Source: a virus (lineage: Duplodnaviria; Heunggongvirae; Uroviricota; Caudoviricetes). From it: a stretch of DNA of 64,000 nt. The notes under the pieces are model-generated. The model was not told the origin of the DNA. It saw only the letters and a list, made by a program, of their open reading frames with translations, and searched no databases. Of the stretch, positions 1 to 64,000 are shown piece after piece. The DNA lies in the IMG/VR virus record IMGVR_UViG_3300044712_001463. One strand, 5' to 3'. The stretch's first letter is position 1. Every line of letters starts with the position of its first letter. The translations under genes were made by a program, and so were the position numbers.

Positions 1-2
1 TC

Positions 3-950
3 TCTTATATAAGAGGAACGATTGAAGGAGTCAAATTAGTAAAGGATGCATTCAGATTTTATACAAACTATTATAGTAATGTTGAAAATGGAAGAGGTCG
101 ATTTTTTGTTAATAGATTCATAGGTGGGTATGCTGAAAATTCAAATGGCAGTAAGAAAAAAATAGAATCAGAAGTCAGTCAAAGAGATTCTGGAGAAATA
201 ACGGCTGGAAAATCTTTGGATTGGGATAAAGAAGATCTAAACCAATGCCTCGTTCAAAACAATTTCGAGAATCTTTGCTTTTCAAAGCAAATCGTAGAAT
301 CTTTTGATTTTATCAAAAGGTGGTATAACTCAAAAGAATGGTACAAAGAAAGGGGCATTCCCTGGAAGATTGGACTTCTTCTTCATGGCAAGCCTGGAAC
401 TGGCAAGTCTTCCTATGTAAGAAGCCTTGGGCAAGAGATAGATGTTCCAGTATTTGTTTTTGATATTGCAACAATGTCCAACTCTGAATTTTCAGAGTTT
501 TGGAGAGAAGCCCAATGTTTTTCTCCTTGTATCTGTTTGATTGAAGACTTTGATAGAGTCTTCGATAAGGATAAGAACACAGTAACAGCAGATCTTATGA
601 AGCAGAAGTTAACCCTAGATTGTATTCTAAATGAAATCTCTGGTGTTGAAAACGGAGATGGAATAGTTACAATCATTACGGCTAACAATGCTGATAGAAT
701 AGATGAATCATTGGGTCAAATAGGAACCGATGGCAAGGTTTCTAGACCAGGTCGTATTGATATGATTCTTGAGTTTGATATACTTGAGGAAGGTTGTAGG
801 AAAACCATTGCCGAAAGAATGCTCAAGGATAGCCCTGAACATATAGATAGGATTGTCAAAGAGGGCGATGGTGACACTGGTGCGCAGTTTGTCAATCGGT
901 GTTCTGTTTTTGCCCTTAATGATTATTGGAAGCACAAGAAACAAAAGTAA
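3..950 (+). CDS. AAA-family ATPase, 5' partial (frame open from window start; listed TTG start at 216 is an artefact)
   Basis: No stop in frame from nt 3; Walker A GKPGTGKSS, Walker B CLIEDFD, RPGRID second-region motif. Confidence 0.75.
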   Translation, partial: SYIRGTIEGVKLVKDAFRFYTNYYSNVENGRGRFFVNRFIGGYAENSNGSKKKIESEVSQRDSGEITAGKSLDWDKEDLNQCLVQNNFENLCFSKQIVESFDFIKRWYNSKEWYKERGIPWKIGLLLHGKPGTGKSSYVRSLGQEIDVPVFVFDIATMSNSEFSEFWREAQCFSPCICLIEDFDRVFDKDKNTVTADLMKQKLTLDCILNEISGVENGDGIVTIITANNADRIDESLGQIGTDGKVSRPGRIDMILEFDILEEGCRKTIAERMLKDSPEHIDRIVKEGDGDTGAQFVNRCSVFALNDYWKHKKQK

Positions 951-953
951 TAC

Positions 954-981
954 TTGACAAGTTTCGCAGAGTGGATATAAT
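954..981 (+). promoter_or_regulatory. consensus sigma70-type promoter TTGACA-16-TATAAT(A)
   Basis: acTTGACAagt...ggaTATAATAgag. Confidence 0.7.
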
Positions 982-1008
982 AGAGTTATATCCGCTCTGG
1001 AGATTACA

Positions 1009-2031
1009 ATGCAAGTGTGTGTAGCCATGAGCGGCGGCGTAGATTCTTCTACGACCGCCGCTTTGCTTAAGAGTCAAGGGCATGAAGTCTTAGGTCTTAC
1101 CATGAAGTTATTTCATGATAAGGACCAAAAGGTTTCTTGTGATAAGAAACTTTGTTGTGGTGATAAGGACCGGGGAGATGCCGTTTCTGTCGCTAGGCGC
1201 ATGGACTTCTCGCATTTCTCGGTCAATTATGAGAAAGAGTTCAAACAATTCGTCATTGATTATTTTATCGAGTCTTACAAGGTTGGAAGGACTCCAAACC
1301 CTTGTGTTCTTTGCAATGATAGGTTGAAGTTTGATTTTTTGCTCAAAAAGGCATTGGAATTGGGCAATGACAAACTTGCTACGGGTCATTATGCAAGGGT
1401 TGTTGAAAAGGATGGTAAGTTTCATCTTTATAAGGCAAAGCATCTTCCCAAGGATCAGTCTTATTTCCTTCATGGTGTAACCCAGGAGCAATTGTCAAAG
1501 ATTCTCTTTCCACTTGGCGAGTTTACCAAGGATGAAGTCAGAAAGATGGCTGAAGAATTTAATCTAGTCAACGCAAACAAGCCAGAGTCAATGGATATTT
1601 GCTTTGTTAGGGATGGAAACTACGCTAACTTGATTGGTTCTGTTGGCGACGGTTTGATTGTAGACAAGAGTGGCAAGGTTCTTGGAAAGCATAATGGTTT
1701 TTATCATTTCACCATTGGTCAGCGCAAGGGACTTGGTTTGAATGCTTTTGTTATTCAAATCATTCCAGACAAGAATATTGTAGTTGTTGGAGAAGAGTCT
1801 GACCTATATAAGAGTGAATGTTCTCTAAAAAGCATCAATTGGATTTCGGGAGAGACTCCTTCTAGTCCAGTTGAGTGTGAAGTTAAGATTAGAAGTGGAG
1901 CAGATGTTGTTCCCGCTATTGTAGATGGAATGACTGTTCGGTTCAAGAATCCAATCAAGTCAATAACACCTGGGCAGTTTGCCGTGTTCTATAATGGTGA
2001 CGAGTGTCTAGGTGGAGGGGAAATACAATGA
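1009..2031 (+). CDS. mnmA: tRNA 2-thiouridylase MnmA (s2U34 synthesis)
   Basis: PP-loop SGGVDSS near N-term; CVLCN, GHYAR and QSYFL motifs characteristic of MnmA/TrmU. Confidence 0.85.
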   Translation: MQVCVAMSGGVDSSTTAALLKSQGHEVLGLTMKLFHDKDQKVSCDKKLCCGDKDRGDAVSVARRMDFSHFSVNYEKEFKQFVIDYFIESYKVGRTPNPCVLCNDRLKFDFLLKKALELGNDKLATGHYARVVEKDGKFHLYKAKHLPKDQSYFLHGVTQEQLSKILFPLGEFTKDEVRKMAEEFNLVNANKPESMDICFVRDGNYANLIGSVGDGLIVDKSGKVLGKHNGFYHFTIGQRKGLGLNAFVIQIIPDKNIVVVGEESDLYKSECSLKSINWISGETPSSPVECEVKIRSGADVVPAIVDGMTVRFKNPIKSITPGQFAVFYNGDECLGGGEIQ

Positions 2032-2399
2032 GTCTAGAGCAATTCCTTAATGGTAAGTATGGAAAGGTTTTGGTTGAGGAACCCCATCCTCAATCAAGAG
2101 CATCTTTAGTTATGCTTAAAAAGCATCTTGCTATGCAGTTTGATCCTAAAGATGAAAAACTCCAGACTGTTAAATGGCTAGTCTTTCGAGATATAGTCTT
2201 AAAAGAGGTTCTTGCCAAGGAAGGGTCTCTTACTTGTCATTATTGCAAGCAAGAGAACCTTCTTATGGAATCTGTTGACTTAGACTTTCTTGCAACCCTT
2301 GACCATGTTGTTCCTGTGTCAAAGGGCGGAAAGGTGTATGATAGGGCGAACCTAGTTGTCGCTTGTCATAATTGCAACAATAACAAAGGAAACAAATAG
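2004..2399 (+). CDS. HNH endonuclease
   Basis: C-terminal HVVPVSKGG...ANLVVACHNCNNNKGN HNH motif; overlaps mnmA 3' end. Confidence 0.7.
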   Translation: MSRWRGNTMSLEQFLNGKYGKVLVEEPHPQSRASLVMLKKHLAMQFDPKDEKLQTVKWLVFRDIVLKEVLAKEGSLTCHYCKQENLLMESVDLDFLATLDHVVPVSKGGKVYDRANLVVACHNCNNNKGNK

Positions 2400-2402
2400 T
2401 AC

Positions 2403-2430
2403 TTGACAAGTTCTCGGACTTAGGTATAAT
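2403..2430 (+). promoter_or_regulatory. consensus promoter
   Basis: acTTGACAagt-16-TATAATgtag. Confidence 0.7.
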
Positions 2431-2503
2431 GTAGTCATGAGCCAGAGTCAACTCAACCGAAAGGAGACCAAAATGCTCGCCTGATTATTAGAACGGAGGA
2501 AAT

Positions 2504-3382
2504 ATGAGTCCTAGGAAGAAACCATCTAATAAACCACCACTATCTGGAGAATCAAAAATGGAAAAGCTCATTGGTTTCGGTATTGCACTGGCAATCGCTC
2601 TTATGCTTGCTTTCAGCACTTTCTTCACCGTTGATCCTGGTGCTGTGGGAGTCACCTTCAACCGCCTCACTGGTAAGACCGAAGTGTGTGAGCAGGGTGT
2701 TCACGGCAAGATTCCCCTTATCACGGCAGTTTGGGAGTATGATGTTCGGACTCAGAAGGACGAGCTTGAGGCTCAGAGTTCTTCCAAGGACTTGCAGAGC
2801 GTCAAGATTTCCCTCGCGGTCAACTACCACCTTCTGTATGACAAGGTGAACGAAATCCACACCAAGGTCGGTCCCGATTACGCTAACAGGGTTATTCATC
2901 CTGCCGTTTTCGAGTCCGTCAAGGCTGCTTCCGCGCTCTTCCCCGTTGAGCAGATTATCGTTCAGCGTGAGACTCTTAAGGGTCTTATCGAGAAGGCGTT
3001 GGGTGAGCGACTCACTGCTTATCACGTTGTTCTTGAGAGCGTCAACCTTGTGAATATCGAGTTCGACCCCGAGTTCTCCAAGGCTGTCGAGAGCAAGCAG
3101 ATTGAGGAGCAGAAGATTAAGACTGCCCAGTATCAGCGCCTCCAGGCAGAGGAATACAAGAAGAAGACCATTCTTGAGGCTGAGGCTGAATCGCAGAGCC
3201 AGAGGCTTCTCGCCTTGGCTACCACCAAGGACGTTATCGCCCTCAAGATGATTGAGAAGTGGGATGGTCAGATGCCGCAGATTATGACTGGTGGCGGCTC
3301 GAACATGCTGATGAACATCGGCAACCTTCCTACGAGGGCTCCGAAGCCAAAGTCGGAGTCTAAGGAAGCCGACAAGGAGTAA
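2504..3382 (+). CDS. SPFH/band-7 (prohibitin-like) protein
   Basis: N-terminal TM helix, SPFH core, coiled-coil QIEEQKIKTAQYQRLQAEE; good RBS. Confidence 0.7.
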   Translation: MSPRKKPSNKPPLSGESKMEKLIGFGIALAIALMLAFSTFFTVDPGAVGVTFNRLTGKTEVCEQGVHGKIPLITAVWEYDVRTQKDELEAQSSSKDLQSVKISLAVNYHLLYDKVNEIHTKVGPDYANRVIHPAVFESVKAASALFPVEQIIVQRETLKGLIEKALGERLTAYHVVLESVNLVNIEFDPEFSKAVESKQIEEQKIKTAQYQRLQAEEYKKKTILEAEAESQSQRLLALATTKDVIALKMIEKWDGQMPQIMTGGGSNMLMNIGNLPTRAPKPKSESKEADKE

Positions 3383-3403
3383 GTAGTTTAATTAAGCAAA
3401 TAA

Positions 3404-3433
3404 AAGCCCATGGCTAACGCTGTGGGCTTTTTT
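3404..3433 (+). terminator. rho-independent terminator
   Basis: agcccatgg...ctgtgggctttttt. Confidence 0.6.
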
Positions 3434-3435
3434 GC

Positions 3436-3463
3436 TTGACAAGTATCGCATCCTGGATATAAT
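3436..3463 (+). promoter_or_regulatory. consensus promoter
   Basis: gcTTGACAagt-16-TATAATAgag. Confidence 0.7.
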
Positions 3464-3497
3464 AGAGTCATGGAAGCAAACTCTCTAGGAGGAAGCC

Positions 3498-3788
3498 ATG
3501 ACTATCTTCTCGAAACTCCGTCAGGAAATGGAAAACACCTATCAATCAAAGCACCTTGCTCTTGTTAGGTTATACAGCCACAAGATAGTCTCAATGCAGG
3601 TGGCTGTATGGTCAATGTTGATTCTAGGAGCCCTTCTAGGGCTCTCTAGCCGCCTTGTAGAGGGCTTTAGCGGTGTTATCCTTATCGTTATCGGGTTTGC
3701 AGCCTGGATAGTAGCCTTCTTCTATCAAAGGGAGTTAGAAGAGGTCTTGGACCGGCTTATCAGGTTTAAGGAGAATTACAATCTTTAA
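3498..3788 (+). CDS. small membrane protein (2 TM helices)
   Basis: RBS aggagg; hydrophobic helices; own promoter and terminator. Confidence 0.5.
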   Translation: MTIFSKLRQEMENTYQSKHLALVRLYSHKIVSMQVAVWSMLILGALLGLSSRLVEGFSGVILIVIGFAAWIVAFFYQRELEEVLDRLIRFKENYNL

Positions 3789-3809
3789 AAACCGCATCGT
3801 GGAACCTAA

Positions 3810-3843
3810 AAAGAGAGGATAAATATCCTCTCTTTTTTTATTT
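3810..3843 (+). terminator. rho-independent terminator
   Basis: aagagaggat-aaat-atcctctcttttttttt. Confidence 0.7.
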
Positions 3844-3878
3844 AAAAATACTAAAAATTTAGTATAGTAGTAACAACC

Positions 3879-4097
3879 ATGGAGGATTTAAAAATGGCAA
3901 ATGATTTTGGTCTAAATGACATCATTTCCCCAATCTTGGAGACGGAGCATGGAAAAACCCAGTATGTTGTTTTTAAGATAGACTTGGTAAACAATGCCTT
4001 CTTCTTAAAAAACATGCATACTCAAGAAATCAAGATTGAATCCCAGGAAACAATGAACGCACAGTATTCAAAAGTATTCTCACGCTATAAGGAGTAA
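3879..4097 (+). CDS. hypothetical protein
   Basis: RBS ggagg upstream; 72 aa. Confidence 0.4.
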   Translation: MEDLKMANDFGLNDIISPILETEHGKTQYVVFKIDLVNNAFFLKNMHTQEIKIESQETMNAQYSKVFSRYKE

Positions 4098-4101
4098 TAA
4101 A

Positions 4102-4464
4102 ATGATTAAAGTAACCGTCGTTGAAAAGGAAGTTGGTAAGGAGTTCAGGATTAGCCTTGGTCTTGTTGACCAGAACACAAATGACATGGTCTGGAAGAAG
4201 GACGTTGTCGTTGTGAGGGTCGATGGAAAGGGTCCAAGGGTTTCTGGTCCCGCATTTGCCGACTTAAAGGTTGTTGAACTTGAAGGCTTCGCCGCCATCT
4301 TCCAGAAGGCTGTTCAAATCATAGAGTCGGATGGACACAACCTTTCTGGTATGCAGGTTGAAGTCGGTGGTGTTCCTAAGTCTGGAGAGGCAACTGCCCC
4401 TGCCGAAACTGCGCCCAAGAAGCGTGGTCGTCCAAAGAAGGTAGTTCTGGATGCCAAGGAGTAG
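4102..4464 (+). CDS. putative DNA-binding protein with C-terminal AT-hook (KKRGRPKK)
   Basis: GRP AT-hook core in basic tail. Confidence 0.5.
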   Translation: MIKVTVVEKEVGKEFRISLGLVDQNTNDMVWKKDVVVVRVDGKGPRVSGPAFADLKVVELEGFAAIFQKAVQIIESDGHNLSGMQVEVGGVPKSGEATAPAETAPKKRGRPKKVVLDAKE

Positions 4465-4467
4465 GAA

Positions 4468-4971
4468 ATGATAAGTTATAGGGAATCATCCTCTAATCCA
4501 ATACCATTGGATAAAAAAGTAGCACGACAACTTTCTAATGATTTATATAATTTGATTTATGAAAGAGTAAGCAAAAATAAATCAGATAAAATAGAAAGCC
4601 ATATCCAAAATGGTGAAACAATTTATACGGAAATAAACCTTAAAAATGTTAAGGGAGAGGATGTTTCCTGTAAGATAATAATCTTTTCAGAAAAAGAAGA
4701 AAGAAATGTTTTTGATGATGAGATTGTAGTTGGTTCTAATTTTTACAAAAAAGACAATGAAAACATAATAACAATAAACTTAAATACAAACAAAACTGGA
4801 AAAGAAATAGAAGACAACAAAGATGAAACAGAGAAACAGATATACTATAAATTACTTCATGAGATGACTCATTTAGTTGATGTTGATGTAAAAAATGACT
4901 ATCAAGATGATGGAAGAATAAACCCAGAGAAATACTTTAAAAATAAGTTTGAACAAAATGCATTTATTTAA
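4468..4971 (+). CDS. MISYRE-leader protein with HExxH (HEMTHLVD) zincin-like motif
   Basis: Starts MISYRE like array family but lacks NLFESLNKQ; HExxH motif. Confidence 0.5.
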   Translation: MISYRESSSNPIPLDKKVARQLSNDLYNLIYERVSKNKSDKIESHIQNGETIYTEINLKNVKGEDVSCKIIIFSEKEERNVFDDEIVVGSNFYKKDNENIITINLNTNKTGKEIEDNKDETEKQIYYKLLHEMTHLVDVDVKNDYQDDGRINPEKYFKNKFEQNAFI

Positions 4972-4989
4972 ACAATAGTTGAAGAGTTT

Positions 4990-5178
4990 TTGGATGAAAT
5001 AAAATTATCAAATGTTAAGTTTTCAGAATTGAGCCAAAATCAAAAGTATGATTTTATAAATAGAATACTATTTAACATTGAAGATTATCAGAATAATTTA
5101 AACATCCTAAATGAAGAAATAAAAAAGAGAATCATACAAGTAATATATCATCAATTGGATAAAAATGAAAAACGGTGA
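4990..5178 (+). CDS. hypothetical protein
   Basis: AT-rich small ORF. Confidence 0.35.
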   Translation: MDEIKLSNVKFSELSQNQKYDFINRILFNIEDYQNNLNILNEEIKKRIIQVIYHQLDKNEKR

Positions 5179-5455
5179 TATTTATAAATCAAAAAATAGC
5201 AATGAGTATATTAGAATAATAGGCTGTAATCCTATTGGCACAACTATTTTATCGAAAAAAACAGCCAAGAAAAACATGATAGAAAATGATGCGGATAGAT
5301 TTCTTCCTCCAAAGATATTGGCTTGTAAAGAGAATGGATCTTTAACATTGATTGGTTTTTCAAAAATGATTGAAGATTATGTTTTCTGCAATGAAAAGTT
5401 TGAAAAAGATTTTTGTTATCCTTCTATTTTTAAAAATGATAAAACTCCTCAATAA
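5165..5455 (+). CDS. hypothetical protein
   Basis: 96 aa ORF coupled to upstream. Confidence 0.4.
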   Translation: MKNGDIYKSKNSNEYIRIIGCNPIGTTILSKKTAKKNMIENDADRFLPPKILACKENGSLTLIGFSKMIEDYVFCNEKFEKDFCYPSIFKNDKTPQ

Positions 5456-5462
5456 AGACATA

Positions 5463-6029
5463 GTGATTACCGAGTTGCAGCATCAGAAATGCAGAGAGTT
5501 TGCAGAACAATCTGCCGCGACTCATTTTCAGCACTATGAAAAGAGGGGTCAGTCAGACCATAATAGGATTGTCGAGCAAATCCTTGTAGGCAAACTCGGA
5601 GAAGTTGCAGTATATAAGTTTCTGAGTCAATACAAGGATTGCTCGAAGCCTGATTTCAATATTTATCCAAGTGGTAAAACATTTGATTCAGATATAAAGT
5701 GGAGACACTATAGAGTTCATGTGAAGACTCAAGACAAAGAGTCCGCTGAACTATTTGGTTTATCTTGGACCTTTCAAAAGTCAAATGCTACTGGAAATGA
5801 CTCGCGTGGGCATAATGACCACGGAGTTTTTAAGAACTATGACAAGGATGATCTCATATTCTTTTGCAATATAAAAAACGATAGGCTTGTTAGAATTTGT
5901 GCATCAGTTGATGCAAAGACCCTCCATGAAAAACACCTGTTTGCCCTCCCAGTCAAACAATCTCTTCAAGAATCCAAACGCTGCGTCTATTATAATATGC
6001 TTGAAGAGTCCCTAAATGAAAAGCAATGA
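5463..6029 (+). CDS. putative PD-(D/E)xK (restriction-endonuclease-fold) nuclease; start uncertain (GTG 5463; alternatives TTG 5370 / ATG 5379)
   Basis: GKLGEVAV...SKPDFNIY...DSDIKW = E / PD / (D)xK spacing like Hjc-type nucleases; 3' end overlaps dam start. Confidence 0.45.
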   Translation: MITELQHQKCREFAEQSAATHFQHYEKRGQSDHNRIVEQILVGKLGEVAVYKFLSQYKDCSKPDFNIYPSGKTFDSDIKWRHYRVHVKTQDKESAELFGLSWTFQKSNATGNDSRGHNDHGVFKNYDKDDLIFFCNIKNDRLVRICASVDAKTLHEKHLFALPVKQSLQESKRCVYYNMLEESLNEKQ

Positions 6030-6825
6030 CCTCGGACATATTTTCCGCTATCCTGGCGGAAAAAAGAAACTCTTCCCTAAAATACAGCCTTTTCTATTTC
6101 CTTTAATAGAGAAGAATAAATCATTTGCCGAGCCATTTGTAGGTGGCGGTTCTGTTATGATTGAAGTTGCTAAGGCTTTCAATGATATCCCTATTTTCAT
6201 TAATGATAAAAACGAAGGAGTGTCTGCGTTTTGGGAAATGATTAATTCACCAGAAGAAGATGTTAACGCATTATTCGAATTAATAAAGAGGCGTCCGACT
6301 ATTGATATATTTAATCAGCTCAGAATAAATAGCCATAAAACGAAAATACAAAAGGCTTATAACCTATTATTCATGAACAGATGTTGTTTCAGTGGTATTG
6401 AAACTGCTGGTCCTATTGGCGGTATGGAGCAATCTAGTAAATGGAAAATTGATTGCAGATATAATGCCGATAAAATAATTGCGAGCATTAATTATCTAAG
6501 AGATTTATTAAAGGGAAGATTAATTGTCTCCAATGATGATGTAATTGATTTTATTAAAAGAAATAAACCGGCATTTTATTTAGATCCTCCCTATTATGAA
6601 AAGGGGGATTCTCTTTATCCAGTTAAAATGGACCATGATGAGCATTTGAAGTTAGCGGATTTACTTAAATCAAAAGAAGACTGGGTATTATCATATGATG
6701 AACATCCTGAAATAAGAAAGATTTATGACTTTGCAACAATAAAAGAAATTAATGCTCGATATTCAATTGACGGCAAAAAAGATAATTGGAAAAATACACA
6801 TGAATTAATTATTTATCGGGGATAA
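6016..6825 (+). CDS. dam: DNA adenine methyltransferase, Dam/D12 class
   Basis: YPGGKKKL, EPFVGGGS (SAM site), DPPY catalytic motif. Confidence 0.85.
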   Translation: MKSNDLGHIFRYPGGKKKLFPKIQPFLFPLIEKNKSFAEPFVGGGSVMIEVAKAFNDIPIFINDKNEGVSAFWEMINSPEEDVNALFELIKRRPTIDIFNQLRINSHKTKIQKAYNLLFMNRCCFSGIETAGPIGGMEQSSKWKIDCRYNADKIIASINYLRDLLKGRLIVSNDDVIDFIKRNKPAFYLDPPYYEKGDSLYPVKMDHDEHLKLADLLKSKEDWVLSYDEHPEIRKIYDFATIKEINARYSIDGKKDNWKNTHELIIYRG

Positions 6826-6827
6826 AT

Positions 6828-7403
6828 ATGAAAAAGATAATCAATGTAGGCTGTGATTTAGATGGTTGTGTATTTGATTTTTCTGATAATTTCAGGAAAA
6901 GCATGCTGAAGTATTATAGTACCGTTGCATTAAGTAGGGACCAGAAGAAATGCAGAGAATTATTAATGGCATTTATTGATGAACACACAAAAGAATGCTT
7001 TGAACTTCCTATTTATTCTGATTGTGATAAAGTATTATCCAAATTAAATAAAATGGGCAAGAAAATAACCTTTATTACGGCTAGGGGAACCCATAACAAG
7101 GGAAAGGTATTAAAAGAAATAAAACAAATTACAAAAAATAGTCTTAATAAAAAAATGAAATTCCCATATAAATTAAAATATAGCGATGAAAAATTCTTGT
7201 TTGCCAAAAATAAAAAGATTGATATAATGATTGAGGATGATATAGACAATGCAATTGCAATGAGTGAGTTTTGCCCAGTTATATTTTTTCCGAGACCGTG
7301 GAATTATGGAGAGAAAATAATAAATAAGAATATAATTCCAGTTACTAATTGGAGAGAGGTTTTATTTCTTTTAGAGAATTGGGAATTAATATATTATGAA
7401 TAG
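6828..7403 (+). CDS. HAD-family 5'(3')-deoxyribonucleotidase-like phosphatase
   Basis: N-terminal DLDGCVFDF (DxDG motif I), downstream ITFITARG and MIEDD motifs. Confidence 0.6.
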   Translation: MKKIINVGCDLDGCVFDFSDNFRKSMLKYYSTVALSRDQKKCRELLMAFIDEHTKECFELPIYSDCDKVLSKLNKMGKKITFITARGTHNKGKVLKEIKQITKNSLNKKMKFPYKLKYSDEKFLFAKNKKIDIMIEDDIDNAIAMSEFCPVIFFPRPWNYGEKIINKNIIPVTNWREVLFLLENWELIYYE

Positions 7404-7596
7404 ATACAAGTTTGTATTAAAAACAAAAAAAGAAGAAACATGTCCTTGGTGTGATGTTGAAATAAAGGACTGTAAGTGCTTTAAAAGAAAACCATTAAAC
7501 ATACCGGATTTAGATAAATACCAAATACCAGAAAATCTTAGAATTAAATTTCCACATACGGAGGAAGGTAATGATAAAGGCAAAAAAGAAGATTAA
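7396..7596 (+). CDS. small Cys-containing protein (CPWC...CKC)
   Basis: 66 aa; overlaps neighbours. Confidence 0.35.
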   Translation: MNRYKFVLKTKKEETCPWCDVEIKDCKCFKRKPLNIPDLDKYQIPENLRIKFPHTEEGNDKGKKED

Positions 7597-7942
7597 TTCT
7601 TATGGAATGAAGAATTATGAGATGATTTCCCTTGACACAATAAAAGGGACTAGCGGAATTACATTTTATTTAATGGACGATGACATTGTTCCTCCAAAGC
7701 CATATACGACCTATAGCGCCATTGAGGAGAGTTCTCAGAAGGCAATAGAGGTTCTTAGGAATAGAATGCTCCTTAATAAGGATGGTTCGGTATTTTTAAT
7801 GCCAGACCATGGTTGGCCTTTAATGGTAACGATGCCATGGCACCAAGAAGCCTGGATGGTTGGGTGTTGGCTTCATAAAGAAGAGTTCGAAAAGTGGGTT
7901 TTAGATGGTAAGATTGAAAAGAAGCAGATAGCGAAGTTTTGA
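7571..7942 (+). CDS. hypothetical protein
   Basis: 123 aa; followed by strong terminator. Confidence 0.4.
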   Translation: MIKAKKKINSYGMKNYEMISLDTIKGTSGITFYLMDDDIVPPKPYTTYSAIEESSQKAIEVLRNRMLLNKDGSVFLMPDHGWPLMVTMPWHQEAWMVGCWLHKEEFEKWVLDGKIEKKQIAKF

Positions 7943-7964
7943 TTGAAAAACAAGCAAAAACATA

Positions 7965-7998
7965 AGAGGGGATTCTTCGGAATCCCCTTATTTTTTTT
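7965..7998 (+). terminator. rho-independent terminator
   Basis: gaggggattc-ttcg-gaatccccttatttttttt. Confidence 0.75.
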
Positions 7999-8087
7999 AT
8001 AAAAAAGTAATAGTAAGAAGCCTTAAAATCTCTCAAAAAGGATTGAAATGAAACGGGAATCTTCCCTCAAGTCTTTAAAAGAGATAA

Positions 8088-8618
8088 ATGAATAAATCAT
8101 ACGAAGAAGAAGAAGTTGCAAGAAATCCAGAAACGCAAGCTTATAAACTCATCGAACTAAGCAGAAGCCTCAAGTCTCATGTTCGTGGGATTATAGCAAA
8201 AAACCCAAGCACCCCAAAGGATGTTCTTGGAAGACTTTCTAAGGACTCTGACTGGACCATTAGGGATGCTGTTGCTTGTAATGTTGAATGTCCGAGCAAG
8301 ATAATACAAGATTTGATTGAAGACGAAAATCTTAGAGTAAGACTTTCAGCTCTTAAGAATCCAAATTGCACAGCGAACATGTTATCAGAGTATGTGAATA
8401 GTGAAAATGTAAGAATAAGGTGTTCGGTCGCTTGCAACAAAAATCTTCTTCCAACTTCCTTGTTAGAACTTAGCAAGGATTCTAACTGGGAAGTCAGATT
8501 GTCGCTTGTTCACAATAAAGGACTTACAAGAGAAGCAATAGAAAATCTTACACAAGATGAATGTGAGTCTGTAAGAGAAGAAGCAAAAATAAAATTATTG
8601 GAGTTTGATAACAAATGA
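8088..8618 (+). CDS. HEAT/LRV-type alpha-helical repeat protein
   Basis: Repeated ~30 aa units (IRDAVACN, VRLSALKNPN, VRIRCSVACN, VRLSLVHN). Confidence 0.5.
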   Translation: MNKSYEEEEVARNPETQAYKLIELSRSLKSHVRGIIAKNPSTPKDVLGRLSKDSDWTIRDAVACNVECPSKIIQDLIEDENLRVRLSALKNPNCTANMLSEYVNSENVRIRCSVACNKNLLPTSLLELSKDSNWEVRLSLVHNKGLTREAIENLTQDECESVREEAKIKLLEFDNK

Positions 8619-9034
8619 TTTCTTACCGAGCAAATCTATTTGATAGTATAAAAAAGCAGATTCCATTGGAGCCTGGTGATTTGGTTATAATTCCTGGTTC
8701 AGATAGAGAATTTCAACACTATATTATTGTCGCTCCCCAAGGAGAATCAGTAGGAAAAAGACAATGTAAAAAAGATGAGATATATGCATACTATTTTAAT
8801 CTCGGATCAAAAGCAAGCGCATGGTTAGAACCGCTCGAAGTAAGAAAAATTAAAAAAGTAAATCCTATAAATATTGGCAGACCAAAATATAGAGTTAGGC
8901 AAAAGATAGGCAAAGAAATAATTCAAGCTCTAACATTTGATAAGGGATGGAAATATCTTTTTTGTACTAATAATAATGAGTCTTGCGAATGGATAAGAGA
9001 ACAGAGCCTAGAATTAGGAGCAAATCCAATATGA
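8615..9034 (+). CDS. MISYRANLF(E/D)S-leader family protein (first array member)
   Basis: N-term MISYRANLFDSIKKQ; ATGA overlap with upstream gene. Confidence 0.65.
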   Translation: MISYRANLFDSIKKQIPLEPGDLVIIPGSDREFQHYIIVAPQGESVGKRQCKKDEIYAYYFNLGSKASAWLEPLEVRKIKKVNPINIGRPKYRVRQKIGKEIIQALTFDKGWKYLFCTNNNESCEWIREQSLELGANPI

Positions 9035-9486
9035 TTTCTTACCGTAATGCAAACCTATTCGAGTCGTTGAATAAACAGCTTTCGGACCCAAAAGAAATTG
9101 GGGCAATATTTGTATTTGATGACGAAGAAGAAGGTTATATTGATTTCATTCAAACTTCTTATAAGGGAGCGAATAACTTTTATAGACTGAACTATGGGAA
9201 AAACATATTTAAGGAAAATGGATTTTATGATGAGGTAAAAACTACCACTGCTCAATTTTCCCAGCAAAACTTATGTAAGCTTTTCAAAATAAAACCATCA
9301 GATGTTGACAGAATTGAATTTGGATGGGATTCGGATACTCATGAGGAATTTTTGAGAGAAATAAGAGAAAAGAATGGAATCATAGAAAAAGCTAAGCATC
9401 TTAAGATGCTTAACAACATATCATTTTATACGAAAAAAGGAAAGAGAATTTATACTAATAAAGGGACGGTCGAAGGAAATGATTAA
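9031..9486 (+). CDS. leader family protein (MISYRNANLFESLNKQ)
   Basis: Start set at internal ATG 9031 with ATGA coupling; listed 8983 start overlaps upstream. Confidence 0.65.
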   Translation: MISYRNANLFESLNKQLSDPKEIGAIFVFDDEEEGYIDFIQTSYKGANNFYRLNYGKNIFKENGFYDEVKTTTAQFSQQNLCKLFKIKPSDVDRIEFGWDSDTHEEFLREIREKNGIIEKAKHLKMLNNISFYTKKGKRIYTNKGTVEGND

Positions 9487-9841
9487 CAAAACTATAAAAA
9501 AAATAAAAGAAACCTCTGATGCGATTGCAGCGATACTAAAAGATTTCGCTAGTATAGTTGCTAGCATAGCTGCTATAGGAACGGCGTCTATAACTGGATA
9601 CATAGAAATTAAGAAACTAACAGTTGTCGCTCTTCAAACAAGAAAAGAAACCAACAAACAAATAAAAGAAATCAGAAGTTCTAGTCCTCTAGGGCACGCA
9701 ACATCTACCACAGAAACCGCTGCGATAGTTGGGATTCCTTCTCCAATCGAAACATATAAGATGGACTACAATACTGGAATACTCGCCTTCTCTCTGCTTG
9801 TCATTCCTGTCATCTGGTTCTTCAAGAAAAAGAAGTCATGA
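9479..9841 (+). CDS. membrane protein (N-amphipathic, C-terminal TM)
   Basis: Hydrophobic C-term LAFSLLVIPVIWFF + KKKK. Confidence 0.45.
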   Translation: MINKTIKKIKETSDAIAAILKDFASIVASIAAIGTASITGYIEIKKLTVVALQTRKETNKQIKEIRSSSPLGHATSTTETAAIVGIPSPIETYKMDYNTGILAFSLLVIPVIWFFKKKKS

Positions 9842-10269
9842 ACTTAATCTCCTTCAGAAAAATTGGAAGTTCTGTTGAGTTATTTTCTTTAGGAGAAAGC
9901 AAGGATACTAGTTGGATTGGCTATGGCGTCTACTTTACAGACAATATTGATAAGATAAAAGAAAAAGGCTTGAGTGACATATTCTCAATTTATATTCCAA
10001 ATAAAGATCGTTTTTTGAACTTAGATAAATCATTAAAAGAACAAAGTGATTATATAAAAGAACTTTTGTCTAAGTTTGATTCAGAAATCTCTGGTAGCCA
10101 ATTATATGATTCGTTTCGCAGGTCTATGGGTAGCGCAGAAAATGTTTCTAAGCATTTGAATGATTTAGGAATTAACGGACTATATACAAGCAGAGATAAT
10201 TCCTTATGGTCCACAATGTTTGTGATATGGGACGATTCAATTCTTGAAAACATGAGGAGAGTAGAATGA
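9838..10269 (+). CDS. hypothetical protein
   Basis: 143 aa coupled ORF. Confidence 0.45.
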   Translation: MNLISFRKIGSSVELFSLGESKDTSWIGYGVYFTDNIDKIKEKGLSDIFSIYIPNKDRFLNLDKSLKEQSDYIKELLSKFDSEISGSQLYDSFRRSMGSAENVSKHLNDLGINGLYTSRDNSLWSTMFVIWDDSILENMRRVE

Positions 10270-11564
10270 GAATTGACCCAATTGTTTTTAAGAACAACCC
10301 ATTGGAGGTTCCTCCAATCAAAGAGATTGAATCTCCTAAGATAAAGAAAAAGAAACAGGATTCAAAAAAACAAAACTTTAAAGATGAATTTCAAGAAGCA
10401 GTTGATAAAATAAAGAAACACTCAAACAGGAAGATAAACAAATACGCTTCGTCAAACAACAAAGGAGAGAATCAAATGAAGAACCAAAGGGATGAAAGAA
10501 TTGAGGAGATGAATAGGATATTTGCGGTGAGCAATATTGAGCACTTGTTTGCTCTTGCTGCCAAGAAAAAAGATGACGACGAAGAAGAGGAAGATACATG
10601 GAGAGAGGAAAAGGATCCTACTGAACTAGAAGACGAAGATGTTGTGATAGAAGATGAAGAAGAGAATCCAGTAGACACTCTTGCTATAGACGCCGACAAA
10701 GAGACTGGAACCGCCGACCCAGTAGATGGCAAAGGAGCGTTTGATGAAGCCGATCATTTTAGCCGCATGCAAGAGAGGCTTGAGACAATAAAGCGTCTTC
10801 TGAACAAGCGCAAGAAGAAGGAAGAGGGAAAGCCAGTTGAGCATGGTCCAGAATCTTCTTTGGAAACCATTCTCAATGAGACTCCAGAAGAAACCAAAAA
10901 GCGTCTTGAAGAACAAGGGCTTACTGTAAAGCCTAAGCGCGATGAGAATGCGATTGAAGAGATGGAAAAGTGGAAGAAGGAAAGATTGGATGCATTTGAT
11001 GCCAAGGTTAAGAGAGAGAAAGAGACAGGAGTGGTAGAAGAACCAAAAGACGAGTTCGATGATAGTATTTTTGAGGAAACTGAGACAGCAGAAGATGAGG
11101 ATGTCTCAGGTAAAAAGAAAAGACAGGAAGTTAACATCCAGTCAAATCTTTTACCAATTGAAGAAGTCATAGAGTTAGCCATTGGAGAAGGAGTTCTAGA
11201 AGACGCAGACGATGCGGTTACGAATGAGTCTAAAGATAAACTAAAAGAAACCCTAGATGAGATTTATGACTTGCTCAAAGAAAACGCAAAAATTTCAAAG
11301 AGACATAAGAGTGAAGAGAGCAAGGGTAAGCACCTAGCACATCTAGATGAAGTGCTTGCCGAAGAAAAAAAGAAAATAGAAGCACAGGTTGACAAAGAAG
11401 ATGTATGTCAATATCTGTTAGCCTACTATCGTAGACAATTAAGATCTCTTAGAATGGAAGAGGACCGAGCATTGCTTATGAGCATAGATGCAGATAAAAA
11501 GACAAAGAAAACCGAAGAGGAGACGGAGCCTCCCAAAGAAGAGGAACCTAAAGAAGAGGAATAA
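10266..11564 (+). CDS. highly acidic KE-rich coiled-coil protein
   Basis: 432 aa, long E/D/K runs (EEEEDTWREEKDPTELEDED). Confidence 0.5.
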   Translation: MRIDPIVFKNNPLEVPPIKEIESPKIKKKKQDSKKQNFKDEFQEAVDKIKKHSNRKINKYASSNNKGENQMKNQRDERIEEMNRIFAVSNIEHLFALAAKKKDDDEEEEDTWREEKDPTELEDEDVVIEDEEENPVDTLAIDADKETGTADPVDGKGAFDEADHFSRMQERLETIKRLLNKRKKKEEGKPVEHGPESSLETILNETPEETKKRLEEQGLTVKPKRDENAIEEMEKWKKERLDAFDAKVKREKETGVVEEPKDEFDDSIFEETETAEDEDVSGKKKRQEVNIQSNLLPIEEVIELAIGEGVLEDADDAVTNESKDKLKETLDEIYDLLKENAKISKRHKSEESKGKHLAHLDEVLAEEKKKIEAQVDKEDVCQYLLAYYRRQLRSLRMEEDRALLMSIDADKKTKKTEEETEPPKEEEPKEEE

Positions 11565-11565
11565 T

Positions 11566-12270
11566 ATGTATTTTGAAATAAAAGACCAAATAAAGATAAT
11601 CGCAGCATTGTCCCTAGCAGATAAAAAGACTGCTAGGGACAATGGCATTTCTTATCGTGAAGCAAATTTATTTGAATCAATTAATAAAATAACCAATACG
11701 TCTAAGAGTGGTGACTATTATTTTAATCCAAAGACTAGAGCTTTTATGATACTCATGCCGCCTAGCAAGGATGCCGAAGCAGAAGATAAAAGCGGTAAGC
11801 CTAAGTGGAAATACATAGAAAGATTGCTAGGAAGAGGTGGAAGAGGTATTTCTGATAACGAGGCGCCGGCAGAGTTTGTTGCTGCTTTAAAAAAACCAGA
11901 ATACTACAAGGGAAATATTATAGAAGCTGGAACCCAAGAAATTAAAGATAAAATTATTCCAGGAAAAGAATATAAATTTAGATTTAAAGAGCCAGATGAG
12001 GAACAGGAAGAAGAAGATTCTATTATAAGAGTAATATTTGAAAGAGTTGGAATGTCAAGAGGCTGGTATAATGCTGGCTCAATATTTTCTCATATAAATG
12101 AACCTGAGAGACTCTACAGATATTTTGGACCAGAATACTATTATAAGTTTAAAACACCAGAAGATGGTATAAAATATAATGCGGTTCCTTTTTCACGGGG
12201 AAATTCATTTGATGGTGGAGTAGACTTAAATGATTACATCTTAAGAGATTATATTGAGGCAGATAAATGA
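11566..12270 (+). CDS. leader family protein with 24-aa N-terminal extension (…GISYREANLFESINK)
   Basis: Leader motif internal at aa ~25; start chosen after upstream stop. Confidence 0.5.
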   Translation: MYFEIKDQIKIIAALSLADKKTARDNGISYREANLFESINKITNTSKSGDYYFNPKTRAFMILMPPSKDAEAEDKSGKPKWKYIERLLGRGGRGISDNEAPAEFVAALKKPEYYKGNIIEAGTQEIKDKIIPGKEYKFRFKEPDEEQEEEDSIIRVIFERVGMSRGWYNAGSIFSHINEPERLYRYFGPEYYYKFKTPEDGIKYNAVPFSRGNSFDGGVDLNDYILRDYIEADK

Positions 12271-12725
12271 TTTCTTATAGAGAAAGAGTTATCAATTTAG
12301 TCAACGATCTCTTGAAAGAAAGAGGAATTAATTATTTGCGCCTTAATGACATTAAATTTGAAGAACCGCCAGCGGTTAGGCTCTCAGAATTTCTTTGGAA
12401 CAAACTTAAATGGGTAGGTAATTCAAAAACAGTCCCAGCTGAAGGCATTCTTTTTATTAAGGGCAACCATAAACTAGAGCCAGGTTGGGAAATTCATGAA
12501 AAAACACATCTTGAGAATCCCGTAGAAGAAGTCACAGACAAATATCCAATAAATGAACAAGAGATAAGACCATTTACAGAACAAATAAAGTTTTATTTAA
12601 CCAAGGGGCTTTCTAAATGGCATATTATTGATTTAATAAAGCAGGATTATGGAAATGATTGGAAAAAAGAATGGGAATCAGTTTTCTCGGATTTAATTGA
12701 TTCAATTAGAGAGGGCTCAAAATGA
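12267..12725 (+). CDS. MISYRE-variant family protein (lacks NLFESLNKQ)
   Basis: N-term MISYRERVINL; ATGA coupling. Confidence 0.6.
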   Translation: MISYRERVINLVNDLLKERGINYLRLNDIKFEEPPAVRLSEFLWNKLKWVGNSKTVPAEGILFIKGNHKLEPGWEIHEKTHLENPVEEVTDKYPINEQEIRPFTEQIKFYLTKGLSKWHIIDLIKQDYGNDWKKEWESVFSDLIDSIREGSK

Positions 12726-13174
12726 TTTCCTATAGAGCAAATCTATTTGAGTCTTTGAATAAGCAAATAGATAATAGCATAAAAATCGGAGACATTTTAT
12801 TTAATAAAGAAAAATGCTCTGTTTTATTTTATCAGGCGCCAGAAAATAGCTACTTTTATTCCTTTGCTATAATCTCTCCAAAAACAAGAAGATTTGTTCC
12901 AGAAGAGACCAATGCAAATAATTTGCTAAATGACAAATCGTATAAAAAAATAGGAAATATATTCCAAATTAAAAACGTTGACATCAATAAATGCGCAGCA
13001 GTTCAGTTCAAATCCCTTATTAATCTTGCTAGTCTTTTAACAAATATAAGTGAGGACACGGAAATAACTCCAGAAATTATAATTAATTATCTTAGACACC
13101 ACTATAAATCGGCTAATTTTATATCAAAAGACCATTTTAAAAAATTAAATGAAATATATGGAGAGAAGAAATGA
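12722..13174 (+). CDS. leader family protein
   Basis: MISYRANLFESLNKQIDNS; ATGA coupling. Confidence 0.7.
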   Translation: MISYRANLFESLNKQIDNSIKIGDILFNKEKCSVLFYQAPENSYFYSFAIISPKTRRFVPEETNANNLLNDKSYKKIGNIFQIKNVDINKCAAVQFKSLINLASLLTNISEDTEITPEIIINYLRHHYKSANFISKDHFKKLNEIYGEKK

Positions 13175-13641
13175 TTTCCCACAGAGCAAATCTATTTGAG
13201 TCTTTGAATAAACAGATTAAAGTTAATATAGGAGAGGACTGGATTGAAATAATAAATCCCTCATCCTTTATTAGTCTTGGAATACATGAGTCACTTGCTG
13301 TAAAATCGGTCCCATTTCTAGTGGGATATAAAGACTTGCGTGAAGTAAATAGCGTTGTCACTCTGATGTCGAATCAAGGGATACATGGAAATTGGAGTAA
13401 TCATCAAATAGATATAGAAGGGTTTTTGAAAATACCATTTTCTTCATATAAAAAAATAAACCCACCAATAAAATATGCTTTTAAAATCAATGAAGAGGTT
13501 ATTTACAAAACCAAGAAACAAAAAACAAAAATCATAAGCCATGTAACTGGAGCCCATGGATGGGGAAATCCAGAATATCTTTTGGATATACAAAATATTG
13601 GCGGTCCCCAGGACGAAGAAAGAATCGAGAGAGTAAAATGA
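13171..13641 (+). CDS. leader family protein, subtype A (WIEII...PIKYAFKINEEV)
   Basis: MISHRANLFESLNKQ; ATGA coupling. Confidence 0.7.
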   Translation: MISHRANLFESLNKQIKVNIGEDWIEIINPSSFISLGIHESLAVKSVPFLVGYKDLREVNSVVTLMSNQGIHGNWSNHQIDIEGFLKIPFSSYKKINPPIKYAFKINEEVIYKTKKQKTKIISHVTGAHGWGNPEYLLDIQNIGGPQDEERIERVK

Positions 13642-14135
13642 TTTCCTACAGAGCAAATCTATTTGAGTCTATAAATAAACAGATTACCATACAGCGCGGC
13701 GCTGTATATGAATGCACAGTATCGTTTTGGGCAAAAGCAGTCAACGAATTGATTACTGGAAATGCTAATAGGTCAATCAATACAAAGGTTTCAGAAAAAT
13801 ATTTATGCATTGGAGGCAAAGACGGAAAGTCATTTTTAAGAGAAAAAATGAATTATGGGCTTGTTCTTTCCGTTGATTCTGTTCAATTAAAAAATAACTT
13901 TAAAAAAATAGGACAATTTAATCTAGATAAATTTAAAAAAGGTGATGAGGTAATTTGGAGTTCTGAAAAGTTTATTTTCTTGGATTATGGATTAAATCCA
14001 GATGGCGAATTAAAAAGTTACTTAATATACAAAAAAGACTATAGAGATAACTCTGACTTATTATTTCTTTCTCCTTCTGCTAATCCAGATGTCAAATATA
14101 TTAAAAAAGAAGGAGATTCAAATGATCTCCTATAG
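13638..14135 (+). CDS. leader family protein
   Basis: Start at internal ATG 13638 (MISYRANLFESINKQ), listed start overlaps upstream. Confidence 0.7.
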   Translation: MISYRANLFESINKQITIQRGAVYECTVSFWAKAVNELITGNANRSINTKVSEKYLCIGGKDGKSFLREKMNYGLVLSVDSVQLKNNFKKIGQFNLDKFKKGDEVIWSSEKFIFLDYGLNPDGELKSYLIYKKDYRDNSDLLFLSPSANPDVKYIKKEGDSNDLL

Positions 14136-14550
14136 AGTCTCAAATCTATTTGAATCACTCAATAAGCAAATGCCGGAAAAAGCACAAGATGCTCCTGGAA
14201 GCATTTATTGGAATGGGTCCAATGGCAGTCTTTATATTAAACTGTATGGTGATGTTTGGGAGACATATCATTACGATTACGATGAACAGTCTTATAGGCA
14301 ATCTGTTAGTTTCGATGGAGTAGATTTGAACGGATTCAAATATATAGGAAATGTTTTTATTCTGAAGAAAACAAAAATCACTAAAGAAATAAAGGGCATA
14401 AATCTTACAGCCGTAGCAGTATTAGAATTAAAAACATTTTTAAATCGAAATAGAAATAAAATGGATATAGAAAATTTGAAGGAAACTATTAAAAATGCTC
14501 TTTTCACAATAGAGTATTTAGATGGAAAAATGGGGAGCTTTAAACAGTGA
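14122..14550 (+). CDS. leader family protein, subtype C (GSIYWNG)
   Basis: MISYRVSNLFESLNKQ; RBS aaggag. Confidence 0.7.
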   Translation: MISYRVSNLFESLNKQMPEKAQDAPGSIYWNGSNGSLYIKLYGDVWETYHYDYDEQSYRQSVSFDGVDLNGFKYIGNVFILKKTKITKEIKGINLTAVAVLELKTFLNRNRNKMDIENLKETIKNALFTIEYLDGKMGSFKQ

Positions 14551-15047
14551 TTTCCTATAGAACCTCAAATCTATTCGATTCTTTGAATAAACAAGTCCCA
14601 AAAATGATTTTTGGACAGACTTGGATTGAAATTATAGATTATAATCCTTTCATTAAAATGCCAGGAGTATCTAGAGTTGCAAATGGAGATATATTCCTTG
14701 TGTCTTATAGAAGAAGGCGCCATATAATAGAGAAACGTCTAGTGCTAATGGGTTTAAAAGAAGAAAATTTCATATGGGATGAGCATGAATTAAGTGTAGA
14801 AGAATTTAATTCATTGCCAAAAACTTCATATAGAATTGTGCCATCTCCGTTGAATTATAAGTTCAAGATAGGTCAAGAAGTAAGGTATGAAGCACTTATG
14901 TATGGAACAGATATAATACCTTATGGAAAAGTAATTAGTTATGCTACTGGTATTGGAAGAGTTGAAGCAAAGTGTTATTTGGTTGAAAAGTCGCCTCAAG
15001 ATGAGCCAATTTTAGAAGATGAATTAATAGCAATGGGTGAAAAATGA
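14547..15047 (+). CDS. leader family protein, subtype A (FGQTWIEIID...NYKFKIGQEV); GTG start
   Basis: GTGA overlap; MISYRTSNLFDSLNKQ. Confidence 0.65.
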   Translation: MISYRTSNLFDSLNKQVPKMIFGQTWIEIIDYNPFIKMPGVSRVANGDIFLVSYRRRRHIIEKRLVLMGLKEENFIWDEHELSVEEFNSLPKTSYRIVPSPLNYKFKIGQEVRYEALMYGTDIIPYGKVISYATGIGRVEAKCYLVEKSPQDEPILEDELIAMGEK

Positions 15048-15499
15048 TCTCCTATAGAACCTCAAATCTATTTGATTCTTTGAATAAACAAATAAGTCCC
15101 TTTAAACTAGGTGACGTATTTACTGTTAAAGAAAATAAAAATGTAACTCTAAATAGTGGTTTCACAGTTTATTCATCAGGAGAATATATTTATTCTCATA
15201 ATGCAAACGGCAAACTTGTATTTCAAATATGTAGAAATTATAAAGATTATGGACTAGTTGATTTATCAGAAGTAAATATGTTTTTTAATAAAATAGGACA
15301 TGCTGAGTTGTATGGCTTCAAGGTTGGAGACCAAATATCTGCTGGTCAAAAAACCGCTAGCATCGATGGTCTATATATAGCGAGAATAGGGTTTACTATT
15401 GATTCAGGACCCAAATTTACTGCTAGAGCATACTTATCTGATACAAAAGACTCAGAAGTCCCAGTTCATGGATGGGATCTTAAGGATGTAAAACGATGA
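15044..15499 (+). CDS. leader family protein, subtype B (LGDVF...FGFKVGD)
   Basis: MISYRTSNLFDSLNKQ. Confidence 0.7.
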   Translation: MISYRTSNLFDSLNKQISPFKLGDVFTVKENKNVTLNSGFTVYSSGEYIYSHNANGKLVFQICRNYKDYGLVDLSEVNMFFNKIGHAELYGFKVGDQISAGQKTASIDGLYIARIGFTIDSGPKFTARAYLSDTKDSEVPVHGWDLKDVKR

Positions 15500-16362
15500 T
15501 TTCCTACAGAGCAAATCTATTTGAGTCTTTGAATAAGCACCTTGGCGGATTTCGGCTTGGGGATATATTTGAAAATAGCGGAAATTCGCATCATTCGCTT
15601 TTTGTATATTCACATAATGTTTCCAATAAAGCAATTTTTATAAGACAGGACCATTCCCAAGACGTTATGGAAATAGATTTAAAAGAAATAAAAGAAGAAT
15701 CCTTAAAAAACCATAATCTTAAATTTGTTAGACATGGAGATTACCAAGGAATAAAAGTTGGTGACCAATATACTTTGAATGAATTAAATTATTTTGTTAT
15801 TGGGCTTGGATTGAATGAATCAGAAGTAGAAAAATTATATCTCAGTTTAGGCAAAATGATTAATATTACAGAAAAAAACACAGTTAGTGTTGCTAGAGAA
15901 GGAATTGAATTCGCGACTTTACCGACTAAAAAAACCGCAAACCTATTTGATTCTATAAATAAGCATCTACAAACTCAAGTGCCGAAGGAGCCACAGGCTG
16001 GCGACATTTTTTGGAATAAGCACTCAGAGAAGATTTGCATATGTTATGCTCCTAAAAATAGATTTTGGTATAGATGGGCAATAATATCGGGTAATGTTCG
16101 CGTTGACCATCAAGATTATAACTCAGACCTAGAAGGATTTACTTATTTGGGAAATATATTCAAAATTCGTCCCGAAGGTGAGAAATTTAAAAAAGAAGGA
16201 TTTGATGCGTGCGGCTTTGAGGACAGTTCCAATGAGGTGCTAGATTGGGTAAGAAGAACAGGAATTGAAAATGTAACAGGTCAAGGTATTATTCAATTTA
16301 TAAAAGATACTGACAAAATTATATGGAAAAATTCCTCAAGCGGAGACATTCAAGAGCCATGA
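15496..16362 (+). CDS. two-module leader family protein (B-like + C-like); internal motif KKTANLFDSINKHL at ~15937
   Basis: Leader core repeated internally after KK. Confidence 0.7.
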   Translation: MISYRANLFESLNKHLGGFRLGDIFENSGNSHHSLFVYSHNVSNKAIFIRQDHSQDVMEIDLKEIKEESLKNHNLKFVRHGDYQGIKVGDQYTLNELNYFVIGLGLNESEVEKLYLSLGKMINITEKNTVSVAREGIEFATLPTKKTANLFDSINKHLQTQVPKEPQAGDIFWNKHSEKICICYAPKNRFWYRWAIISGNVRVDHQDYNSDLEGFTYLGNIFKIRPEGEKFKKEGFDACGFEDSSNEVLDWVRRTGIENVTGQGIIQFIKDTDKIIWKNSSSGDIQEP

Positions 16363-17222
16363 TCTCCTACAGAGCAAACCTATTTGAATCCTTGAATAAG
16401 TTAAATGTTCCACAACTCGGAGACATAGTTGAGACTATTACACCGAATGGAATAAAAATAGCTGGAATAGTTGCGACTGAGGATGGGGCGGACATTGATA
16501 AATCATATGAAGGGAAAAAAGGATATATCTATGTTTATCAGTTTCATTTCTATGATAAGAGTGGATCAGGATTATTTAGAGTTCCAATAAATAGTTTAAA
16601 AAAAATACCAGGAAAACAATTACCAACAAGACCTAAATATTCACCCGGACAGGAAATTGGTCGTGCAAAAATATTAGCAGTAAATTATTCAACAACTGAT
16701 TATCACTATCTTTGTGATGACAGAGGAAATAACAGGATTTGGGTGTATGAAAGTGATTTTGATAAAATCAAATTAAACAAAAAAGCCAATCTATTTGATT
16801 CCTTAAATAAACAAATAAATCCATTTAAGCCAGGCGATGTCTTCGTTCTCAAAAGCTCGAACTTTTTAAATGGAAAAGAATATCCATCTAATTCAATGTG
16901 GATTTATTCTCACAATAATAAATCCACGGGCTTGGCAGTTATGCAAATGAAGCATAGTGAAGAAGATGTTATTGAGATTAGTACTTCAAAAATAGGCTCC
17001 TTATTTAAATTTGTAAGACACTGCGATTTAATGGGATTCGAAATTGGGGATAAGGTAAGGTCTCCGCATGGTGAAGAATATTATATAAAATCCTTTGGCA
17101 TGAACGAAGTCGGAGATGGACAAGCCAAGGCTTATTGTTATAATTCTTTTCGTGGAATTAATCAAAAAGGATATGCGGATTGTGATGCCCAGTTATCCGA
17201 GTTAAAGAAGGTAAAAGAATGA
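16359..17222 (+). CDS. two-module leader family protein (D + B); internal KKANLFDSLNKQI at ~16785
   Basis: Start at ATG 16359; leader repeated internally. Confidence 0.7.
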   Translation: MISYRANLFESLNKLNVPQLGDIVETITPNGIKIAGIVATEDGADIDKSYEGKKGYIYVYQFHFYDKSGSGLFRVPINSLKKIPGKQLPTRPKYSPGQEIGRAKILAVNYSTTDYHYLCDDRGNNRIWVYESDFDKIKLNKKANLFDSLNKQINPFKPGDVFVLKSSNFLNGKEYPSNSMWIYSHNNKSTGLAVMQMKHSEEDVIEISTSKIGSLFKFVRHCDLMGFEIGDKVRSPHGEEYYIKSFGMNEVGDGQAKAYCYNSFRGINQKGYADCDAQLSELKKVKE

Positions 17223-17581
17223 TCTCCTACAGAGCAAATCTATTTGAGTCTCTTCAGAAACAAGTGCCTGTAAAATTTACTACAGGGGATATTATTTATA
17301 TTCCAAACAAAGAAATAGGTGTTTATTATAATGAAAATAGGATGTTTGTTCTTGATAGTGTCTTTGACAATAGAAGACATTCAATTCAAAACTTATTACC
17401 AGGCACTATTGATTCTAGAATAAATTGTCCTAAAGTAGCTTCAAATATAAATCAAAACTATGGCTTTCACTTTACTAACCTTGTTGTGAAATATAATCTA
17501 CATGGAAAAAACGTAGACACAAATATACAAAGATTAAAAGAAATGGCCAAAGACTTTGAAAATGAAAATTTCGAGGCATAA
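17219..17581 (+). CDS. leader family protein (MISYRANLFESLQKQ)
   Basis: ATGA coupling. Confidence 0.7.
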   Translation: MISYRANLFESLQKQVPVKFTTGDIIYIPNKEIGVYYNENRMFVLDSVFDNRRHSIQNLLPGTIDSRINCPKVASNINQNYGFHFTNLVVKYNLHGKNVDTNIQRLKEMAKDFENENFEA

Positions 17582-17583
17582 GA

Positions 17584-18558
17584 ATGATCTCCCATAGAGC
17601 AAATTTATTTGAGTCTATAAATAAACAAATGCCAAAAGTTGTTTTTGGACAAACTTGGATTGAGATAATTGACCCTAAGCCTTTCAATGAAATTTCTGAT
17701 TCTGATAACTACAAATCCAAACAAGTTTATTTACTTGGGTATGCTGGAATCGAATATATTGATGCACATAGAATTCAATTAATGGGAATAACCGATGAGA
17801 CACAACTTTGGGCAGAACATGAGATGGAAGAGGATAATTTTAATAAAATACCAAAAACAGCTTATAGAATAATATCATCACCATTACAATACAAATATAA
17901 AATAGGACAGCTAGTTTATAGTGATAGACAAGGGAACATATGGGAGATAGTAGGTTTTGTAACTGGAGAGCATTCTCCTGAATCAAAGGAATATTTGTGC
18001 AAAGATGTTGTAAGAGATGGTTTAGATACTGTTGTGCGAGAACAAGTAATATATGATCAATTAAAAAAATTAGGTCCAGCCAAAAAAGAGATTCGCAATG
18101 CAAATCTATTTGAATCTCTTAACAAGCATACAAATGCTTATCAGCCTGGGGATGTATTTGAAGCCAAAGGAACAAAGATAGTTAATGGGCTTTGGCATAT
18201 CTCAACAAAATATAGATATGTTTTTTCTCATAAAACTCTCCTAGGTAATATCATAATGCAAAGAGGCGGACACTCAAATGATTGGTCTGTCTTAAGCCTA
18301 GACCAAATAAAAGAATATTTTATTAAAGTTGGTCATGTAGAACTTTATGGATTCAAAGTAGGTGACTTTATACCGAAAGAACCTAATGCCTCCGAATCAG
18401 TATTGAGAAGAGAAATTATTGAAAAGTATCTTATAAGAATAGGTCTTGATTCAAATGACCTTAATTTAGCTAGAGGTTATTTCTCTCCTGAAAAAAATTC
18501 TGATGTGGCTACAGATGGCGTTGCTTTATTATTTATAAAGGACATAAAAAAACAATGA
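17584..18558 (+). CDS. two-module leader family protein (A + B); internal RNANLFESLNKH at ~18100
   Basis: MISHRANLFESINKQ; FGQTWIEIID. Confidence 0.7.
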   Translation: MISHRANLFESINKQMPKVVFGQTWIEIIDPKPFNEISDSDNYKSKQVYLLGYAGIEYIDAHRIQLMGITDETQLWAEHEMEEDNFNKIPKTAYRIISSPLQYKYKIGQLVYSDRQGNIWEIVGFVTGEHSPESKEYLCKDVVRDGLDTVVREQVIYDQLKKLGPAKKEIRNANLFESLNKHTNAYQPGDVFEAKGTKIVNGLWHISTKYRYVFSHKTLLGNIIMQRGGHSNDWSVLSLDQIKEYFIKVGHVELYGFKVGDFIPKEPNASESVLRREIIEKYLIRIGLDSNDLNLARGYFSPEKNSDVATDGVALLFIKDIKKQ

Positions 18559-19034
18559 TCTCCTACAGAGCAAATCTATTTGAGTCACTTCAGAAGCATA
18601 TAAATCTTTATACACCTGGAGATTTATTTGAATCTATTGTTGAATATAAGGAATTCCCACATCAAGGCGATATCGCTGGTAATATTAGAAAGGAAAAAGG
18701 CTACGCTTACCTTTTTTCACATATGAGCGTTGGTAAAATGATTTTAGTTCAAAGAAATCATGGGGCGAATATTATTGACCTAGACCCAAAAGATGTAAAA
18801 AAATATTTAAAGATTATAAGTCATATTGATTTTCTAGGATTCAAGGTTGGTGATGAAATTGTTCAAACTAATTATGAATTAACTGGCAGGCATTATAAAA
18901 TAACCTGCCTAGGACTAAGGTCTGATAATACACCTAAAGCCTATTGTCATGATGCAAGAGATAATGTTTTATATAGATGGGATCCTACTAGAAGTTGCAC
19001 TGAAATAGATCTTTCATTATATAAGAAGGTATAA
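18555..19034 (+). CDS. leader family protein, subtype B
   Basis: MISYRANLFESLQKH; GFKVGDEI. Confidence 0.7.
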   Translation: MISYRANLFESLQKHINLYTPGDLFESIVEYKEFPHQGDIAGNIRKEKGYAYLFSHMSVGKMILVQRNHGANIIDLDPKDVKKYLKIISHIDFLGFKVGDEIVQTNYELTGRHYKITCLGLRSDNTPKAYCHDARDNVLYRWDPTRSCTEIDLSLYKKV

Positions 19035-19038
19035 TCAA

Positions 19039-19491
19039 ATGATTTCTTACAGAACCTCAAATCTATTTGACTCCATTAAGAAACAAATGAATCCATTTAA
19101 GCCTGGAGATGTATTCACGGCTAAAGAAAAATTTCGTTTCCGTGATAGATTTGTTATAGAGCCAGGAATTAATTATATTTTTTCGCATATGAAAGATGAT
19201 AAAATTGTAATGCAAGAACAGGCAGAATGGAGAAGTTGGGGAGAGATTTCTCCTCAAGAAGTCATGAAGTATTTTAATAAAGTAGGAGAAGCAAACTTAT
19301 TTGGCTTTAAGGTAGGAGATAAAGTTGATATTCCTAGTGGAAGTGTAGTAAATCCACGTATAAATGGTTTATATATCATAAGAATAGGGCTTGCTGGTGG
19401 AGAGCCGTTTTCTGCAAGAGGATATTTTAATAGAGGAAAAGAATCAGAAACTCCAGATTATGGATATGATCTTAAGGACATAAAAAAATGA
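19039..19491 (+). CDS. leader family protein, subtype B
   Basis: MISYRTSNLFDSIKKQ; FGFKVGDKV. Confidence 0.7.
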   Translation: MISYRTSNLFDSIKKQMNPFKPGDVFTAKEKFRFRDRFVIEPGINYIFSHMKDDKIVMQEQAEWRSWGEISPQEVMKYFNKVGEANLFGFKVGDKVDIPSGSVVNPRINGLYIIRIGLAGGEPFSARGYFNRGKESETPDYGYDLKDIKK

Positions 19492-19934
19492 TTTCTTACA
19501 GAGCAAATTTATTTGAATCACTTAATAAGCAATTAAATCTCGGTCTTCAAGATGGAGACTTTATAGAATTTAGGGGAAGAACCTATGTTGTCATGCAAAA
19601 TTATATATGGCAACAAGGGAAAGAATTGTTTTTAGAATGTATGGACGATACTGGTAAAAATATTGCGATTAAAAAAGAAGACCTTGAAAAGGAAAAATAT
19701 AAAAAAATAAATCCGCCAATAAAGCCTGCACACAAAGTAGGAGACATGATTGATGGTTGGAAGATAATATCAATTCTATATTCAATTGGTTCTAAAAAAT
19801 TTCAATATGCCGCTATAAATGATGAATTAAAAGAAGCCGTAGAGTTTTATGATTTTGAAGATTTGAAAAGAAAGAAAAGGTCTAATTATAGTAGCCATTA
19901 TTACACAACTTATAAAGAATGGACTTCAAGATGA
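19488..19934 (+). CDS. leader family protein
   Basis: MISYRANLFESLNKQ; PPIKPAHKVGDMI. Confidence 0.7.
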   Translation: MISYRANLFESLNKQLNLGLQDGDFIEFRGRTYVVMQNYIWQQGKELFLECMDDTGKNIAIKKEDLEKEKYKKINPPIKPAHKVGDMIDGWKIISILYSIGSKKFQYAAINDELKEAVEFYDFEDLKRKKRSNYSSHYYTTYKEWTSR

Positions 19935-20374
19935 TTTCCTATAGAGCAAACCTATTTGATTCGATTAGAAAACAAACGTTCTTTAATGGAGAGCCTAAGA
20001 TAGGTGATATATTCTGGGACGGTAAAAATATACATATTTATTTGTGTGAATTGAATGATCATAATTGGACATGGGTTCATTATCTTTATTCAAAAGATCT
20101 TAAAAACTATAGTTATCTTAGCAACGATGAAAAACCACAAAATCTTAAAAATTACAGATTAATAGGAAATGTATATAAGTTAAAAAATATAGAAAGCAGA
20201 AGGGATTCCACCTTCGGCTTAGCGTCATTTCCAGGATTTTCAGATTTTATCGCATGGTTAAATCTAAATGAAGATAAAAATCTAAAAGAACAAGATATAT
20301 TAAACAAAATAAAAGAACTTCCATTTATGATTTGGGCAGCAAAAACACCAAATCGTTATGAGGAAATTAAATGA
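19931..20374 (+). CDS. leader family protein, subtype C (GDIFWDGKN)
   Basis: Start at ATG 19931. Confidence 0.7.
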   Translation: MISYRANLFDSIRKQTFFNGEPKIGDIFWDGKNIHIYLCELNDHNWTWVHYLYSKDLKNYSYLSNDEKPQNLKNYRLIGNVYKLKNIESRRDSTFGLASFPGFSDFIAWLNLNEDKNLKEQDILNKIKELPFMIWAAKTPNRYEEIK

Positions 20375-20874
20375 TTTCTTACAGAGCAAATTTATTTGAG
20401 TCTTTGAATAAACAAATACCAAAGGTCATCTTTGGGCAAACCTGGATTAAGATAATTAATCCTGAATTATTCAATAAATATTCAAATGCCTTGTCTAGTC
20501 TCCAGACTTATAAAGCTGGCGAAGTTTATCTTATCAGTTCTACTGCAAGGCTAAAGAAATCTGGTAAGATAATACTCATGGGTATTGTAAGTACAATGTG
20601 GGCTTCGCATATTTTAAAGGAAGAAGACTTTAATAAAATACCCAAACAAGATTATTTAATAGTACCATCTCCATTAGACTATAAATACAAAATAGGACAA
20701 AAGGTTAGATTCGGTGCCGTAAGAATAGAATATAAGATTATCTATTTCGCCACGGGCAATAAGCGCCCAGGCTCTAAGGATTATGCTATACAATCTGCCG
20801 AGGAAGAGCGTAATAATGATTTTTCTATAACCTCTGAGGAGACTTTAACTCCTTGGGAGGAGAGCGCACAATGA
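20371..20874 (+). CDS. leader family protein, subtype A
   Basis: MISYRANLFESLNKQIPKVIFGQTWIKII. Confidence 0.7.
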   Translation: MISYRANLFESLNKQIPKVIFGQTWIKIINPELFNKYSNALSSLQTYKAGEVYLISSTARLKKSGKIILMGIVSTMWASHILKEEDFNKIPKQDYLIVPSPLDYKYKIGQKVRFGAVRIEYKIIYFATGNKRPGSKDYAIQSAEEERNNDFSITSEETLTPWEESAQ

Positions 20875-21356
20875 TTTCTTACAGAGCCAACCTATTTGAG
20901 TCCCTTAATAAACAAATACCAAGAGTTGTCTTTGGACAAACGTGGATTGAGGTAATTGATCCAAAATCATTTGAACCATTTATCTCAGAGCGATACGCCA
21001 ACAAAGGCGTGCCATTTTTAGTGGGAGCACCATATATAGGTGATTTCCAAAGAAAAAGAATAACACTAATGGCGGCTAGTGGTTCTGCGGCTGATTGGAG
21101 TAATCGTAGTTTATCATTTGAAGATTTCCAAAAAATACCAAAGCAAGCCTACAAAATAGTGCCCTCTCCAATACCATATAAATTTAAAATTGGCGACGAG
21201 GTCATGTCAAATGTAGTTGGCAATAAAGGAAAAGTTGTTGCTTATTATTGTAATGGACAGAAAAGTGAAAACAAGCAAGCATATTGGATACAATTAAATG
21301 ATGGGACTAAGATGCAGAAATATGAAGAACATATTACAGGAGTATCTAATTCATGA
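20871..21356 (+). CDS. leader family protein, subtype A
   Basis: Start at ATG 20871; FGQTWIEVID...PYKFKIGDEV. Confidence 0.7.
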   Translation: MISYRANLFESLNKQIPRVVFGQTWIEVIDPKSFEPFISERYANKGVPFLVGAPYIGDFQRKRITLMAASGSAADWSNRSLSFEDFQKIPKQAYKIVPSPIPYKFKIGDEVMSNVVGNKGKVVAYYCNGQKSENKQAYWIQLNDGTKMQKYEEHITGVSNS

Positions 21357-21817
21357 TTTCCTACAGAGCAAATTTATTTGATTCCTTGAATAAACAAATA
21401 AATCCCTATAAGTCAGGAGATTTATTTAAGGCTATTGATTTTTTTAATATTAATGGCATGATAGATAAAAGAGGTAGAAATGTTAATAAAAATGATATAT
21501 TTATTCTGTCACACAAAATAGGAAATAAGTGTGTAATGCAAAGACAAGACTGTGAAGGTTGTGTTGTTTTATTTGACAAGAAGCAAATAGATGAACATTT
21601 TAAGTTATATAAACATGAGGATTTTGGACAATTTTCCATAGGGCAGAAGGTTTGCCCAAGAGATTTGTCAGATCGTCGCGCAGGAGAAGCAAGATATATC
21701 ATTAGATTTGGATTAACAGGAGAATTAGAACCTAAAGCCTATTTAGCATGGAGTCCTAGCGAAAATACTGCGGATGCTGGAGACTATAAACTTATAGATT
21801 TGAGGATTATAGAATGA
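21353..21817 (+). CDS. leader family protein, subtype B
   Basis: MISYRANLFDSLNKQ. Confidence 0.7.
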   Translation: MISYRANLFDSLNKQINPYKSGDLFKAIDFFNINGMIDKRGRNVNKNDIFILSHKIGNKCVMQRQDCEGCVVLFDKKQIDEHFKLYKHEDFGQFSIGQKVCPRDLSDRRAGEARYIIRFGLTGELEPKAYLAWSPSENTADAGDYKLIDLRIIE

Positions 21818-22479
21818 TTTCCTACAGACATTCAAACCTATTTGAATCCATTAAGAAGCAAATGCCCGCGAATCCAAAAATCGGGGATATTTATTATTGT
21901 CCTACAAGAAAATCCTTTGCTATTTTAAGATCGATAAGGGATATGTCCTGGGCCATCGTATATCGGGTAAGGGATAATAGATATACTACATGGAATAATA
22001 AGTCTTTAAACATCCCGGGTAGTATGTCCAAAATAGGAAATATGTTCGAATTAAAAAATTTGGAAATCCCTGAGCCGCCATATATAATATCATCTTTATC
22101 TTTATCATCTATGGTAAGAAAAATACGACAAGGCCAAGACCCTACAAAAGAATGGGTTCTTGATGAATTTAAAAACCTAACAAGCGCAGAAATCGCAAAA
22201 GAGGTCTTAGGCCAAGAGCATTATGAAAGAGAAGATAAAAAGACAGTAGCCAACCTATTTGAATCTCTTAATAAACATATAAATCATAAATATGTTATTA
22301 TAGGTCGGTATAATCCTAAGTCTCCTGATATATATTACTTTGGAAAAGAAAGAGGAACAAAGACATATACCTACGACATACAACTAGCAAAGGTATTCAA
22401 TAGTAGGGCAGAGGCCGAGAAAATTTTGAACAGTATATCGGATAAAAGATATTACAGAATCATAGAGGTCAATTCATGA
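21814..22479 (+). CDS. two-module leader family protein; internal KKTVANLFESLNKHI at ~22249
   Basis: MISYRHSNLFESIKKQ. Confidence 0.7.
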   Translation: MISYRHSNLFESIKKQMPANPKIGDIYYCPTRKSFAILRSIRDMSWAIVYRVRDNRYTTWNNKSLNIPGSMSKIGNMFELKNLEIPEPPYIISSLSLSSMVRKIRQGQDPTKEWVLDEFKNLTSAEIAKEVLGQEHYEREDKKTVANLFESLNKHINHKYVIIGRYNPKSPDIYYFGKERGTKTYTYDIQLAKVFNSRAEAEKILNSISDKRYYRIIEVNS

Positions 22480-23387
22480 TTTCTTACAGAGCAAACCTAT
22501 TTGAGTCCCTTCAGAAGCAAATGCCTGTCAATCTAGGAGATATAGTTGAAACTACTGCTACTGGTGGATATAGAATAGTTGGAATAGTTGCCACTAGAGA
22601 AGGGCAAGATATAAGTGACAAAAACAAAGGTGAAAAGGGATATGTATATATTTATGGATTTAATACAAAACTCAAGGAAGGTAATGGATTATTTCTAGTG
22701 CCAATAAGTAGTTTGAAAAAAATACCAGGTGAGCAATTGCCAACAAGACCCAAATACTCCCCAGGCCAAACGATTGGGAACAACATAAAAATCATTGCGG
22801 TTAATTATGCAAAAGATGATTATAGTTATCTTTGTGATAGTAGTGAAGATGGTCGGCGTTGGGGTCGGTGTTGGTATGATGAAAAAGAAATCGATCAAAT
22901 GCAATTATCCAAGAAGGCCAACCTATTTGAATCTATTAAGAAACAAATACCTAATGTTATCTTTGGAGAGACTTGGATTGAGATAATCGATCCAAAGCCA
23001 TTTAATTCGGCTAACATGCATAATTCATTTAATAATGGAGATGTATATTTAGTATCTTATCATGATAGAGAAAATATAGAAAGAGGATTGCTTTATTTAA
23101 TGGGAATAACTAGCAGGACATTCTCATGGGGTGAACACGAACTTACAAAAGAGCAATTTAATAAAATTCCTAAATCAGCTTATAAAGTAATACCATCGCC
23201 ATTAGAATATAAATATAAGATAGGCCAAGAGTTTAATGATTATGAACTAACTTTTAAAATAATCGCCCTCGTAACTGGATACAATGGAATAGAGCATCAA
23301 GATTATCTATGCGAGCAAGTAGGCTCTAGGGAAACTAGAATTTACAAACAAGAGGTTATTGATGGGCTTATGGGAGAGAACCAATGA
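22476..23387 (+). CDS. two-module leader family protein (D + A); internal KKANLFESIKKQI at ~22917
   Basis: MISYRANLFESLQKQ; FGETWIEIID. Confidence 0.7.
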   Translation: MISYRANLFESLQKQMPVNLGDIVETTATGGYRIVGIVATREGQDISDKNKGEKGYVYIYGFNTKLKEGNGLFLVPISSLKKIPGEQLPTRPKYSPGQTIGNNIKIIAVNYAKDDYSYLCDSSEDGRRWGRCWYDEKEIDQMQLSKKANLFESIKKQIPNVIFGETWIEIIDPKPFNSANMHNSFNNGDVYLVSYHDRENIERGLLYLMGITSRTFSWGEHELTKEQFNKIPKSAYKVIPSPLEYKYKIGQEFNDYELTFKIIALVTGYNGIEHQDYLCEQVGSRETRIYKQEVIDGLMGENQ

Positions 23388-23848
23388 TATCCTACAGGGC
23401 AAATCTATTCGAATCACTTAATAAGCAAAATCCAGTAATCTTTGGACAGACCTGGATTAAAATAATCGACTCTAAGCCTTTCCTTGAAATTCCAAATGTA
23501 AAGGATATTAGTGATGGAGATATTTTTCTTGTTTCTTATAAAAGTAAAGTTGATATGAGGGATGGTATTATATCACTTATGGGACTGAAGGTCGAAAACC
23601 TTATATGGGATAATCATAGTTTAAGAATAGATAGATTTAAATCTATATCTAGATCCGCATATAGAATCGTGCCATGCCCATTGAATTATAAATACAAAAT
23701 AGGGCAGACGGTTTATACTGGTCGCCCTGACAAGGTAATATCCCTTGCAACTGGCATCGGAGAACCAGAAACAAAATGTTATTTATTAGAACATAGTGCC
23801 CCTTATCCTATCCAAGAAAGTCAATTATCGGAAAGGGCTAGGAAATGA
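23384..23848 (+). CDS. leader family protein, subtype A
   Basis: MISYRANLFESLNKQNPVIFGQTWIKII. Confidence 0.7.
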   Translation: MISYRANLFESLNKQNPVIFGQTWIKIIDSKPFLEIPNVKDISDGDIFLVSYKSKVDMRDGIISLMGLKVENLIWDNHSLRIDRFKSISRSAYRIVPCPLNYKYKIGQTVYTGRPDKVISLATGIGEPETKCYLLEHSAPYPIQESQLSERARK

Positions 23849-24336
23849 TCTCTTACCGAGCAAATCTATTTGAGTCTCTTAATAAGCAAATAAATACCCT
23901 TAGGCCAGGGGACATACTTGAGCCTAAGTCTAATATTATGGAGGCTATTATTTCCAAAAAAGGGATAAGATGGGTTTTAGCTCCTAATGATATGTACAAC
24001 ATATCGCATATAAAAGGGAATTATTCAGTATTCGTAATAAACGGCAGTAGACAGACTTGGATTGAATTAACGCCAGAAGAAATACATAAATACTATAACA
24101 AAATAGGTGAGGCCAACCTATATGGATTTAAGGCAGGGGATAAGATTCCAATTTCTTGTGTTGAGAGAATGACAAATGTTCGGACACCTACAAATGAACT
24201 ATTTTTATATGAAATAATGGTTGTTGGAAAAGAAAGCCCACTATCAATTGGATTATTAGGAGCGGAAAATAGATTAGACCAAGCTTTTGCAACCTATCTT
24301 CCCCTAGAAGATCTAGCAAAGAGGTGTGGTAAATGA
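23845..24336 (+). CDS. leader family protein, subtype B
   Basis: MISYRANLFESLNKQ; YGFKAGDKI. Confidence 0.7.
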   Translation: MISYRANLFESLNKQINTLRPGDILEPKSNIMEAIISKKGIRWVLAPNDMYNISHIKGNYSVFVINGSRQTWIELTPEEIHKYYNKIGEANLYGFKAGDKIPISCVERMTNVRTPTNELFLYEIMVVGKESPLSIGLLGAENRLDQAFATYLPLEDLAKRCGK

Positions 24337-24794
24337 TCTCCTATAGAAATTCAAACCTATTTGAATCTATTAAGAAACAAATACTTCCTACTCCTGGGAT
24401 TATTTATCAGCCTATTGAAGATAAGCCTTGGCCTAACCCCTATTTAAATGTTAGTTTTTCAAAACAATGTTTTTATTTGTTCTCGCATATTAGGGATGGT
24501 AAGATGGTTCTTATTAGGAGAATGGCAGGAGATTGGGTTTTCGAAGTAAGTCATGATGAGATAAATAGTATTTTAAAGCCCGTAGGCCAAGCCGATTTAA
24601 AGGGTTTCAAAGTCGGGGATAAGATTCGCCGTAAAGGATTAAGTGAAATATTTATAATAGTAGGATTCGGCTTGACTGGCGATAATACCCCGAAAGCCTA
24701 TTGTATTCAAGAAGGAGCAGATATTGAACCTATCTGGGACTTCCATTTTACTAGTGCAATTTCATTAATGGTAATGGAAAAGGTATCCCAATGA
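24333..24794 (+). CDS. leader family protein, subtype B (PWPNP)
   Basis: MISYRNSNLFESIKKQ; KGFKVGDKI. Confidence 0.7.
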   Translation: MISYRNSNLFESIKKQILPTPGIIYQPIEDKPWPNPYLNVSFSKQCFYLFSHIRDGKMVLIRRMAGDWVFEVSHDEINSILKPVGQADLKGFKVGDKIRRKGLSEIFIIVGFGLTGDNTPKAYCIQEGADIEPIWDFHFTSAISLMVMEKVSQ

Positions 24795-25267
24795 TCTCCT
24801 ACCGGACCTCAAACCTATTCGATTCTATTAAGAAACAAATACCCTTTAGGTCAGGGGACATACTCAAACCTATTTCACCTACCAAAATGGATTGGAACGG
24901 ATGGGAGATAAATCCCGATAGGCCATACAATGTTTCGCATATAACGGAGAATGGATTAGTAGTCGTTCAAAATGGATTCTTATCTAGTGATTTCGCCAAA
25001 CTAACACTAGAAGATGCAAAATTGCTATTTGAAAAAATAGGTGAGTCCAACCTCTATGGTTTCAAGGTAGGGGATATGGTCTGTCCTGAATATGTTCGCG
25101 GGGTAAGGCAAACTGAAAAGACTTGTTATTACCTAAATAAAATACTTGTCAACGCAGCAGGTAAAGCATTTGGATTCTTTACTAAAGATAATAATAATGA
25201 TGCTAAGAAATTTGATTCATATTGTGAATTATCTAAATTGCAAAAACAAGGCGGTTCTGTCCAGTAA
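24791..25267 (+). CDS. leader family protein, subtype B
   Basis: MISYRTSNLFDSIKKQ; YGFKVGDMV. Confidence 0.7.
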   Translation: MISYRTSNLFDSIKKQIPFRSGDILKPISPTKMDWNGWEINPDRPYNVSHITENGLVVVQNGFLSSDFAKLTLEDAKLLFEKIGESNLYGFKVGDMVCPEYVRGVRQTEKTCYYLNKILVNAAGKAFGFFTKDNNNDAKKFDSYCELSKLQKQGGSVQ

Positions 25268-25584
25268 TCGGGTTTTACCCCGTAGGCCAAAGCATTAATT
25301 TTGTCCGGCGATTGGAAACATTGTAAAACTTTATAAGAAACTAGTAGTGTGTGGTAAAGTAATAAAAGCCCATAGGCCAAAGGATAAATTGAGTAATTGT
25401 TGCAAATGGTCTATTGTGGTTTATTGTGGGTAGGAATAGGATAGATTGGATAAGAGGGGAGGTGTAGTGTCATTCACCTCTCTTAATAAGATCTACAAAT
25501 CACCACCCTACCCTGGTTTGTTAAGTCATATTAAGTTTTGTCTATCGTTAATTAATAAATCTTAATAAGAAGGATTTATACAAC

Positions 25585-26118
25585 ATGATAAGTTATAGGA
25601 ATGCAAATATATTTGAATCATTAAAGAAGCAGATGTATCCTCTTGTTGGAGGCATATATATTTGTTTAGAGGATAAGCCCTGGCCTAACCCACGGAACAG
25701 GCATTTGGCTATTATAGAAGGTGAGAGATATATCTTTTCACATGTAAGAGATGGCAAGATGGTTCTAGTGCAAAAGATGCAGGGTGGGAATGTTTTCGAG
25801 GTAGGTCCAGGGGATATAAAAAAATACTTTAGTTTTCTTGACCAGGGTGATTTAAGAGGTTTCAAAGTAGGAGACATGGTTGTAAGGGGAGACGTTGAGG
25901 TTCTTGAAGTTCCAGGTAGAATGCATGAGGCCGGCAGGTCAATTCCTAGATATAAAATAATGGCATTCGGATTAGGAATAAGACTAGCACCCAAGGCATA
26001 TTGTTTAAGAGAGGGCTCTGGAACTGAAGAGGGAATTGGACTAGAATATTTGAAATGGAGTTTCGCCCATTGCGACTCAGAACTTCTTTTAGAACAGATA
26101 AAGAAGGCTGACAAATGA
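25585..26118 (+). CDS. leader family protein, subtype B (PWPNP); first gene after internal non-coding gap
   Basis: MISYRNANIFESLKKQ. Confidence 0.7.
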   Translation: MISYRNANIFESLKKQMYPLVGGIYICLEDKPWPNPRNRHLAIIEGERYIFSHVRDGKMVLVQKMQGGNVFEVGPGDIKKYFSFLDQGDLRGFKVGDMVVRGDVEVLEVPGRMHEAGRSIPRYKIMAFGLGIRLAPKAYCLREGSGTEEGIGLEYLKWSFAHCDSELLLEQIKKADK

Positions 26119-26591
26119 TCTCTTACAGAGCAAATCTATTCGAATCTATTAATAAGATAAATGCGCCTAGGCCCGGGGTTGTTTATGAAGGTATTGTGAA
26201 TAAGGATTGGCCTAACCCGAGGCACAATGATATTGGGATTACAGAAGGGGAGCAATATATTTTCTCTCATATGAGAAATGGCAAGATGGTTCTTGTTAGA
26301 AAAATGGCTGGTTCTTGGATTTTTGAAGTAAGTCCTAACGAGATAAATAAATACTTTAAACCCATAGGCCAAGCAAACTTACAGGGGTATGAAATAGGAG
26401 ATAAGATATATAGTGAAATGTATGGCAATGGAACCATAACAGGGTTCGGCCTAGCGGATATTGAAAGAATAAAAGCATATATAATTAGAGAAGGGATTGT
26501 TGAGGATGAGGATGACAAATGGGATTTTATATCTGGTAACGGTCACGATGATCCTTTATTGAGCAGAGTAGAAAAAGGATGGAAGAAATGA
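26115..26591 (+). CDS. leader family protein, subtype B
   Basis: MISYRANLFESINKI; KPIGQANLQGYEIGDKI. Confidence 0.7.
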   Translation: MISYRANLFESINKINAPRPGVVYEGIVNKDWPNPRHNDIGITEGEQYIFSHMRNGKMVLVRKMAGSWIFEVSPNEINKYFKPIGQANLQGYEIGDKIYSEMYGNGTITGFGLADIERIKAYIIREGIVEDEDDKWDFISGNGHDDPLLSRVEKGWKK

Positions 26592-27073
26592 TTTCTTATC
26601 GTAAGTCCAACTTATTTGAATCCTTAAACAAAATGAACATCTGTAGTCCAGGTGATATTTTTGAAGGCATTGCAAATATGCCCTGGCCTCATAGCGAAAA
26701 GCAGGTATGGATATGGAAGGGAACTCGTTATATATTTTCACATATGTATAATGGTAAGATGGTTCTCATACAGAAGAACGAAGGTAGCAGGATTTTCTTT
26801 GTATCACCTAGCGAATTAAATAAATATTTTAAGCGCATAGGCCATGCTGATTTTCAAGGACTTAAAGTAGGGGATTATGTTTATACTGAGAGCAGGGAGA
26901 CTGGGACTTTCAGGCATTATATAATAACTGCCCTGGGCCTATACGATGATGACAGTCCGATGCCCTGGTGTAGGTGGATACATGATTCAGTTCCATTTAA
27001 TCCAGAGAGGCCAACAAACAGAGCAGAAAGATTTTACTTAAAAGAGATTATTAAGAATCCACATCAGGGGTAG
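26588..27073 (+). CDS. leader family protein, subtype B
   Basis: Start at ATG 26588; MISYRKSNLFESLNKM. Confidence 0.7.
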   Translation: MISYRKSNLFESLNKMNICSPGDIFEGIANMPWPHSEKQVWIWKGTRYIFSHMYNGKMVLIQKNEGSRIFFVSPSELNKYFKRIGHADFQGLKVGDYVYTESRETGTFRHYIITALGLYDDDSPMPWCRWIHDSVPFNPERPTNRAERFYLKEIIKNPHQG

Positions 27074-27078
27074 GCCAA

Positions 27079-27618
27079 ATGATTTCTTATCGTGCAAATT
27101 TATTTGAATCCTTGAACAAGGTTGTCAAAAAGATTACTGAGTCTGGGCAATACTGCGTAGGCCCAGACGGAATTGTTTATTTTGTTAATGCTGGCGAAAA
27201 CATAGGGGACTTTTATTTAATGTCCGAAAAGGGTAATGTTACTAAGACCACGAACCTTGATGAGATTAATAAGAATTATCAATATACGACACCTAGGCCA
27301 GGGTGGGTAACTAAGAAAGTCAAAGACGGAACTCGATATGCTCATTATCCTCATAGGGCTGGGGATAAATATGAGGCAAGAGGTGCTGACGGAAGCTATA
27401 GGCTTATATGGATTTCATGCGGTTGCTATATAACTTCATTTAAGAATTTTTCTAAGATGATGTTAAGTTATAGAGCTGCAACTATGCCAAATCCGGAAGC
27501 AAGGAAGCCAGAAAGAAAACCTAGTTCGATAACGCACGAAGATGTTCTCATCAAAGATATATTGGATGATAATAATCAATGGGTTAATAATGATACAAGA
27601 GGCCCAGGGGGATACTGA
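27079..27618 (+). CDS. leader family protein
   Basis: MISYRANLFESLNKV; internal MMLSYRAA echo. Confidence 0.65.
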   Translation: MISYRANLFESLNKVVKKITESGQYCVGPDGIVYFVNAGENIGDFYLMSEKGNVTKTTNLDEINKNYQYTTPRPGWVTKKVKDGTRYAHYPHRAGDKYEARGADGSYRLIWISCGCYITSFKNFSKMMLSYRAATMPNPEARKPERKPSSITHEDVLIKDILDDNNQWVNNDTRGPGGY

Positions 27619-27621
27619 TAA

Positions 27622-28059
27622 ATGATTTCTTATCGTGCAAATTTATTTGAATCCTTAAAGAAGCAAATCAACCCTGGGCCTCCTAGGGTTGGTGATTTCT
27701 TTTGGGATAGCGAGAACCAGGTATTTATTCTCAAGACATGTGACCAGAACAATTCAAAATATGTTTTCGGACAGGCTTATAAAGATAGGGAAGATGGTGA
27801 GTTCCTATATAAATTCAGAGATAATGCTACTATCACTGGCAGACGTTTGGGCAATGTTCTAGATATGAATCCTAAAGCGGCTGAGGCTTTTAAAAGGAAT
27901 GAGATAAATTGCATAGAAACATTCAAGTTCATACAAAACCTTTGTGAATGGCTTGACAAGGCAAATATAACCGAGCGTGGTATCATAGAATATGTAAGAG
28001 CCTATAAGTTCGGCTGGATTAAAATAACTGCTGGTGGTGAAGCAGGAGTAGAACTATGA
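27622..28059 (+). CDS. leader family protein, subtype C (GDFFWDSEN)
   Basis: MISYRANLFESLKKQ. Confidence 0.7.
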   Translation: MISYRANLFESLKKQINPGPPRVGDFFWDSENQVFILKTCDQNNSKYVFGQAYKDREDGEFLYKFRDNATITGRRLGNVLDMNPKAAEAFKRNEINCIETFKFIQNLCEWLDKANITERGIIEYVRAYKFGWIKITAGGEAGVEL

Positions 28060-28502
28060 TTTCTTACCGGGCAAACTTATTTGAATCCTTGAACAGGGTG
28101 GTGGCTAAACAGTATCAGCCTGGGGATGTATTTAAGGAAAGTGGTATTGCTGATAGTTTTTCCATCTTAATGATTGAACGGGTAGGTAGAGAAAGAGGTG
28201 GACAAACTCTTTATTGGCTTCATAGAAAAGGTCTTCCCGATCAGAACATAAAGCTTACCCAGAAACAATTAGATGACAAGGCTAGTTTTAATTATATTAG
28301 GCACTTGGACTTGGGTGACTGGAAGGTAGGAGACTTTTGTAAATTAAACGAATCCTTCCAGGGAGATCAAGAAACATATAAAATAGAAACAATATTCCTA
28401 GATAACTTCGATATGGTCAGGGTAGGCTTAAATAAAAACTGGAGTTATCATAATGTTGCTGAAAAAACCGTGCTGCTTGTCCATATAAAAAAGCCTTCCT
28501 AG
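28056..28502 (+). CDS. leader family protein (last array member)
   Basis: MISYRANLFESLNRV; ATGA coupling. Confidence 0.7.
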   Translation: MISYRANLFESLNRVVAKQYQPGDVFKESGIADSFSILMIERVGRERGGQTLYWLHRKGLPDQNIKLTQKQLDDKASFNYIRHLDLGDWKVGDFCKLNESFQGDQETYKIETIFLDNFDMVRVGLNKNWSYHNVAEKTVLLVHIKKPS

Positions 28503-28646
28503 TTCTTGGTAAGATTTTTTAGCACAGGCTAAAGGCTTTTTCGGACTAGAACCTGACATAATACATATAATATGCACACAAAGAAGACTGCTCTGTAACA
28601 GCAGTCTTTTTCTTTGTCTGGGGATCTTCTGGGGATCATATTAGAA

Positions 28647-28666
28647 CCTACTTAAATATAAGTAGA
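28647..28666. repeat. inter-cassette palindrome CCTACTTA-AATA-TAAGTAGa (imperfect right arm)
   Basis: Member of 14-copy family. Confidence 0.7.
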
Positions 28667-28691
28667 ATGCGGATAGCCTAGGCTAGGTGTC

Positions 28692-28719
28692 TTGACATGT
28701 GTCCTAGGGCGAGTATAAT
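28692..28719 (+). promoter_or_regulatory. promoter (TTGACAtgt variant)
   Basis: -35/-10 consensus. Confidence 0.6.
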
Positions 28720-28889
28720 CAGGGTATGAATCAACCACTTCTCAGGAGGCTCTCATGGCGACTTTTAGGAAAGTTCATAAGAAGGGGACTTGGCGATAAA
28801 AGGTGTTTATTTATTACTCCTTTTTTGATATAATTTGATCCAGGAGGTAGTTCTCCATTTCGGAGGACGGATCAAAAAGGGGCAATCAA

Positions 28890-29141
28890 ATGAGAAACCT
28901 ATATCGCTGGGTTCTAGAAAAGGAGATAAAGAGGATAGGCTTGCATGAGGGCTCGGTCTGCATTGTTCCTTTGGGCAAGGATGTCTATCTAGTTGGGGAC
29001 GGCAACAGATTCATTGAAGCCAAGGGGCATAAGATTCTTAGAATCCTTAAGAAGGTGCCTAATAAGGCTGGATACGATTTTCTGTGGCAGTCATTGAAGC
29101 CACTGCGGAAGCCAAAGAAAGTAGCTGACAAAACAAGATAA
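28890..29141 (+). CDS. hypothetical small basic protein (first GC-rich cassette)
   Basis: Promoter 28692; terminator downstream. Confidence 0.5.
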   Translation: MRNLYRWVLEKEIKRIGLHEGSVCIVPLGKDVYLVGDGNRFIEAKGHKILRILKKVPNKAGYDFLWQSLKPLRKPKKVADKTR

Positions 29142-29152
29142 TTGAGTATAAT

Positions 29153-29192
29153 AAGGGGTGAGGCTATTCGGCTTTCACCCCTTCTTATTTTA
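29153..29192 (+). terminator. rho-independent terminator
   Basis: aaggggtgaggc...gctttcaccccttcttatttt. Confidence 0.6.
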
Positions 29193-29203
29193 GGAGTACA
29201 TAT

Positions 29204-29512
29204 ATGGGAACCGCAACTGAGACTTTGAGGAACATCATCTACAGGTGGAGGATCTCCCGGGATGAGGCTGATGCCATCAACCTGGTAGACAAGGGCGACG
29301 AGTTTGGGGCTCCTCAGACCACCTACATTCTGATGACCGACGAAGAGAATGGCGCTGCTGTTTGGATCGGAACTGAGAGGGGCGAGATCAGACGCTTCCT
29401 CAGGTTCTATGATGACAAGACACGAGCCATACGTTGGGCTGTCCGCGAAGCCGAGAAGTATGTTAGAGAGCGGAACATCCCTGAAGCCTCACCAGATGCA
29501 ACGAACGACTAA
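29204..29512 (+). CDS. hypothetical protein
   Basis: RBS taggag; terminator downstream. Confidence 0.5.
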   Translation: MGTATETLRNIIYRWRISRDEADAINLVDKGDEFGAPQTTYILMTDEENGAAVWIGTERGEIRRFLRFYDDKTRAIRWAVREAEKYVRERNIPEASPDATND

Positions 29513-29537
29513 GATTCACACAGGGAATTAGGAATTA

Positions 29538-29573
29538 AAGAGCCGCTCTCTTTACGGGAGTGGCTCTTTTTTC
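29538..29573 (+). terminator. rho-independent terminator
   Basis: agagccgctctc...gagtggctctttttt. Confidence 0.6.
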
Positions 29574-29602
29574 TTGACAAGATGGGTAGGCTTATGCATA
29601 AT
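29574..29602 (+). promoter_or_regulatory. cassette promoter (-10 CATAAT)
   Basis: ctTGACAaga...tgCATAATg. Confidence 0.6.
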
Positions 29603-29621
29603 GTAGGCAAGGAGGTGTGAT

Positions 29622-29846
29622 ATGAGACGCAAGCGTTGTCCTGTATGTGGAGACCTTCCCGAGTATTGTTGCAGTGGAGATAAGATCGGTTTCTATGGTC
29701 ACTTCTTGGAGTGCCCTAGACATAGGTGTAGGCTCAGGACCCAGTATTATGATCATCCAGACAAAGCATTGCAAGCCTGGAACGAACGACTCGCACTCTG
29801 TTATGCAGGAAAGTTAGCTGACCTGAAGCCTAAGAGGAAGTCATGA
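29622..29846 (+). CDS. Cys-rich zinc-finger-like protein (CPVCG...CPRHRC)
   Basis: Promoter 29574, RBS aaggagg; ATGA coupled to tilS. Confidence 0.55.
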   Translation: MRRKRCPVCGDLPEYCCSGDKIGFYGHFLECPRHRCRLRTQYYDHPDKALQAWNERLALCYAGKLADLKPKRKS

Positions 29847-30475
29847 TCCGTTTTGAAAAGCGACTAGTGGATAAGAGCAAGCATGTGCACGTAGCGTGCT
29901 CAGGTGGAGTTGACTCCATGGCAGTGTGTGACTTCCTGAAGAGGGGTGGCTTCAATGTCCGCCCCGTCTTCTTCAACCATGGCACTGAGACGAGTCGTGC
30001 GGCGGAGATCTTCCTGGAGAACTATTTCACTGTAGGCTTCACCAAAGGCAAGTTGTATGGCGAGAAGCCTAAGGATAAGTCCTGGGAGGAATACTGGCGC
30101 GATGAGCGCTATAAGTTCTTCAACAGCCTAGGCTTGGAGACAATTGTCACTGCGCATCACCTAGATGACTGTGTCGAATCTTACGTCTTCAGTGCACTGC
30201 ATGGGAATGCCAAACTTCCCATGGTTCACCGTAGGCTCGGGCGCAGTATCGTCGTCCGCCCCTTCATGATGACCTCGAAGAGCGACCTAGTCGCCTGGGC
30301 TAAGCAGCATAATGTGCCCTGGATGGAAGATGCTAGCAACTTCGATGTCTCAGTGGGAACCCGGAACTACGTGCGGCATGCGTTGATGCCTGGCATCCTT
30401 CGAGTCAACCCTGGTATTTCCAAGGTGGTGGCTAAGAAGGTTAGAGAATTATACTTGACAAGTTTGGCGAAGTGA
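29843..30475 (+). CDS. tilS: tRNA(Ile)-lysidine synthetase TilS-like (N-terminal catalytic domain only, 210 aa)
   Basis: PP-loop ACSGGVDSMAV; FNHGT; TAHHLDDCVESYVFSALHG; RPFMM..K.DLVAWAK.H..PWMEDASN. Confidence 0.75.
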   Translation: MIRFEKRLVDKSKHVHVACSGGVDSMAVCDFLKRGGFNVRPVFFNHGTETSRAAEIFLENYFTVGFTKGKLYGEKPKDKSWEEYWRDERYKFFNSLGLETIVTAHHLDDCVESYVFSALHGNAKLPMVHRRLGRSIVVRPFMMTSKSDLVAWAKQHNVPWMEDASNFDVSVGTRNYVRHALMPGILRVNPGISKVVAKKVRELYLTSLAK

Positions 30476-30482
30476 GTATAAT
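30455..30482 (+). promoter_or_regulatory. cassette promoter driving tRNA(CAT)
   Basis: Overlaps tilS 3' end. Confidence 0.7.
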
Positions 30483-30493
30483 AGTAAGTGTTC

Positions 30494-30570
30494 GGGAACC
30501 TAGCTCAATTGGTTAGAGCAAGCGACTCATAATCGCTAGGTTCAGGGTTCAAGTCCCTGGGTTCCCACCA
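30494..30570 (+). tRNA. tRNA with CAT anticodon (Met elongator or Ile2/lysidine substrate)
   Basis: Cloverleaf, acceptor GGGAACC/GGTTCCC, loop CTCATAA, CCA encoded; directly downstream of tilS and promoter 30455. Confidence 0.8.
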
Positions 30571-30595
30571 CCTTTTCTTCTTCTAGGAGTCCGCA

Positions 30596-30739
30596 ATGCG
30601 CAAGTATTCTGCAAACAAGGGTCGGGAAGCCGCACTGAAGGCGTGGAAGACCATCCGCCGCAAGAAGGCTGCTGAAGCCAAGAAGTGGCGTGAGGCTGGG
30701 CTCAAGGCATGGAAGACCCGCAAGCGCAACGGCAACTAA
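30596..30739 (+). CDS. small basic protein (47 aa) with AALKAWKT / AGLKAWKT internal repeat
   Basis: RBS taggagt; not in ORF track (<60 aa); terminator follows. Confidence 0.45.
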   Translation: MRKYSANKGREAALKAWKTIRRKKAAEAKKWREAGLKAWKTRKRNGN

Positions 30740-30758
30740 AGAAGGCAAATCAAGGCAG

Positions 30759-30797
30759 AAAAGACCAGGGGCTAGCAACCTCTGGTCTTTTTGTTTG
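30759..30797 (+). terminator. rho-independent terminator
   Basis: aagaccagg...cctctggtctttttgtttg. Confidence 0.65.
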
Positions 30798-30800
30798 GGC

Positions 30801-30828
30801 TTGACAAGTGGTCTGGGAAGTGTATAAT
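30801..30828 (+). promoter_or_regulatory. cassette promoter
   Basis: consensus. Confidence 0.7.
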
Positions 30829-30856
30829 AGAGCCATACCTACTTTAGGAGGAAGTC

Positions 30857-31063
30857 ATGGACAACAAGATGAATAAGTTGCTTGAAAGGGTCAAGAAGGA
30901 ACTGAAGGAAGAGAAGGTGAAATACGCTGACAGGACCAAGCAACGCGAAGAGGACCCTGAGTTGGACTGCGACCACGAATTCATGGACTCCTACATCGCT
31001 CAAGAGGGCTACATCGTCGCCCTCGAAGAGATGATCAAGTGGATTCGCTACTACGGGAGGTAG
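30857..31063 (+). CDS. hypothetical protein
   Basis: Promoter 30801; RBS taggagg. Confidence 0.5.
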   Translation: MDNKMNKLLERVKKELKEEKVKYADRTKQREEDPELDCDHEFMDSYIAQEGYIVALEEMIKWIRYYGR

Positions 31064-31065
31064 TC

Positions 31066-31266
31066 ATGGCTGGTAAATACGGCAACTATACCTTCACCAT
31101 TACCATCGGAGCATATGGCAATGGACCTGACGACGCCTTCAACAGCGCCGTCCAGATGCTCTGCGAGGACCCTGGAGCCACCCCTGAGGACTACGAGTTT
31201 GAGGAAGATGAAGAGAGTGACGAGGACGACGAGGAGACCGAAGACGGGGAGGACGACCATGACTAA
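31066..31266 (+). CDS. small protein with poly-acidic C-terminus
   Basis: Start at ATG 31066 (ggagg upstream). Confidence 0.5.
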   Translation: MAGKYGNYTFTITIGAYGNGPDDAFNSAVQMLCEDPGATPEDYEFEEDEESDEDDEETEDGEDDHD

Positions 31267-31576
31267 GCCCTATAAGCCTAAGATGTTTTTCCGATACAGA
31301 ATCGTTGGGATGTCTAATTCCCCTTGGTTTGCCACTCTCGTTCAAAAGATTGAGCGGCAATGGGGAAAGTTTGATTCAAAGAGTAAAGAAAAGCGCTATG
31401 GGCAGTGGCTAGCGGATGAAGAGGGACACAATATCGAATGGCAGTTTACCAATAAACTCCCAAAGAAAGAATGGGAGCAACTTAAGGACCAACTTAAAGA
31501 TAGAATGGAAGATGCCAAGTCTGACTATAACGCAATCATGGACCACAAACTTTATGGAAAGGTGGTGAAGTCATGA
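31259..31576 (+). CDS. hypothetical protein
   Basis: Start at ATG 31259 overlapping upstream stop. Confidence 0.45.
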   Translation: MTKPYKPKMFFRYRIVGMSNSPWFATLVQKIERQWGKFDSKSKEKRYGQWLADEEGHNIEWQFTNKLPKKEWEQLKDQLKDRMEDAKSDYNAIMDHKLYGKVVKS

Positions 31577-32007
31577 CTAGGGATGAAGCCAAGAAGGTTT
31601 ACGACGAGGCTGAGGCACTCCTGACTGCCCTTGCTGCAAAGCATGGGTTTCAACTAGACCGTGGTGTTGGTGGCACGTTCGGCATCGATGAACTGAACCT
31701 GCGTGCCAGGTTTACTTCTGCGGTCAGTCCTGAACAGAAGGAAGAGAAGCGCAAGAGGGACTTCGAATTCAACTGCTTCCATTATGGGGTTGACAAGAAG
31801 CATTACCGTGCGACTCTGCTGTATGGTGGAAAGAGGTATCTCCTGGTGGGATTCAATACTCGGAAGCCGAAGTATTGCGTCATGGCTGAGGATGTTGCGA
31901 CAGGCAAGGTCTGGGGTCTTCCCGAGTTAGCGCTCGGCAAACTTCAGAAGAAGGGTTTCCGTGACCTCGATGACGAGGCTTGGAAGGCAGAGGGAAAGGC
32001 ATCTTAG
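31573..32007 (+). CDS. hypothetical protein
   Basis: ATGA coupling; 144 aa. Confidence 0.5.
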   Translation: MTRDEAKKVYDEAEALLTALAAKHGFQLDRGVGGTFGIDELNLRARFTSAVSPEQKEEKRKRDFEFNCFHYGVDKKHYRATLLYGGKRYLLVGFNTRKPKYCVMAEDVATGKVWGLPELALGKLQKKGFRDLDDEAWKAEGKAS

Positions 32008-32010
32008 CCC

Positions 32011-32038
32011 TTGACAAGTTTTACGAATCGGATATAAT
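32011..32038 (+). promoter_or_regulatory. cassette promoter
   Basis: consensus. Confidence 0.7.
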
Positions 32039-32073
32039 AGGTCTATCAGACTTCTCTCTTTAAGAGGTGTGTC

Positions 32074-32340
32074 ATGGCGAAGACCAAGGTCAACATCGAC
32101 ATCTACTACACACTGAATTCGGGCTCCTTGGCTGATTCACGCGCCAAGAAGATCTTGAAGGAGTTCCTGTTCTTCAAGGGTCTGGGAAAGCCCAGGCTCC
32201 TGGAGCAGGGCTCTGGCTTCTGCTTCCTGAACAAGGAGCGGGACATCTCGTTCTGCACCACGGTCAACAAGTCCCTCCCTCGGAACATCGTCGGCAAGAC
32301 CTACAAGAACCTGCGCATCTACATAAGGAAGGCGGTCTAG
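32074..32340 (+). CDS. hypothetical protein
   Basis: Promoter 32011; leader ctctttaagaggtgtgtcATG. Confidence 0.5.
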   Translation: MAKTKVNIDIYYTLNSGSLADSRAKKILKEFLFFKGLGKPRLLEQGSGFCFLNKERDISFCTTVNKSLPRNIVGKTYKNLRIYIRKAV

Positions 32341-32342
32341 CC

Positions 32343-32519
32343 ATGATGCGCAAAGCGAAAGTCGGAGATGTTGTCCAGGTCTCTGGCTATGTAGATACTG
32401 CTACTGTCGTTGATGTCCTCAAGGATGTTCCTGGCGGGGTTCGTCTCGACAAGTACATCGGTGATTTCAGGTATTGGAACATCGATGAACTTACTCTTGT
32501 GTGGAGGAAGAGGTCATGA
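32343..32519 (+). CDS. small protein (58 aa)
   Basis: ATG follows upstream stop; not in ORF track. Confidence 0.4.
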   Translation: MMRKAKVGDVVQVSGYVDTATVVDVLKDVPGGVRLDKYIGDFRYWNIDELTLVWRKRS

Positions 32520-32746
32520 TGAAACAGGAACTCTACGATGTTTGCTTTGGCTCTGGTGTCATGGCGGTCGCCGTCATCAACATAAACGATGATAAGCCCT
32601 TTGATTGGGGAGCCTATATCGGAGTCCAGGCTACTGGGGACCAGATGCTCGACAGGGAGCACATTGCGAAACACGGAGTCAAGCTGACCAAGAAGGTGGC
32701 TGAGGCTATCTTTCCTTTCGGCGGAATCGTGAAATACCGCGATTAG
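32516..32746 (+). CDS. hypothetical protein
   Basis: ATGA overlap. Confidence 0.45.
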   Translation: MMKQELYDVCFGSGVMAVAVININDDKPFDWGAYIGVQATGDQMLDREHIAKHGVKLTKKVAEAIFPFGGIVKYRD

Positions 32747-32749
32747 CTC

Positions 32750-32777
32750 TTGACAAGTTTCCCAAAAGGCATATAAT
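32750..32777 (+). promoter_or_regulatory. cassette promoter
   Basis: consensus. Confidence 0.7.
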
Positions 32778-32815
32778 ATACCTTGACAGACAAAACTCTC
32801 TCTAAGAGGTCGGTC

Positions 32816-33073
32816 ATGGCGAAGAAAAAGGTCGAGAAGGTCAAGAAGTATGTCCCAGGTCGCCACATCAAGAGGGGCTTCTCGGTCCTGAAGCAGGCTG
32901 AGGGCGGTCCCTGCCTGACCAACGCTGACCTCAAGTGCTTCGCTCGCATCACCAAGGGCATCGTGTCCATCAAGCGGGTTTACTCCTGCTACGTCGGGCA
33001 CACGGGTATCGAGGTCTGCGGGACCCCCAAGGCTGTCAACAAGTGGGCTCTCGACTACCTCGGCTTCAACTAA
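32816..33073 (+). CDS. hypothetical basic protein
   Basis: Promoter 32750; leader ctctctaagaggtcggtcATG. Confidence 0.5.
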   Translation: MAKKKVEKVKKYVPGRHIKRGFSVLKQAEGGPCLTNADLKCFARITKGIVSIKRVYSCYVGHTGIEVCGTPKAVNKWALDYLGFN

Positions 33074-33080
33074 CATCTTC

Positions 33081-33157
33081 GTCCCTGTAGCTCAGTTGGA
33101 TAGAGTACTGGTTTCCTAAACCGGGGGTCGCGTGTTCGAATCACGCCGGGGACACCA
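33081..33157 (+). tRNA. tRNA-Arg (anticodon CCT)
   Basis: Cloverleaf; acceptor GTCCCTG/CGGGGAC; TTCGAAT T-loop; CCA encoded. Confidence 0.75.
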
Positions 33158-33175
33158 TCTTCTAAGAGGTCTCAG

Positions 33176-33436
33176 ATGAAGGATGTCAAGTGGGTCATCG
33201 AGAACGTCATCAACCAGGGCAAACACGCCTGCTACGATGGTGAGGACATCAAGGGCGGCTTCCACAGCGCTCTTGAGGCTGAACTCAGGCGCCAAGGCTG
33301 GACGTATCACGAGACGGGATCGTATTGCACCAAGGCTTCGGGCGAGACGCATCTTCAGAAGGATGGGTTGGCTGTCGAGATTATCTCAGCCAGTTTCCTG
33401 GGCTCCTTCACTCAGATTCATACGGTGCGTATCTAG
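33176..33436 (+). CDS. hypothetical protein
   Basis: RBS aagagg; abuts next tRNA. Confidence 0.5.
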   Translation: MKDVKWVIENVINQGKHACYDGEDIKGGFHSALEAELRRQGWTYHETGSYCTKASGETHLQKDGLAVEIISASFLGSFTQIHTVRI

Positions 33437-33511
33437 GCTCTTGTAGGCTAATGGATAAACCTGGGGGCTCCGAACCTCCGATTCCAAGTTCGATTCTTGG
33501 CAAGAGCACCA
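33437..33511 (+). tRNA. tRNA-Arg (anticodon CCG), somewhat non-canonical D-arm
   Basis: Acceptor GCTCTTG/CAAGAGC, T-arm CCAAG-TTCGATT-CTTGG, CCA. Confidence 0.6.
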
Positions 33512-33519
33512 AATAAAGC

Positions 33520-33547
33520 TTGACAAGTTCCTGAAAGTAAGTATAAT
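33520..33547 (+). promoter_or_regulatory. cassette promoter
   Basis: consensus. Confidence 0.7.
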
Positions 33548-33615
33548 GAAGACAAAGGGTAAGGCTTTCCCCTTCTAACGAAAGCCAACAAAGAACATCT
33601 CTCTACGAGGCAGTC

Positions 33616-33852
33616 ATGTCGAACGAGACCCCCCGCAAGGCAGGTCGTCCCGCTGAGTGGACGGAGACCGAGGTCAACGCGGTTCTCACGCTCAGCACCG
33701 ATCGCAACATCTCCTGCAAGAAGGCTTGCGCGATGGCGCACAAGTCCTACCCCTCCTTCGTCTCCGCTGCGCATCGGCTGAACATCGCCCTCCCCAAGCG
33801 CGGTCGGCGTCCGGTGGTCAAGGCTGAGAAGACCCCCGAGGTCGCAGCCTGA
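33616..33852 (+). CDS. small putative DNA-binding protein, paralog of 40785
   Basis: Shared GRP...RNISC(K/Q)KACAM.HKSY...SAAHR...LP.RGRR with 40785..41027. Confidence 0.55.
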   Translation: MSNETPRKAGRPAEWTETEVNAVLTLSTDRNISCKKACAMAHKSYPSFVSAAHRLNIALPKRGRRPVVKAEKTPEVAA

Positions 33853-33882
33853 AGATCCAACACAACTGAATATAGACAAGTT

Positions 33883-33920
33883 CAAGCCCTTGGAGAAATC
33901 CGAGGGCTTTCTTGTTTTTG
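33883..33920 (+). terminator. rho-independent terminator (duplicate of 44802)
   Basis: aagcccttggagaaatccgagggctttcttgtttttg. Confidence 0.6.
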
Positions 33921-33974
33921 CTATGCATCTCCAGGAGGATCAATACGATCGATCATATGTCCCTGGGTATATAA

Positions 33975-33998
33975 AACCTACTTAAATATAAGTAGGTT
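33975..33998. repeat. inter-cassette palindrome AACCTACTTA-AATA-TAAGTAGGTT
   Basis: 10 bp perfect arms. Confidence 0.8.
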
Positions 33999-34040
33999 CT
34001 GAAGAGGCGCCGCTGTAACTTCAACATCTTAAAATAGTAG

Positions 34041-34068
34041 CTGACAAGCACAAGAATCTGCGTATAAT
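34041..34068 (+). promoter_or_regulatory. degenerate cassette promoter (CTGACA -35)
   Basis: gctgacaagc-16-TATAATA. Confidence 0.45.
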
Positions 34069-34112
34069 ATAAGGGAATCGATGATGACGAAACTCCACAT
34101 ATGAGGTGTAAC

Positions 34113-34349
34113 ATGCACATCCTTCAGGCACTAGAACTTAAGAAGAGTTACGACGCAGGAAAGCCATCACCAGAGGTGTGGTATCTTGGGCAGCCAGGGG
34201 AGATTACCGATGCTGACCAGGACGGAAATACCGTATCCTTCTGGTGGGTATCCAAGAATGGGCTCAAATTCGGTCAATATTCATATAAAGAACTCACTTT
34301 GTATGACGAAAATAGTCCTAGGAAACAACCTAAACCAGTAATTGACTAG
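34113..34349 (+). CDS. hypothetical protein
   Basis: Start ATG 34113 with GAGGTG SD. Confidence 0.45.
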   Translation: MHILQALELKKSYDAGKPSPEVWYLGQPGEITDADQDGNTVSFWWVSKNGLKFGQYSYKELTLYDENSPRKQPKPVID

Positions 34350-34380
34350 GAATAAAACCCCATACATTGAGGAGAATACA

Positions 34381-34491
34381 ATGGCAAAGGCTAATACAAC
34401 TAAGAACATTTACGTGTATGTGAACATTCGACCAGGTTACAACAAGACTTCCAAACGCAAACCCATCACGGAACTTGAAAACAAGAAATAA
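34381..34491 (+). CDS. small protein (36 aa)
   Basis: RBS gaggag; not in ORF track. Confidence 0.35.
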   Translation: MAKANTTKNIYVYVNIRPGYNKTSKRKPITELENKK

Positions 34492-34494
34492 ATC

Positions 34495-34522
34495 TTGACA
34501 AGTTCCCTAATGTGAGTATAAT
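34495..34522 (+). promoter_or_regulatory. cassette promoter driving tRNA cluster
   Basis: consensus; 14 nt upstream of tRNA-Lys. Confidence 0.7.
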
Positions 34523-34535
34523 AAAGCTCACAGAT

Positions 34536-34611
34536 GGGTGTGTAGCTCAGTTGGTAGAGTAGCGGACTTTTAATCCGTTTGTCGTGAGTTCGATCCTCAC
34601 CGCACCCACCA
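34536..34611 (+). tRNA. tRNA-Lys (anticodon TTT)
   Basis: Cloverleaf, loop CTTTTAA, CCA; own promoter 34495. Confidence 0.8.
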
Positions 34612-34937
34612 TATCTTTGAACCAGGGAATCCCTCCTGGTAATCAGTCCTAGGGGAGACCATCGAGTTCGTCGTCGTAAGAGGTGCGGTGGGAGACCAAA
34701 TAAGCCTTTCAAGCTCTGGGTATGAGAAGTGATATCCCTCATATCATAGCCTTGATAGCATGTGTCCTCCCACCCACAGCCCATGGTGTAATACTCTCCA
34801 AGAGTAGCAAGTAAAACGCGGCGTCGGTACACGCCGACCCTAGGACAGGGTGAATAGATTTACCCAGGACTCGGTTCTTTAAGGCAGCGAGTTGGTGCCT
34901 ACGAGGAATCGGTGCTTCTGAGTCTTGGGCGTATTTT

Positions 34938-35012
34938 GCAGGCTTAATTCAGTGGTAGAATGTCTCGTTGCCAACGAGAATGTCACCGGTTCGAGCCCGG
35001 TAGCCTGCTCCA
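34938..35012 (+). tRNA. tRNA-Gly (anticodon GCC)
   Basis: Acceptor GCAGGCT/AGCCTGC, loop TTGCCAA, CCA. Confidence 0.75.
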
Positions 35013-35020
35013 ATAGTTTC

Positions 35021-35096
35021 GCCGCGATAGCTCAGTTGGTAGAGCACCTGCCTGAAGAGCAGGGTGTCGGGGGTTCGACTCCCTCTTGCGGCACCA
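35021..35096 (+). tRNA. tRNA-Phe (anticodon GAA)
   Basis: Acceptor GCCGCGA/TTGCGGC, loop CTGAAGA, CCA. Confidence 0.75.
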
Positions 35097-35106
35097 AAAG
35101 TTATGA

Positions 35107-35183
35107 TGCGGGATAGAGCAGCCCGGTAGCTCGTCAGGTTCATACCCTGAAGGTCGCTGGTTCAAATCCAGCTCCCGCACCCA
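35107..35183 (+). tRNA. tRNA with CAT anticodon (Met or Ile2), U1-A72
   Basis: Acceptor TGCGGGA/TCCCGCA, loop TTCATAC, T-loop TTCAAAT, CCA. Confidence 0.65.
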
Positions 35184-35477
35184 ATATTCCAAGAAGTAAA
35201 ACACATACTCGTTTTCATAGGTGCTCACATGGGATGCATGCCACATTTTAATTAGTAAGGTGCCCTTAGAGTTCTCTTCCAGAGCCTGGGGACCAAAGTC
35301 AGCGACCGCCCCTGAAGCGACGGTATCGGGACAGAGGTTCTAGTCAGGGACAGTGAAGAGAGTGTCAACGGTGTCGAGCCGGGGTAAAATCCGTAGAGAC
35401 GCAACCGCTTTGAGAGGGAGTCCTGCCCCAATAGGTATAGTATCAAAAATTAGGTCTAGGAAGACTTTCTTAGACGA

Positions 35478-35556
35478 GACTCCCTGGTAGTTTAGTGGCA
35501 AAACGCCCGCATTATAAGCGGGAAACGTCCGGCATCGAAGCCGAACCCTAGGAGTA
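35478..35556 (+). pseudogene. tRNA-like remnant with TAT anticodon loop (possible degenerate tRNA-Ile UAU)
   Basis: Good D-arm (GTTT/AAAC) and anticodon arm (CCCGC-ATTATAA-GCGGG) but defective T-arm and acceptor; embedded in long hairpin. Confidence 0.3.
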
Positions 35557-35671
35557 GTCTTAGAAAGCACAACACCTAGAAGCCTTATGGCTCTTCGAGT
35601 CGTTGAGAGACGGAGAGAAGTCCTAAGTTTTGATACTCAATTATGTTTATATATAATACTATGGAAGACAA

Positions 35672-35712
35672 TAAGCCCTCGGACGCATTAGCGACTGTGG
35701 GCTTTTATTTTG
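35672..35712 (+). terminator. rho-independent terminator ending tRNA-cluster transcript
   Basis: aagccctcgg...ctgtgggcttttatttt. Confidence 0.55.
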
Positions 35713-35715
35713 CCC

Positions 35716-35743
35716 TTGACAAGTAGGCTAGGATATGTATAAT
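35716..35743 (+). promoter_or_regulatory. cassette promoter
   Basis: consensus. Confidence 0.7.
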
Positions 35744-35768
35744 AGAGCCATCACTCAAGGAGGCTGCG

Positions 35769-36095
35769 ATGTCAGACCGTCGAATCATCGAGTATGAAGA
35801 CTTGCTTCACCCTGGCACTCTTGTTCGGCTCTATTACAAGGGTTCGGTTCTTCAGAACATGACCGAGATGGTGAAACTCGATGCGCCTGGCACCGATTGG
35901 GTGGTTCGCAGGACGAACTCCAATTCCTACCAGCGGCGCAGGGTTGCAGACAATGCTCGCAGGAAGCATGAGGCTGAGGTCTACGGGGATCAGACGCCCC
36001 CGAAGAAGAAGGAGATGCCATTGGATGCGGCTGAGATCATGAAGGCTTTTGAGGCGGCGGGTTCGCCTCCTCCAACCCCAGAGGTTGCGGCATAA
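35769..36095 (+). CDS. hypothetical protein
   Basis: Promoter 35716; RBS aaggagg. Confidence 0.5.
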   Translation: MSDRRIIEYEDLLHPGTLVRLYYKGSVLQNMTEMVKLDAPGTDWVVRRTNSNSYQRRRVADNARRKHEAEVYGDQTPPKKKEMPLDAAEIMKAFEAAGSPPPTPEVAA

Positions 36096-36116
36096 AAGGG
36101 GGTAGAAAGGTAAGTC

Positions 36117-36482
36117 GTGAAAAACTTCATTGACTACAAAATGGATCCCTACGTTGAGTATGACTACTCCCATAATTTCTTTAAGACAGATGGGATGGAT
36201 AGTTTTTTGAAAAGTATCCCAACTAGGGAGGCTAAGATGAACAGGAAATCGGGCAAGGCTGTCAGGGCTACGGTTAGCGGCACGGTTCCGCTGACCTTGA
36301 CCGAGAGCATCAACAAGATCACCAAGTCGGTGGGAAAGAAACATCCCAACGTCAAGGTCCAGGTGGTTCTTGAGGGAATCGTCACCGTGACCTACAAGGT
36401 TATCGGGACGAGCCTTGACAAGGCAGAGGTCGAAGCCTTTACCCAGGACTTGGTTGGCAAAATTAAGTCAGCCATCGCCTAA
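36117..36482 (+). CDS. hypothetical protein (start uncertain: GTG 36117, ATG 36141 or ATG 36237 with AGGGAGG SD)
   Basis: 121 aa frame. Confidence 0.4.
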   Translation: MKNFIDYKMDPYVEYDYSHNFFKTDGMDSFLKSIPTREAKMNRKSGKAVRATVSGTVPLTLTESINKITKSVGKKHPNVKVQVVLEGIVTVTYKVIGTSLDKAEVEAFTQDLVGKIKSAIA

Positions 36483-36489
36483 AAAAGAC

Positions 36490-36517
36490 TTGACAAGTTC
36501 CGAGAAACAGGTATAAT
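36490..36517 (+). promoter_or_regulatory. cassette promoter
   Basis: consensus. Confidence 0.7.
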
Positions 36518-36536
36518 AGTATCATCACCTTCATTC

Positions 36537-36782
36537 ATGGAGAACATCGTGGCAGATGTGTTGGCTACTCCGGCTACGGAGCAGAAGAAAGAACCGAAGC
36601 AGTCGTGGAACGCCCCCAAGGTGGCTGTCTATCCAGGCTACCGCAACACCAAGTTCGACAAGATCTTGATCGGAGCCAAGGGCGACAAGAACCGCAAGGG
36701 CTGGTATCGCCTGATGAACCAGGGTTGGGGTGAGGCTATCCCTGCCCGCAGGCGTGGTCCGGGTCAGCGCAGGACTGTGTAA
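36537..36782 (+). CDS. hypothetical basic protein
   Basis: Promoter 36490; weak SD. Confidence 0.45.
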   Translation: MENIVADVLATPATEQKKEPKQSWNAPKVAVYPGYRNTKFDKILIGAKGDKNRKGWYRLMNQGWGEAIPARRRGPGQRRTV

Positions 36783-36986
36783 GTTGGGAGTAGACCAGAT
36801 AGGATGTCCGAGACCGGGCACCTGAGCGCGAATGCTGGCTACCGTGCGCTACATTCTGAAAGCGCCACATCTTCGAGTCCTCGTAGGGAAACGGTCCAAC
36901 CCTGTTAAGAGCAGGTATCGAAAAATGCGGAAGCCCTCCGTTCCCTTCGGGGCGATAATAGAGGAAACCACTACGAGAGATAGGGA

Positions 36987-37016
36987 GAGGAGCCATTAGA
37001 GGCTCCTCTTCTTTGT
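36987..37016 (+). terminator. rho-independent terminator
   Basis: agaggagccattagaggctcctcttctttg. Confidence 0.6.
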
Positions 37017-37018
37017 AC

Positions 37019-37046
37019 TTGACAAGTTAGCGAGTCCGTGCATAAT
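37019..37046 (+). promoter_or_regulatory. cassette promoter (-10 CATAAT) driving ORF-less RNA
   Basis: acTTGACAagt...tgCATAATg. Confidence 0.6.
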
Positions 37047-37290
37047 GGAGTTGTAAGCACACAGGCTCCCTCGGGCTCAACTAGGCGAATCGCTGAGGGC
37101 ATTGAAGGGAGCCATTCGATACTGAGGCTCGTCATGAGCATAATTCGGAAAGCCAAAGGAGTCAAAGTCAAGGTGCGGTCTGGCGGACGCCCTTTACTTA
37201 TCTCCAAGTAAAGTCTTCGAGGGGCTACCTTCGGAGTGGTGCGCGAGGCGCTAGAGCCCTGGGAAATACTCCTGGGGCTCTATGCTTTTG
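37047..37290 (+). ncRNA. candidate small structured RNA (promoter + terminator unit with no ORF)
   Basis: Promoter 37019, terminator 37253-37290, no +-strand ORF >=60 aa, multiple UUCG-loop hairpins. Confidence 0.4.
37253..37290 (+). terminator. rho-independent terminator of ORF-less RNA unit
   Basis: agagccctgggaaatactcctggggctctatgcttttg. Confidence 0.6.
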
Positions 37291-37292
37291 TC

Positions 37293-37320
37293 TTGACAAG
37301 TAGCCCTAGATATGTATAAT
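37293..37320 (+). promoter_or_regulatory. cassette promoter
   Basis: consensus. Confidence 0.7.
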
Positions 37321-37349
37321 AGAGTCATCCTTCTTCTAAGAGGCTAGCC

Positions 37350-37811
37350 ATGTTCTTCAAGGACCTGCCAGGCGATGTCAAAGCCATCGTGGGTATCGCC
37401 AAGACCAACCTTGAAAGCGACGGTGAGTTGGTTCCTGTTGTCTTCTTGGGATGTAGGGGCTCCGTCAAGATTGTCCCTCTTGACATGTTCAATGATGAAA
37501 CCAAGTCTCTGATGGTCAGGACGGTCAGCATGCTCTACAAGGAGTCCAAGCCTGAGTGGGCTCTGCACATCTCTGAGTGCTGGATGAAGAAGTTCGAGAA
37601 GGATGAGGCTGTCCCTGAAAATGGTCGGGTCAGGGATGTCCCTGGTCGCATCGAGGCTGTCCTGTTTCATCTGAAGGTGAAAGACAAGTGCTACTTGGCT
37701 ACGGCTCCTATCATCGAAAACGCTGGCGAAAAGACCTTCACCATCGATGACATCGAGTTCATCGATGCCGATGGAATGGGTGGCAACTTTGCCGACATGT
37801 TTAAGGAGTAG
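37350..37811 (+). CDS. hypothetical protein
   Basis: Promoter 37293; leader ttcttctaagaggctagccATG. Confidence 0.55.
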   Translation: MFFKDLPGDVKAIVGIAKTNLESDGELVPVVFLGCRGSVKIVPLDMFNDETKSLMVRTVSMLYKESKPEWALHISECWMKKFEKDEAVPENGRVRDVPGRIEAVLFHLKVKDKCYLATAPIIENAGEKTFTIDDIEFIDADGMGGNFADMFKE

Positions 37812-37814
37812 GTC

Positions 37815-38006
37815 ATGACCAAACAGGAGATGGAGAAGGAACTTCAGGAACAAGCAAGGCTCCTCGGCATCAGCGGGAGTCGGGAAGCGGCTTTGATGGC
37901 AAAGAACGACGAACTCAGAAAGGCTCTTAGGCAGATTGCCAAATTGGATGCGAAGGTTCACCCGACATCCGTGGCAATCCTCATTGCTGAAGAGGCGCTT
38001 AAGTAG
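37815..38006 (+). CDS. small coiled-coil protein
   Basis: RBS aaggag; terminator follows. Confidence 0.5.
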   Translation: MTKQEMEKELQEQARLLGISGSREAALMAKNDELRKALRQIAKLDAKVHPTSVAILIAEEALK

Positions 38007-38027
38007 AATACTTCCCTCCCTGTGAAC

Positions 38028-38069
38028 AAAGAGAGCCCTGGGCGTAATAGCCTGGGGCTCTTTTGTTTG
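38028..38069 (+). terminator. rho-independent terminator
   Basis: agagccctgggcgtaatagcctggggctcttttgtttg. Confidence 0.65.
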
Positions 38070-38113
38070 TACTGGCGGAGGTCAGGACATTCTGCTGTGG
38101 CGCCTTCAATAGA

Positions 38114-38133
38114 ACTACTTATATATAAGTAGG
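38114..38133. repeat. inter-cassette palindrome aCTACTTA-TATA-TAAGTAGG
   Basis: Flank agaactactt identical to copy at 53464. Confidence 0.75.
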
Positions 38134-38166
38134 ATTAAGATCCTAGCTCTCCGGGAAGCTTTCTTC

Positions 38167-38194
38167 TTGACAAGCCAGGCTATTTGTGTATAAT
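38167..38194 (+). promoter_or_regulatory. cassette promoter
   Basis: consensus. Confidence 0.7.
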
Positions 38195-38212
38195 ATACCT
38201 AGGAGGTTAGCC

Positions 38213-38968
38213 ATGGAACTCAACATCTTCCATACATCGGACAATCACGGCAAGATGAAGAAGGGTGTGTCTTCCAAGTGGGAGGCTAAGCCCATTGACC
38301 TTGCTCTCCTTTCCGGGGATCACTGTCCGAACTATGTCCGGAACTTCTCCTTTGACCAGCACTACCTGCGCCATGTGAATCGCGATGAGGAGAAGATCCT
38401 TCAGCGCTCCTGGAACAAGAAGGTTCTGAAGTCATGGTTAGCCAGGAAGGGATGGCTTGATAAGACGGTCATCTGTCCGGGAAATCATGACTTCGCTGCC
38501 TTCCATGAGTTCCCAAACACTGTTGCTACTGGATCCAAGACCATCACCCTGGATATCAAAGGCGTGCAGGTGAAGATTGGCATCCTGGTGGGGACTAACA
38601 TCATCCCCACAGGAGGCATAGCCGGTGGCTGGTATGAGGAAGTTGATGAGTCGGAGTTCGAGCGTCGGATCTACGCGCTTGATTCCGATATCGATATCCT
38701 GCTGAGTCATCGCCCTCCATATGGCATCCTGGATATGGGATACGGCGAGCACATCGGTAGCCAACATCTGACTCGTGCCATCTTCGGCGGTGTCTTTGGA
38801 TCTACAGCACCGCACTTCAGCAAGTTGAAGTTGCACTGTTTTGGGCACGCACATGAATCCGGTGCCCAGAGGTTGCATCACAGCTTTGCCGGAGATGACC
38901 GGAGAAAGGGATCCATACTCTTCAGTAACGCTGCGTGCAGTTATGAGTTCCTGAGCATCGAAGTGTAG
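38213..38968 (+). CDS. calcineurin-like metallophosphoesterase
   Basis: FHTSDNHG, GDHCPNY, GNHDFAAF, GHAHE motifs; start ATG 38213 with aggagg SD. Confidence 0.7.
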   Translation: MELNIFHTSDNHGKMKKGVSSKWEAKPIDLALLSGDHCPNYVRNFSFDQHYLRHVNRDEEKILQRSWNKKVLKSWLARKGWLDKTVICPGNHDFAAFHEFPNTVATGSKTITLDIKGVQVKIGILVGTNIIPTGGIAGGWYEEVDESEFERRIYALDSDIDILLSHRPPYGILDMGYGEHIGSQHLTRAIFGGVFGSTAPHFSKLKLHCFGHAHESGAQRLHHSFAGDDRRKGSILFSNAACSYEFLSIEV

Positions 38969-38990
38969 TTCAATAAAATCAAGGCAATCC

Positions 38991-39027
38991 AAGAAGACCA
39001 TCTCCTAACCGAGGTGGTCTTCTTACG
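38991..39027 (+). terminator. terminator-like hairpin (weak U-tract)
   Basis: aagaagaccatctcctaaccgaggtggtcttctt. Confidence 0.4.
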
Positions 39028-39057
39028 TACGTGAACGATCATTTATGGGTCCTAATT

Positions 39058-39083
39058 AAACCTACTTAAATATAAGTAGGTTT
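39058..39083. repeat. inter-cassette palindrome AAACCTACTTA-AATA-TAAGTAGGTTT
   Basis: 11 bp perfect arms. Confidence 0.8.
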
Positions 39084-39135
39084 GATGTCCGGGCAGCCCA
39101 GTAACCCAGAACTTCTGGGGAGATGAGAGTTCTCC

Positions 39136-39163
39136 TTGACAAGTTCCAGAGAATATGTATAAT
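39136..39163 (+). promoter_or_regulatory. cassette promoter
   Basis: consensus. Confidence 0.7.
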
Positions 39164-39191
39164 AGGGTTACACTCACTCAAGAGGTTTATC

Positions 39192-39746
39192 ATGAAGGCT
39201 AGAGTTATGGTTACTCTTAACTGCAATCGGAAGTGTGATGGATGTTGCAATAAAGGTCCAGTCTTTAATTTACACCAAGTTGCCGAGAATCTTGATGAGA
39301 TTCTGAAGGCAGATGAAATTATGATTACTGGTGGTGAACCCATGCTTTTACCGATTAAGGTTTTTGAATTCATCAAGATGTTGCGCTATCATAGGCAATA
39401 CAAGGGAAAGATTTATCTCTACTCTGCCTACTATCCTTCAACGGATAGAGAAAAAGAACACTTCTGGTATTGTGCAGACCTTTGCGATGGTGTGCATTTT
39501 ACCTTGCACGCTGAGGCTACGGACAGGGATGTGGCGGACCTTAAAAGGCTGTCAGAAGATTTAGGGGAGTGGGATAAAAAGCACCGCTCTTTCCGTCTTG
39601 CCATTGACAAGCGCCTCTATGAAAAGTTTGATTTCTCCAACATTGATTTCACCTTTTGGGATGTGGTCAGAAAGTTAGTTTGGATGACTGACTGCCCTCT
39701 GCCTAAAGATGAGAAACTATTCCTTTATGACTTGACAAGTCTTTAA
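39192..39746 (+). CDS. small radical-SAM domain protein (NrdG- or QueE-like)
   Basis: CNRKCDGC = CxxxCxxC; ITGGEPML glycine-rich SAM motif; start ATG 39192. Confidence 0.6.
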   Translation: MKARVMVTLNCNRKCDGCCNKGPVFNLHQVAENLDEILKADEIMITGGEPMLLPIKVFEFIKMLRYHRQYKGKIYLYSAYYPSTDREKEHFWYCADLCDGVHFTLHAEATDRDVADLKRLSEDLGEWDKKHRSFRLAIDKRLYEKFDFSNIDFTFWDVVRKLVWMTDCPLPKDEKLFLYDLTSL

Positions 39747-39759
39747 GAATATGTATAAT
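39732..39759 (+). promoter_or_regulatory. cassette promoter (unit near-identical to 54441)
   Basis: consensus; overlaps upstream stop. Confidence 0.7.
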
Positions 39760-39788
39760 AAAGTTACACTCAAACAAAGGAGGCTGTC

Positions 39789-40160
39789 ATGCGCGGTGCG
39801 GTCGTAGTCACCATCAAGCAGGAAGGCATGGTTGCAGAGAACGAGGTCTTCCTAGTCGGTCATCGCGGTCGTGGCTCGAAGGCGACCTGGAACAAGGCTA
39901 TGGGATACTTCATCCACAGCATCGAGTTCGCCTTCAAGAACGCTGACGACCTTTCTGGTCTTCGGGAGTTTCGGAAGCAGTTGAAGGCGAAGACCGAAAT
40001 GACTTCCGAGTTCGAGGAGTCAGAGGACGGTGGATGGCACAAGGTCGTCAAGCCTCTCTACGCTAGCGAGGATGAGTGGTTCGAGGACATCTTTGGGGAT
40101 GGCTTGTATGAACTCCCCAACGGTGAGGAAATCACCATCGCTTGGGCTAGCGTCAAGTAA
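39789..40160 (+). CDS. hypothetical protein
   Basis: Promoter 39732; RBS aaggagg. Confidence 0.5.
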   Translation: MRGAVVVTIKQEGMVAENEVFLVGHRGRGSKATWNKAMGYFIHSIEFAFKNADDLSGLREFRKQLKAKTEMTSEFEESEDGGWHKVVKPLYASEDEWFEDIFGDGLYELPNGEEITIAWASVK

Positions 40161-40179
40161 CCCTATTCAGGAGTCTGTC

Positions 40180-40689
40180 ATGGGCTGGATCAAGATGGGT
40201 GAGTTTGAGGTTGCTTCCAAGCGAGTCATGATCAGTGACCCCTGCTATGAGTCAGGGCAATCCCTCACGGCACTCAACGGAACCTACGATGCCTACATCT
40301 TCAAGAACAAGGAAGGTCGGGTCATGAAGTTGAAGGCGGTCAGGAAGGGATCCAAGGTCGTGGGTGGAATGCAGGAGGCTAGGATTGCAGGCGTGGACTC
40401 AGGTCAGATGAGCATCACGGACTACCTGCAATACCGCGAGAGCAACCCCAATGACCTGCGCCTGGTCACTTCGCTCTGGCAGGACACGCTCAAGGATCCT
40501 GATGGTGGTCAGTTCTACGCCGTGTGTTGCTCCCTGACCTGTGGCGATGACAACGGTCAGACCCAGCAGGGAGGCGTCTTCGCTAGTGGGTGCGTTTCGC
40601 AGTCAGGCTATGGGGATGGGGGATATCCCATTTTCTATGGTGAGGATGAGAACGGCGATTCGGTGGCTTTTGAGGTCAGGTTCAAATAA
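40180..40689 (+). CDS. hypothetical Gly/Cys-rich protein
   Basis: Start ATG 40180 with caggag SD. Confidence 0.45.
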   Translation: MGWIKMGEFEVASKRVMISDPCYESGQSLTALNGTYDAYIFKNKEGRVMKLKAVRKGSKVVGGMQEARIAGVDSGQMSITDYLQYRESNPNDLRLVTSLWQDTLKDPDGGQFYAVCCSLTCGDDNGQTQQGGVFASGCVSQSGYGDGGYPIFYGEDENGDSVAFEVRFK

Positions 40690-40692
40690 AGC

Positions 40693-40720
40693 TTGACAAG
40701 TTTCCAAAAGTAAGTATAAT
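40693..40720 (+). promoter_or_regulatory. cassette promoter
   Basis: consensus. Confidence 0.7.
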
Positions 40721-40784
40721 CATACTTACAAGAGGCAAGGGTTCCCCTCTCCACAAGTGAATCCACTCTCTCTAGGAGGTCGTC

Positions 40785-41027
40785 ATGTCCGAGAACACCC
40801 CGCAGGTCGAGCAGGCTCCCCGCAAGGTCGGTCGTCCCGTCACCATGACCAAGGAGGAGGTCGAGAAGATCCTCTCCCTGGGCGCCGAGCGCAACATCTC
40901 GTGTCAGAAGGCGTGCGCCATGGTCCACAAGAGCTACAGCACCTTCATCAGCGCGGCTCACCGCTACGGCGTGGCTCTCCCCGCCCGTGGTCGCCGGTCG
41001 AGCAAGAAGGATGAGGTCGCCGCCTAA
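40785..41027 (+). CDS. small putative DNA-binding protein, paralog of 33616
   Basis: Promoter 40693; shared motifs with 33616. Confidence 0.55.
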   Translation: MSENTPQVEQAPRKVGRPVTMTKEEVEKILSLGAERNISCQKACAMVHKSYSTFISAAHRYGVALPARGRRSSKKDEVAA

Positions 41028-41054
41028 CAACCGGTCACAGCCGAGAAACACCCA

Positions 41055-41090
41055 AAGGGAGGCAGAGAAATCTGCCTCTCTTTATTTTAT
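41055..41090 (+). terminator. rho-independent terminator
   Basis: gggaggcagagaaatctgcctctctttatttt. Confidence 0.6.
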
Positions 41091-41111
41091 AAATAAGTAA
41101 TTAAATAGGGC

Positions 41112-41139
41112 TTGACAAGTCCTAGGGAATAGATATAAT
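41112..41139 (+). promoter_or_regulatory. cassette promoter
   Basis: consensus. Confidence 0.7.
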
Positions 41140-41157
41140 AGAATCAGGAGGAAAGTC

Positions 41158-41982
41158 ATGAGTCTTTTTGACGCGCTCAACAAACATCTGAAACCCACGT
41201 TCGAGGTCGGAACCTTCTTTGTCTGGGAGGGCTCCGTATTCTTTATTTGCGGCAAACAGAATACGCAGTATTTGATTGAGTTGGTTGACAAGGGAGAAAA
41301 CAGAAGGGTTCATATCTGCAATTGTGAATCTTCGAATGGATTTGCCTGGTATATCAACGAAGGCACACATGAAAGCATAGACATTGTAAAGAAAGACGGA
41401 ACCGAGATTCGTAAAACTATTAAAGAGATAAAAGCAGATAACACCAAGACATATCCGCATTCCCTTCCAGCATTTAAGATTGGCGAAAAAGCAATGCGTG
41501 GTCGTGCAGGAAAGAAAACTATTGTAATAGTAAAATACAATCCTGCTGATGACTCTTTCTATTATGGTGATGGAGTTGAGAGCACTTTCGGCAGTCATAA
41601 CGACAGATTTAATTATGGGCGTAACGAATACAAGGAATCTGAATACTCGAAGATAGAGGAACCAAAGCCCGAGGCTCCAGCCGCCGTAACTCCAATGCGT
41701 GTAATATCTCCCATGGCTGTGACCCCCATTTCGCATAGGGAAACTCCTGACCATGGTGCAGGAGCAGGTTACAGGCGTGACGCCATATCAGGACTTGGTC
41801 GTTACGAAATGACTGAGAATGGTCATAACAAGTTCTGGTCTATCCGCCAACTTCCTTCAGGAAACTACGAAGCCACCTGGGGAAGGATTGGAACGGCTGG
41901 TCAGTCTATTATTTATTCAGCCGTAGAAGCAGCAAAGAAAATCAGAGAGAAAATAGCCAAAGGCTATGTTTTCGTGGAGTAA
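41158..41982 (+). CDS. MSLFDALNKH-leader protein with C-terminal WGR domain
   Basis: Leader variant; PAFKIGEKA; C-term FWSIRQL...YEATWGRIGTAGQ...AKKIREKIAKGY = WGR. Confidence 0.6.
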   Translation: MSLFDALNKHLKPTFEVGTFFVWEGSVFFICGKQNTQYLIELVDKGENRRVHICNCESSNGFAWYINEGTHESIDIVKKDGTEIRKTIKEIKADNTKTYPHSLPAFKIGEKAMRGRAGKKTIVIVKYNPADDSFYYGDGVESTFGSHNDRFNYGRNEYKESEYSKIEEPKPEAPAAVTPMRVISPMAVTPISHRETPDHGAGAGYRRDAISGLGRYEMTENGHNKFWSIRQLPSGNYEATWGRIGTAGQSIIYSAVEAAKKIREKIAKGYVFVE

Positions 41983-42478
41983 TGCCGTGAGCCTATTTGA
42001 TGCTATTAACAAACAACTTAAGCCTGTCATTGAAGCAGGGAACATGTTTTCCATAGATGGAAACGTGTTTCTTATTTGCTATATGCCAGAAAACGATACC
42101 GTTTTATTGCAGATAGTCGAAAGGAAAAGTCAAGACCTTGCTATGTATAGGCACAATCCTAATCCTGGAGACGCATGGTATAGCGGCGATTGTTCGAATA
42201 GAATGTATTGGTTTAGGATTGATGGCAAACAGTATTTCTATAAGGACGTAAAGCAACAGGCAAAACCAGTCTTTAATTATCCGAAATCCCCTTTCAAGAT
42301 TGGGGAAAGGGTAAGGGTTAAAAATCCTAAAAAGGTTAACAGCAATCGTGAGGAATTTGTTATTGTATCCTGCCACTTCGAAAATGGTAAATACTACTAT
42401 TCAGCGGGCGACTTTAACACCCATGTCGCCAACTATCCCCATCACTATAATTCCCAAGATGAGTTAGAAAAGGCTTGA
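41966..42478 (+). CDS. MSLFDAINKQ-leader protein (GC-rich family homologue); probable GTG start at 41987
   Basis: VSLFDAINKQLKP; PFKIGERVRV SH3-like motif. Confidence 0.5.
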   Translation: MFSWSNAVSLFDAINKQLKPVIEAGNMFSIDGNVFLICYMPENDTVLLQIVERKSQDLAMYRHNPNPGDAWYSGDCSNRMYWFRIDGKQYFYKDVKQQAKPVFNYPKSPFKIGERVRVKNPKKVNSNREEFVIVSCHFENGKYYYSAGDFNTHVANYPHHYNSQDELEKA

Positions 42479-42502
42479 CAAGTTCCAGTTATTCGGTATA
42501 AT
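42475..42502 (+). promoter_or_regulatory. cassette promoter
   Basis: consensus; -35 overlaps upstream TGA. Confidence 0.7.
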
Positions 42503-42544
42503 AGGATACATGAGAAGTTTCAAACCCATTCTTATGAGGCGGTC

Positions 42545-42934
42545 ATGGACGAGAAGGAGATGGTGAAGTTCCTGGATCAGCGCATCGTGGAGATCAAGGC
42601 GCTCACGGACGACAGCCCCCAGGGTGTCAACAAGTTCCTTGAGTTGGCTCAGGCGGTCGGCACGGAGCACATCCTGCGGGCAACCTTCTTCAAGGACAAG
42701 GAAGTGGTCATGAAGGCGGCGGAGTATCTCTGCGAGGTCGCTGACATGATGAACCGCTTCGAACTCGATGCTCGGATGCAGCAGGTCGGTCCGGGCGTCC
42801 TCGCCCTCGCGGTTGGCAAGAAGGGTGCCTTCGATGCCCAGCCCAAGGAGCCCGTCAAGGCAACGGACGAGGCGCTCAGGGCTCTCCTCGCCCAGGCGCT
42901 CAAGGAGAACGAGAAGCCCGACACGGCTGCTTAA
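42545..42934 (+). CDS. hypothetical protein
   Basis: Promoter 42475; leader cttatgaggcggtcATG. Confidence 0.5.
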   Translation: MDEKEMVKFLDQRIVEIKALTDDSPQGVNKFLELAQAVGTEHILRATFFKDKEVVMKAAEYLCEVADMMNRFELDARMQQVGPGVLALAVGKKGAFDAQPKEPVKATDEALRALLAQALKENEKPDTAA

Positions 42935-42956
42935 GAACCAAATCCCAAGCGAGAAC

Positions 42957-42997
42957 GAGAAGACCCAGGTGCAACTAGCCTGGGTCTTTTTGTTTGT
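42957..42997 (+). terminator. rho-independent terminator
   Basis: agacccaggtgcaactagcctgggtctttttgtttg. Confidence 0.65.
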
Positions 42998-43036
42998 CAC
43001 GACGGAGGACTTCTGACTCAGTCGGGTACCTACTCG

Positions 43037-43056
43037 CCTACTTAAAAATAAGTAGG
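43037..43056. repeat. inter-cassette palindrome CCTACTTA-AAAA-TAAGTAGG
   Basis: Lies inside a shadow ORF; partial extra half-site upstream (acctactcg). Confidence 0.75.
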
Positions 43057-43090
43057 TCTGAAGTACCCCAGCCCTGTAGATCAAAAGAGC

Positions 43091-43118
43091 TTGACAAGTA
43101 TCCAGGTTTATATATAAT
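43091..43118 (+). promoter_or_regulatory. cassette promoter
   Basis: consensus. Confidence 0.7.
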
Positions 43119-43137
43119 AGAGTCATGGAGGAAAGCC

Positions 43138-43659
43138 ATGAGTCTCTTTGATGCCATAGCCAAACATACCAAGAAAGAGGTTGATTGGAATAAGGCTGGC
43201 GAGTTTTTCGAACTCGATGGCGTTATCTTTTCAATCAATCATATTTCTGACATTGGCAGTCACAACCAATCTGCGTATGTAGGCGTTCATTCCAATCCCC
43301 TTAAGAAAAAGGTCATGGTTGGGAGGTTCAGGTCTGGAGATTTTTCAGGACAACATGATTTGACTAGGATTACGGCAGGCGAAGGTAATTGCCATATGTA
43401 TAAAAGCGCATCGGATGGACCCAACGCCATTCAGGTTGATGGGAAAGTCTTTGTTATTGGCAGAGACATGTTCACTTCCTGCACTAAAAGGTTCCCTCTG
43501 TTTGGGCTCTTCGGCAAGACAATGAGGATCAAGGGAGGCGGCTACGGCGACTTTAAGGTTCAGACTGCCTGGTTGATGCCTGATGGCACTTGGCTGTGTT
43601 CAGCGGGACAGCATCCTAGGCGCTCACATAAAGTCAGCGATCTTGAAGTTATAGATTGA
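43138..43659 (+). CDS. MSLFDAIAKH-leader protein
   Basis: Promoter 43091; SD ggagga; start at ATG 43138. Confidence 0.55.
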   Translation: MSLFDAIAKHTKKEVDWNKAGEFFELDGVIFSINHISDIGSHNQSAYVGVHSNPLKKKVMVGRFRSGDFSGQHDLTRITAGEGNCHMYKSASDGPNAIQVDGKVFVIGRDMFTSCTKRFPLFGLFGKTMRIKGGGYGDFKVQTAWLMPDGTWLCSAGQHPRRSHKVSDLEVID

Positions 43660-43683
43660 CAAGTAAAGGGATTTAGATATAAT
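43656..43683 (+). promoter_or_regulatory. cassette promoter (ATTGACA)
   Basis: -35 overlaps upstream stop. Confidence 0.65.
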
Positions 43684-43701
43684 AGAGTCATGGAGGAAGT
43701 C

Positions 43702-44211
43702 ATGAGTCTTTTTGATGCACTCGCCAAACAACTTGTTTTGCCCTTCTCTACGAAAGAGAGTGAAGGGCGTATTCTGACCATCCCTGGAACGAAAATCAAG
43801 TTCCTTTTTCGTGTTTATGACCATAGCGATAACACCTGCTATCTTCAAATTTACAAGATGCCCGAAGATGTGAAATATATTCATGGCTTTATTAAGGGTA
43901 GTGATGACAATGTGGTTTGCAAGTGGGATGAAGAAGGGGAATGCCAATGGGTTAATCTTGCTCAAACAGACCTTGCTATTGTTTACAAGAACAAGAAGGT
44001 TAAAAAACTCTCGATTCAGGATGGCAGAGAAGGGTTTATTGTTGACCTGCAAGACCCGAAACCCAAGTTTTGGCACCAGAAGGTCAAGTTTGTCAATTCA
44101 AAGAAGCGGGCTTTTAAGATTGAAGAATATCGGATTAATGACGGAGTGTTTGAATACAGGGACTTCGATGGAAACTGGCAACAGGAAGAAAACCTCAAGG
44201 CGGCGGAGTAG
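43702..44211 (+). CDS. MSLFDALAKQ-leader protein
   Basis: Promoter 43656; SD ggaggaag; start ATG 43702. Confidence 0.55.
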   Translation: MSLFDALAKQLVLPFSTKESEGRILTIPGTKIKFLFRVYDHSDNTCYLQIYKMPEDVKYIHGFIKGSDDNVVCKWDEEGECQWVNLAQTDLAIVYKNKKVKKLSIQDGREGFIVDLQDPKPKFWHQKVKFVNSKKRAFKIEEYRINDGVFEYRDFDGNWQQEENLKAAE

Positions 44212-44214
44212 GTC

Positions 44215-44490
44215 ATGGGTAAGTTAAAGGTTGGCAAGCCCATCATCATTCAGCGTCCCATCTACGCAATCCTGCCGCCTAATGCCACACCTGAACAGTC
44301 TAGGCGATACCAGGAGGCTCTTGCCGCCCTTCGCAAGAGATACCCGAAGCCCTTTGAACCTAGCCTGAATCAAAAGTATCATCCTGATGCCATCGAAAAT
44401 ACACATGATACATTCGAGGAATATGTAAGCGCCTTAACTAAAGCCGCAATCAAAGAAGGAAAGATTCTATTCCCGTATCTTTGCTCTTGA
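44215..44490 (+). CDS. hypothetical protein
   Basis: SD ggagtagg; 91 aa. Confidence 0.45.
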   Translation: MGKLKVGKPIIIQRPIYAILPPNATPEQSRRYQEALAALRKRYPKPFEPSLNQKYHPDAIENTHDTFEEYVSALTKAAIKEGKILFPYLCS

Positions 44491-44514
44491 CAAGTTTCCT
44501 GAAATAGATATAAT
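44487..44514 (+). promoter_or_regulatory. cassette promoter
   Basis: consensus. Confidence 0.7.
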
Positions 44515-44545
44515 AACATCATCACCCATTCATAGGAGGTCGGTC

Positions 44546-44773
44546 ATGAAGCATTTGACACCGCCAGAGATGGTGGCGCGGAAGATGGTGCTGGACCAGA
44601 TCAAGGAGTTGACCGCCACGGTCGCCTCCAAGCCCGAGAACGAGAAGTTCATGATCGCCCTGCACTACGCCGCCTTCATCGGGTTCGTCCGCGAACAGCA
44701 GGACAAGGAAGCGGAGCAGGTCGGCATCGCCCTCTACAAGGAACTCGGCGTCGAGATCCCCGCCGAACTCTGA
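44546..44773 (+). CDS. hypothetical protein
   Basis: Promoter 44487; leader cataggaggtcggtcATG. Confidence 0.5.
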   Translation: MKHLTPPEMVARKMVLDQIKELTATVASKPENEKFMIALHYAAFIGFVREQQDKEAEQVGIALYKELGVEIPAEL

Positions 44774-44801
44774 GATCCTCCACAACTCATGAAAGACCCT
44801 T

Positions 44802-44835
44802 GAAGCCCTCGGAGAAATCCGGGGGCTTTCTGTTG
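44802..44835 (+). terminator. rho-independent terminator (duplicate of 33883)
   Basis: gaagccctcggagaaatccgggggctttctgttg. Confidence 0.55.
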
Positions 44836-44880
44836 TACTCTTCAGAACTCTCCGGCAACTACTTGCGGCGCCTGGATAGT

Positions 44881-44900
44881 TCTACTTATATATAAGTAGG
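44881..44900. repeat. inter-cassette palindrome tCTACTTA-TATA-TAAGTAGG
   Basis: family member. Confidence 0.75.
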
Positions 44901-44944
44901 TCTTAATATGATCGTACGATGAGTGCATCTCCGGCAAAACACTG

Positions 44945-44973
44945 CTTTAAAAACCCCTATATTTTGGTATAAT
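44945..44973 (+). promoter_or_regulatory. weaker promoter (TATAAT -10 at 44968, poor -35)
   Basis: ggTATAATAaaatag. Confidence 0.35.
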
Positions 44974-45004
44974 AAAATAGACCATAAACTCAAAGGAGCC
45001 CCAT

Positions 45005-45544
45005 ATGTTTAGAGATATCGCATTCTTCACGAGCATGTCATCGCACGATAAGAACATCCAGAAGGTAATCGATGACAGCTTCATAAACTACCTTACGAAG
45101 AGAGTTGTTGATGTGAAGAACTCGAAGGAGATCTTCCTCATCTTGTCCATGATTGAGATGCAGAACAAATACACGCGTGCGATGGAGTTGCTCAGGTCTA
45201 TCGAACTCGCAGTGCCGATGCTAGCAACTGTTCTCATCATGGCAGCAGGTGGCAAAAGTCTTCCGTTCTGGTTGTTCTTGCCTCTAGTGCTTGCCATCTT
45301 CTGGTCGTTCGATTTCTTTATCATGCGCCCAATCAAAATCCAGGTCATCCAGGGCTACCAGTTCAGGTTGATGTGCGATCTCACGCAGCAAGAAGACGCA
45401 GTCATCTGCCGGGAAGACTCAACTGATGACAGCAAGATTATAGTCAATAAAGACCCTGAGAAATCAGTGTATCTCCAGGAGTTCATTTCCAATGGTGAGA
45501 AGCTCCTCGAACAGTTCCGGCAAGACCTACTTAAAGGTAAGTAG
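45005..45544 (+). CDS. membrane protein (2 TM)
   Basis: RBS aaaggagcc; weaker promoter (-10 at 44968). Confidence 0.5.
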   Translation: MFRDIAFFTSMSSHDKNIQKVIDDSFINYLTKRVVDVKNSKEIFLILSMIEMQNKYTRAMELLRSIELAVPMLATVLIMAAGGKSLPFWLFLPLVLAIFWSFDFFIMRPIKIQVIQGYQFRLMCDLTQQEDAVICREDSTDDSKIIVNKDPEKSVYLQEFISNGEKLLEQFRQDLLKGK

Positions 45545-45653
45545 GCAGTCAATCTGCATTCACGGGCGCACACTGAGCAATGTCTGCAAAGCTTGCTTTG
45601 ACTCAGTGTGGCGTTCGGGGGAAGTTGCTGGATTCAAATATGATTTCACCAAG

Positions 45654-45830
45654 ATGGGCATCCCCAAAACATTCATGTGGGGTATGCGGTTGGTGTACGA
45701 AGAGAGTTCGGGTATAACCTGGACGATTAATACTGAGCGTTTGGATTCAGCCCCGGCGGATGTCGGGACTAATCATTTAGATGTCATCCTGGAAATCATT
45801 AAACTCTACTTGACAAGTTTGCGAGAATAG
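45654..45830 (+). CDS. possible small ORF (start unclear; GTG 45606 alternative)
   Basis: No SD; low support. Confidence 0.25.
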   Translation: MGIPKTFMWGMRLVYEESSGITWTINTERLDSAPADVGTNHLDVILEIIKLYLTSLRE

Positions 45831-45837
45831 ATATAAT
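45810..45837 (+). promoter_or_regulatory. cassette promoter
   Basis: consensus. Confidence 0.7.
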
Positions 45838-45860
45838 AGGAACTGTGAGATGCAGCAGGT

Positions 45861-45954
45861 GGTAGGGAGAAACGCTAGCGGTTATCACGGTCGAAGAACA
45901 TTCTCCGCCGACGGGAGACAAGGATAACCAAGACCTAGATTCCCTACCACCATC
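45861..45954 (+). promoter_or_regulatory. structured 5' leader: 11 bp inverted repeat GGTGGTAGGGA ... TCCCTACCACC enclosing ~72 nt, upstream of Cys-rich protein gene
   Basis: Between promoter 45810 and ATG 45974; no ORF. Confidence 0.4.
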
Positions 45955-45973
45955 CAAAACATTGAGGTTTCAA

Positions 45974-46261
45974 ATGTATAACTGTTGCAAGTGTGGGCGC
46001 AAGGGCATCACCTACGATGAAGATGTTCTTCGTGAAAACTGTCATGACTGTGGGGCAAAGGTCGGTCGGTGCCATAAGGCGGGATGCGATGTTGAGCGTT
46101 GTTCGGTCTGCAAGGGTCAGCGCCTCGGATGCGACTGTAAGGGTCATTCCCGCAAAGCCTCCAAGTGGACAGGTTTTTGGCCAGGAACCAAGGAAGCCGC
46201 CGCCAAGAAAATCTGTCTGAACTGCCTGACCATTGATGAAATGACAGGAGCCCAATCATGA
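45974..46261 (+). CDS. Cys-rich putative zinc-binding protein
   Basis: 14 Cys in CxxC-like pairs; structured 5' leader. Confidence 0.5.
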   Translation: MYNCCKCGRKGITYDEDVLRENCHDCGAKVGRCHKAGCDVERCSVCKGQRLGCDCKGHSRKASKWTGFWPGTKEAAAKKICLNCLTIDEMTGAQS

Positions 46262-46626
46262 AATCCCTTCGCATCGGTCTGACCATCCTGAATTGGCTCA
46301 TCATCATTGGCATTGTCGCCCTGCACAGGCATTACAATGTCCCTGCTAGCATTGGCTTTTTTAGCATCATGGCTGGCATGGCTATTCTTGGTTTAGGGAT
46401 GGTCATTGATGATTGTAAAAAGCAGGAGAGGAATGACAAGAAACAGTTATACATTAACGCCTACCATGCGGCAAAGGAACGGGTTCAGAAGGAAATGGCT
46501 GAATTTCCGAGACCTACTACTCCAGAAAAGTGTGAATGGGCGCAGGTTTCACATATTCATGATACTAATCTTGTCACACTCCTTCACAAGAAGGCGTGTG
46601 AACTTCAAGACAAGAAGGAGGATTAG
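46258..46626 (+). CDS. membrane protein
   Basis: ATGA coupling; 2 TM helices. Confidence 0.5.
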   Translation: MKSLRIGLTILNWLIIIGIVALHRHYNVPASIGFFSIMAGMAILGLGMVIDDCKKQERNDKKQLYINAYHAAKERVQKEMAEFPRPTTPEKCEWAQVSHIHDTNLVTLLHKKACELQDKKED

Positions 46627-46628
46627 CC

Positions 46629-47015
46629 ATGCTGGTCCAGCGTATCATCGCCCTTTCCTTTCTTGGTCTTATCATCTGGTTCTTTGTTTGGGTCTTCAAG
46701 AGCGCGGCAAAAGATAGGAGTAAGGCGATTGCCGACTTCAACCTTCAGGTTGCAGAATTCGCCGCTGAAGCAAGGATTATTCTTGCCAAGGCAAACATCA
46801 GTCTTTACGAAGTCTCTGAACCGAGCAAGATTCTTGGCGATGCCCCCATCGATTACTTCAAGGTTAACATTACTCCGAAAACCAGCCGCATGTTTCGGAA
46901 GGACAGGATAGGGCTCTTTTCTTTCAAGGCGTATGTATATGGCGTGGCTGATGCCCTGCAAACCCAAGAGCAACGCGATGATTTGGAAGAGCAAAAGAAG
47001 TCTCTTGACAAGTAA
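46629..47015 (+). CDS. membrane-anchored protein
   Basis: N-terminal TM; RBS aggagg. Confidence 0.5.
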   Translation: MLVQRIIALSFLGLIIWFFVWVFKSAAKDRSKAIADFNLQVAEFAAEARIILAKANISLYEVSEPSKILGDAPIDYFKVNITPKTSRMFRKDRIGLFSFKAYVYGVADALQTQEQRDDLEEQKKSLDK

Positions 47016-47032
47016 ACGGATATAGATATAAT
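47005..47032 (+). promoter_or_regulatory. cassette promoter
   Basis: consensus. Confidence 0.7.
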
Positions 47033-47060
47033 AGAGCCATACCCCAACTTAGAGGGCGTC

Positions 47061-47225
47061 ATGGTTGCCTTTCTCTCACTCGTAGTCGGTCTGCTCGTTG
47101 GCGCTGGGAGCACTTTCATCTTCGTTCTCCGTCCGCCTCGCCATCAGGTCAAGGCGACAGCCCCCATCGGTTTCGTGCCTGTGGCGGCAACGACAGCCTC
47201 CCGCAAGTCTACCATCGGTTTCTGA
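47061..47225 (+). CDS. small hydrophobic peptide (54 aa)
   Basis: Promoter 47005; leader cttagagggcgtcATG; not in ORF track. Confidence 0.4.
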   Translation: MVAFLSLVVGLLVGAGSTFIFVLRPPRHQVKATAPIGFVPVAATTASRKSTIGF

Positions 47226-47268
47226 GGTAGCCATGACCCGTCCATTCTATGATGGTGAGAGGTAATTC

Positions 47269-47769
47269 ATGAAAAAGATCCGTCCCATGACCATGAAGCA
47301 ATACAAGAAGATGGAAGCCTCTTCCATGCGGGTTCACGAAACCTTCCATGGGCTCTATGCCTATTTGAAGCGTTTCCCTGAATACTGCGATCTGCAACAT
47401 GGCACGCTTTGCAAGACGGTCTTCACCAAGAATCCCATTCCCACCAAGCGGCAATACCGAGTCCTGAACCCTGCCAAGATTCACGGCTACAGGGCAATGC
47501 TCCGTGTCAAGCGCTACGCCCAGAAGCACCCGAAGGAAGTCATCGAATGCCATGTGGATGATGCCTTTCATGCAGGTTCGAGCGTCTTTCTCATCGCTCA
47601 TCGGGACAGGAAGTCTAGGAAGGGTCATTGGATGGGCGTCACTGCTCTTTACATCCCGCAGTGCACTACCCAACAGAATGAGTTCTTCCTCTACCCTGGT
47701 GATCTTCAGGGGCTCATTGCTGGTCTTCAGCAGATGCAGAAGTTGCAAGGCAAGGATGAAGATGTCTAG
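47269..47769 (+). CDS. hypothetical protein
   Basis: SD gagagg; 166 aa. Confidence 0.5.
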   Translation: MKKIRPMTMKQYKKMEASSMRVHETFHGLYAYLKRFPEYCDLQHGTLCKTVFTKNPIPTKRQYRVLNPAKIHGYRAMLRVKRYAQKHPKEVIECHVDDAFHAGSSVFLIAHRDRKSRKGHWMGVTALYIPQCTTQQNEFFLYPGDLQGLIAGLQQMQKLQGKDEDV

Positions 47770-47806
47770 AATCCGAATCAAATCAAAGAGAAAAATGCGC
47801 TAGCCC

Positions 47807-47846
47807 AAAGGAGCCACCTCTAACCCAGGTGGCTCTTCTGTTTTCC
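47807..47846 (+). terminator. rho-independent terminator
   Basis: ggagccacctctaacccaggtggctcttctgttttcc. Confidence 0.6.
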
Positions 47847-47877
47847 GGCGACCGCCAGTCGGGTACCCGATGTCTAG

Positions 47878-47897
47878 CCTACTTACTTTTAAGTAGG
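47878..47897. repeat. inter-cassette palindrome CCTACTTA-CTTT-TAAGTAGG
   Basis: family member. Confidence 0.75.
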
Positions 47898-47942
47898 TGG
47901 TCACAGATCGTTACCGGCTAGCCAGGCGCCTTGAGTTCACTC

Positions 47943-47970
47943 TTGACAAGTCGCTCGCTTTGGATATAAT
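47943..47970 (+). promoter_or_regulatory. cassette promoter
   Basis: consensus. Confidence 0.7.
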
Positions 47971-47994
47971 AGAGATACACTCAAGGAGGCGGTC

Positions 47995-48159
47995 ATGGAA
48001 AAGTTATGGGTTTGGATTTCGCTTTACGGCTGCACTTTTTGCGGAATACTCATCGGGTTGGGCGTAGCCAAGTCCAATCCCAGGTTGGTTTTGTGCGGTA
48101 TCTTCATGGCGCTGATTTACTCTTTGATTGCTTTATTCAACCTGAACAAACTCAAGTAA
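47995..48159 (+). CDS. small TM peptide (54 aa)
   Basis: Promoter 47943; RBS aaggagg. Confidence 0.4.
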   Translation: MEKLWVWISLYGCTFCGILIGLGVAKSNPRLVLCGIFMALIYSLIALFNLNKLK

Positions 48160-48170
48160 GGAGAGTCGTC

Positions 48171-48365
48171 ATGCACCTCATCTGCCCCAAGAACAAGAAA
48201 CACAAGTTGTTCAGTGTCACGGCGCACGAAGTTCACGACTGGACCGTGGATGAAGATGGCGAGTTCGTTGCCGACATGGGCTGTTCCGAGATGGCTCACC
48301 GCCCTGATGCCAACGACTCCTACCATTGCCTCAAATGTGGGGCGGTGGCTAAAGTTCGCTCTTGA
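48171..48365 (+). CDS. small zinc-ribbon-like protein (CPKNKKH...CLKCG)
   Basis: RBS aaggag. Confidence 0.45.
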   Translation: MHLICPKNKKHKLFSVTAHEVHDWTVDEDGEFVADMGCSEMAHRPDANDSYHCLKCGAVAKVRS

Positions 48366-48389
48366 CAAGTTCTCCCGAATAGATATAAT
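48362..48389 (+). promoter_or_regulatory. cassette promoter
   Basis: consensus. Confidence 0.7.
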
Positions 48390-48421
48390 AAAGTCATAAC
48401 CCTTCACTCAAGAGGTCGGTC

Positions 48422-48613
48422 ATGGCTCGGAACAAGAAGATCCGCATCTCGGAACAGGACTTCAAGCGGTATGTGCGGGTTCAGATGAGCGGCGTCACCA
48501 ACATGTTCGCCATCGACACCGTGCGGCGTCTGACGGGTCTGACCGAGCAGAAGATCAAGTCCATCATGGACAACTACGACTCCCTCTGCGATGCCTACCC
48601 TTCGGTCGGGTAA
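48422..48613 (+). CDS. hypothetical protein
   Basis: Promoter 48362; leader ctcaagaggtcggtcATG. Confidence 0.5.
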   Translation: MARNKKIRISEQDFKRYVRVQMSGVTNMFAIDTVRRLTGLTEQKIKSIMDNYDSLCDAYPSVG

Positions 48614-48656
48614 GTCAGCACCTCGTTCTAGTTCCGAGGATACCAAGCAACTAGCA

Positions 48657-48697
48657 AGAAAGACCTCTCTTAACCGAGAGGTCTTTTTGTTTGTCTT
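48657..48697 (+). terminator. rho-independent terminator
   Basis: agacctctcttaaccgagaggtctttttgtttg. Confidence 0.65.
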
Positions 48698-48753
48698 CAG
48701 TTATCTGGAATTTCCGGATACCTGCCACCTCCGTCGTAACCCCGGTCTCATCT

Positions 48754-48776
48754 AACCTACTTATTTTTAAGTAGGT
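48754..48776. repeat. inter-cassette palindrome ACCTACTTA-TTTT-TAAGTAGGT
   Basis: family member. Confidence 0.8.
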
Positions 48777-48828
48777 GCCTGCTAGCGACGCGCTCTTCAG
48801 AATTCTGGAGCAATTGTTGTATAAACCC

Positions 48829-48856
48829 TTGACAGGTTTTCATATCTATGTATAAT
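48829..48856 (+). promoter_or_regulatory. cassette promoter (TTGACAggt)
   Basis: consensus hexamers. Confidence 0.65.
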
Positions 48857-48900
48857 ACAACTATCAGCCCTGAATCACTTCTCTCTAAAGAGGCATCGTC

Positions 48901-49749
48901 ATGGCAAAGGACAGGTTCAACAGCGGGGACGAAGGAAAGAAGATGGACTGGCGGGCTCTTGAGTTGATTCAGGTCGAGAAGGTTCTCGGTTCCATTCCCA
49001 AGGGTCAGGTGTATGTGAGCCTCACCCACAAGTTCATGAAGCACGGCAAGATTGACCCCAAGTCGGAAGTCGGCATGGGGATTCGCCTTGGCATCTTCAG
49101 CCCCAAGCAGGTTGTGAGCGTGGATATGAATCCCTCTATCTGCGTTCTCAATCACCTTGGCAACCGTCAGGGAGTCAGCATCAAGCAGGGCGACCTCGCT
49201 CATGTGGTCAAGCGTCTTGTCGCGCAGGGCGTCAAGATTGCTTGGGTGTCGGCAGACCTCATGGCAATGCCCAAGAAGGTTGCTCCGTGGATTGCTTCCA
49301 TCATGGAGAGCCTGAACACCAAGGGACAGCCCGAAAAGGCAGGGCTGTTCGTCAACGCGGTGTCGCAGTCCCATGCCTACGATGTTCGGCACACCACCAT
49401 CCACAAGGTCATGGTGGCAGAGAGCGAAGAATTCAGGGCGGCATACCGCAAGTCGTCCTGCAAGCCCTCGGAGTGGCAGGAAGAAGATTGTCTGCTCTCC
49501 CACATCAACCACAGGACGGCAAAGGAGTGGATGCAGTCAGCCCTCTACATCAAGACACCCAACAAGGGATACAATCCCAACAAGAAGGTCGAACCCCCCA
49601 AGGCATCCGTTTACGCCATGCTCAAGAACGGGCAAAAGAAGCGCTACACGCGCATCGTCAACGAAATCGAGTGCCTCCGTTCTTCGGGCAAGAAAGCCGC
49701 CCGCCGCAGGTATCTCAACAGCCTCGTTGCAGGTTGGCTCGGCAAGTAA
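48901..49749 (+). CDS. hypothetical protein (282 aa, largest cassette gene)
   Basis: Promoter 48829; leader ctctctaaagaggcatcgtcATG; terminator. Confidence 0.55.
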   Translation: MAKDRFNSGDEGKKMDWRALELIQVEKVLGSIPKGQVYVSLTHKFMKHGKIDPKSEVGMGIRLGIFSPKQVVSVDMNPSICVLNHLGNRQGVSIKQGDLAHVVKRLVAQGVKIAWVSADLMAMPKKVAPWIASIMESLNTKGQPEKAGLFVNAVSQSHAYDVRHTTIHKVMVAESEEFRAAYRKSSCKPSEWQEEDCLLSHINHRTAKEWMQSALYIKTPNKGYNPNKKVEPPKASVYAMLKNGQKKRYTRIVNEIECLRSSGKKAARRRYLNSLVAGWLGK

Positions 49750-49769
49750 GCCCCAAACATCCTGAAGCA

Positions 49770-49810
49770 AACCAAGACCTTCCTAAATCGGGAAGGTCTT
49801 TTTCTTTCCC
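49770..49810 (+). terminator. rho-independent terminator
   Basis: agaccttcctaaatcgggaaggtctttttctttcc. Confidence 0.65.
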
Positions 49811-49847
49811 GGTCATCGCTGCGACTGGAGTGGCGCCTGGTCTCATC

Positions 49848-49872
49848 TGACCTACTTAAATATAAGTAGGTC
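49848..49872. repeat. inter-cassette palindrome GACCTACTTA-AATA-TAAGTAGGTC
   Basis: family member. Confidence 0.8.
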
Positions 49873-50038
49873 TTATCCGGGCAGCCCGCTGCAACTGATG
49901 TCCCAGGTGAGTAGTACTTTATTCTGAGGGCTCCCCTAATCTAGGTTCAAAACCTACTATAGATAGTTAGGGAATAATGTCCTACCCCTGCCCTTTATAT
50001 ATCAGGAAGACAAAACAACCCATTCTCTGAGGTGAGTC

Positions 50039-50353
50039 ATGTGGCACTACTCCATCAAGCAGTTCAACTACCAGACGGGGCAGTTCGAGTTTTACTCCCA
50101 CGGAGTCTCGACAGAGCACGAGGGGTGGGAGGTCGTCTTTGCCAATGCCGAGCAGTTCAGGTTGGTGGAGGCACCCCGGAAGTTCGGGCAGGTGCGACAC
50201 GGTATGCGTGCCACACTGACGGATAGGGCAACGCGGGAGGTAGTCTTTGTCGCACGGGTCTTTGAGGACGGAAACCCTGAGCAGCACGAACCCCTTCCTG
50301 GCGAGCCGCTCGAATACGAAGACCTCGCATCTCCCCTGGATTCTGAAGACTAG
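50039..50353 (+). CDS. hypothetical protein
   Basis: SD gaggtgag; no consensus promoter upstream. Confidence 0.45.
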   Translation: MWHYSIKQFNYQTGQFEFYSHGVSTEHEGWEVVFANAEQFRLVEAPRKFGQVRHGMRATLTDRATREVVFVARVFEDGNPEQHEPLPGEPLEYEDLASPLDSED

Positions 50354-50362
50354 TAGTCAAGT

Positions 50363-50397
50363 AAAAGAAGCCCCTAGAAATAGGGGCTTTTCTTTTG
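50363..50397 (+). terminator. rho-independent terminator
   Basis: gaagcccctagaaataggggcttttcttttg. Confidence 0.65.
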
Positions 50398-50444
50398 CGC
50401 AAACAACCAGGCGTCAGTTTGCCGGAGCTCCTGGGGACTCATAT

Positions 50445-50466
50445 ACCTACTTATATATAAGTAGGT
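50445..50466. repeat. inter-cassette palindrome ACCTACTTA-TATA-TAAGTAGGT
   Basis: family member. Confidence 0.8.
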
Positions 50467-50520
50467 CAGATGTCTCCTCCGCCAGCTAGCCGGGATCGAT
50501 CTGACTGGCGTCATCTCTTC

Positions 50521-50548
50521 TTGACAAGTTCTCATATTCATGTATAAT
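50521..50548 (+). promoter_or_regulatory. cassette promoter
   Basis: consensus. Confidence 0.7.
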
Positions 50549-50577
50549 AGACTTACACCCAAACCAAGGAGTAAGTC

Positions 50578-50751
50578 ATGGGATGCGATAACTGCAAATA
50601 CCTTAAGAGGCAGATATACGGTCTTCGCATGGATGGAACTGTTGATACTATCGGTTCCTGTATGTTCCTCGTCAATGGCATCAAGATTCGTGGCGCTAAG
50701 AAAGAAACCGACACCTGCGCCGACTTCGAAGAAACCCCAACCAAGGAGTAA
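50578..50751 (+). CDS. small Cys-containing protein (57 aa)
   Basis: Promoter 50521; SD aaggagtaag. Confidence 0.4.
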   Translation: MGCDNCKYLKRQIYGLRMDGTVDTIGSCMFLVNGIKIRGAKKETDTCADFEETPTKE

Positions 50752-50754
50752 GTC

Positions 50755-50991
50755 ATGAACAATCAAGAGCGCCAAGCCCTCATCAACGAACTGAACGCCA
50801 ACCTCAAGTCCATCCACAAGTGCTCCCGCCACACCCGCCGTGAACGGGCAGTCAGCGCAATGAAGGTCTGCCTTGCGCTCGGCAAGGACACGGACAACCG
50901 TGAGGATGGCGTCATCGACCTCTGCAAGAGCATCGTCAAGGCATCGGGGTATGCCTACGAGCGAATCGTCAACCTCGCCTTCATCCTCTGA
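50755..50991 (+). CDS. hypothetical protein
   Basis: SD aaggagtaag. Confidence 0.5.
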   Translation: MNNQERQALINELNANLKSIHKCSRHTRRERAVSAMKVCLALGKDTDNREDGVIDLCKSIVKASGYAYERIVNLAFIL

Positions 50992-50998
50992 GCAGGTC

Positions 50999-51175
50999 AT
51001 GGAAATCGTCATCCTCGAAAAATACACAGGCGGCAACCTCGTCAAGAAAGAACTTGCCGCCTTGAAGCAGGGGAAGAATCCGTGGAAGGGAGTAAGCGGA
51101 TTGAGCCCCTTGGTTAAGAAGATACAAAAGAGGAATGAAAAACTTCAGAACTTCAAAAAGCAATTCTCTTACTAG
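50999..51175 (+). CDS. small protein (58 aa)
   Basis: ATG after upstream stop. Confidence 0.35.
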   Translation: MEIVILEKYTGGNLVKKELAALKQGKNPWKGVSGLSPLVKKIQKRNEKLQNFKKQFSY

Positions 51176-51185
51176 GAGCGCCATC

Positions 51186-51425
51186 ATGCAAATCCACCTG
51201 TTGGTCATGGAAGAGATGAAACCCATCCCCAAGAACATCAAGGTTCTGTTTGACTGGGATGAAGTGGGCATCGTCACGGACAAGAAAACCACCGTCTCGG
51301 GGACGCACATGATGGTGGAAGGCACCGAGGAAGCGCTCAAGGCATGGCTGTCGCCGTTCGATGCTGTCTGGGTGGGCAAGGGAGCGCCCCAACTTCAGAA
51401 CTTCCAAGTCATGCACATCGCCTAG
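51186..51425 (+). CDS. hypothetical protein
   Basis: SD taggag. Confidence 0.45.
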   Translation: MQIHLLVMEEMKPIPKNIKVLFDWDEVGIVTDKKTTVSGTHMMVEGTEEALKAWLSPFDAVWVGKGAPQLQNFQVMHIA

Positions 51426-51436
51426 GGAGCCCTGTC

Positions 51437-51712
51437 ATGGAAATTACCAACATCGAGCAGTTGTATGACACCATGAGGGATTGCGGCATCTGCACCCCTG
51501 GTGAACGTTGGGCAGGTGGTCTTTCCCATCATCCCAAGTCCATCGCACTGTTCAATGCGCTTTCCGTCATCGATATGGTGACGAACAAGGGCGAAGGGGA
51601 TTGGACCTCTGGTGGTGACGGAGACAACGGAGAGCAGTTGATGTATCTTTTCGACATCATTTTCGAACTCGAAGGACTCGGATATACCGTCAGCAAAGAT
51701 GCGTGGATGTAG
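51437..51712 (+). CDS. hypothetical acidic protein
   Basis: SD tagggag. Confidence 0.45.
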   Translation: MEITNIEQLYDTMRDCGICTPGERWAGGLSHHPKSIALFNALSVIDMVTNKGEGDWTSGGDGDNGEQLMYLFDIIFELEGLGYTVSKDAWM

Positions 51713-51759
51713 TCATGGCACATATCCGACTTAGGTCAACCCGAAAAATGCGCTGAACT

Positions 51760-51800
51760 AAAAGAGGGCTCTCTTAACTGGGAGCCCTCTTCAGTTTTCC
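51760..51800 (+). terminator. rho-independent terminator
   Basis: agagggctctcttaactgggagccctcttcagttttcc. Confidence 0.6.
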
Positions 51801-51831
51801 GGTCATCTCCTCCCGGGGATCACCGGTAATA

Positions 51832-51854
51832 GACCTACTTACTTTTAAGTAGGT
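51832..51854. repeat. inter-cassette palindrome GACCTACTTA-CTTT-TAAGTAGGT
   Basis: family member. Confidence 0.8.
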
Positions 51855-51896
51855 ATAGCCTACCTAGCCAGGGAACCCGACCTGGTCATCTCGAGC

Positions 51897-51924
51897 TTGA
51901 CAAGTTCAAAGATTTCGGTATAAT
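51897..51924 (+). promoter_or_regulatory. cassette promoter
   Basis: consensus. Confidence 0.7.
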
Positions 51925-51944
51925 AGAATCAAGGAGATAGCCCA

Positions 51945-52352
51945 ATGCAAATCCACCAAACAATCGGCAAGGTGCGTAGCGCTCTAGAGATTTATGCTAG
52001 CCGCCATCATCTGCTCGGAGCAGACGAAAGTCTGACCTGCTGGTGTGCCATTGGGTCATCCGTTCTCAAGCGCATCCTGAAGGAAAAGCACAATCTCAAT
52101 CCCAAGTTTGTCCGAGGTGCGTGTCTCAATGGCAATCACTGCTGGATTGAATTAGAGGAATACGCGATTGATATAACCGCGTCGCAGTTCTTCAATCAGA
52201 AGGTAAAGATATTCAAGACCAAGAAATACAACAAGGATGAATACGACCCTATCGAAGTCCTAGAGAACGAATACAAACTTGATTGGGGAGACCAAGCACC
52301 CAAACCCAAGCACCTCAAGGCAGTAAAGGCAATCCTCAAAACCCTCTCTTAA
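51945..52352 (+). CDS. hypothetical protein
   Basis: Promoter 51897; SD aaggag. Confidence 0.5.
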   Translation: MQIHQTIGKVRSALEIYASRHHLLGADESLTCWCAIGSSVLKRILKEKHNLNPKFVRGACLNGNHCWIELEEYAIDITASQFFNQKVKIFKTKKYNKDEYDPIEVLENEYKLDWGDQAPKPKHLKAVKAILKTLS

Positions 52353-52375
52353 TCGGAGAGGGTTTTCTCTTTCCC
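52339..52375 (+). terminator. rho-independent terminator
   Basis: aaccctctcttaatcggagagggttttctctttcc. Confidence 0.65.
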
Positions 52376-52411
52376 GGCGATCTCTTCCGGTACGCGTGCA
52401 GCACTGCCAAA

Positions 52412-52433
52412 ACCTACTTATCTTTAAGTAGGT
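52412..52433. repeat. inter-cassette palindrome ACCTACTTA-TCTT-TAAGTAGGT
   Basis: family member. Confidence 0.8.
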
Positions 52434-52476
52434 GCCTGCCACCACCAGGATGTCCTCCCAGCGGGCGACTTTCTCC

Positions 52477-52504
52477 TTGACAAGTTCGCCTATTTATGTA
52501 TAAT
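52477..52504 (+). promoter_or_regulatory. cassette promoter (unit near-identical to 53528)
   Basis: consensus. Confidence 0.7.
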
Positions 52505-52534
52505 ATAATCATACCCAAACAAAGAGGTGCTCAA

Positions 52535-52756
52535 ATGAATCCGTGGGTTTCCTCAATCATCTTCCTCTCCTTCATCCTCATCTGCGCCAAGGACAAGATT
52601 CTTGCTCTGTTCTGTATCCTGCTCTTCATCGCAGAGAACACCTACTTCGGGTGGAACCTGCATCCTTCCTGCACAGGGGAAGAGGTCTGCGACTTGTTCG
52701 TTCTCATCGTTGGCATCTTTGCCCTCTTCCACGAACCCAAGACAAAGGAGAATTAA
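52535..52756 (+). CDS. small membrane protein
   Basis: Promoter 52477; start ATG 52535. Confidence 0.5.
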   Translation: MNPWVSSIIFLSFILICAKDKILALFCILLFIAENTYFGWNLHPSCTGEEVCDLFVLIVGIFALFHEPKTKEN

Positions 52757-52758
52757 CC

Positions 52759-53169
52759 ATGTCCATCCTCAAGCAAGCGCTCGACCTGTCAGGCGTCATC
52801 GACAAGAACGAAACAGCGAAGCAGGTGAATGAAGTCATCGACACCCTCGACCTTCACAGCAAGGAAGGAACCGCTGTCGGCAAGAACCTCGGTGTCCTGC
52901 TCTCGGCAACCAAGTTCGCTCATCACCTCGGAACCTTCAAGGCACTCTTCATCGTCATCCTCAACCTCGCTCTCTACAACAACATCCCTAATCACCTGCT
53001 CGCCATCTCTCTCGCCGTCCTCATCGACTTCCTCTTTCTCAGGTCTATGAAGTCCGTCCAAGAACGGTTCATGGTGGTCTGCATGGCATGGACTACCGAC
53101 TTCACCCTCGGCAGGTTCGACATGGAAGGCAATTCAGTCAAGACCTACACGAAGTTGATTCGGAAGTAG
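52759..53169 (+). CDS. membrane protein
   Basis: SD aaggag; start ATG 52759. Confidence 0.5.
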   Translation: MSILKQALDLSGVIDKNETAKQVNEVIDTLDLHSKEGTAVGKNLGVLLSATKFAHHLGTFKALFIVILNLALYNNIPNHLLAISLAVLIDFLFLRSMKSVQERFMVVCMAWTTDFTLGRFDMEGNSVKTYTKLIRK

Positions 53170-53382
53170 GACCATCGCAGTTCAGGTGTCCCTTCACAGG
53201 GTAAGACGACAAAAGGGTTCGCGTTTCATGGTAACGTCGAAGGATGTGGGTTCCTATTAGGAATTGCTAGGGACCAAGGTTAGAACCCCATTACCTACTT
53301 CACATCCGCAAGGGTAAGATAATCCCTGCATCTGACAAGCGTAATCTCATTCCCGTTCTGAGAAAACCAAGCAACGGGCAAT

Positions 53383-53420
53383 AATGAAACCCTCTCCTGC
53401 AAGAGAGGGTTTTTTGTTTG
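53383..53420 (+). terminator. rho-independent terminator
   Basis: aaaccctctcctgcaagagagggttttttgtttg. Confidence 0.7.
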
Positions 53421-53463
53421 TCAGCAGTCCCCACTGGTACCGGACATCTCCGACGGCAATAGA

Positions 53464-53483
53464 ACTACTTATATATAAGTAGG
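53464..53483. repeat. inter-cassette palindrome aCTACTTA-TATA-TAAGTAGG
   Basis: family member. Confidence 0.75.
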
Positions 53484-53527
53484 TAGGACATCCCAAGAAG
53501 TTCTCCTCCCAGGGGACTACTTCGCCC

Positions 53528-53555
53528 TTGACAAGTATTCGAATTTATGTATAAT
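53528..53555 (+). promoter_or_regulatory. cassette promoter
   Basis: consensus. Confidence 0.7.
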
Positions 53556-53585
53556 ATAATCATACCCACCAAACAGGAGACTTCC

Positions 53586-53825
53586 ATGACCAAGAACATC
53601 TTCAATGCAATCGTCATCACCTACATGCTCATCGCCATCGCTGTCTCCTGCTACTGCAATATCATCAAGGGGTTCCGAATCTTCGACCTGCCCATGCAGT
53701 TTCGGGAAGAGGTCTACACCGCTTCAGGTCTGCTGTGGAACCACATCACCACCGATTTCGCCCTGCTCTGCCTGATTCCCACCCTGCTTGTTGGGGTCTA
53801 CATCATCTTCTTTGTGAAGGACTAG
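53586..53825 (+). CDS. small membrane protein
   Basis: Promoter 53528 with leader near-identical to 52477 unit; start ATG 53586. Confidence 0.5.
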   Translation: MTKNIFNAIVITYMLIAIAVSCYCNIIKGFRIFDLPMQFREEVYTASGLLWNHITTDFALLCLIPTLLVGVYIIFFVKD

Positions 53826-53827
53826 TC

Positions 53828-54046
53828 ATGTTGACCTTCAAGGAAAACGTCAAGAAGTTCGGCAAACCCATTCAGGGCAAGGTCTATGACTGCAAACTCC
53901 AAAGTTTCACCTCGGGCAAGATTGTCGAGGAAAAGTTAGTCGCGGTCTTCAAGGATGACTGTGCGTGGAGAACGGCAGATGACTTCTCGGAAATCAACGA
54001 GATGAATTGGAACGTCATCGAATGGCATCTTGCCAAGGAGAAGTAG
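53828..54046 (+). CDS. hypothetical protein
   Basis: SD gaagga. Confidence 0.4.
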   Translation: MLTFKENVKKFGKPIQGKVYDCKLQSFTSGKIVEEKLVAVFKDDCAWRTADDFSEINEMNWNVIEWHLAKEK

Positions 54047-54048
54047 TC

Positions 54049-54294
54049 ATGAGCAATCCTCTGCGACAGGACAGACTTCCCAAGGACAAGAAGACCAAGC
54101 GGTGCCCTGCTTACATCCGTGAGAAGTATGGACTTGACAGGAGGGGCAAGGGGAAGAACGGGGAACTCTCCCTGCTTCAGGCATCCCACATCCTCGCTCA
54201 CCGCCCTGAACCTACCCTGCGTGAACACATCGAAACCTTCATCGCCAAGGTTTTCGGATATGAAGGCAACCTTCCTTGGAATGAGAGGATGTAA
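54049..54294 (+). CDS. hypothetical basic protein
   Basis: SD aaggag. Confidence 0.45.
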   Translation: MSNPLRQDRLPKDKKTKRCPAYIREKYGLDRRGKGKNGELSLLQASHILAHRPEPTLREHIETFIAKVFGYEGNLPWNERM

Positions 54295-54437
54295 TGACTA
54301 CCTTCGTTCTTATCCTCATAGTGTTTGCTTCCCTTACCTTCCTCTTTGGCATGATTGGTCTTGCCTTGTGGGGAATGGGGTTCATCAAGGGAACCATGCC
54401 CCTAACCAAAGCAAACACTGTTGGTCTTCGCCTTTAA
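54294..54437 (+). CDS. small TM peptide (47 aa)
   Basis: TAATG overlap; hydrophobic. Confidence 0.3.
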   Translation: MTTFVLILIVFASLTFLFGMIGLALWGMGFIKGTMPLTKANTVGLRL

Positions 54438-54440
54438 TCC

Positions 54441-54468
54441 TTGACAAGTCTTTAAGAATAGATATAAT
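54441..54468 (+). promoter_or_regulatory. cassette promoter
   Basis: consensus. Confidence 0.7.
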
Positions 54469-54498
54469 AAAGATACACCCCAACAAAGGAAGTCAGTC

Positions 54499-54744
54499 AT
54501 GAAACTCACGTGGACAGTCTCTAAGGTTCCTGGGTGCTCCTCCAAACACTACATCTCCAATCCGCACCCCATGGTCAAGTTCGTCATCACCACTGCCTGT
54601 GGTTCATCCAAGGAAGGAAGGGTCTACATGTTCGGGGGTTGCATTCCCCACATCGGGTTCGGCAGTCTAGACAACTGCAAGAAAGCATGCGAAGATTTCT
54701 ACAACGGTCTCCTCGCTCTCTCTTCCCCTCCCTCAGGAGTCTAA
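54499..54744 (+). CDS. Cys-containing hypothetical protein
   Basis: Promoter 54441 (near-identical to 39732 unit); SD aaggaag. Confidence 0.5.
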   Translation: MKLTWTVSKVPGCSSKHYISNPHPMVKFVITTACGSSKEGRVYMFGGCIPHIGFGSLDNCKKACEDFYNGLLALSSPPSGV

Positions 54745-54815
54745 CATGTCCGTCGTCCGAGTCACTTCCCATCGCAAGATGCACTAGAATCCTGGAAAAC
54801 CCTTGTAACTCAAGC

Positions 54816-54846
54816 ACAAAGCCCCAGAAATGGGGCTTTTTTGCGT
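54816..54846 (+). terminator. rho-independent terminator
   Basis: aaagccccagaaatggggcttttttgcg. Confidence 0.65.
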
Positions 54847-54912
54847 GCCATAGACTGCCATAAGGCGCCTTATGACCTGTACCGGCTAGAAATGCGGGCA
54901 AAATACTTCATT

Positions 54913-54932
54913 TCTACTTAAATATAAGTAGT
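54913..54932. repeat. inter-cassette palindrome tCTACTTA-AATA-TAAGTAGt (last copy, at GC-rich/AT-rich boundary)
   Basis: family member. Confidence 0.7.
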
Positions 54933-55028
54933 TTTAACTGGAGAAAAAGGGCTTGATCTGGATAAGAAATTCGAGTTTTCTGAGGAAAGCGAGCCAGGTC
55001 CCCATATCCACGCTTTATAACTTTTCGT

Positions 55029-55158
55029 CAAAAGTTTTGTCCAATGCAAATCAATAAATGTACTTGGCTATTTAAAAAATTTTGCCATTAGAAATCAAAA
55101 CCTTTTGTCCAAAAAGTAGTTCGCTATTTTTTTATTGGGAAAATTTCGCGCCAAAACC
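55029..55158. repeat. four iteron-like direct repeats aaa(N)TTTTG(T/C)CCAa in AT-rich non-coding DNA
   Basis: caaaagttttgtccaa; aaaaaattttgccatt; aaaaccttttgtccaaaaa; gaaaatttcgcgccaaaacc. Confidence 0.5.
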
Positions 55159-55209
55159 CTTTTATAATAGCACCTAGTCCAAACCCCGTCCTTATCAGTT
55201 CTTGGCAAA

Positions 55210-55253
55210 GTGTGACACCAGTACTGTTATGGGTAGTATGTATGGTGTCACAC
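55210..55253. repeat. 10 bp perfect inverted repeat GTGTGACACC-N24-GGTGTCACAC
   Basis: Read directly; at boundary between cassette array and AT-rich operon. Confidence 0.7.
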
Positions 55254-55329
55254 TAATTAAAAATCTTTTAAAAGGTAAGAAAATTGAGTATAGTAGAAAG
55301 CGAGAACTTCTAACTTTCGGGGGCTACAG

Positions 55330-55650
55330 ATGGTTATTGCATTTGCATATGTATTGTTTTTAATAGTGATGTCCATTATAACCAAGGTATGGTATAAATG
55401 GTATAAAATGAAGTTGGATAGTTCGAATTCATTTTATATGGACATGCCTAGGATACATAGGCAGATTTATTCTGTGCTTGAGGATATAGCAGATGACATG
55501 TTCATTATATATGTTTTGCTTATGCCTATTTTTTTAATAGGCTTTTTGGTTATTGGTATCTTTGTATTATTCGTTTATGTAATAGATTTATTATCAGAAA
55601 AGATTTTTATTATAGCGACATCTAAAAATAAATTAAATAAGAAGGGGTAG
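55330..55650 (+). CDS. small membrane protein
   Basis: 2 TM helices. Confidence 0.45.
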   Translation: MVIAFAYVLFLIVMSIITKVWYKWYKMKLDSSNSFYMDMPRIHRQIYSVLEDIADDMFIIYVLLMPIFLIGFLVIGIFVLFVYVIDLLSEKIFIIATSKNKLNKKG

Positions 55651-55652
55651 AC

Positions 55653-55901
55653 ATGCATTTGCCGTATAAGGGCAAAATCCTAGCCTTCGATTCTGACGGG
55701 TTTGTTTATAGGACCGACCAAGAGGGCGAGTTTAGTATAATAAAGGGTTTAAAGGGCAACTGGATGCCAAATAGCGTGTATGTGGAAGGGGATTGGACGG
55801 TCTATTTATCAGAAGGAATAACAATAAATCAAGTAACAGAATGGCAGGGGACTTGGATACTTGAAAACTTAAGAAATCCACCTGGGACTAGCAATGGCTA
55901 A
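55653..55901 (+). CDS. hypothetical protein
   Basis: Coupled ORF. Confidence 0.45.
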   Translation: MHLPYKGKILAFDSDGFVYRTDQEGEFSIIKGLKGNWMPNSVYVEGDWTVYLSEGITINQVTEWQGTWILENLRNPPGTSNG

Positions 55902-56106
55902 GCGTGTATATCGAAAGGTTATTGGCAAGACATTTGTTATCAAGAAAAAGCATCGTAGTAAAATCATTGATTTTACTACTGGGGATGTTATTAATAGAAT
56001 AAAGATTATAGGTTTTCTAGACAATGGTTATGAAGGGTTTTTTAAAAGAAACCTTATTTACAAGATGACCTACTATCAATTGAAAAAGTATTATAAAGAG
56101 GTCTAG
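55894..56106 (+). CDS. hypothetical protein
   Basis: Overlap coupling. Confidence 0.4.
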   Translation: MAKRVYRKVIGKTFVIKKKHRSKIIDFTTGDVINRIKIIGFLDNGYEGFFKRNLIYKMTYYQLKKYYKEV

Positions 56107-56109
56107 ACC

Positions 56110-56349
56110 ATGCGCATACTTGGCGAGATGTTTAAATGCAGGATGAATGTAGATGAATTATCTGATTGTATGCCTAAGTATGTTCTTGTCATGCGTCGAG
56201 AGACCCATGCATCTAGAGGCAAGGCATATCATATTCTTTTTGCCGATGACAAGCAAACGCTTTTAAAGCGAACCCATCGTCGGGATTTTCTTTACGCTCG
56301 GATATCGCCATATATCCTAAAGACTTACTATGATAGGGTCAAAAGGTGA
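56110..56349 (+). CDS. hypothetical protein
   Basis: Coupled ORF. Confidence 0.4.
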   Translation: MRILGEMFKCRMNVDELSDCMPKYVLVMRRETHASRGKAYHILFADDKQTLLKRTHRRDFLYARISPYILKTYYDRVKR

Positions 56350-56367
56350 GAAAATTTTTAATTTTTT

Positions 56368-56604
56368 GTGTTTCGGATGAATTTGTATATACCCCGACCC
56401 TCGGATGATATAACAATGGCTTCCAAGAGACACATTAGAAGAAAGATGTGCAACGGCAAGACCGCATACAAAGAGCAGCAATTTGCTGTGCTAGCGCTTA
56501 TTAATATGAAACGTAATGACGATTGCGAAAATATGTGCTCCTATAAATGTTCATTTTGCAAACAATGGCACATTGGACATTTTGATCCAAAGAGAAGGCA
56601 ATGA
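56368..56604 (+). CDS. small Cys4 zinc-ribbon-like protein
   Basis: CENMCSYKCSFCKQWH. Confidence 0.4.
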   Translation: MFRMNLYIPRPSDDITMASKRHIRRKMCNGKTAYKEQQFAVLALINMKRNDDCENMCSYKCSFCKQWHIGHFDPKRRQ

Positions 56605-56834
56605 AGATAATCGGAAAAGTATTCAAAAGAGTCGGTGGCTCCCATAGATGGAAGTATATGAAGGTTCAATCAAGAACCTTCTATGGAGGTTTGGGAGCCG
56701 CTGCCGGATACAGTGCAGGGAAATACAGCTATAATGTTCGTTGCTCTGATAAGATCAGTGAACTTAATGAAGTCGATGGCTCATGGGATTTTCTTTCATA
56801 TTACGAACTAAAAAGAGATTACATACCAGTATAG
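56601..56834 (+). CDS. hypothetical protein
   Basis: ATGA coupling. Confidence 0.4.
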   Translation: MKIIGKVFKRVGGSHRWKYMKVQSRTFYGGLGAAAGYSAGKYSYNVRCSDKISELNEVDGSWDFLSYYELKRDYIPV

Positions 56835-56933
56835 GAGAATTGAAAATGATAAGAGAATTCCTGGAAGCAATCGGCAAAACCAAAGAACAGCATTATCAAG
56901 AATGCTTTGATAATTTTCACTTAGAGGTCTCGT

Positions 56934-57155
56934 GTGAATAAGCTAATGTTAGCATTTGCTTTGGTTCTGATGCTGAGAGTGACCTGGACCGACAGTCCTC
57001 CCATCGGGAAAAATTCAGACATGGATGGCGTGGTTGTTGGGTCGCTTGCCATTGCAAATGTGCCTCATTTTCTAGTCAGAACTGATGATGGCAAGATTCA
57101 TCAGGTTGTTGTTGATTATATTTATAGTAGCAAATGGGCGGAGGTAAAGCAATGA
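56934..57155 (+). CDS. secreted small protein (signal peptide), paralog of 61360
   Basis: LMLRVTWT signal segment; shared motifs with 61360. Confidence 0.45.
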   Translation: MNKLMLAFALVLMLRVTWTDSPPIGKNSDMDGVVVGSLAIANVPHFLVRTDDGKIHQVVVDYIYSSKWAEVKQ

Positions 57156-57367
57156 AGAAACTATTGAAGAAGTTTGATGGCGACTTATGGATATATAACG
57201 ATGACTTTGTTAATAAGAACTTCAATGAGGCCGACAAGCGGGATATTATCTTTTGGCGCTGGGAGATTAGAGTTCTCAAACTTATATTTTTTGTTACTAT
57301 GACTGCATCTGTATTAGGAATGATCTATTGCCTTTACAAACTTTTCAAGGGGATGATTCATGGATAA
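57134..57367 (+). CDS. membrane protein
   Basis: TM helix. Confidence 0.4.
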   Translation: MGGGKAMKKLLKKFDGDLWIYNDDFVNKNFNEADKRDIIFWRWEIRVLKLIFFVTMTASVLGMIYCLYKLFKGMIHG

Positions 57368-57629
57368 TAAAGAAATTCAAGAGTTGTCAAGAATCTTCGC
57401 ATTCGAAATTATTAATAAAATGAATGAACGAAGCAGATGGGGATGGGATTATCTAAACTTTGAAATTGGACCCCTTATTCCAGAAGAAGCCATCAAGGGC
57501 GTTGTTGCTTTCTTAAATGACCCTGGAAGATGCGAACACCTAGCAACAGGAAAAGAAATCGCCTATCGTGGCGTTCACTATACCAATGGTGAAACAAAGA
57601 ATTGGCTGATAAGTATTTCCTGGGCTTAA
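57360..57629 (+). CDS. hypothetical protein
   Basis: Coupled ORF. Confidence 0.4.
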   Translation: MDNKEIQELSRIFAFEIINKMNERSRWGWDYLNFEIGPLIPEEAIKGVVAFLNDPGRCEHLATGKEIAYRGVHYTNGETKNWLISISWA

Positions 57630-57646
57630 CCTAAAGGAGAAATTAA

Positions 57647-57946
57647 ATGAATATGTGCGCCGTTAAAAAGACTGCAAGGGATTTTGGTGTTTTTTTTGGA
57701 ATAACTGCTGGGATTTTTTTATTTGGCGGGCTATTAGTTTCCTGGGTCAATTTTTGCGTCGAACATAAATGGGGTCCATTTATTGGGCTTATTCCCATGT
57801 ATCCAATTTGTGCTTTTCTTTGTTTTATGGTTATTAAAGCTGAATATAATCACAATGTTATGTTATGCGAATGTGCCGCTGAACGAGAAAAGCAATATGC
57901 AGAACGAGAGAAGAAGGCAAACAAAAAGAAGAGGAGTAAGCGATGA
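57647..57946 (+). CDS. membrane protein
   Basis: RBS aaggag; 2 TM. Confidence 0.45.
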   Translation: MNMCAVKKTARDFGVFFGITAGIFLFGGLLVSWVNFCVEHKWGPFIGLIPMYPICAFLCFMVIKAEYNHNVMLCECAAEREKQYAEREKKANKKKRSKR

Positions 57947-58425
57947 AGAATTTTAAAGTTTTAGGTATATCTATATTGGCTATTTTTTTAATTTTATTAT
58001 CTGTAATATTGTTTAATAAAACTCACAAGAAAATGTTTGATGTAAAACTTATCGACAGTCCTTTTGTAGACGAAGCCATGGATGCCCAAAAGCATAAACT
58101 GACTTACACCGAACGGCTTGGCGATATCTATGGTGGAAAAATTATTGGAAAGTATTACGACAGAGGAGACCAGGACTCATGTATGATGGTAACTGATAGG
58201 CGTTGGGGAATAGTGGCTAGTGATAAGAACTTCTTGATTGATACCAATGTTGGCGATAAGGTCTGGTTTCACTATGACTACAGCAGAAACATCTGGTATA
58301 CCAAAACAGAGAAAAGTGCAATCGAATACAAACATCCAATTATGAATGGAATTGATGGCGGAGCTGGGATATCCGAAATTACAAAAGAACAATTCAATAA
58401 GATTAAAGCAAAAACGGAGAAATAA
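57943..58425 (+). CDS. signal-anchored protein
   Basis: N-terminal TM; ATGA coupling. Confidence 0.45.
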   Translation: MKNFKVLGISILAIFLILLSVILFNKTHKKMFDVKLIDSPFVDEAMDAQKHKLTYTERLGDIYGGKIIGKYYDRGDQDSCMMVTDRRWGIVASDKNFLIDTNVGDKVWFHYDYSRNIWYTKTEKSAIEYKHPIMNGIDGGAGISEITKEQFNKIKAKTEK

Positions 58426-58426
58426 G

Positions 58427-58651
58427 ATGAATAAGACTATTAAAACCAGCATCAGTGGACCTCGCTGGGCAAATATTACTAACTTCCTTTTTCAAGCCAG
58501 TGTTGCTTATGGTTTTGATTTAGAGATACTTTATCGTGACAAAGGCTGGTTTAGGGAAGAAGTATTTTTTAAGATGAGTGGAGAGAGGAATATGGTAGAA
58601 GGTGCTTATAATGAAATAGTCAGACAACTTGAGGAGCATAACAAATCATGA
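58427..58651 (+). CDS. hypothetical protein
   Basis: Start ATG 58427. Confidence 0.4.
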   Translation: MNKTIKTSISGPRWANITNFLFQASVAYGFDLEILYRDKGWFREEVFFKMSGERNMVEGAYNEIVRQLEEHNKS

Positions 58652-58869
58652 GTAAACTAGATGCGCTTATATCAGAAATAGAGAAAAAAGGTTTTGATTG
58701 GAAATATGATTCCTTACATGGATGTGCTGAAATATGTAAATATAATAAAACTAGTTGTACATATTATGATGGTGAAGGCAAGAGTTGTTTAGAAGCCCTA
58801 GAAGATGCTTATAAAAAGTATAAGCAAAAAAAGGGAATCAAATCAGGTCCAGGAGATTGGGCGTTATAA
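58648..58869 (+). CDS. small Cys-containing protein
   Basis: ATGA coupling. Confidence 0.4.
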   Translation: MSKLDALISEIEKKGFDWKYDSLHGCAEICKYNKTSCTYYDGEGKSCLEALEDAYKKYKQKKGIKSGPGDWAL

Positions 58870-58882
58870 AAGGAAAATCAAA

Positions 58883-59074
58883 ATGAAAACCATCCTATTA
58901 GTATTGTCTTTAGTTCTGCTTTCTGGCTGTGTTACAGTGAAGCCAGTCCAGCCAATTACTAGACAACAACTGGTTTCCAATATGGTTGCTGAGATGATTT
59001 ATTGTTGGGACCGTGGATATCTAGATCAATGTCAGTGTTATAAAAACCTATTGAACAAACCATGCTCGGAGTAG
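58883..59074 (+). CDS. putative lipoprotein (lipobox LLSGC)
   Basis: Signal peptide + Cys lipobox. Confidence 0.45.
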   Translation: MKTILLVLSLVLLSGCVTVKPVQPITRQQLVSNMVAEMIYCWDRGYLDQCQCYKNLLNKPCSE

Positions 59075-59078
59075 TAAA

Positions 59079-59297
59079 ATGAAAGCCATCATTTGTAAGT
59101 GCGGACATGAGGAATGGAAACACGATGATGGTTTTATAGATCAAGAATGTGGGGTTATTTATCAGGAAAAAGGTTGTAGGGAGTGTGATTGCAAAGAAGG
59201 TTATGAACAACTTATTATCGAGCGCCTTGAATCACTTGAAACCGAAAACGAAGAACTCAAGACTAAATTAAATACAAAGCAAGGAGTAGCAAAATGA
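59079..59297 (+). CDS. zinc-ribbon + coiled-coil protein, paralog of 60838
   Basis: MKAIICKCGHEEWKHDD...GCRECDCKEG. Confidence 0.5.
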   Translation: MKAIICKCGHEEWKHDDGFIDQECGVIYQEKGCRECDCKEGYEQLIIERLESLETENEELKTKLNTKQGVAK

Positions 59298-59536
59298 AAA
59301 TTATCCTACTAGCACTCCTATTATCACTTGGCATTGGTCTAGCCGCTCAAGATGTTAAAGTAGTTTGTTCCACTGGATCATTTTTTGGGCTAGAGGATGA
59401 ATTAAATAACAAATTAGTTAAGCTTATTAAATCTGGATATAAAGCGCAGGGAGGCGTTTCGGTTTCAGTATGCAATCTTGATCTAGGTGGTGGTTTTAGA
59501 TATATAATCTGCCAAACAATGGTAAAGGAGAAATAA
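59294..59536 (+). CDS. secreted small protein
   Basis: Signal peptide. Confidence 0.45.
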   Translation: MKIILLALLLSLGIGLAAQDVKVVCSTGSFFGLEDELNNKLVKLIKSGYKAQGGVSVSVCNLDLGGGFRYIICQTMVKEK

Positions 59537-59537
59537 A

Positions 59538-59876
59538 ATGGGATTCCTATCAAAACTATTCCCTCCAGATCCGCCACATGTTCCGAAGTGGTATGCTATG
59601 TCAAGGAAGCGATATGAAGAATATGATAAAAGGCATTTGGAGGAATGCGGGAGTGTCATTAAAAAGAATATATATACAATTTCTAGAAATCAATCATTCG
59701 TAATATATTTCAATGGAAGTAAGGAGATTGATCGTGGATATATTACAGACATAAGTAATATGGACTTTGAAGAAGTAACTGACAAAGAGGCTATAAAGAG
59801 ACTAGATAAGATTTATGCTGATTTTAAAAAGAAGACAGAGCAGGAATATAGAAAACACATGCTTGCGGAGGATTGA
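59538..59876 (+). CDS. hypothetical protein
   Basis: Coupled ORF. Confidence 0.4.
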   Translation: MGFLSKLFPPDPPHVPKWYAMSRKRYEEYDKRHLEECGSVIKKNIYTISRNQSFVIYFNGSKEIDRGYITDISNMDFEEVTDKEAIKRLDKIYADFKKKTEQEYRKHMLAED

Positions 59877-60245
59877 GTGACGCCAAAATTTACAGCAACT
59901 ATAGGTAATATACGTTTTGGACAGACTCCTATGGGAACCGGTCCACATGGAGGTCATGCCGGAGATCAATGGATGGGTGACGTTTTTATAAGGAAAGATA
60001 AAAAAACAGTTAAGGTAATTAAAAATGTAGTCATTGATTATAATAGCGACGAGACTATTGCGCCTTCGGAAAGCAAGTTAAAAAGCAGGTGCGCCGACAA
60101 ACTACATGATTACATTCGAAACATTGAGTCTGAAAAACTAGAAGAACAATTTGAAGTCGATTATAAACGAAAGAAGAGGATGGCAAAACAGAAGGCTAAT
60201 GATATCGCAAAAACAGTAAAAGTTGAAATCGGAGGATTAAAATGA
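59877..60245 (+). CDS. hypothetical protein (GTG start)
   Basis: TGAGTG junction. Confidence 0.35.
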   Translation: MTPKFTATIGNIRFGQTPMGTGPHGGHAGDQWMGDVFIRKDKKTVKVIKNVVIDYNSDETIAPSESKLKSRCADKLHDYIRNIESEKLEEQFEVDYKRKKRMAKQKANDIAKTVKVEIGGLK

Positions 60246-60652
60246 ATAATAAATATGTACTAATTTTGATTTTTATTACTGTCGCTATTTTAGCCATCGG
60301 TTTAAATTATTATAAGAATCATCCAAAAGTTCAAACCATATCAATCATGAAAGACGAAAACTCCACACCATTGCCAAACCTAGAAGCCCTTAAGTGGTAT
60401 TGTGTAGGGCTCAATCAAGCCGCATGTTATGTTGTAGACGATAAAAAGAAGTATAAGGACTTGTCAATTATATTCATCAATGATGGTCCTGGATTTAACT
60501 TTGATAGAAAAGAAATACAGGAAATCATTGAGTTAGGTCGTTATGATATCTCAAGAACAGTTGAGGCTCCAGTAAAGCTTAACGACTACACCGTAAATGC
60601 GACTGGATACTTTCTTAAGGAGAAAAAAAATGAACATAGAAACCGTCGTTAG
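60242..60652 (+). CDS. signal-anchored protein
   Basis: N-terminal TM. Confidence 0.45.
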   Translation: MNNKYVLILIFITVAILAIGLNYYKNHPKVQTISIMKDENSTPLPNLEALKWYCVGLNQAACYVVDDKKKYKDLSIIFINDGPGFNFDRKEIQEIIELGRYDISRTVEAPVKLNDYTVNATGYFLKEKKNEHRNRR

Positions 60653-60836
60653 TGTAAGCAACAAGGATTTGAAAGATTCTGCAAAAGATAAGCAAGTTGG
60701 AGATGTTTCATTTTTTGACTTTACAGTTCCAATTGAACTTTTTGAAAAAGCAGACAGGGTAATATATGAAGGAGATAATTTTAGAAAGATTATAAAGGAT
60801 AGACGCAATTCAGTTGGTGTTATTTTTAGGAGTTGA
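60630..60836 (+). CDS. hypothetical protein
   Basis: SD aaggag; start ATG 60630. Confidence 0.4.
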   Translation: MNIETVVSVSNKDLKDSAKDKQVGDVSFFDFTVPIELFEKADRVIYEGDNFRKIIKDRRNSVGVIFRS

Positions 60837-60837
60837 A

Positions 60838-61194
60838 ATGAAACCGATTATCTGTAAGTGCGGGCATGATTGGTGGCGACATGATGAAGCCAACTCTGAT
60901 CTTGAGCAGAAAAAAGGTTGCAGAAAATGTGATTGTAAAAAAGGAGACGATGAACTTATCTTTGAAAGAATAGAGTCTCTAGAAAATAGAGTAAGGGCTT
61001 ATAGAAAGGCTTGGGCTGACAAACGGTTACATTGGAAAATTGCCGATAACTGTGCAAAACAATTCGTTAAATCAAATATGAACCTTATTGATAAAAATAG
61101 TAAATTAGAAGCAAAGTTAAATCCTAAATGCACTTGTCAAAAGTGTTCGGGTCTACCAGAAGAACTTAGTGATGCCAATCTTTACAAGGAGTAG
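60838..61194 (+). CDS. zinc-ribbon + coiled-coil protein, paralog of 59079
   Basis: MKPIICKCGHDWWRHDE...GCRKCDCKKG. Confidence 0.5.
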   Translation: MKPIICKCGHDWWRHDEANSDLEQKKGCRKCDCKKGDDELIFERIESLENRVRAYRKAWADKRLHWKIADNCAKQFVKSNMNLIDKNSKLEAKLNPKCTCQKCSGLPEELSDANLYKE

Positions 61195-61198
61195 TAAG

Positions 61199-61360
61199 GT
61201 GAAATATATTTATATTGTCAAAAATAAACATAATCCCTTGGCTTATTTTACTACAAAAGAATTAGCTGAAGAATTCATCGAAATGAATGACTGGGCTTGC
61301 AATATGTGGATTACCAAAGAAGAAATTGATGCACCAATTGAAAAAATGGAGTTGGCGTAA
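61199..61360 (+). CDS. hypothetical protein (GTG start)
   Basis: SD aaggag. Confidence 0.35.
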   Translation: MKYIYIVKNKHNPLAYFTTKELAEEFIEMNDWACNMWITKEEIDAPIEKMELA

Positions 61361-61584
61361 TGAAAACTCTGCTTTCAGTTCTCTTACTGACTGTTATGCT
61401 TCGTGTTTGGTGGACAGAGCACGACCACTTAGGAATGCATTACAAAGCTGGTAGTGGTATTTTGATAAATGTAGGAGGCTATGGTCTTCTTTATGTGGTA
61501 AATGATAGTGGTGGTCTTATAACAATAAAATCAAAGGTTATTAATAAAATGAAATGGGTTGAAGTTAATGCTGAGAAGTCATAA
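61360..61584 (+). CDS. secreted small protein, paralog of 56934
   Basis: VMLRVWWT signal segment. Confidence 0.45.
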   Translation: MKTLLSVLLLTVMLRVWWTEHDHLGMHYKAGSGILINVGGYGLLYVVNDSGGLITIKSKVINKMKWVEVNAEKS

Positions 61585-61867
61585 AGTTTTGAAAAGGAGT
61601 AGTTATGCATTTTGGACACTTTAGTTTTACGCACTTCTTTGAGTTCCTGGCGGCTATCATTGCTTCGAGGATTGTCTGGCATTATATCAGAAAGTATCTA
61701 CCATAGGAGAATAAAATGTACGTATTCGTTGTTATAGGAAAGCCATGGGAAGAGCCAGTCGTATTTGCCGAAAGGGAAAAGGCTGAAATGTATTGCGAAG
61801 ATGCAAATGGATATGAAGAATTGAATGATGGTTTCGAATATAAAGTCTTTCCTTGTGAGGTGATAAA

Positions 61868-62152
61868 ATGAAATGGTCATACGAGGCTCCGCAGCAAGCA
61901 AATCCAAAATACTTTCCAGGTTGCCATTGGTTTAGCGTGGAAGACAAGAAGTTTCATATCTCCTTTCTAGTAGAAGTCCTTGTGTTTCCCAAAGAGGTCT
62001 ATAAAGCAAATGTTGGTTTTAAATCTCCAGAACATATTGAAAGTATTTATCAAAAGCAGTTTAAAGATTTGAACGCCGCAAAGAAATGGTGTGAAAGCAA
62101 AGTTCGTAGCACTATTGCCAATATGTTAAAACAGGTCCCGAAGACATTATGA
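61868..62152 (+). CDS. hypothetical protein
   Basis: 94 aa. Confidence 0.4.
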   Translation: MKWSYEAPQQANPKYFPGCHWFSVEDKKFHISFLVEVLVFPKEVYKANVGFKSPEHIESIYQKQFKDLNAAKKWCESKVRSTIANMLKQVPKTL

Positions 62153-62391
62153 TTAAGTCGATAAGACAATTCTTTTCAGGATGTCTTACTCCGATTTTAT
62201 TTTCGGCAGTATTTGTTATTGTATTTAACATTGGCGATATAGCAAAAAACCCCATGGTTTTCTTTAAAAGGTTTATAGAGCTTTGGGTAATCATAATAAC
62301 GGTTCTTTGGAAGTTCGTTTCTTTCTATTCAGTTTGGATTGTAACACATTTAGATGATATTCAAAATTGGTTAAGGAGCGCATTCCTATGA
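62149..62391 (+). CDS. membrane protein
   Basis: 2 TM. Confidence 0.4.
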   Translation: MIKSIRQFFSGCLTPILFSAVFVIVFNIGDIAKNPMVFFKRFIELWVIIITVLWKFVSFYSVWIVTHLDDIQNWLRSAFL

Positions 62392-62648
62392 ACAGGTTCG
62401 CAATGCTAAATAAAACAAAAGAAAGTGAATTAATAATTGCCCTAAAGACAAGAGTTGCTGAATTGGAAAAAGAAATACTGATTTTAAAAAATGAAAAAAG
62501 AGAATTAGAAGTAGCAAGGATAATAAATAGAGCTAGCACCAATAGGGCAACTTATGAATACAAACAAAGTGACGCCATGTCATCAAGGGATGATATGTCA
62601 AATCCTTTCAGTAATTTTAATGGAGGTCAAAATGAAGACGGTAGATGA
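62388..62648 (+). CDS. coiled-coil protein
   Basis: Start ATG 62388 (ATGA). Confidence 0.4.
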   Translation: MNRFAMLNKTKESELIIALKTRVAELEKEILILKNEKRELEVARIINRASTNRATYEYKQSDAMSSRDDMSNPFSNFNGGQNEDGR

Positions 62649-62898
62649 ACTCTGGAAGTCTTTTGAGAAGGCAATTATACCAGAAGGTGCGCCTGATTTA
62701 CAAAGGCGTGAAATGAAGAAGGCTTTCTATGGTGGTGCCTGGAGCATGATGCATACTTTTCTTGCAATGACTGAGATTGCGGAGAAGCTTGAAAAAGAAA
62801 ATAAGGGACAAGAAGCAAAGGAACAAGCAATGAATCAATTGGATGCAATAATGAAAGAGATGGAAGAATACATTTCATCTGAATCAAAGGGAGCATAG
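62632..62898 (+). CDS. hypothetical protein
   Basis: SD ggaggt; start ATG 62632. Confidence 0.4.
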   Translation: MKTVDELWKSFEKAIIPEGAPDLQRREMKKAFYGGAWSMMHTFLAMTEIAEKLEKENKGQEAKEQAMNQLDAIMKEMEEYISSESKGA

Positions 62899-62899
62899 A

Positions 62900-63133
62900 A
62901 TGATAACAAAAGATGATATCGTTCCAGGCGCAAGACTATATCTAGAGACAGATGAGATTAAGACCATCATATCTGTTAGCGAAATAACAGATGATGGTAA
63001 GGTTAATGGTGGAGTCATAACAAACTATAAGACTGGCAGATATGCTGGGGCTCATAGAATGTCTATGCTCGGTGCTGAAAACACCGTTGAGGAATGCGCT
63101 GAAATTTGGAAGGATTTCTCAAAGGGTGATTGA
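62900..63133 (+). CDS. hypothetical protein
   Basis: 77 aa. Confidence 0.4.
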   Translation: MITKDDIVPGARLYLETDEIKTIISVSEITDDGKVNGGVITNYKTGRYAGAHRMSMLGAENTVEECAEIWKDFSKGD

Positions 63134-63744
63134 TGCAAGCCAATAGAATTTACGATGTTTTTAATCGAGATTATGTCAAGAGGCTTTTTACAAAGAAAAA
63201 GTCTAGACAATTTTTATTGCCGCAAGGCTGTGTTTCTCCAAACGATGTAAAGGTGTATTCTCGTACATTTTCTATTACAGTAGCACGATTTATGCCCATG
63301 TCAGATTGGCAATTCAAAAGATGGTTTTATAAAAAAGTAAATAAACTTATAGATGCCGTTCATAGCGATAAGAATGCTGACACCTTTTATCATCGCGGTC
63401 TTTTAAATATTGAAACTAGGAATAATGTAAAATCCTTTAAGATACACTTTCAAATATATATAATTGGAGAATGGGCTCCAAAAGGATTCATTAAGAGAAA
63501 TAATAGGAAAATTAAGAACCAAGTTTTTACAGATGTTAATGGAAAGGTAATCAAGATTGTTGGCTACGATAATGGTTATTACATTACAGAACAAAAAGAG
63601 ATGATAAGCAGAAAAGACTTTAAACATTACCATAACATAACTCCTATTGTCAACGCACTTAAGAAACCATTGATGCGAGAAGTTTTATATCCCTCCGTCT
63701 CTAGGATTTTAAATGAAAATCATATCAAACAAAGTAAATCATAG
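63130..63744 (+). CDS. hypothetical protein
   Basis: 204 aa. Confidence 0.45.
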   Translation: MMQANRIYDVFNRDYVKRLFTKKKSRQFLLPQGCVSPNDVKVYSRTFSITVARFMPMSDWQFKRWFYKKVNKLIDAVHSDKNADTFYHRGLLNIETRNNVKSFKIHFQIYIIGEWAPKGFIKRNNRKIKNQVFTDVNGKVIKIVGYDNGYYITEQKEMISRKDFKHYHNITPIVNALKKPLMREVLYPSVSRILNENHIKQSKS

Positions 63745-64000
63745 TTTCAGGCGTGATGAGATTGTATGTCCTTATTGTCATAGTAAAAAGCATACCTATT
63801 CTCAATCTCATACACAAACTTTAGTTGGCGGAACTCCAGATCCAAATCATCACACTTTGATTTGCTTTTGTTCTTTTTGTGCCAAAAAGTTTGTAATGGA
63901 ATACAAGCATGCTAATGTTTGGTATTCAGAGCAGATGCCTGGTAGCAAGGATTTAAAACTACTTGCTGGTATCCCAAACTGTTTCGAAGATTGGGTTTAT
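63713..64000 (+). CDS. zinc-ribbon-like protein, 3' partial (runs off window)
   Basis: CPYCH...CFCSFC. Confidence 0.35.
   Translation, partial: MKIISNKVNHSFRRDEIVCPYCHSKKHTYSQSHTQTLVGGTPDPNHHTLICFCSFCAKKFVMEYKHANVWYSEQMPGSKDLKLLAGIPNCFEDWVY

Follow-up and report, generated by a model that had tools for sequence, protein, structure and literature searches.

An ORF-free spacer of a phage tRNA cluster holds a member of a widespread structured RNA family listed by no curated database

Layout of the tRNA operon

The window, the whole 64,000-nucleotide stretch of phage DNA analysed here, carries on its plus strand an operon of four tRNA genes and two long spacers. A sigma-70 consensus promoter, TTGACA-16-TATAAT, drives this tRNA/RNA operon from 34495–34522. 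It matches the consensus at 12 of 12 positions and is one of more than 20 promoters of identical consensus in the promoter scan, all on the plus strand. It is followed by tRNA-Lys(UUU) (34536–34611; Rfam tRNA 70.8 bits) and, after the first spacer, by tRNA-Gly(GCC) (34938–35012), tRNA-Phe(GAA) (35021–35096) and an initiator-like tRNA-Met(CAU) (35107–35183). All four tRNAs are supported by ARAGORN and Rfam, lie on the plus strand and encode CCA. The second spacer ends in an intrinsic-terminator-like, bulged 12-bp hairpin (AAGCCC...GGGCUU) followed by UUUUAUUUU (35673–35711, plus strand), which is apparent from the sequence and the 3'-end fold and was missed by the terminator scan. The next consensus promoter starts at 35716. 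An extra promoter-like site with 11 of 12 matches is found inside the operon at 35630–35657. Both the promoter at 34495 and the terminator near 35672 that an earlier note on this DNA had proposed are thereby located.

Because the tRNA ends are placed by ARAGORN and Rfam, the spacers can be delimited to 34612–34937 (326 nt, spacer 1) and 35184 to about 35711 (about 525 nt, spacer 2). In line with the earlier note, both lack any plausible ORF: each plus-strand frame contains 5–13 stops, and the longest plus-strand ORFs encode 30–45 aa. All three kinds of stop occur in every plus-strand frame, so that a recoded genetic code cannot rescue an ORF either, and hidden or recoded ORFs were ruled out. 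The description of the spacers as GC-rich does not hold, as the gaps that contain them have a GC content of 0.47–0.48 compared to 0.48–0.52 in the surrounding 28–54 kb. Whole-spacer folding z-scores are −2.8 for spacer 1 and −2.7 for spacer 2, close to the genome background. The latter, determined for 200-nt windows over 29–42 kb, already has a mean z of −1.0 with a standard deviation of 1.4, and spacer 1 exceeds it by only about 1.3 standard deviations. Thermodynamic stability as sole evidence is therefore weak.

The spacers show no paralogy with each other, with the tRNAs of the window or with any other part of it. In INPHARED no close relative of the phage was detected, and IMG/VR yielded none through the flanking proteins; a single contig turned up, and it is identical to the window. 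For the adjacent 108-aa ORF, a collection of 5.8 billion proteins contains no homologue, and neither this ORF nor nine other small neighbouring ORFs match a Pfam or PHROGs family. We conclude that the region turns over quickly.

A structured RNA in spacer 1

The core of spacer 1 (34621–34846, plus strand, 226 nt) is a member of a widespread and strongly conserved, so far uncurated family of structured RNAs, as supported by nhmmer, a covariance model and covariation. The promoter at 34495 and tRNA-Lys precede it, with the 3' end of the latter 9 nt upstream, and tRNA-Gly follows. Members of the family start with a hairpin P1, followed by single-stranded AAUCAG and an 8-bp helix P2, which has AAUCAG on its 5' side and GAN after its first strand. 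P2 leads into a four-way junction. This junction bears P3, into which a variable segment is inserted, the small hairpin P5, and an invariant strand rich in purines together with its hairpin. This 3' module has the invariant form GNAAS-UAAAACG-NGGCGU-YGNUNC-ACGCCN-A, and the junction/hairpin part is near-invariant over 24 nt.

In the window copy, all on the plus strand, P1 spans 34621–34640 and is followed by AAUCAG at 34641–34646. The closing helix P2 pairs UCCUAGGG (34647–34654) with CCCUAGGA (34838–34845), with GAG after the first strand. P3 pairs 34658–34662 with 34783–34787 around a variable domain of 120 nt and is followed by GUAA and by P5 at 34792–34806. J5/6, GCAAGUAAAACG, occupies 34807–34818, P6 occupies 34819–34836, and a single A is placed at 34837. 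The window 3' module, GCAAGUAAAACG-CGGCGU-CGGUAC-ACGCCG-A (34807–34837), fits the invariant module of the family. The window copy forms standard pairs at all 28 modelled positions, and the proposed structure is its unconstrained MFE. With the window left out, 17 other members were used to build an HMM of the 3' module, which gives a single match in the window (34791–34835, E = 5e-8).

Downstream of this core and adjoining tRNA-Gly, the MFE of spacer 1 and its sequence suggest a long irregular hairpin (CCCAGGACUC...GAGUCUUGGG) followed by CGUAUUUU (34863–34937, plus strand). It is possibly a partial terminator or a processing stem. No nhmmer match to it was obtained in 107 loci, so that it is not conserved in relatives.

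The earlier note had offered processed stable RNAs or decayed tRNAs as possible identities of the spacers. For spacer 1, the structured RNA is borne out by conservation and covariation in dozens of unrelated phages. A set of decayed tRNAs was rejected for this spacer, in which Rfam detects no tRNA remnant at E ≤ 10. In the Rfam scan of both spacers at this threshold, only the UAU tRNA-like element of spacer 2 and two chance-level minus-strand matches (ROSE_3 and sobemo_FSE, 14.5–14.6 bits) were returned.

Distribution of the family

With nhmmer, spacer 1 matches an ORF-free spacer of L008 at E = 0.0017. L008 is a distant relative (TilS 52% identical), and its spacer lies directly upstream of tRNA-Phe and tRNA-Met(CAU). 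With the window and L008 copies as queries, blastn finds the 3' module in Psa21, D6, CUS-3, IME10 and Huey, and a longer 3'-module query adds phages of Acinetobacter, Yersinia, Erwinia, Vibrio, Aeromonas, Arthrobacter and Rhodococcus. A pattern scan gave 88 IMG/VR loci. Among the 12 pattern matches in bacterial genomes and MAGs, five are non-coding loci, and seven coincide with the start of the coding sequence of ribosomal protein L20 (rplT); these seven we treated as coding and not as members. Two initial patterns applied to IMG/VR demanded ACCCU or the 5' motifs and had no match. A pattern scan of metagenomes returned five chance matches and none of the known positives; the scanned collection evidently does not contain them. 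In the relative L006, which has 30 tRNAs, no family copy is present in the stretch examined, and the RNA is therefore dispensable or patchy in its distribution.

The covariance model (R1) matched 84 loci with 39 distinct sequences of about 100–270 nt; their carriers include jumbo phages, P22-like prophages of E. coli and phages of Arthrobacter. Compact members are the 98-nt copy of L071 and the permuted copy of Psa21. Complete E. coli genomes in which a P22-like prophage carries the element number 117, the type strain among them, and RefSeq annotates it in none of these. Prophages of CUS-3 type are present, for example, in E. coli ATCC 11775 and RS218. Hosts of the carrier phages belong to at least two phyla, Proteobacteria and Actinobacteria, and probably to more, with a probable reach into Firmicutes, Bacteroidota and Chloroflexota.

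No family in Rfam 15 matches this RNA. In eight other family loci, no Rfam model matches the RNA with thresholds of E ≤ 1 or 0.5; the families covered include GOLLD, ROOL, tmRNA, YrlA, group I intron, HDV-like, twister, hammerhead, RNase P and 6S. The family is thus listed by no curated database (Rfam 15, RefSeq annotation), and no paper in the literature contains its invariant sequence. The papers on Pas sRNA, theta ribozymes and YrlA describe RNAs different from the family. A bulk catalogue of about 8,500 IMG/VR candidate RNAs exists (PMC10690425), in which part of the family motif may already be included.

Covariation supports the proposed structure

Between the window and L008 copies (alignment A3), 12 of the 28 pairs show compensatory changes and none is broken. 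Over the 39 distinct sequences, 94.0% of cells are paired, compared to 69.5% after shuffling and 26–46% with partners slid; alignment A4 was fitted to the model's own structure, which inflates such pairing counts. Double changes are found in 23 of the 28 pairs, a number reached in 0 of 500 shuffles. In P2, 97.4% of cells are paired across the family and 8 of 8 pairs have double changes. Covariation of this helix recurs in Arthrobacter phage Kumotta and in the five copies that are circularly permuted. For P1, P3 and P5, pairing across the family amounts to 86–90%, with double changes in every pair. The invariance of P6 is partly ascertained by the search pattern; P6 is identical in the copies from nhmmer and blastn that predate the use of this pattern.

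tRNA-like frame and permuted copies

Many copies are framed by elements of a tRNA, namely an acceptor-like helix, a D-like arm, a T-arm and a CCA-like tail, and the family domain takes the place of the anticodon arm. The terminal helix has at least 7 bp in 25 of the 34 distinct copies, and its sequence varies from copy to copy, for example TGGGGCGGCTG/CAGCCGCCCCA, TTGGCGGGCGGGG/CCCCGCCCGCCAG and GTTGTGGTG/CGCCACAAC with CCA. A T-loop such as GGTTCGAATC is located just after the 3' strand of P2 in 11 of the 34. Framed copies include those of CUS-3, L113 and L118, and L118 has a D-arm of tRNA-Leu type, GCGGAAUUGGUAGACGC. A reading as introns in tRNA genes was rejected: the ARAGORN intron mode gave only chimeras of neighbouring tRNAs and one spurious call.

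The window copy, L008 and all permuted copies keep the core and have neither acceptor nor T-arm. In the window copy, no T-loop-like motif is present, and a 6-bp, GU-rich end helix is at the level of shuffles (p about 0.9). Since the frame is absent in the window and in L008, it is a feature of a subgroup and does not define the family, and the idea of a tRNA frame is not directly applicable to these two copies.

Genomic context

Of 30 loci inspected, about half are co-oriented with and adjoin tRNAs, an arrangement also seen in Psa21 and in Yersinia phage fHe-Yen9-04. Other copies are found in leaders of late or lysis operons. In CUS-3 the copy is part of the Q-to-holin leader and is flanked there by the first late terminator and a second one, in a Vibrio phage it is found upstream of the endolysin gene, and in Kumotta it precedes the HNH/terminase region.

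These positions raise the question of whether the RNA is a cis-acting element of tRNA and late operons, for processing, insulation, antitermination or attenuation, and not a free RNA that acts in trans. It always lies on the transcribed strand within long transcribed leaders or tRNA arrays, and the location between two terminators in CUS-3 as well as the hairpin with U-tract after the window copy would suit such a role. The distance to the neighbouring tRNA varies, however, from about 10 to about 90 nt with the tRNA on either side, and no terminator is consistently adjacent. Also, the acceptor-like helix, T-arm and CCA-like tail of many copies suggest separate excision, and circular permutation is typical where the folded core and not the position in the transcript matters. 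We consider a cis-acting element unlikely, though it is the best placed of the rival readings.

Relation to tmRNA

A tRNA-derived RNA of the tmRNA kind, which can be aminoacylated and works on, or close to, the ribosome or a synthetase, would have the junction domain in place of the anticodon arm. The framed copies with their acceptor-like, D-like and T-arm elements and CCA-like tails are in line with this reading, as is the copy with the tRNA-Leu-type D-arm and A73; LeuRS recognises its tRNA independently of the anticodon. In overall topology, too, the family resembles tmRNA: enclosed by the tRNA-like acceptor and T-arm of the framed copies, a long helix connects to a separate domain, and natural circular permutations occur in tmRNA and in the family. 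In contrast to tmRNA, the family loci are scored neither by ARAGORN nor by the Rfam tmRNA and tRNA models, and no G3:U70 is present in the acceptor-like helices that were read (L118, L023-type, CUS-3). No tag reading frame was recognised in the copies inspected by unsystematic reading, and the core also occurs without any frame in the window, L008 and the permuted copies. We regard this tmRNA-like reading as improbable.

Spacer 2

The first 255 nt of spacer 2 (35184–35438, plus strand) form an ORF-free stretch without detectable structure or homologue. It folds no better than shuffles (z = +1.06) and has no Rfam match at E ≤ 10. For spacer 2 as a whole, the only blastn matches at E ≤ 10 were AT-rich and at chance level, and an nhmmer search of 107 loci returned nothing. 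This stretch is probably decayed sequence.

The adjacent part is clearly structured: the segment 35436–35640 has a folding z-score of −4.48, and 0 of 200 shuffles are as stable. It contains a compound hairpin of 200 nt (35439–35637, plus strand), an inverted repeat whose outer 16-nt arms lie at 35439–35454 and 35622–35637. Within it, an aberrant tRNA-like element (35481–35554, plus strand) reaches 32.1 bits with the Rfam tRNA model (RF00005), compared to a gathering score of 29. A perfect 11-bp stem, CUUUCUUAGAC/GUCUUAGAAAG, prolongs its acceptor stem. The anticodon loop AUUAUAA would read UAU; the acceptor contains the mismatches C4-A69 and U5-U68, the T-arm is non-canonical (CGGC-AUCGAA-GCCG), and CCA is missing, which all four neighbouring tRNAs encode. 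ARAGORN does not call the element, and no specific similarity was found to other phage tRNA-Ile(UAU) genes or to an odd tRNA-like gene of L002. We interpret 35439–35637 as, probably, a tRNA-Ile(UAU)-like pseudogene that has degenerated and is enclosed by a long stem.

The UAU tRNA-like remnant within a long imperfect hairpin that the earlier note had reported is accordingly present, and its suggestion of decayed tRNAs applies to this element. The hairpin density that it ascribed to the spacers holds only in part, clearly for 35436–35640 and not for 35184–35438, and its proposal of a structured stable RNA does not extend to 35184–35438. Overall, its observations are partly confirmed and its interpretation is partly supported.

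That both spacers are non-functional filler, made of decayed tRNA genes or small ORFs with residual or accidental hairpins, is again improbable: the shuffle-level folding of 35184–35438, the lack of homologues of spacer 2, the resemblance of the UAU element to a decaying tRNA, the near-background z-score of spacer 1 and the fast turnover indicated by neighbouring small ORFs without homologues or families are all compatible with it, but for spacer 1 the compensatory changes and the conservation among phages whose hosts belong to different phyla exclude it. For 35184–35438 filler is the most likely reading, and for the UAU hairpin it is a reasonable one.

Comparison with other RNAs of phage tRNA regions

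The earlier note had drawn an analogy to the stable RNAs of T4, and this analogy does not go beyond position. T4 rnaC and rnaD (species 1 and 2) are likewise small stable RNAs at the end of a tRNA cluster and are co-transcribed with tRNAs. They are shorter (139 and 119 nt in the T4 record), and the covariance model finds no match at E ≤ 1 in T4 69000–74000, which contains rnaC, rnaD and eight tRNAs. By this model, the two are not family members. GOLLD and ROOL are structured phage and prophage RNAs of unknown function, often located beside tRNA genes. Neither has an Rfam match in the window (E ≤ 10) or in eight other family loci (E ≤ 1, 0.5), and the family is smaller, about 100–270 nt, and has a different conserved core.

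In engineered tRNA scaffolds, a foreign RNA domain replaces the anticodon loop, and cellular tRNA enzymes process and stabilise the product. Framed family members have the same topology; unlike this laboratory design, their arrangement is natural, and the window copy has no frame. The Y RNA-like YrlA, present in some phages, also fuses a tRNA-mimicking module to another RNA module and is a substrate of tRNA enzymes (PMC4201824). Its module order of T, acceptor-like stem and D, its terminal Ro-binding stem, its GNCGAA motif and its proximity to rsr (TROVE) (PMC4201824) are all inapplicable to the family, and in the window the Rfam YrlA model scores only 16.7–17.5 bits, in each case on a genuine tRNA gene. 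HDV-like theta ribozymes are similarly small structured RNAs within phage tRNA arrays, for which a role in tRNA maturation has been proposed, and their cleavage site abuts the tRNA end (PMC10879173). The family differs by its variable spacing to tRNAs, by a four-way junction in place of a double pseudoknot and by the lack of an HDV-type Rfam match. Known ribozyme models in general gave no match in the window or in the eight other family loci.

Discussion

Taken together, we favour, as the probable explanation, that spacer 1 contains a stable structured RNA gene, a member of the phage family that acts in trans, and that spacer 2 combines a UAU pseudogene hairpin with decayed sequence. The spacer 1 RNA would be transcribed from the promoter at 34495 in one transcript with tRNA-Lys, tRNA-Gly, tRNA-Phe and tRNA-Met. 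As its position suggests, it would be released by the maturation enzymes of the flanking tRNAs, by 3' trimming after tRNA-Lys and by RNase P at tRNA-Gly. The freed RNA would then act in trans through the invariant junction/hairpin module, and this module would most likely bind a partner common to very different bacteria or phages. In framed copies, the tRNA-shaped frame would recruit the machinery for tRNA maturation and stabilisation. The frameless window copy would depend on its neighbouring tRNAs for release.

More tentatively, the family may represent a new class of functional RNA, carried as cargo of the tRNA system by phages of at least two phyla and sometimes grafted into the body of a tRNA, in which the module performs a specific biochemical task. 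Candidate tasks are the binding of a universally conserved host factor or small molecule, or catalysis; a binding role could for example be that of a decoy or sponge against host defences that target tRNAs or use nucleotide signals. If true, such a class would give the engineered tRNA scaffold a precedent in nature.

Annotations of phage tRNA clusters usually list the tRNAs and regard the rest as junk. Here one such spacer turns out to belong to a highly conserved RNA family, a further unexplained RNA cargo of phage tRNA regions beside GOLLD, ROOL and the T4 stable RNAs. Compared to these, the family is more tractable, as it is small and offers an invariant core as well as natural permuted and tRNA-framed versions. 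Its presence in genetically tractable E. coli prophages (CUS-3, IME10) makes its function directly testable. For annotation, the family model accounts for long, seemingly empty gaps in many phage genomes.

The spacer 1 RNA and its relatives

The spacers of the tRNA cluster had been proposed in the earlier note to be hairpin-dense stable RNAs or decayed tRNAs. The observation is partly confirmed and the interpretation partly supported, and the actual finding is narrower and stronger: 34621-34846, on the + strand of spacer 1, belongs to a widespread phage RNA family, listed in no curated database, whose relationship to tRNAs is unusual. Since Rfam gives nothing for spacer 1 at E <= 10 and the neighbouring ORFs are orphans, for which we found no homologues or family matches, distant relatives were fetched via TilS homologues. 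With nhmmer, spacer 1 aligns to an ORF-free spacer in two of these loci, L008 and L010. tRNA-Phe and tRNA-Met(CAU) follow that spacer immediately, and both are neighbours of the window copy too. The window and L008 copies share a 5' hairpin, AAUCAG, AGGGGA and UAAAACG-NGGCGU-NGGUNC-ACGCC-N-ACCCU.

With either copy as blastn query, the 3' module is found in the Pseudomonas jumbo phages Psa21 and D6 and in the P22-like phages CUS-3, IME10 and Huey; a longer 3'-module query adds phages of Acinetobacter, Yersinia, Erwinia, Aeromonas, Vibrio, Arthrobacter and Rhodococcus. R1, a covariance model built on the spacer 1 RNA, gives CUS-3 46.6 bits and Psa21 32.9 bits and recovers 84 copies with 39 distinct sequences. 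When built without the window sequence, an HMM of the 3' module has a single match in the window, at 34791-34835 (E = 5e-8). The pattern TAAAACGNGGCGTNGNTNCACGCC occurs at 88 loci in IMG/VR and at 12 in genomes, five of these being non-coding (a Dyadobacter isolate genome and MAGs labelled Bacilli, Lachnospiraceae, Ktedonobacterales and Thermotogae). None of the other family loci scanned matches an Rfam family, and the invariant sequence is absent from the literature searched.

The remaining seven genome matches (L110, L112, L115-L117, L119, L120) are rplT start regions, which form the same hairpin. Read in one frame, the invariant module GUAAAACG-N-GGCGU-NGNUNC-ACGCC encodes VKRGVxxR, the N-terminus of ribosomal protein L20; this likeness may be coincidence or mimicry.

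Conserved fold and three presentations

The core begins with the P1 hairpin, AAUCAG, P2 (8 bp), GAN and P3, which encloses a variable insert of ~12 to ~130 nt. It continues with GNAA, P5, GNAAS-UAAAACG (J5/6), P6 (NGGCGU-YGNUNC-ACGCCN), A and P2'. The model structure is identical to the unconstrained MFE of the window copy, and the family fold is conserved and covarying. Between the window and L008 copies, the long-range helix changes from UCCUAGGG/CCCUAGGA to CAACAGGG/CCCUGUUG, and their curated alignment holds compensatory changes in 12 of 28 pairs with none broken. In the R1 alignment of the 39 distinct sequences, which is model-fitted and biased toward the structure, 94.0% of cells are paired versus 69.5% when shuffled and 26-46% with partners slid; double changes occur in 23 of 28 pairs, and none of 500 shuffles attains any of these measures. 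Independent support comes from the MAFFT pair alignment, from the permuted copies and from phage Kumotta, whose P2 reads GCAUGGAG/CUCCAUGC.

We observe three presentations of the RNA. In framed copies, upstream nucleotides pair with nucleotides beyond a hairpin 3' of P2', forming a cloverleaf with P1 standing in for the D-arm, P2 for the anticodon arm and the extra hairpin for the T-arm. Among 34 distinct copies, the terminal helix has at least 7 bp in 25, with differing sequences, and 11 have a T-loop (e.g. GGUUCGAAUC). Tails of framed copies are CCA-like; CUS-3 has GUUGUGGUG/CGCCACAAC followed by CCA. The framed copy at locus L118 carries a D-arm of the tRNA-Leu type. Circularly permuted copies (Psa21, L036/L083, L038, L076, L022) run P5, J5/6, P6, A, P2 strand, [hairpin-UAAUCAG], P2 strand, GAN, P3 strand; P2 keeps all 8 pairs in four of the five, each with its own sequence, and 6 of 8 in L038. 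Naked copies (window, L008) are without terminal helix or T-arm and have real tRNAs on their flanks.

Genomic context

At about half of 30 inspected loci, and likewise in Psa21 and Yersinia phage fHe-Yen9-04, the RNA lies inside or next to a same-strand tRNA array. In temperate phages it occupies the leader of a late or lysis operon. In CUS-3 it sits between Q and holin, flanked by two terminators; lambdoid phages carry tRNA genes in this slot. It is upstream of endolysin in a Vibrio phage and precedes the HNH/terminase region in Kumotta. The family is consistently placed in tRNA-type transcription contexts. Distances to the tRNA vary from ~10 to ~90 nt; such variation speaks against a precise end-processing ribozyme.

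At the CUS-3 locus (L018, 1203-1280 and 1668-1705), a promoter-like site overlapping the Q end and the first terminator hairpin are upstream of the RNA; the second terminator is 3' of it, before the holin gene. The RNA is part of a 291-nt stretch bounded by the annotated 'boundary sequences' bsq4 and bsq3. Of the complete E. coli genomes, 117 contain this stretch in full (>=80% of length), none with RefSeq annotation over the element, and 220 more contain part of it. HNH endonuclease genes lie ~0.1-0.5 kb 3' of three RNA copies or their tRNA clusters (Psa21, L019; Kumotta, L122; fHe-Yen9-04, L123). The TilS locus L017, with no RNA copy detected, also carries an HNH_3 gene.

The operon and the phage

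ARAGORN and Rfam agree on tRNA-Lys(UUU) at 34536-34611, tRNA-Gly(GCC) at 34938-35012, tRNA-Phe(GAA) at 35021-35096 and tRNA-Met(CAU) at 35107-35183, so both spacers are real, at 34612-34937 and from 35184 to ~35711. One transcription unit, as had been suggested, is plausible: a 12/12 consensus sigma-70 promoter lies at 34495-34522, a bulged hairpin and U-tract at 35673-35711, and the next promoter starts downstream at 35716. A near-consensus promoter (TTGATA-16-TATAAT, 11/12) lies inside the operon at 35630-35657, with the terminator hairpin ~15 nt downstream; any transcript from it would be very short. The window holds more than 20 perfect sigma-70 consensus promoters, far commoner in 28000-55000 than shuffles predict. 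The + strand promoters there have an extended cTTGACAAGT motif, about one per small gene (e.g. 28692, 30455, 32011, 33520, 34495, 35716, 36490).

All genes of the window are on the + strand. INPHARED and IMG/VR contain no close relative, and the nearest TilS homologues, from jumbo or huge phages, share just 50-55% identity; the window seems to come from a large phage not sampled before. It encodes two tRNA-modification enzymes, an MnmA-like tRNA 2-thiouridylase (1009-2031) and a short TilS-like lysidine synthase (210 aa, 29843-30475), with a CAU tRNA directly 3' of the latter (30494-30570). Jumbo and huge phage contigs hold a large family of short TilS proteins. At 8600-28500, ~35 tandem paralogous ORFs of ~150 aa share the conserved N-terminus MISYRANLFESLNKQ; this block is AT-rich (GC 0.32-0.38 versus ~0.50 at 28-54 kb), and the three of its ORFs that were scanned have neither a Pfam nor a PHROGs match above threshold. 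Further gaps at 36783-37349 (567 nt; folding z down to -4.5 in some windows) and 28503-28889 (387 nt) have no + strand ORF of at least 60 aa and nothing in Rfam at gathering threshold.

Spacer 2

Both spacers are ORF-free as described, with all three stop codons in each + strand frame; relative to their region they are not GC-rich. Their folding z is -2.8 (spacer 1) and -2.7 (spacer 2) against a genome background of -1.0 +/- 1.4 in 200-nt windows, and folding energy by itself is weak evidence. Within spacer 2, the description as hairpin-dense holds for 35436-35640 (z = -4.5) but not for 35184-35438 (z = +1.06), which is unstructured and for which we found no supporting evidence of function of any kind.

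In spacer 2, the Rfam search returns a tRNA(UAU)-like element at 32.1 bits. Its acceptor stem carries two mismatches, its T-arm is non-canonical and CCA is missing. The long hairpin claimed around the element is borne out, the acceptor stem being extended by a perfect stem of 11 bp and outer arms of 16 nt. No homologues of spacer 2 were found. The element is most likely a decaying tRNA-Ile(UAU) gene held by an inverted repeat; a processed stable RNA is possible. A syntenic distant relative (L002) has an aberrant tRNA-like gene at 8082-8153, scoring 39.1 bits in Rfam. Its anticodon loop, CCUUAUAU, has 8 nt, its T-arm is canonical, and ARAGORN gives it a 2-base anticodon.

Proposed mode of action

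The T4 stable RNAs to which the spacers had been likened, rnaC and rnaD, resemble the family RNA in position only. We propose that the RNA would be freed by tRNA-maturing nucleases and that the tRNA-like frame, where present, would stabilise it. Acting in trans, its invariant J5/6-P6 module may then engage a partner that would be common to very different hosts.

What the first reader, a model, noticed from the sequence alone, without database searches (positions are those of the whole stretch)
37019..37290. A promoter-terminator unit with no ORF: candidate structured small RNA
A full consensus promoter at 37019 and an intrinsic terminator at 37253-37290 bracket about 230 nt. The stretch has no plausible +-strand ORF. 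It is rich in GC hairpins with UUCG-type loops (ggctccctcgggctc, ggggctaccttcggagtggt). Elsewhere in the array every promoter drives protein genes, so this unit stands out as a likely regulatory or stable RNA.
Basis: seen in the sequence. Interest (0 to 1): 0.6.

Follow-up and report, generated by a model that had tools for sequence, protein, structure and literature searches.

The report
Mini early-gene cassette in huge phage
A roughly 235-base promoter-to-terminator unit in a giant-phage early-gene array is real, but it carries a 25-codon ORF for a very basic peptide behind the phage's signature ribosome-binding site and folds no better than its surroundings, so it is more likely a tiny protein gene than a structured RNA, and no relatives exist to settle the question.

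Summary
The promoter (37019-37046, TTGACAAGT..CATAAT) and the intrinsic terminator (37252-37282 plus a T-rich tail) are real. They bracket a stand-alone transcript of about 238 nt.

- **An ORF is present.** ATG 37134 opens a 25-codon ORF (MSIIRKAKGVKVKVRSGGRPLLISK) behind GAGGCTCGTC-ATG. That SD+GTCATG signature occurs 31 times on the + strand of the array. Thirty copies head ORFs of 54-282 codons and the 31st is this one. It occurs zero times on the minus strand, and about 0.5 per 28 kb are expected by chance.
- **The fold is ordinary.** Without the terminator, z is about -2.3, the 16th percentile of local 198-nt windows. The "UUCG loops" are not loops in the predicted fold.
- **Other promoters in the array do not all drive protein genes.** Those at 30455 and 34495 drive tRNAs.

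There is no Rfam, tRNA or tmRNA match. No homologue of the DNA, the peptide frame or the flanking proteins turned up in any collection, so neither covariation nor peptide conservation can be tested.

Most likely this is an early micro-gene mRNA (confidence about 0.5). A non-coding or dual-function sRNA (about 0.25) and a decayed remnant (about 0.15) remain open. Interest is modest.

The parts
37019..37046 (+). Sigma-70-type early promoter: extended -35 TTGACAAGT (37019-37027), 16-nt spacer, -10 CATAAT (37041-37046). Start inferred near G37053.
   Evidence: Same family as 34 other + strand promoters in the window. The start position is inferred from -10 spacing and has not been measured.
37064..37113 (+). 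5' leader hairpin P1, 50 nt, branched tip, -24.6 kcal/mol. It sits inside an 81-nt leader.
   Evidence: MFE folds. The leader alone gives z = -1.0, so the hairpin is not statistically unusual.
37124..37136 (+). Ribosome-binding site and start codon: GAGG-CTCGTC-ATG (SD 37124-37127, ATG 37134-37136).
   Evidence: It matches the array's start signature SD+GTCATG. There are 31 + strand sites, 30 of them heading ORFs of 54 codons or more, 0 on the minus strand, and 0.49 expected per 28 kb. PWM score is 10.4. Unpaired probability is 0.45, equal to the mean of real genes.
37134..37211 (+). 25-codon ORF with TAA stop: MSIIRKAKGVKVKVRSGGRPLLISK. 2.7 kDa, pI 12, net charge about +7.5.
   Evidence: Codon log-likelihood ratio is +6.7 bits, or 0.28 per codon. 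That lies between real genes (0.47-0.86) and ORF-free DNA (-0.17 to 0.01). This is weakly positive.
37215..37236 (+). 3' hairpin CUUCGAGGG-GCUA-CCUUCGGAG, 9 bp, -12.6 kcal/mol, between the stop codon and the terminator.
37252..37290 (+). Intrinsic terminator: 13-bp stem, 5-nt loop (37252-37282, -21.8 kcal/mol), tail TGCTTTTG. It abuts the next promoter at 37293.

Best explanation
The unit is a stand-alone early micro-gene. Host sigma-70 RNA polymerase starts at the TTGACAAGT..CATAAT promoter and makes an mRNA of about 238 nt, which ends at the intrinsic terminator. Ribosomes load at GAGG-N6-AUG (37124-37136) and translate a 25-residue, strongly cationic peptide. Its alternating VKVKV stretch, an RSGG turn and PLLI suggest a small amphipathic beta-hairpin. 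The 5' hairpin P1 and the 3' hairpins most plausibly stabilise the short mRNA.

**Shown:** promoter, terminator, ORF, start-site signature, accessible ribosome-binding site.

**Inferred:** transcription, translation, the peptide being the functional product, and its acting on a polyanionic host target (nucleic acid, ribosome or membrane) during host takeover.
For: 1. The composite start signature (GAGG|GGAG|AGGA)-N1-7-GTCATG marks 31 unique + strand positions in 28-56 kb. Thirty of them head ORFs of 54-282 codons and the 31st is ATG 37134. It occurs 0 times on the minus strand, and shuffles give 0.49 per 28 kb, roughly 0.004 per 230 nt.
2. The fixed-register PWM score of 10.4 lies among genuine gene starts.
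3. The RBS unpaired probability is 0.45, against 0.45 +/- 0.10 for 26 real promoter-proximal genes.
4. The codon-usage ratio is positive in the ORF frame at +6.7 bits. None of 219 stop-free out-of-frame segments reaches it. The other two frames across the region score -32 and -28.
5. The array already holds small genes of 47-57 codons with the same signals. The stop-to-terminator distance of 41 nt is typical: 32 nt for gene 33616 and 23 nt for gene 37815.
6. Nothing favours an RNA instead. There is no Rfam, tRNA or tmRNA match, and fold z-score and ensemble diversity are ordinary.
7. Prodigal-type callers cannot report ORFs under 30 codons (my own knowledge). That explains why the Logan gene table for the identical contig has no + strand gene here.
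Against: - Codon usage is weak. At 0.28 bits per codon it sits at the 10th percentile of real N-termini, and 25% of stop-free minus-strand segments score as high.
- Only 78 of about 238 nt are coding. The 81-nt leader is the second longest in the array among promoter-proximal protein genes.
- The segment GGAGCCATTCGA..GAGGCTCGTC resembles the upstream terminator GGAGCCATTAGA-GGCTCCTC (repeats D6 and D10). Part of the SD match could therefore be inherited from a hairpin rather than selected.
- There is no homologue anywhere, so there is no evidence of purifying selection on the peptide.
- The peptide has no significant family match.
Confidence: 0.5

Rival explanations
1. Non-coding or dual-function small RNA. 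The roughly 238-nt transcript is itself the effector, for example a base-pairing or protein-sponging early phage sRNA. The 25-codon ORF is incidental, or is translated in addition.
For: - The unit is an autonomous promoter-terminator cassette in which two thirds of the RNA is untranslated.
- The full-length fold is stable and the centroid nearly equals the MFE: -100.2 against -101.1 kcal/mol, z = -4.3.
- Codon usage in the ORF is only weakly gene-like.
- The unit lies 1.5 kb from a cluster of 7-8 tRNA genes, two of which have their own promoters of the same type.
- Orphan ORF-free transcripts of 236-618 nt are documented by RNA-seq in the jumbo phage PA5oct (PMC7318152, read).
Against: - The z-score is mostly the terminator. 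The body is at the 16th percentile of local windows and ensemble diversity is near the median.
- There is no Rfam hit even at E <= 10. The only nearby weak hit is sraL at 21 bits against a 39-bit threshold, and it lies upstream at 36881-37014 on the other terminator.
- No extended antisense complementarity to the rest of the window was found.
- The chance of an SD+GTCATG start signal in 230 nt of non-coding sequence is about 0.004.
- The U-tail is short (UGCUUUUG), which is atypical for Hfq-class sRNAs (my own knowledge).
Confidence: 0.25
2. Decayed or newly born cassette with no selected product. This would be a remnant of a longer early gene truncated by recombination among the many repeated promoter and terminator modules, or a fortuitous unit assembled from duplicated promoter and hairpin pieces. 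It may still be transcribed and even translated.
For: - Repeats D1, D6, D10 and D11 show that pieces of this unit resemble the neighbouring terminator-promoter junction and the terminator arms.
- The -10 is the weaker CATAAT, seen in only 2 of 35 promoters.
- Codon signal is intermediate.
- The adjacent 204-nt stretch 36783-36985 is also ORF-free and unstructured (z = -0.3, codon ratio about 0). That is consistent with local gene decay.
- The reading frame stays open upstream to 37038, giving 57 codons.
Against: - Promoter, RBS and terminator are all intact.
- The 57-codon extended frame has no homologue among 1.84 billion representative proteins. The single hit, P0005, is a repeat-protein artefact.
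- In-register identity to the downstream gene's 5' end, 39% overall and 35% in the coding part, is no higher than to unrelated gene starts. A partial duplication of the neighbouring gene is therefore not supported.
Confidence: 0.15
3. Cis-regulatory leader. This would be a leader-peptide attenuator or riboswitch whose terminator controls read-through into the 153-aa gene at 37350.
For: The layout of promoter, short ORF or structured leader, intrinsic terminator and then gene is the classical attenuator arrangement. The small ORF and gene 37350 are in the same frame, 216 nt apart.
Against: - A 12-of-12 consensus promoter (37293-37320) sits between the terminator and the gene. Terminator-then-promoter junctions are the normal unit boundary in this array, for example 29537 followed by 29574.
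- The stop codon lies 41 nt before the terminator stem.
- No convincing antiterminator was found. The only sequence complementary to the terminator's 5' arm is locked inside P1, 180 nt upstream, and the repeat I6 pairing involves the 3' arm (and inspection).
- The peptide has no run of one regulatory amino acid.
- No riboswitch family matches.
Confidence: 0.05

Closest known systems
Phage small early proteins (under 100 aa, down to about 26 aa)
   Same: - Host-RNAP early promoter and its own terminator.
- A very short ORF below gene-caller thresholds, with an orphan sequence.
- Phage small proteins are numerous and often act in host takeover (review PMC11323111).
- PA5oct RNA-seq added small peptides missed by annotation (PMC7318152).
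- T4 Stp, a 26-residue early peptide, is an example recalled from my own knowledge and not tested here.
   Different: - There is no sequence similarity to any described small protein.
- Translation is not demonstrated.
- The peptide is unusually cationic (+7.5 over 25 residues).
- It is embedded in an mRNA that is two thirds untranslated.
Orphan non-coding RNAs of jumbo phages (for example PA5oct ncRNA001-004)
   Same: Transcripts of a few hundred nucleotides from regions judged to lack plausible ORFs, in a very large phage genome, with no similarity to known sequences (PMC7318152). The size is similar: ncRNA001 is 236 nt.
   Different: - Those were defined by RNA-seq, and no known promoters were found for them.
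- Here there is no expression data.
- An ORF with a canonical start signal is present.
Small stable RNAs in phage tRNA regions (T4 species 1/2, rnaC/rnaD; T5 tRNA region). Recalled from my own knowledge.
   Same: Short non-tRNA units encoded near a phage tRNA cluster. Here the cluster of 7-8 tRNAs lies 1.5-6.5 kb upstream.
   Different: - The T4 RNAs are processed out of the tRNA precursor transcript.
- This unit has its own promoter and terminator, and is separated from the tRNAs by three protein genes.
- It shows no tRNA-like fold.
Dual-function sRNAs (SgrS/SgrT, RNAIII/hld, SR1/SR1P). Recalled from my own knowledge.
   Same: A terminated transcript of about 200-500 nt in which a short ORF of 26-43 codons occupies a minority of a structured RNA.
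   Different: There is no evidence of a base-pairing seed or target here, and no homology. This is offered as a working analogy, not as family membership.

Membership tests
Any Rfam 15 RNA family, including riboswitches, 6S, tmRNA, GOLLD/ROOL and sRNAs | Covariance-model score at or above the family's gathering threshold | tested here: not met
   Gathering scan of the whole window: only 8 tRNAs, none in 36783-37349. Scan at E <= 10 over 36400-37500: nothing inside 37053-37290 better than E = 6. The best nearby hit is sraL at 21 bits against 39, located at 36881-37014.
tRNA / tmRNA | Cloverleaf or tmRNA architecture detected by ARAGORN or Rfam | tested here: not met
   no call in 36000-38000.
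Independent sigma-70 transcription unit | -35/-10 promoter and a downstream intrinsic terminator on the same strand, with no intervening promoter | tested here: met
   promoter 37019-37046 (11 of 12 matches plus the AGT extension), terminator 37252-37282 with a T-rich tail, next promoter at 37293.
Protein-coding small ORF (micro-gene) | Start codon preceded by the genome's own ribosome-binding signature | tested here: met
   GAGGCTCGTC-ATG. There are 31 such + strand sites, 30 at ORFs of 54 codons or more, 0 on the minus strand and 0.49 expected per 28 kb. RBS accessibility equals that of real genes.
Protein-coding small ORF (micro-gene) | Gene-like codon usage in frame | tested here: inconclusive
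   +6.7 bits over 24 codons (0.28 per codon). Real genes give 0.47-0.86 and ORF-free DNA gives -0.17 to 0.01. The value is the 10th percentile of real N-termini, and 25% of minus-strand stop-free segments do as well.
Protein-coding small ORF (micro-gene) | Conservation of the reading frame and peptide in relatives (synonymous-biased change) | not testable with these tools
   No homologue was found in any of these:
- phages, blastn
- IMG/VR
- JGI metagenomes
- GTDB genomes
- 1.84 billion protein representatives
- relatives' loci L002-L005

The one other contig with this locus, L001, is 100% identical.
Structured functional RNA (generic) | Folding energy or definition clearly beyond the local genomic background | tested here: not met
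   Body z = -2.2 to -2.4, the 16th percentile of 125 local windows. Ensemble diversity is at the 40th percentile.
Structured functional RNA (generic) | Compensatory base-pair covariation across homologues | not testable with these tools
   There are no homologous sequences to align (same calls as for peptide conservation).
Pfam DUF4224 (small phage winged-helix-like domain) | Score at or above the 22-bit gathering cut-off over the domain | tested here: not met
   13.9 bits, E = 0.055, covering only profile positions 24-40 of 45. The 57-aa extended frame gives no hit.
Leader-peptide attenuator / transcriptional riboswitch | A terminator that competes with an alternative antiterminator helix and directly precedes the regulated gene | tested here: not met
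   A full consensus promoter lies between the terminator and the gene. No usable antiterminator was found among the inverted repeats. No riboswitch family matches.

The most novel reading that the evidence does not exclude
The unit encodes a new orphan class of early phage RNA. This would be a roughly 240-nt sigma-70-driven transcript acting as a regulatory or dual-function RNA (sRNA plus a 25-aa polycationic peptide) in host takeover by an uncultured huge phage, with no relative in Rfam or in any public sequence collection.
Probability: 0.2. Interest if true: 0.5.

Novelty: new member of a known kind. Interest (0 to 1): 0.3.

Why it matters
If the peptide is real, it adds a 25-residue polycationic product to the early, host-takeover repertoire of a huge phage. 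It would also show that this phage's very regular start signature (SD-N-GTCATG) can rescue micro-genes that gene callers cannot report. If the RNA is instead the effector, it would be an orphan phage sRNA. Either way, the case shows that "promoter plus terminator without an annotated ORF" is not enough to call a structured RNA, and that fold z-scores must be computed without the terminator and against local background. Because the element is a singleton with no relatives, its wider significance is limited until expression data or related phages appear.

Tried and rejected
1. **Rfam.** Searched at gathering and at permissive thresholds. Nothing was found in the unit.
2. **tRNA and tmRNA**. None.
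3. **Homologue hunts, all empty.**
   - blastn against 50,697 phage records and megablast of 24 kb (tRNA-sized hits only).
   - The flanking 153-aa and 81-aa proteins are singletons among 5.8 billion clusters.
   - The metallophosphatase at 38213 gave relatives L002/L003 (56% identity) and L004 (35%). blastn, nhmmer and tblastn find no counterpart of 36783-37349 or of the peptide in them.
   - LR756500.1 (L005) is too distant: 24% GC and 27% aa identity.
   - A promoter-motif scan of IMG/VR gave 34 loci with no shared proteins.
   - Peptide-pattern scans of viral, metagenome and genome collections found nothing.
   - Exact 21-25-mers are absent.
   - The 25-aa query was too short for the search for related loci.
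4. **The 57-codon extended frame as a real protein.** Rejected. It has no canonical in-frame start between the start site and 37134. It has no homologues, since P0005 is a beta-helix repeat artefact, and no Pfam match.
5. **Minus-strand ORFs** 36971-37207 and 36736-36996. The latter was called as a gene in the Logan table. Rejected: no Pfam match, and all promoters and genes of the array are on the + strand.
6. **Partial duplication of the downstream gene's 5' end.** Suggested by repeats D2, D3 and D5. Rejected: the in-register identity is no higher than to unrelated gene starts.
7. **Paralogues of the unit within the window.** Only the promoter recurs.
8. **Attenuator model.** No antiterminator was found.
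9. A first background z-score run timed out. It was repeated in parallel.

Full report
**Context**

The window is a fragment of an uncultured huge-phage-like genome.
- The locus around the finding (window 35038-47811) is 100% identical to a Logan contig, L001.
- The protein database records a 94.9-kb JGI contig for the same genes.
- Its only detectable relatives are distant. One is a 462-kb uncultured phage at 27% aa identity for one protein. The others are metagenomic contigs L002-L004, at 35-56% identity for a metallophosphatase.
- Between about 28.7 and 54.5 kb lies an array of 32 + strand promoters of the form TTGACAAGT-N13-TATAAT. Three more lie at 1-3.5 kb, and none is on the minus strand.
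- Genes in the array start with a very regular signal, AGGAGG-nn-GTC-ATG.
- A cluster of 7 (ARAGORN) to 8 (Rfam) tRNA genes lies at 30.5-35.6 kb.

**Checking the observation**

The promoter at 37019-37046 (TTGACA-16-CATAAT) and the terminator at 37252-37282 are real.
- The promoter scores 11 of 12 and carries the array-specific AGT extension.
- The terminator has 13 bp, 7 of them GC, a 5-nt loop and the tail TGCTTTTGTC.
- The next promoter begins at 37293.
- The unit is therefore a self-contained cassette of about 238 nt, with the start inferred at G37053 from the -10 spacing.
- It is the shortest complete cassette in the array.

1. *The stretch is not ORF-free.* ATG 37134 opens a 25-codon ORF, MSIIRKAKGVKVKVRSGGRPLLISK, ending with TAA at 37209-37211. 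It is preceded by GAGGCTCGTC.
2. *The sequences quoted as "UUCG-type loops" are not loops in the predicted fold.*
   - GGCTCCCTCGGGCTC is the 5' arm of a 50-nt hairpin (37064-37113, -24.6 kcal/mol).
   - The 37215-37236 hairpin has the loop GCUA, with UUCG in both arms.
3. *The impressive z-score is mostly the terminator.*
   - The full unit gives z = -4.3.
   - The body 37053-37250 gives -2.2 to -2.4, the 16th percentile of 125 equal-length windows from the same array (mean -0.94, sd 1.43).
   - Its ensemble diversity, 37.7, is near the background median of 41.
4. *Not every other promoter drives a protein gene.* Those at 30455 and 34495 run straight into tRNA-Met and tRNA-Lys.

**What the small ORF evidence is worth**

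- *Start signature.* The composite signature (GAGG|GGAG|AGGA)-N1-7-GTCATG occurs at 31 unique positions on the + strand of 28-56 kb.
  - Thirty of them head ORFs of 54-282 codons, and the remaining one is ATG 37134.
  - It occurs zero times on the minus strand, and shuffles give 0.49 per 28 kb.
  - That expectation is about 0.004 for a 230-nt stretch. Allowing for post-hoc choice of the motif, it is still of the order of 0.01.
- *Accessibility.* The predicted unpaired probability of the RBS is 0.45. That is identical to the mean for 26 real promoter-proximal genes, 0.45 +/- 0.10.
- *Codon usage.* This is only weakly supportive.
  - The ORF frame scores +6.7 bits over 24 codons, or 0.28 per codon.
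  - Neighbouring genes score 0.47-0.86, and ORF-free or spurious frames score -0.17 to 0.01.
  - None of 219 out-of-frame stop-free segments reaches this value, but 25% of minus-strand stop-free segments do.
- *The peptide.* It is 2.7 kDa, pI 12, with net charge about +7.5.
  - Its only family hit is sub-threshold: DUF4224 at 13.9 bits against a 22-bit cut-off.
  - No PDB sequence matches.

**RNA-side evidence**

- No Rfam family matches at gathering thresholds or at E <= 10 inside the unit.
- There is no tRNA or tmRNA.
- There is no paralogue of the unit in the window and no long antisense complementarity.
- In favour of an RNA reading:
  - The MFE and centroid of the full transcript nearly coincide.
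  - Two thirds of the transcript is untranslated.
  - The 81-nt leader is long for this array.
  - Orphan ORF-less transcripts of similar size are documented in the jumbo phage PA5oct (PMC7318152).

**Comparative evidence is unobtainable with current data**

- The two flanking proteins (81 and 153 aa) are singletons among 5.8 billion protein clusters.
- The 57-codon extended frame has no true homologue among 1.84 billion representatives. The one hit is a repeat artefact.
- Peptide-pattern and exact-DNA scans of IMG/VR, JGI metagenomes and GTDB genomes found nothing.
- The nearest related loci, L002-L005, hold no counterpart.
- Neither covariation nor frame conservation can therefore be assessed.

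**Interpretation**

1. *Micro-gene mRNA (confidence about 0.5).* The most economical reading is an early micro-gene. Host RNA polymerase makes a short mRNA, stabilised by 5' and 3' hairpins, which is translated from a canonical start into a 25-residue polycationic peptide. The peptide is plausibly a small amphipathic beta-hairpin that binds a polyanionic host target. Transcription, translation and target are all inferred.
2. *Non-coding or dual-function sRNA (about 0.25).*
3. *Decayed or fortuitous cassette (about 0.15).*
   - Its pieces resemble neighbouring terminator and promoter modules.
   - The adjacent 204-nt stretch 36783-36985 is also ORF-free and unstructured.
4. *Attenuator or riboswitch for gene 37350 (about 0.05).* A full consensus promoter between the terminator and the gene, and the lack of an antiterminator, argue against it.

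**Comparison with known systems**

The unit works like the many small early phage proteins reviewed in PMC11323111. Alternatively, it works like the orphan jumbo-phage ncRNAs of PMC7318152, or like the dual-function sRNAs I recall from my own knowledge. It is a member of no defined family: every sequence- or structure-defined membership test that could be run was not met. I therefore file it as a new, orphan member of a known kind, a short early phage transcription unit with a micro-ORF. Interest is modest, because it is a singleton without expression or comparative support.

Noticed in passing
window 45810-45975: A consensus promoter is followed by an ORF-free leader of about 130 nt. It has a long-range closing stem GGTGGTAGGGA (45860-45870) / TCCCTACCACC (45942-45952). 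Its inner helices are GGTTATC/GATAACC and TCTCC-GCCGAC-GGGAGA. It sits ahead of a Cys-rich 95-aa ORF (45974-46261). It looks like a three-way-junction cis-regulatory leader or riboswitch candidate. There is no Rfam gathering hit.
   Followed up: partly
window 36783-36985: A 204-nt ORF-free stretch lies between the stop of the 81-aa gene and its terminator (36986-37009). This is an unusually long 3' UTR for this compact array. Fold z = -0.3 and codon ratio is about 0 in all frames, so it may be a decayed gene. The weak sraL-like Rfam hit (21 bits against 39) lies on the terminator.
   Followed up: partly
window 28692-28890: The promoter at 28692 is followed by a strong consensus start (GGAGGCTCTC-ATG, PWM score 15.1). 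That start opens only a 14-codon basic ORF, MATFRKVHKKGTWR. A T-rich stretch follows before the next gene at 28890. This is a second possible micro-ORF or upstream ORF.
   Followed up: no
window 28692-54468 (and 954-3463): There are 35 near-identical + strand promoters TTGACAAGT-N13-TATAAT and none on the minus strand. Gene starts share the unusual context SD-N-GTC-ATG. The distant relative L004 uses the same TTGACAAG promoter type.
   Followed up: partly
window ~12267-27618: A tandem run of about 30 back-to-back ORFs of 150-170 aa at 32-34% GC. Eight that were aligned share a conserved N-terminus (MISYRANLFESLNKQI...) but only 15-25% identity overall, and five tested have no Pfam match. This contrasts with about 50% GC in the promoter array at 30-54 kb, a striking compositional two-part structure.
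   Followed up: partly
window 35481-35554: Rfam calls an eighth tRNA at 32.1 bits (gathering threshold 29) that ARAGORN does not report. It may be a degenerate or unusual tRNA.
   Followed up: no
window 33548-33615 and 40721-40784: Two units with long leaders (58-62 nt) carry similar 5' hairpins, AAGGG..CCCCTT and AGAGG..CCCCTCT. They sit ahead of genes of 78 and 80 aa. This may be a conserved leader element of paralogous units.
   Followed up: no
L003 2488-2700: In the related contig, a promoter-to-promoter unit of about 190 nt has no credible ORF and a long-range stem TTTCGCGCT / AGCGCGAAA. It is a sequence-unrelated candidate small RNA in a similar early-promoter array.
   Followed up: no
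window 1009-2031, 29843-30475, 39192-39746: The phage encodes apparent tRNA- or nucleoside-modification enzymes alongside its tRNA set. These are an MnmA-like tRNA methyltransferase, a PP-loop ATP_bind_3 (TilS-like) protein, and a radical-SAM-like protein that scores below the Pfam cut-off.
   Followed up: no
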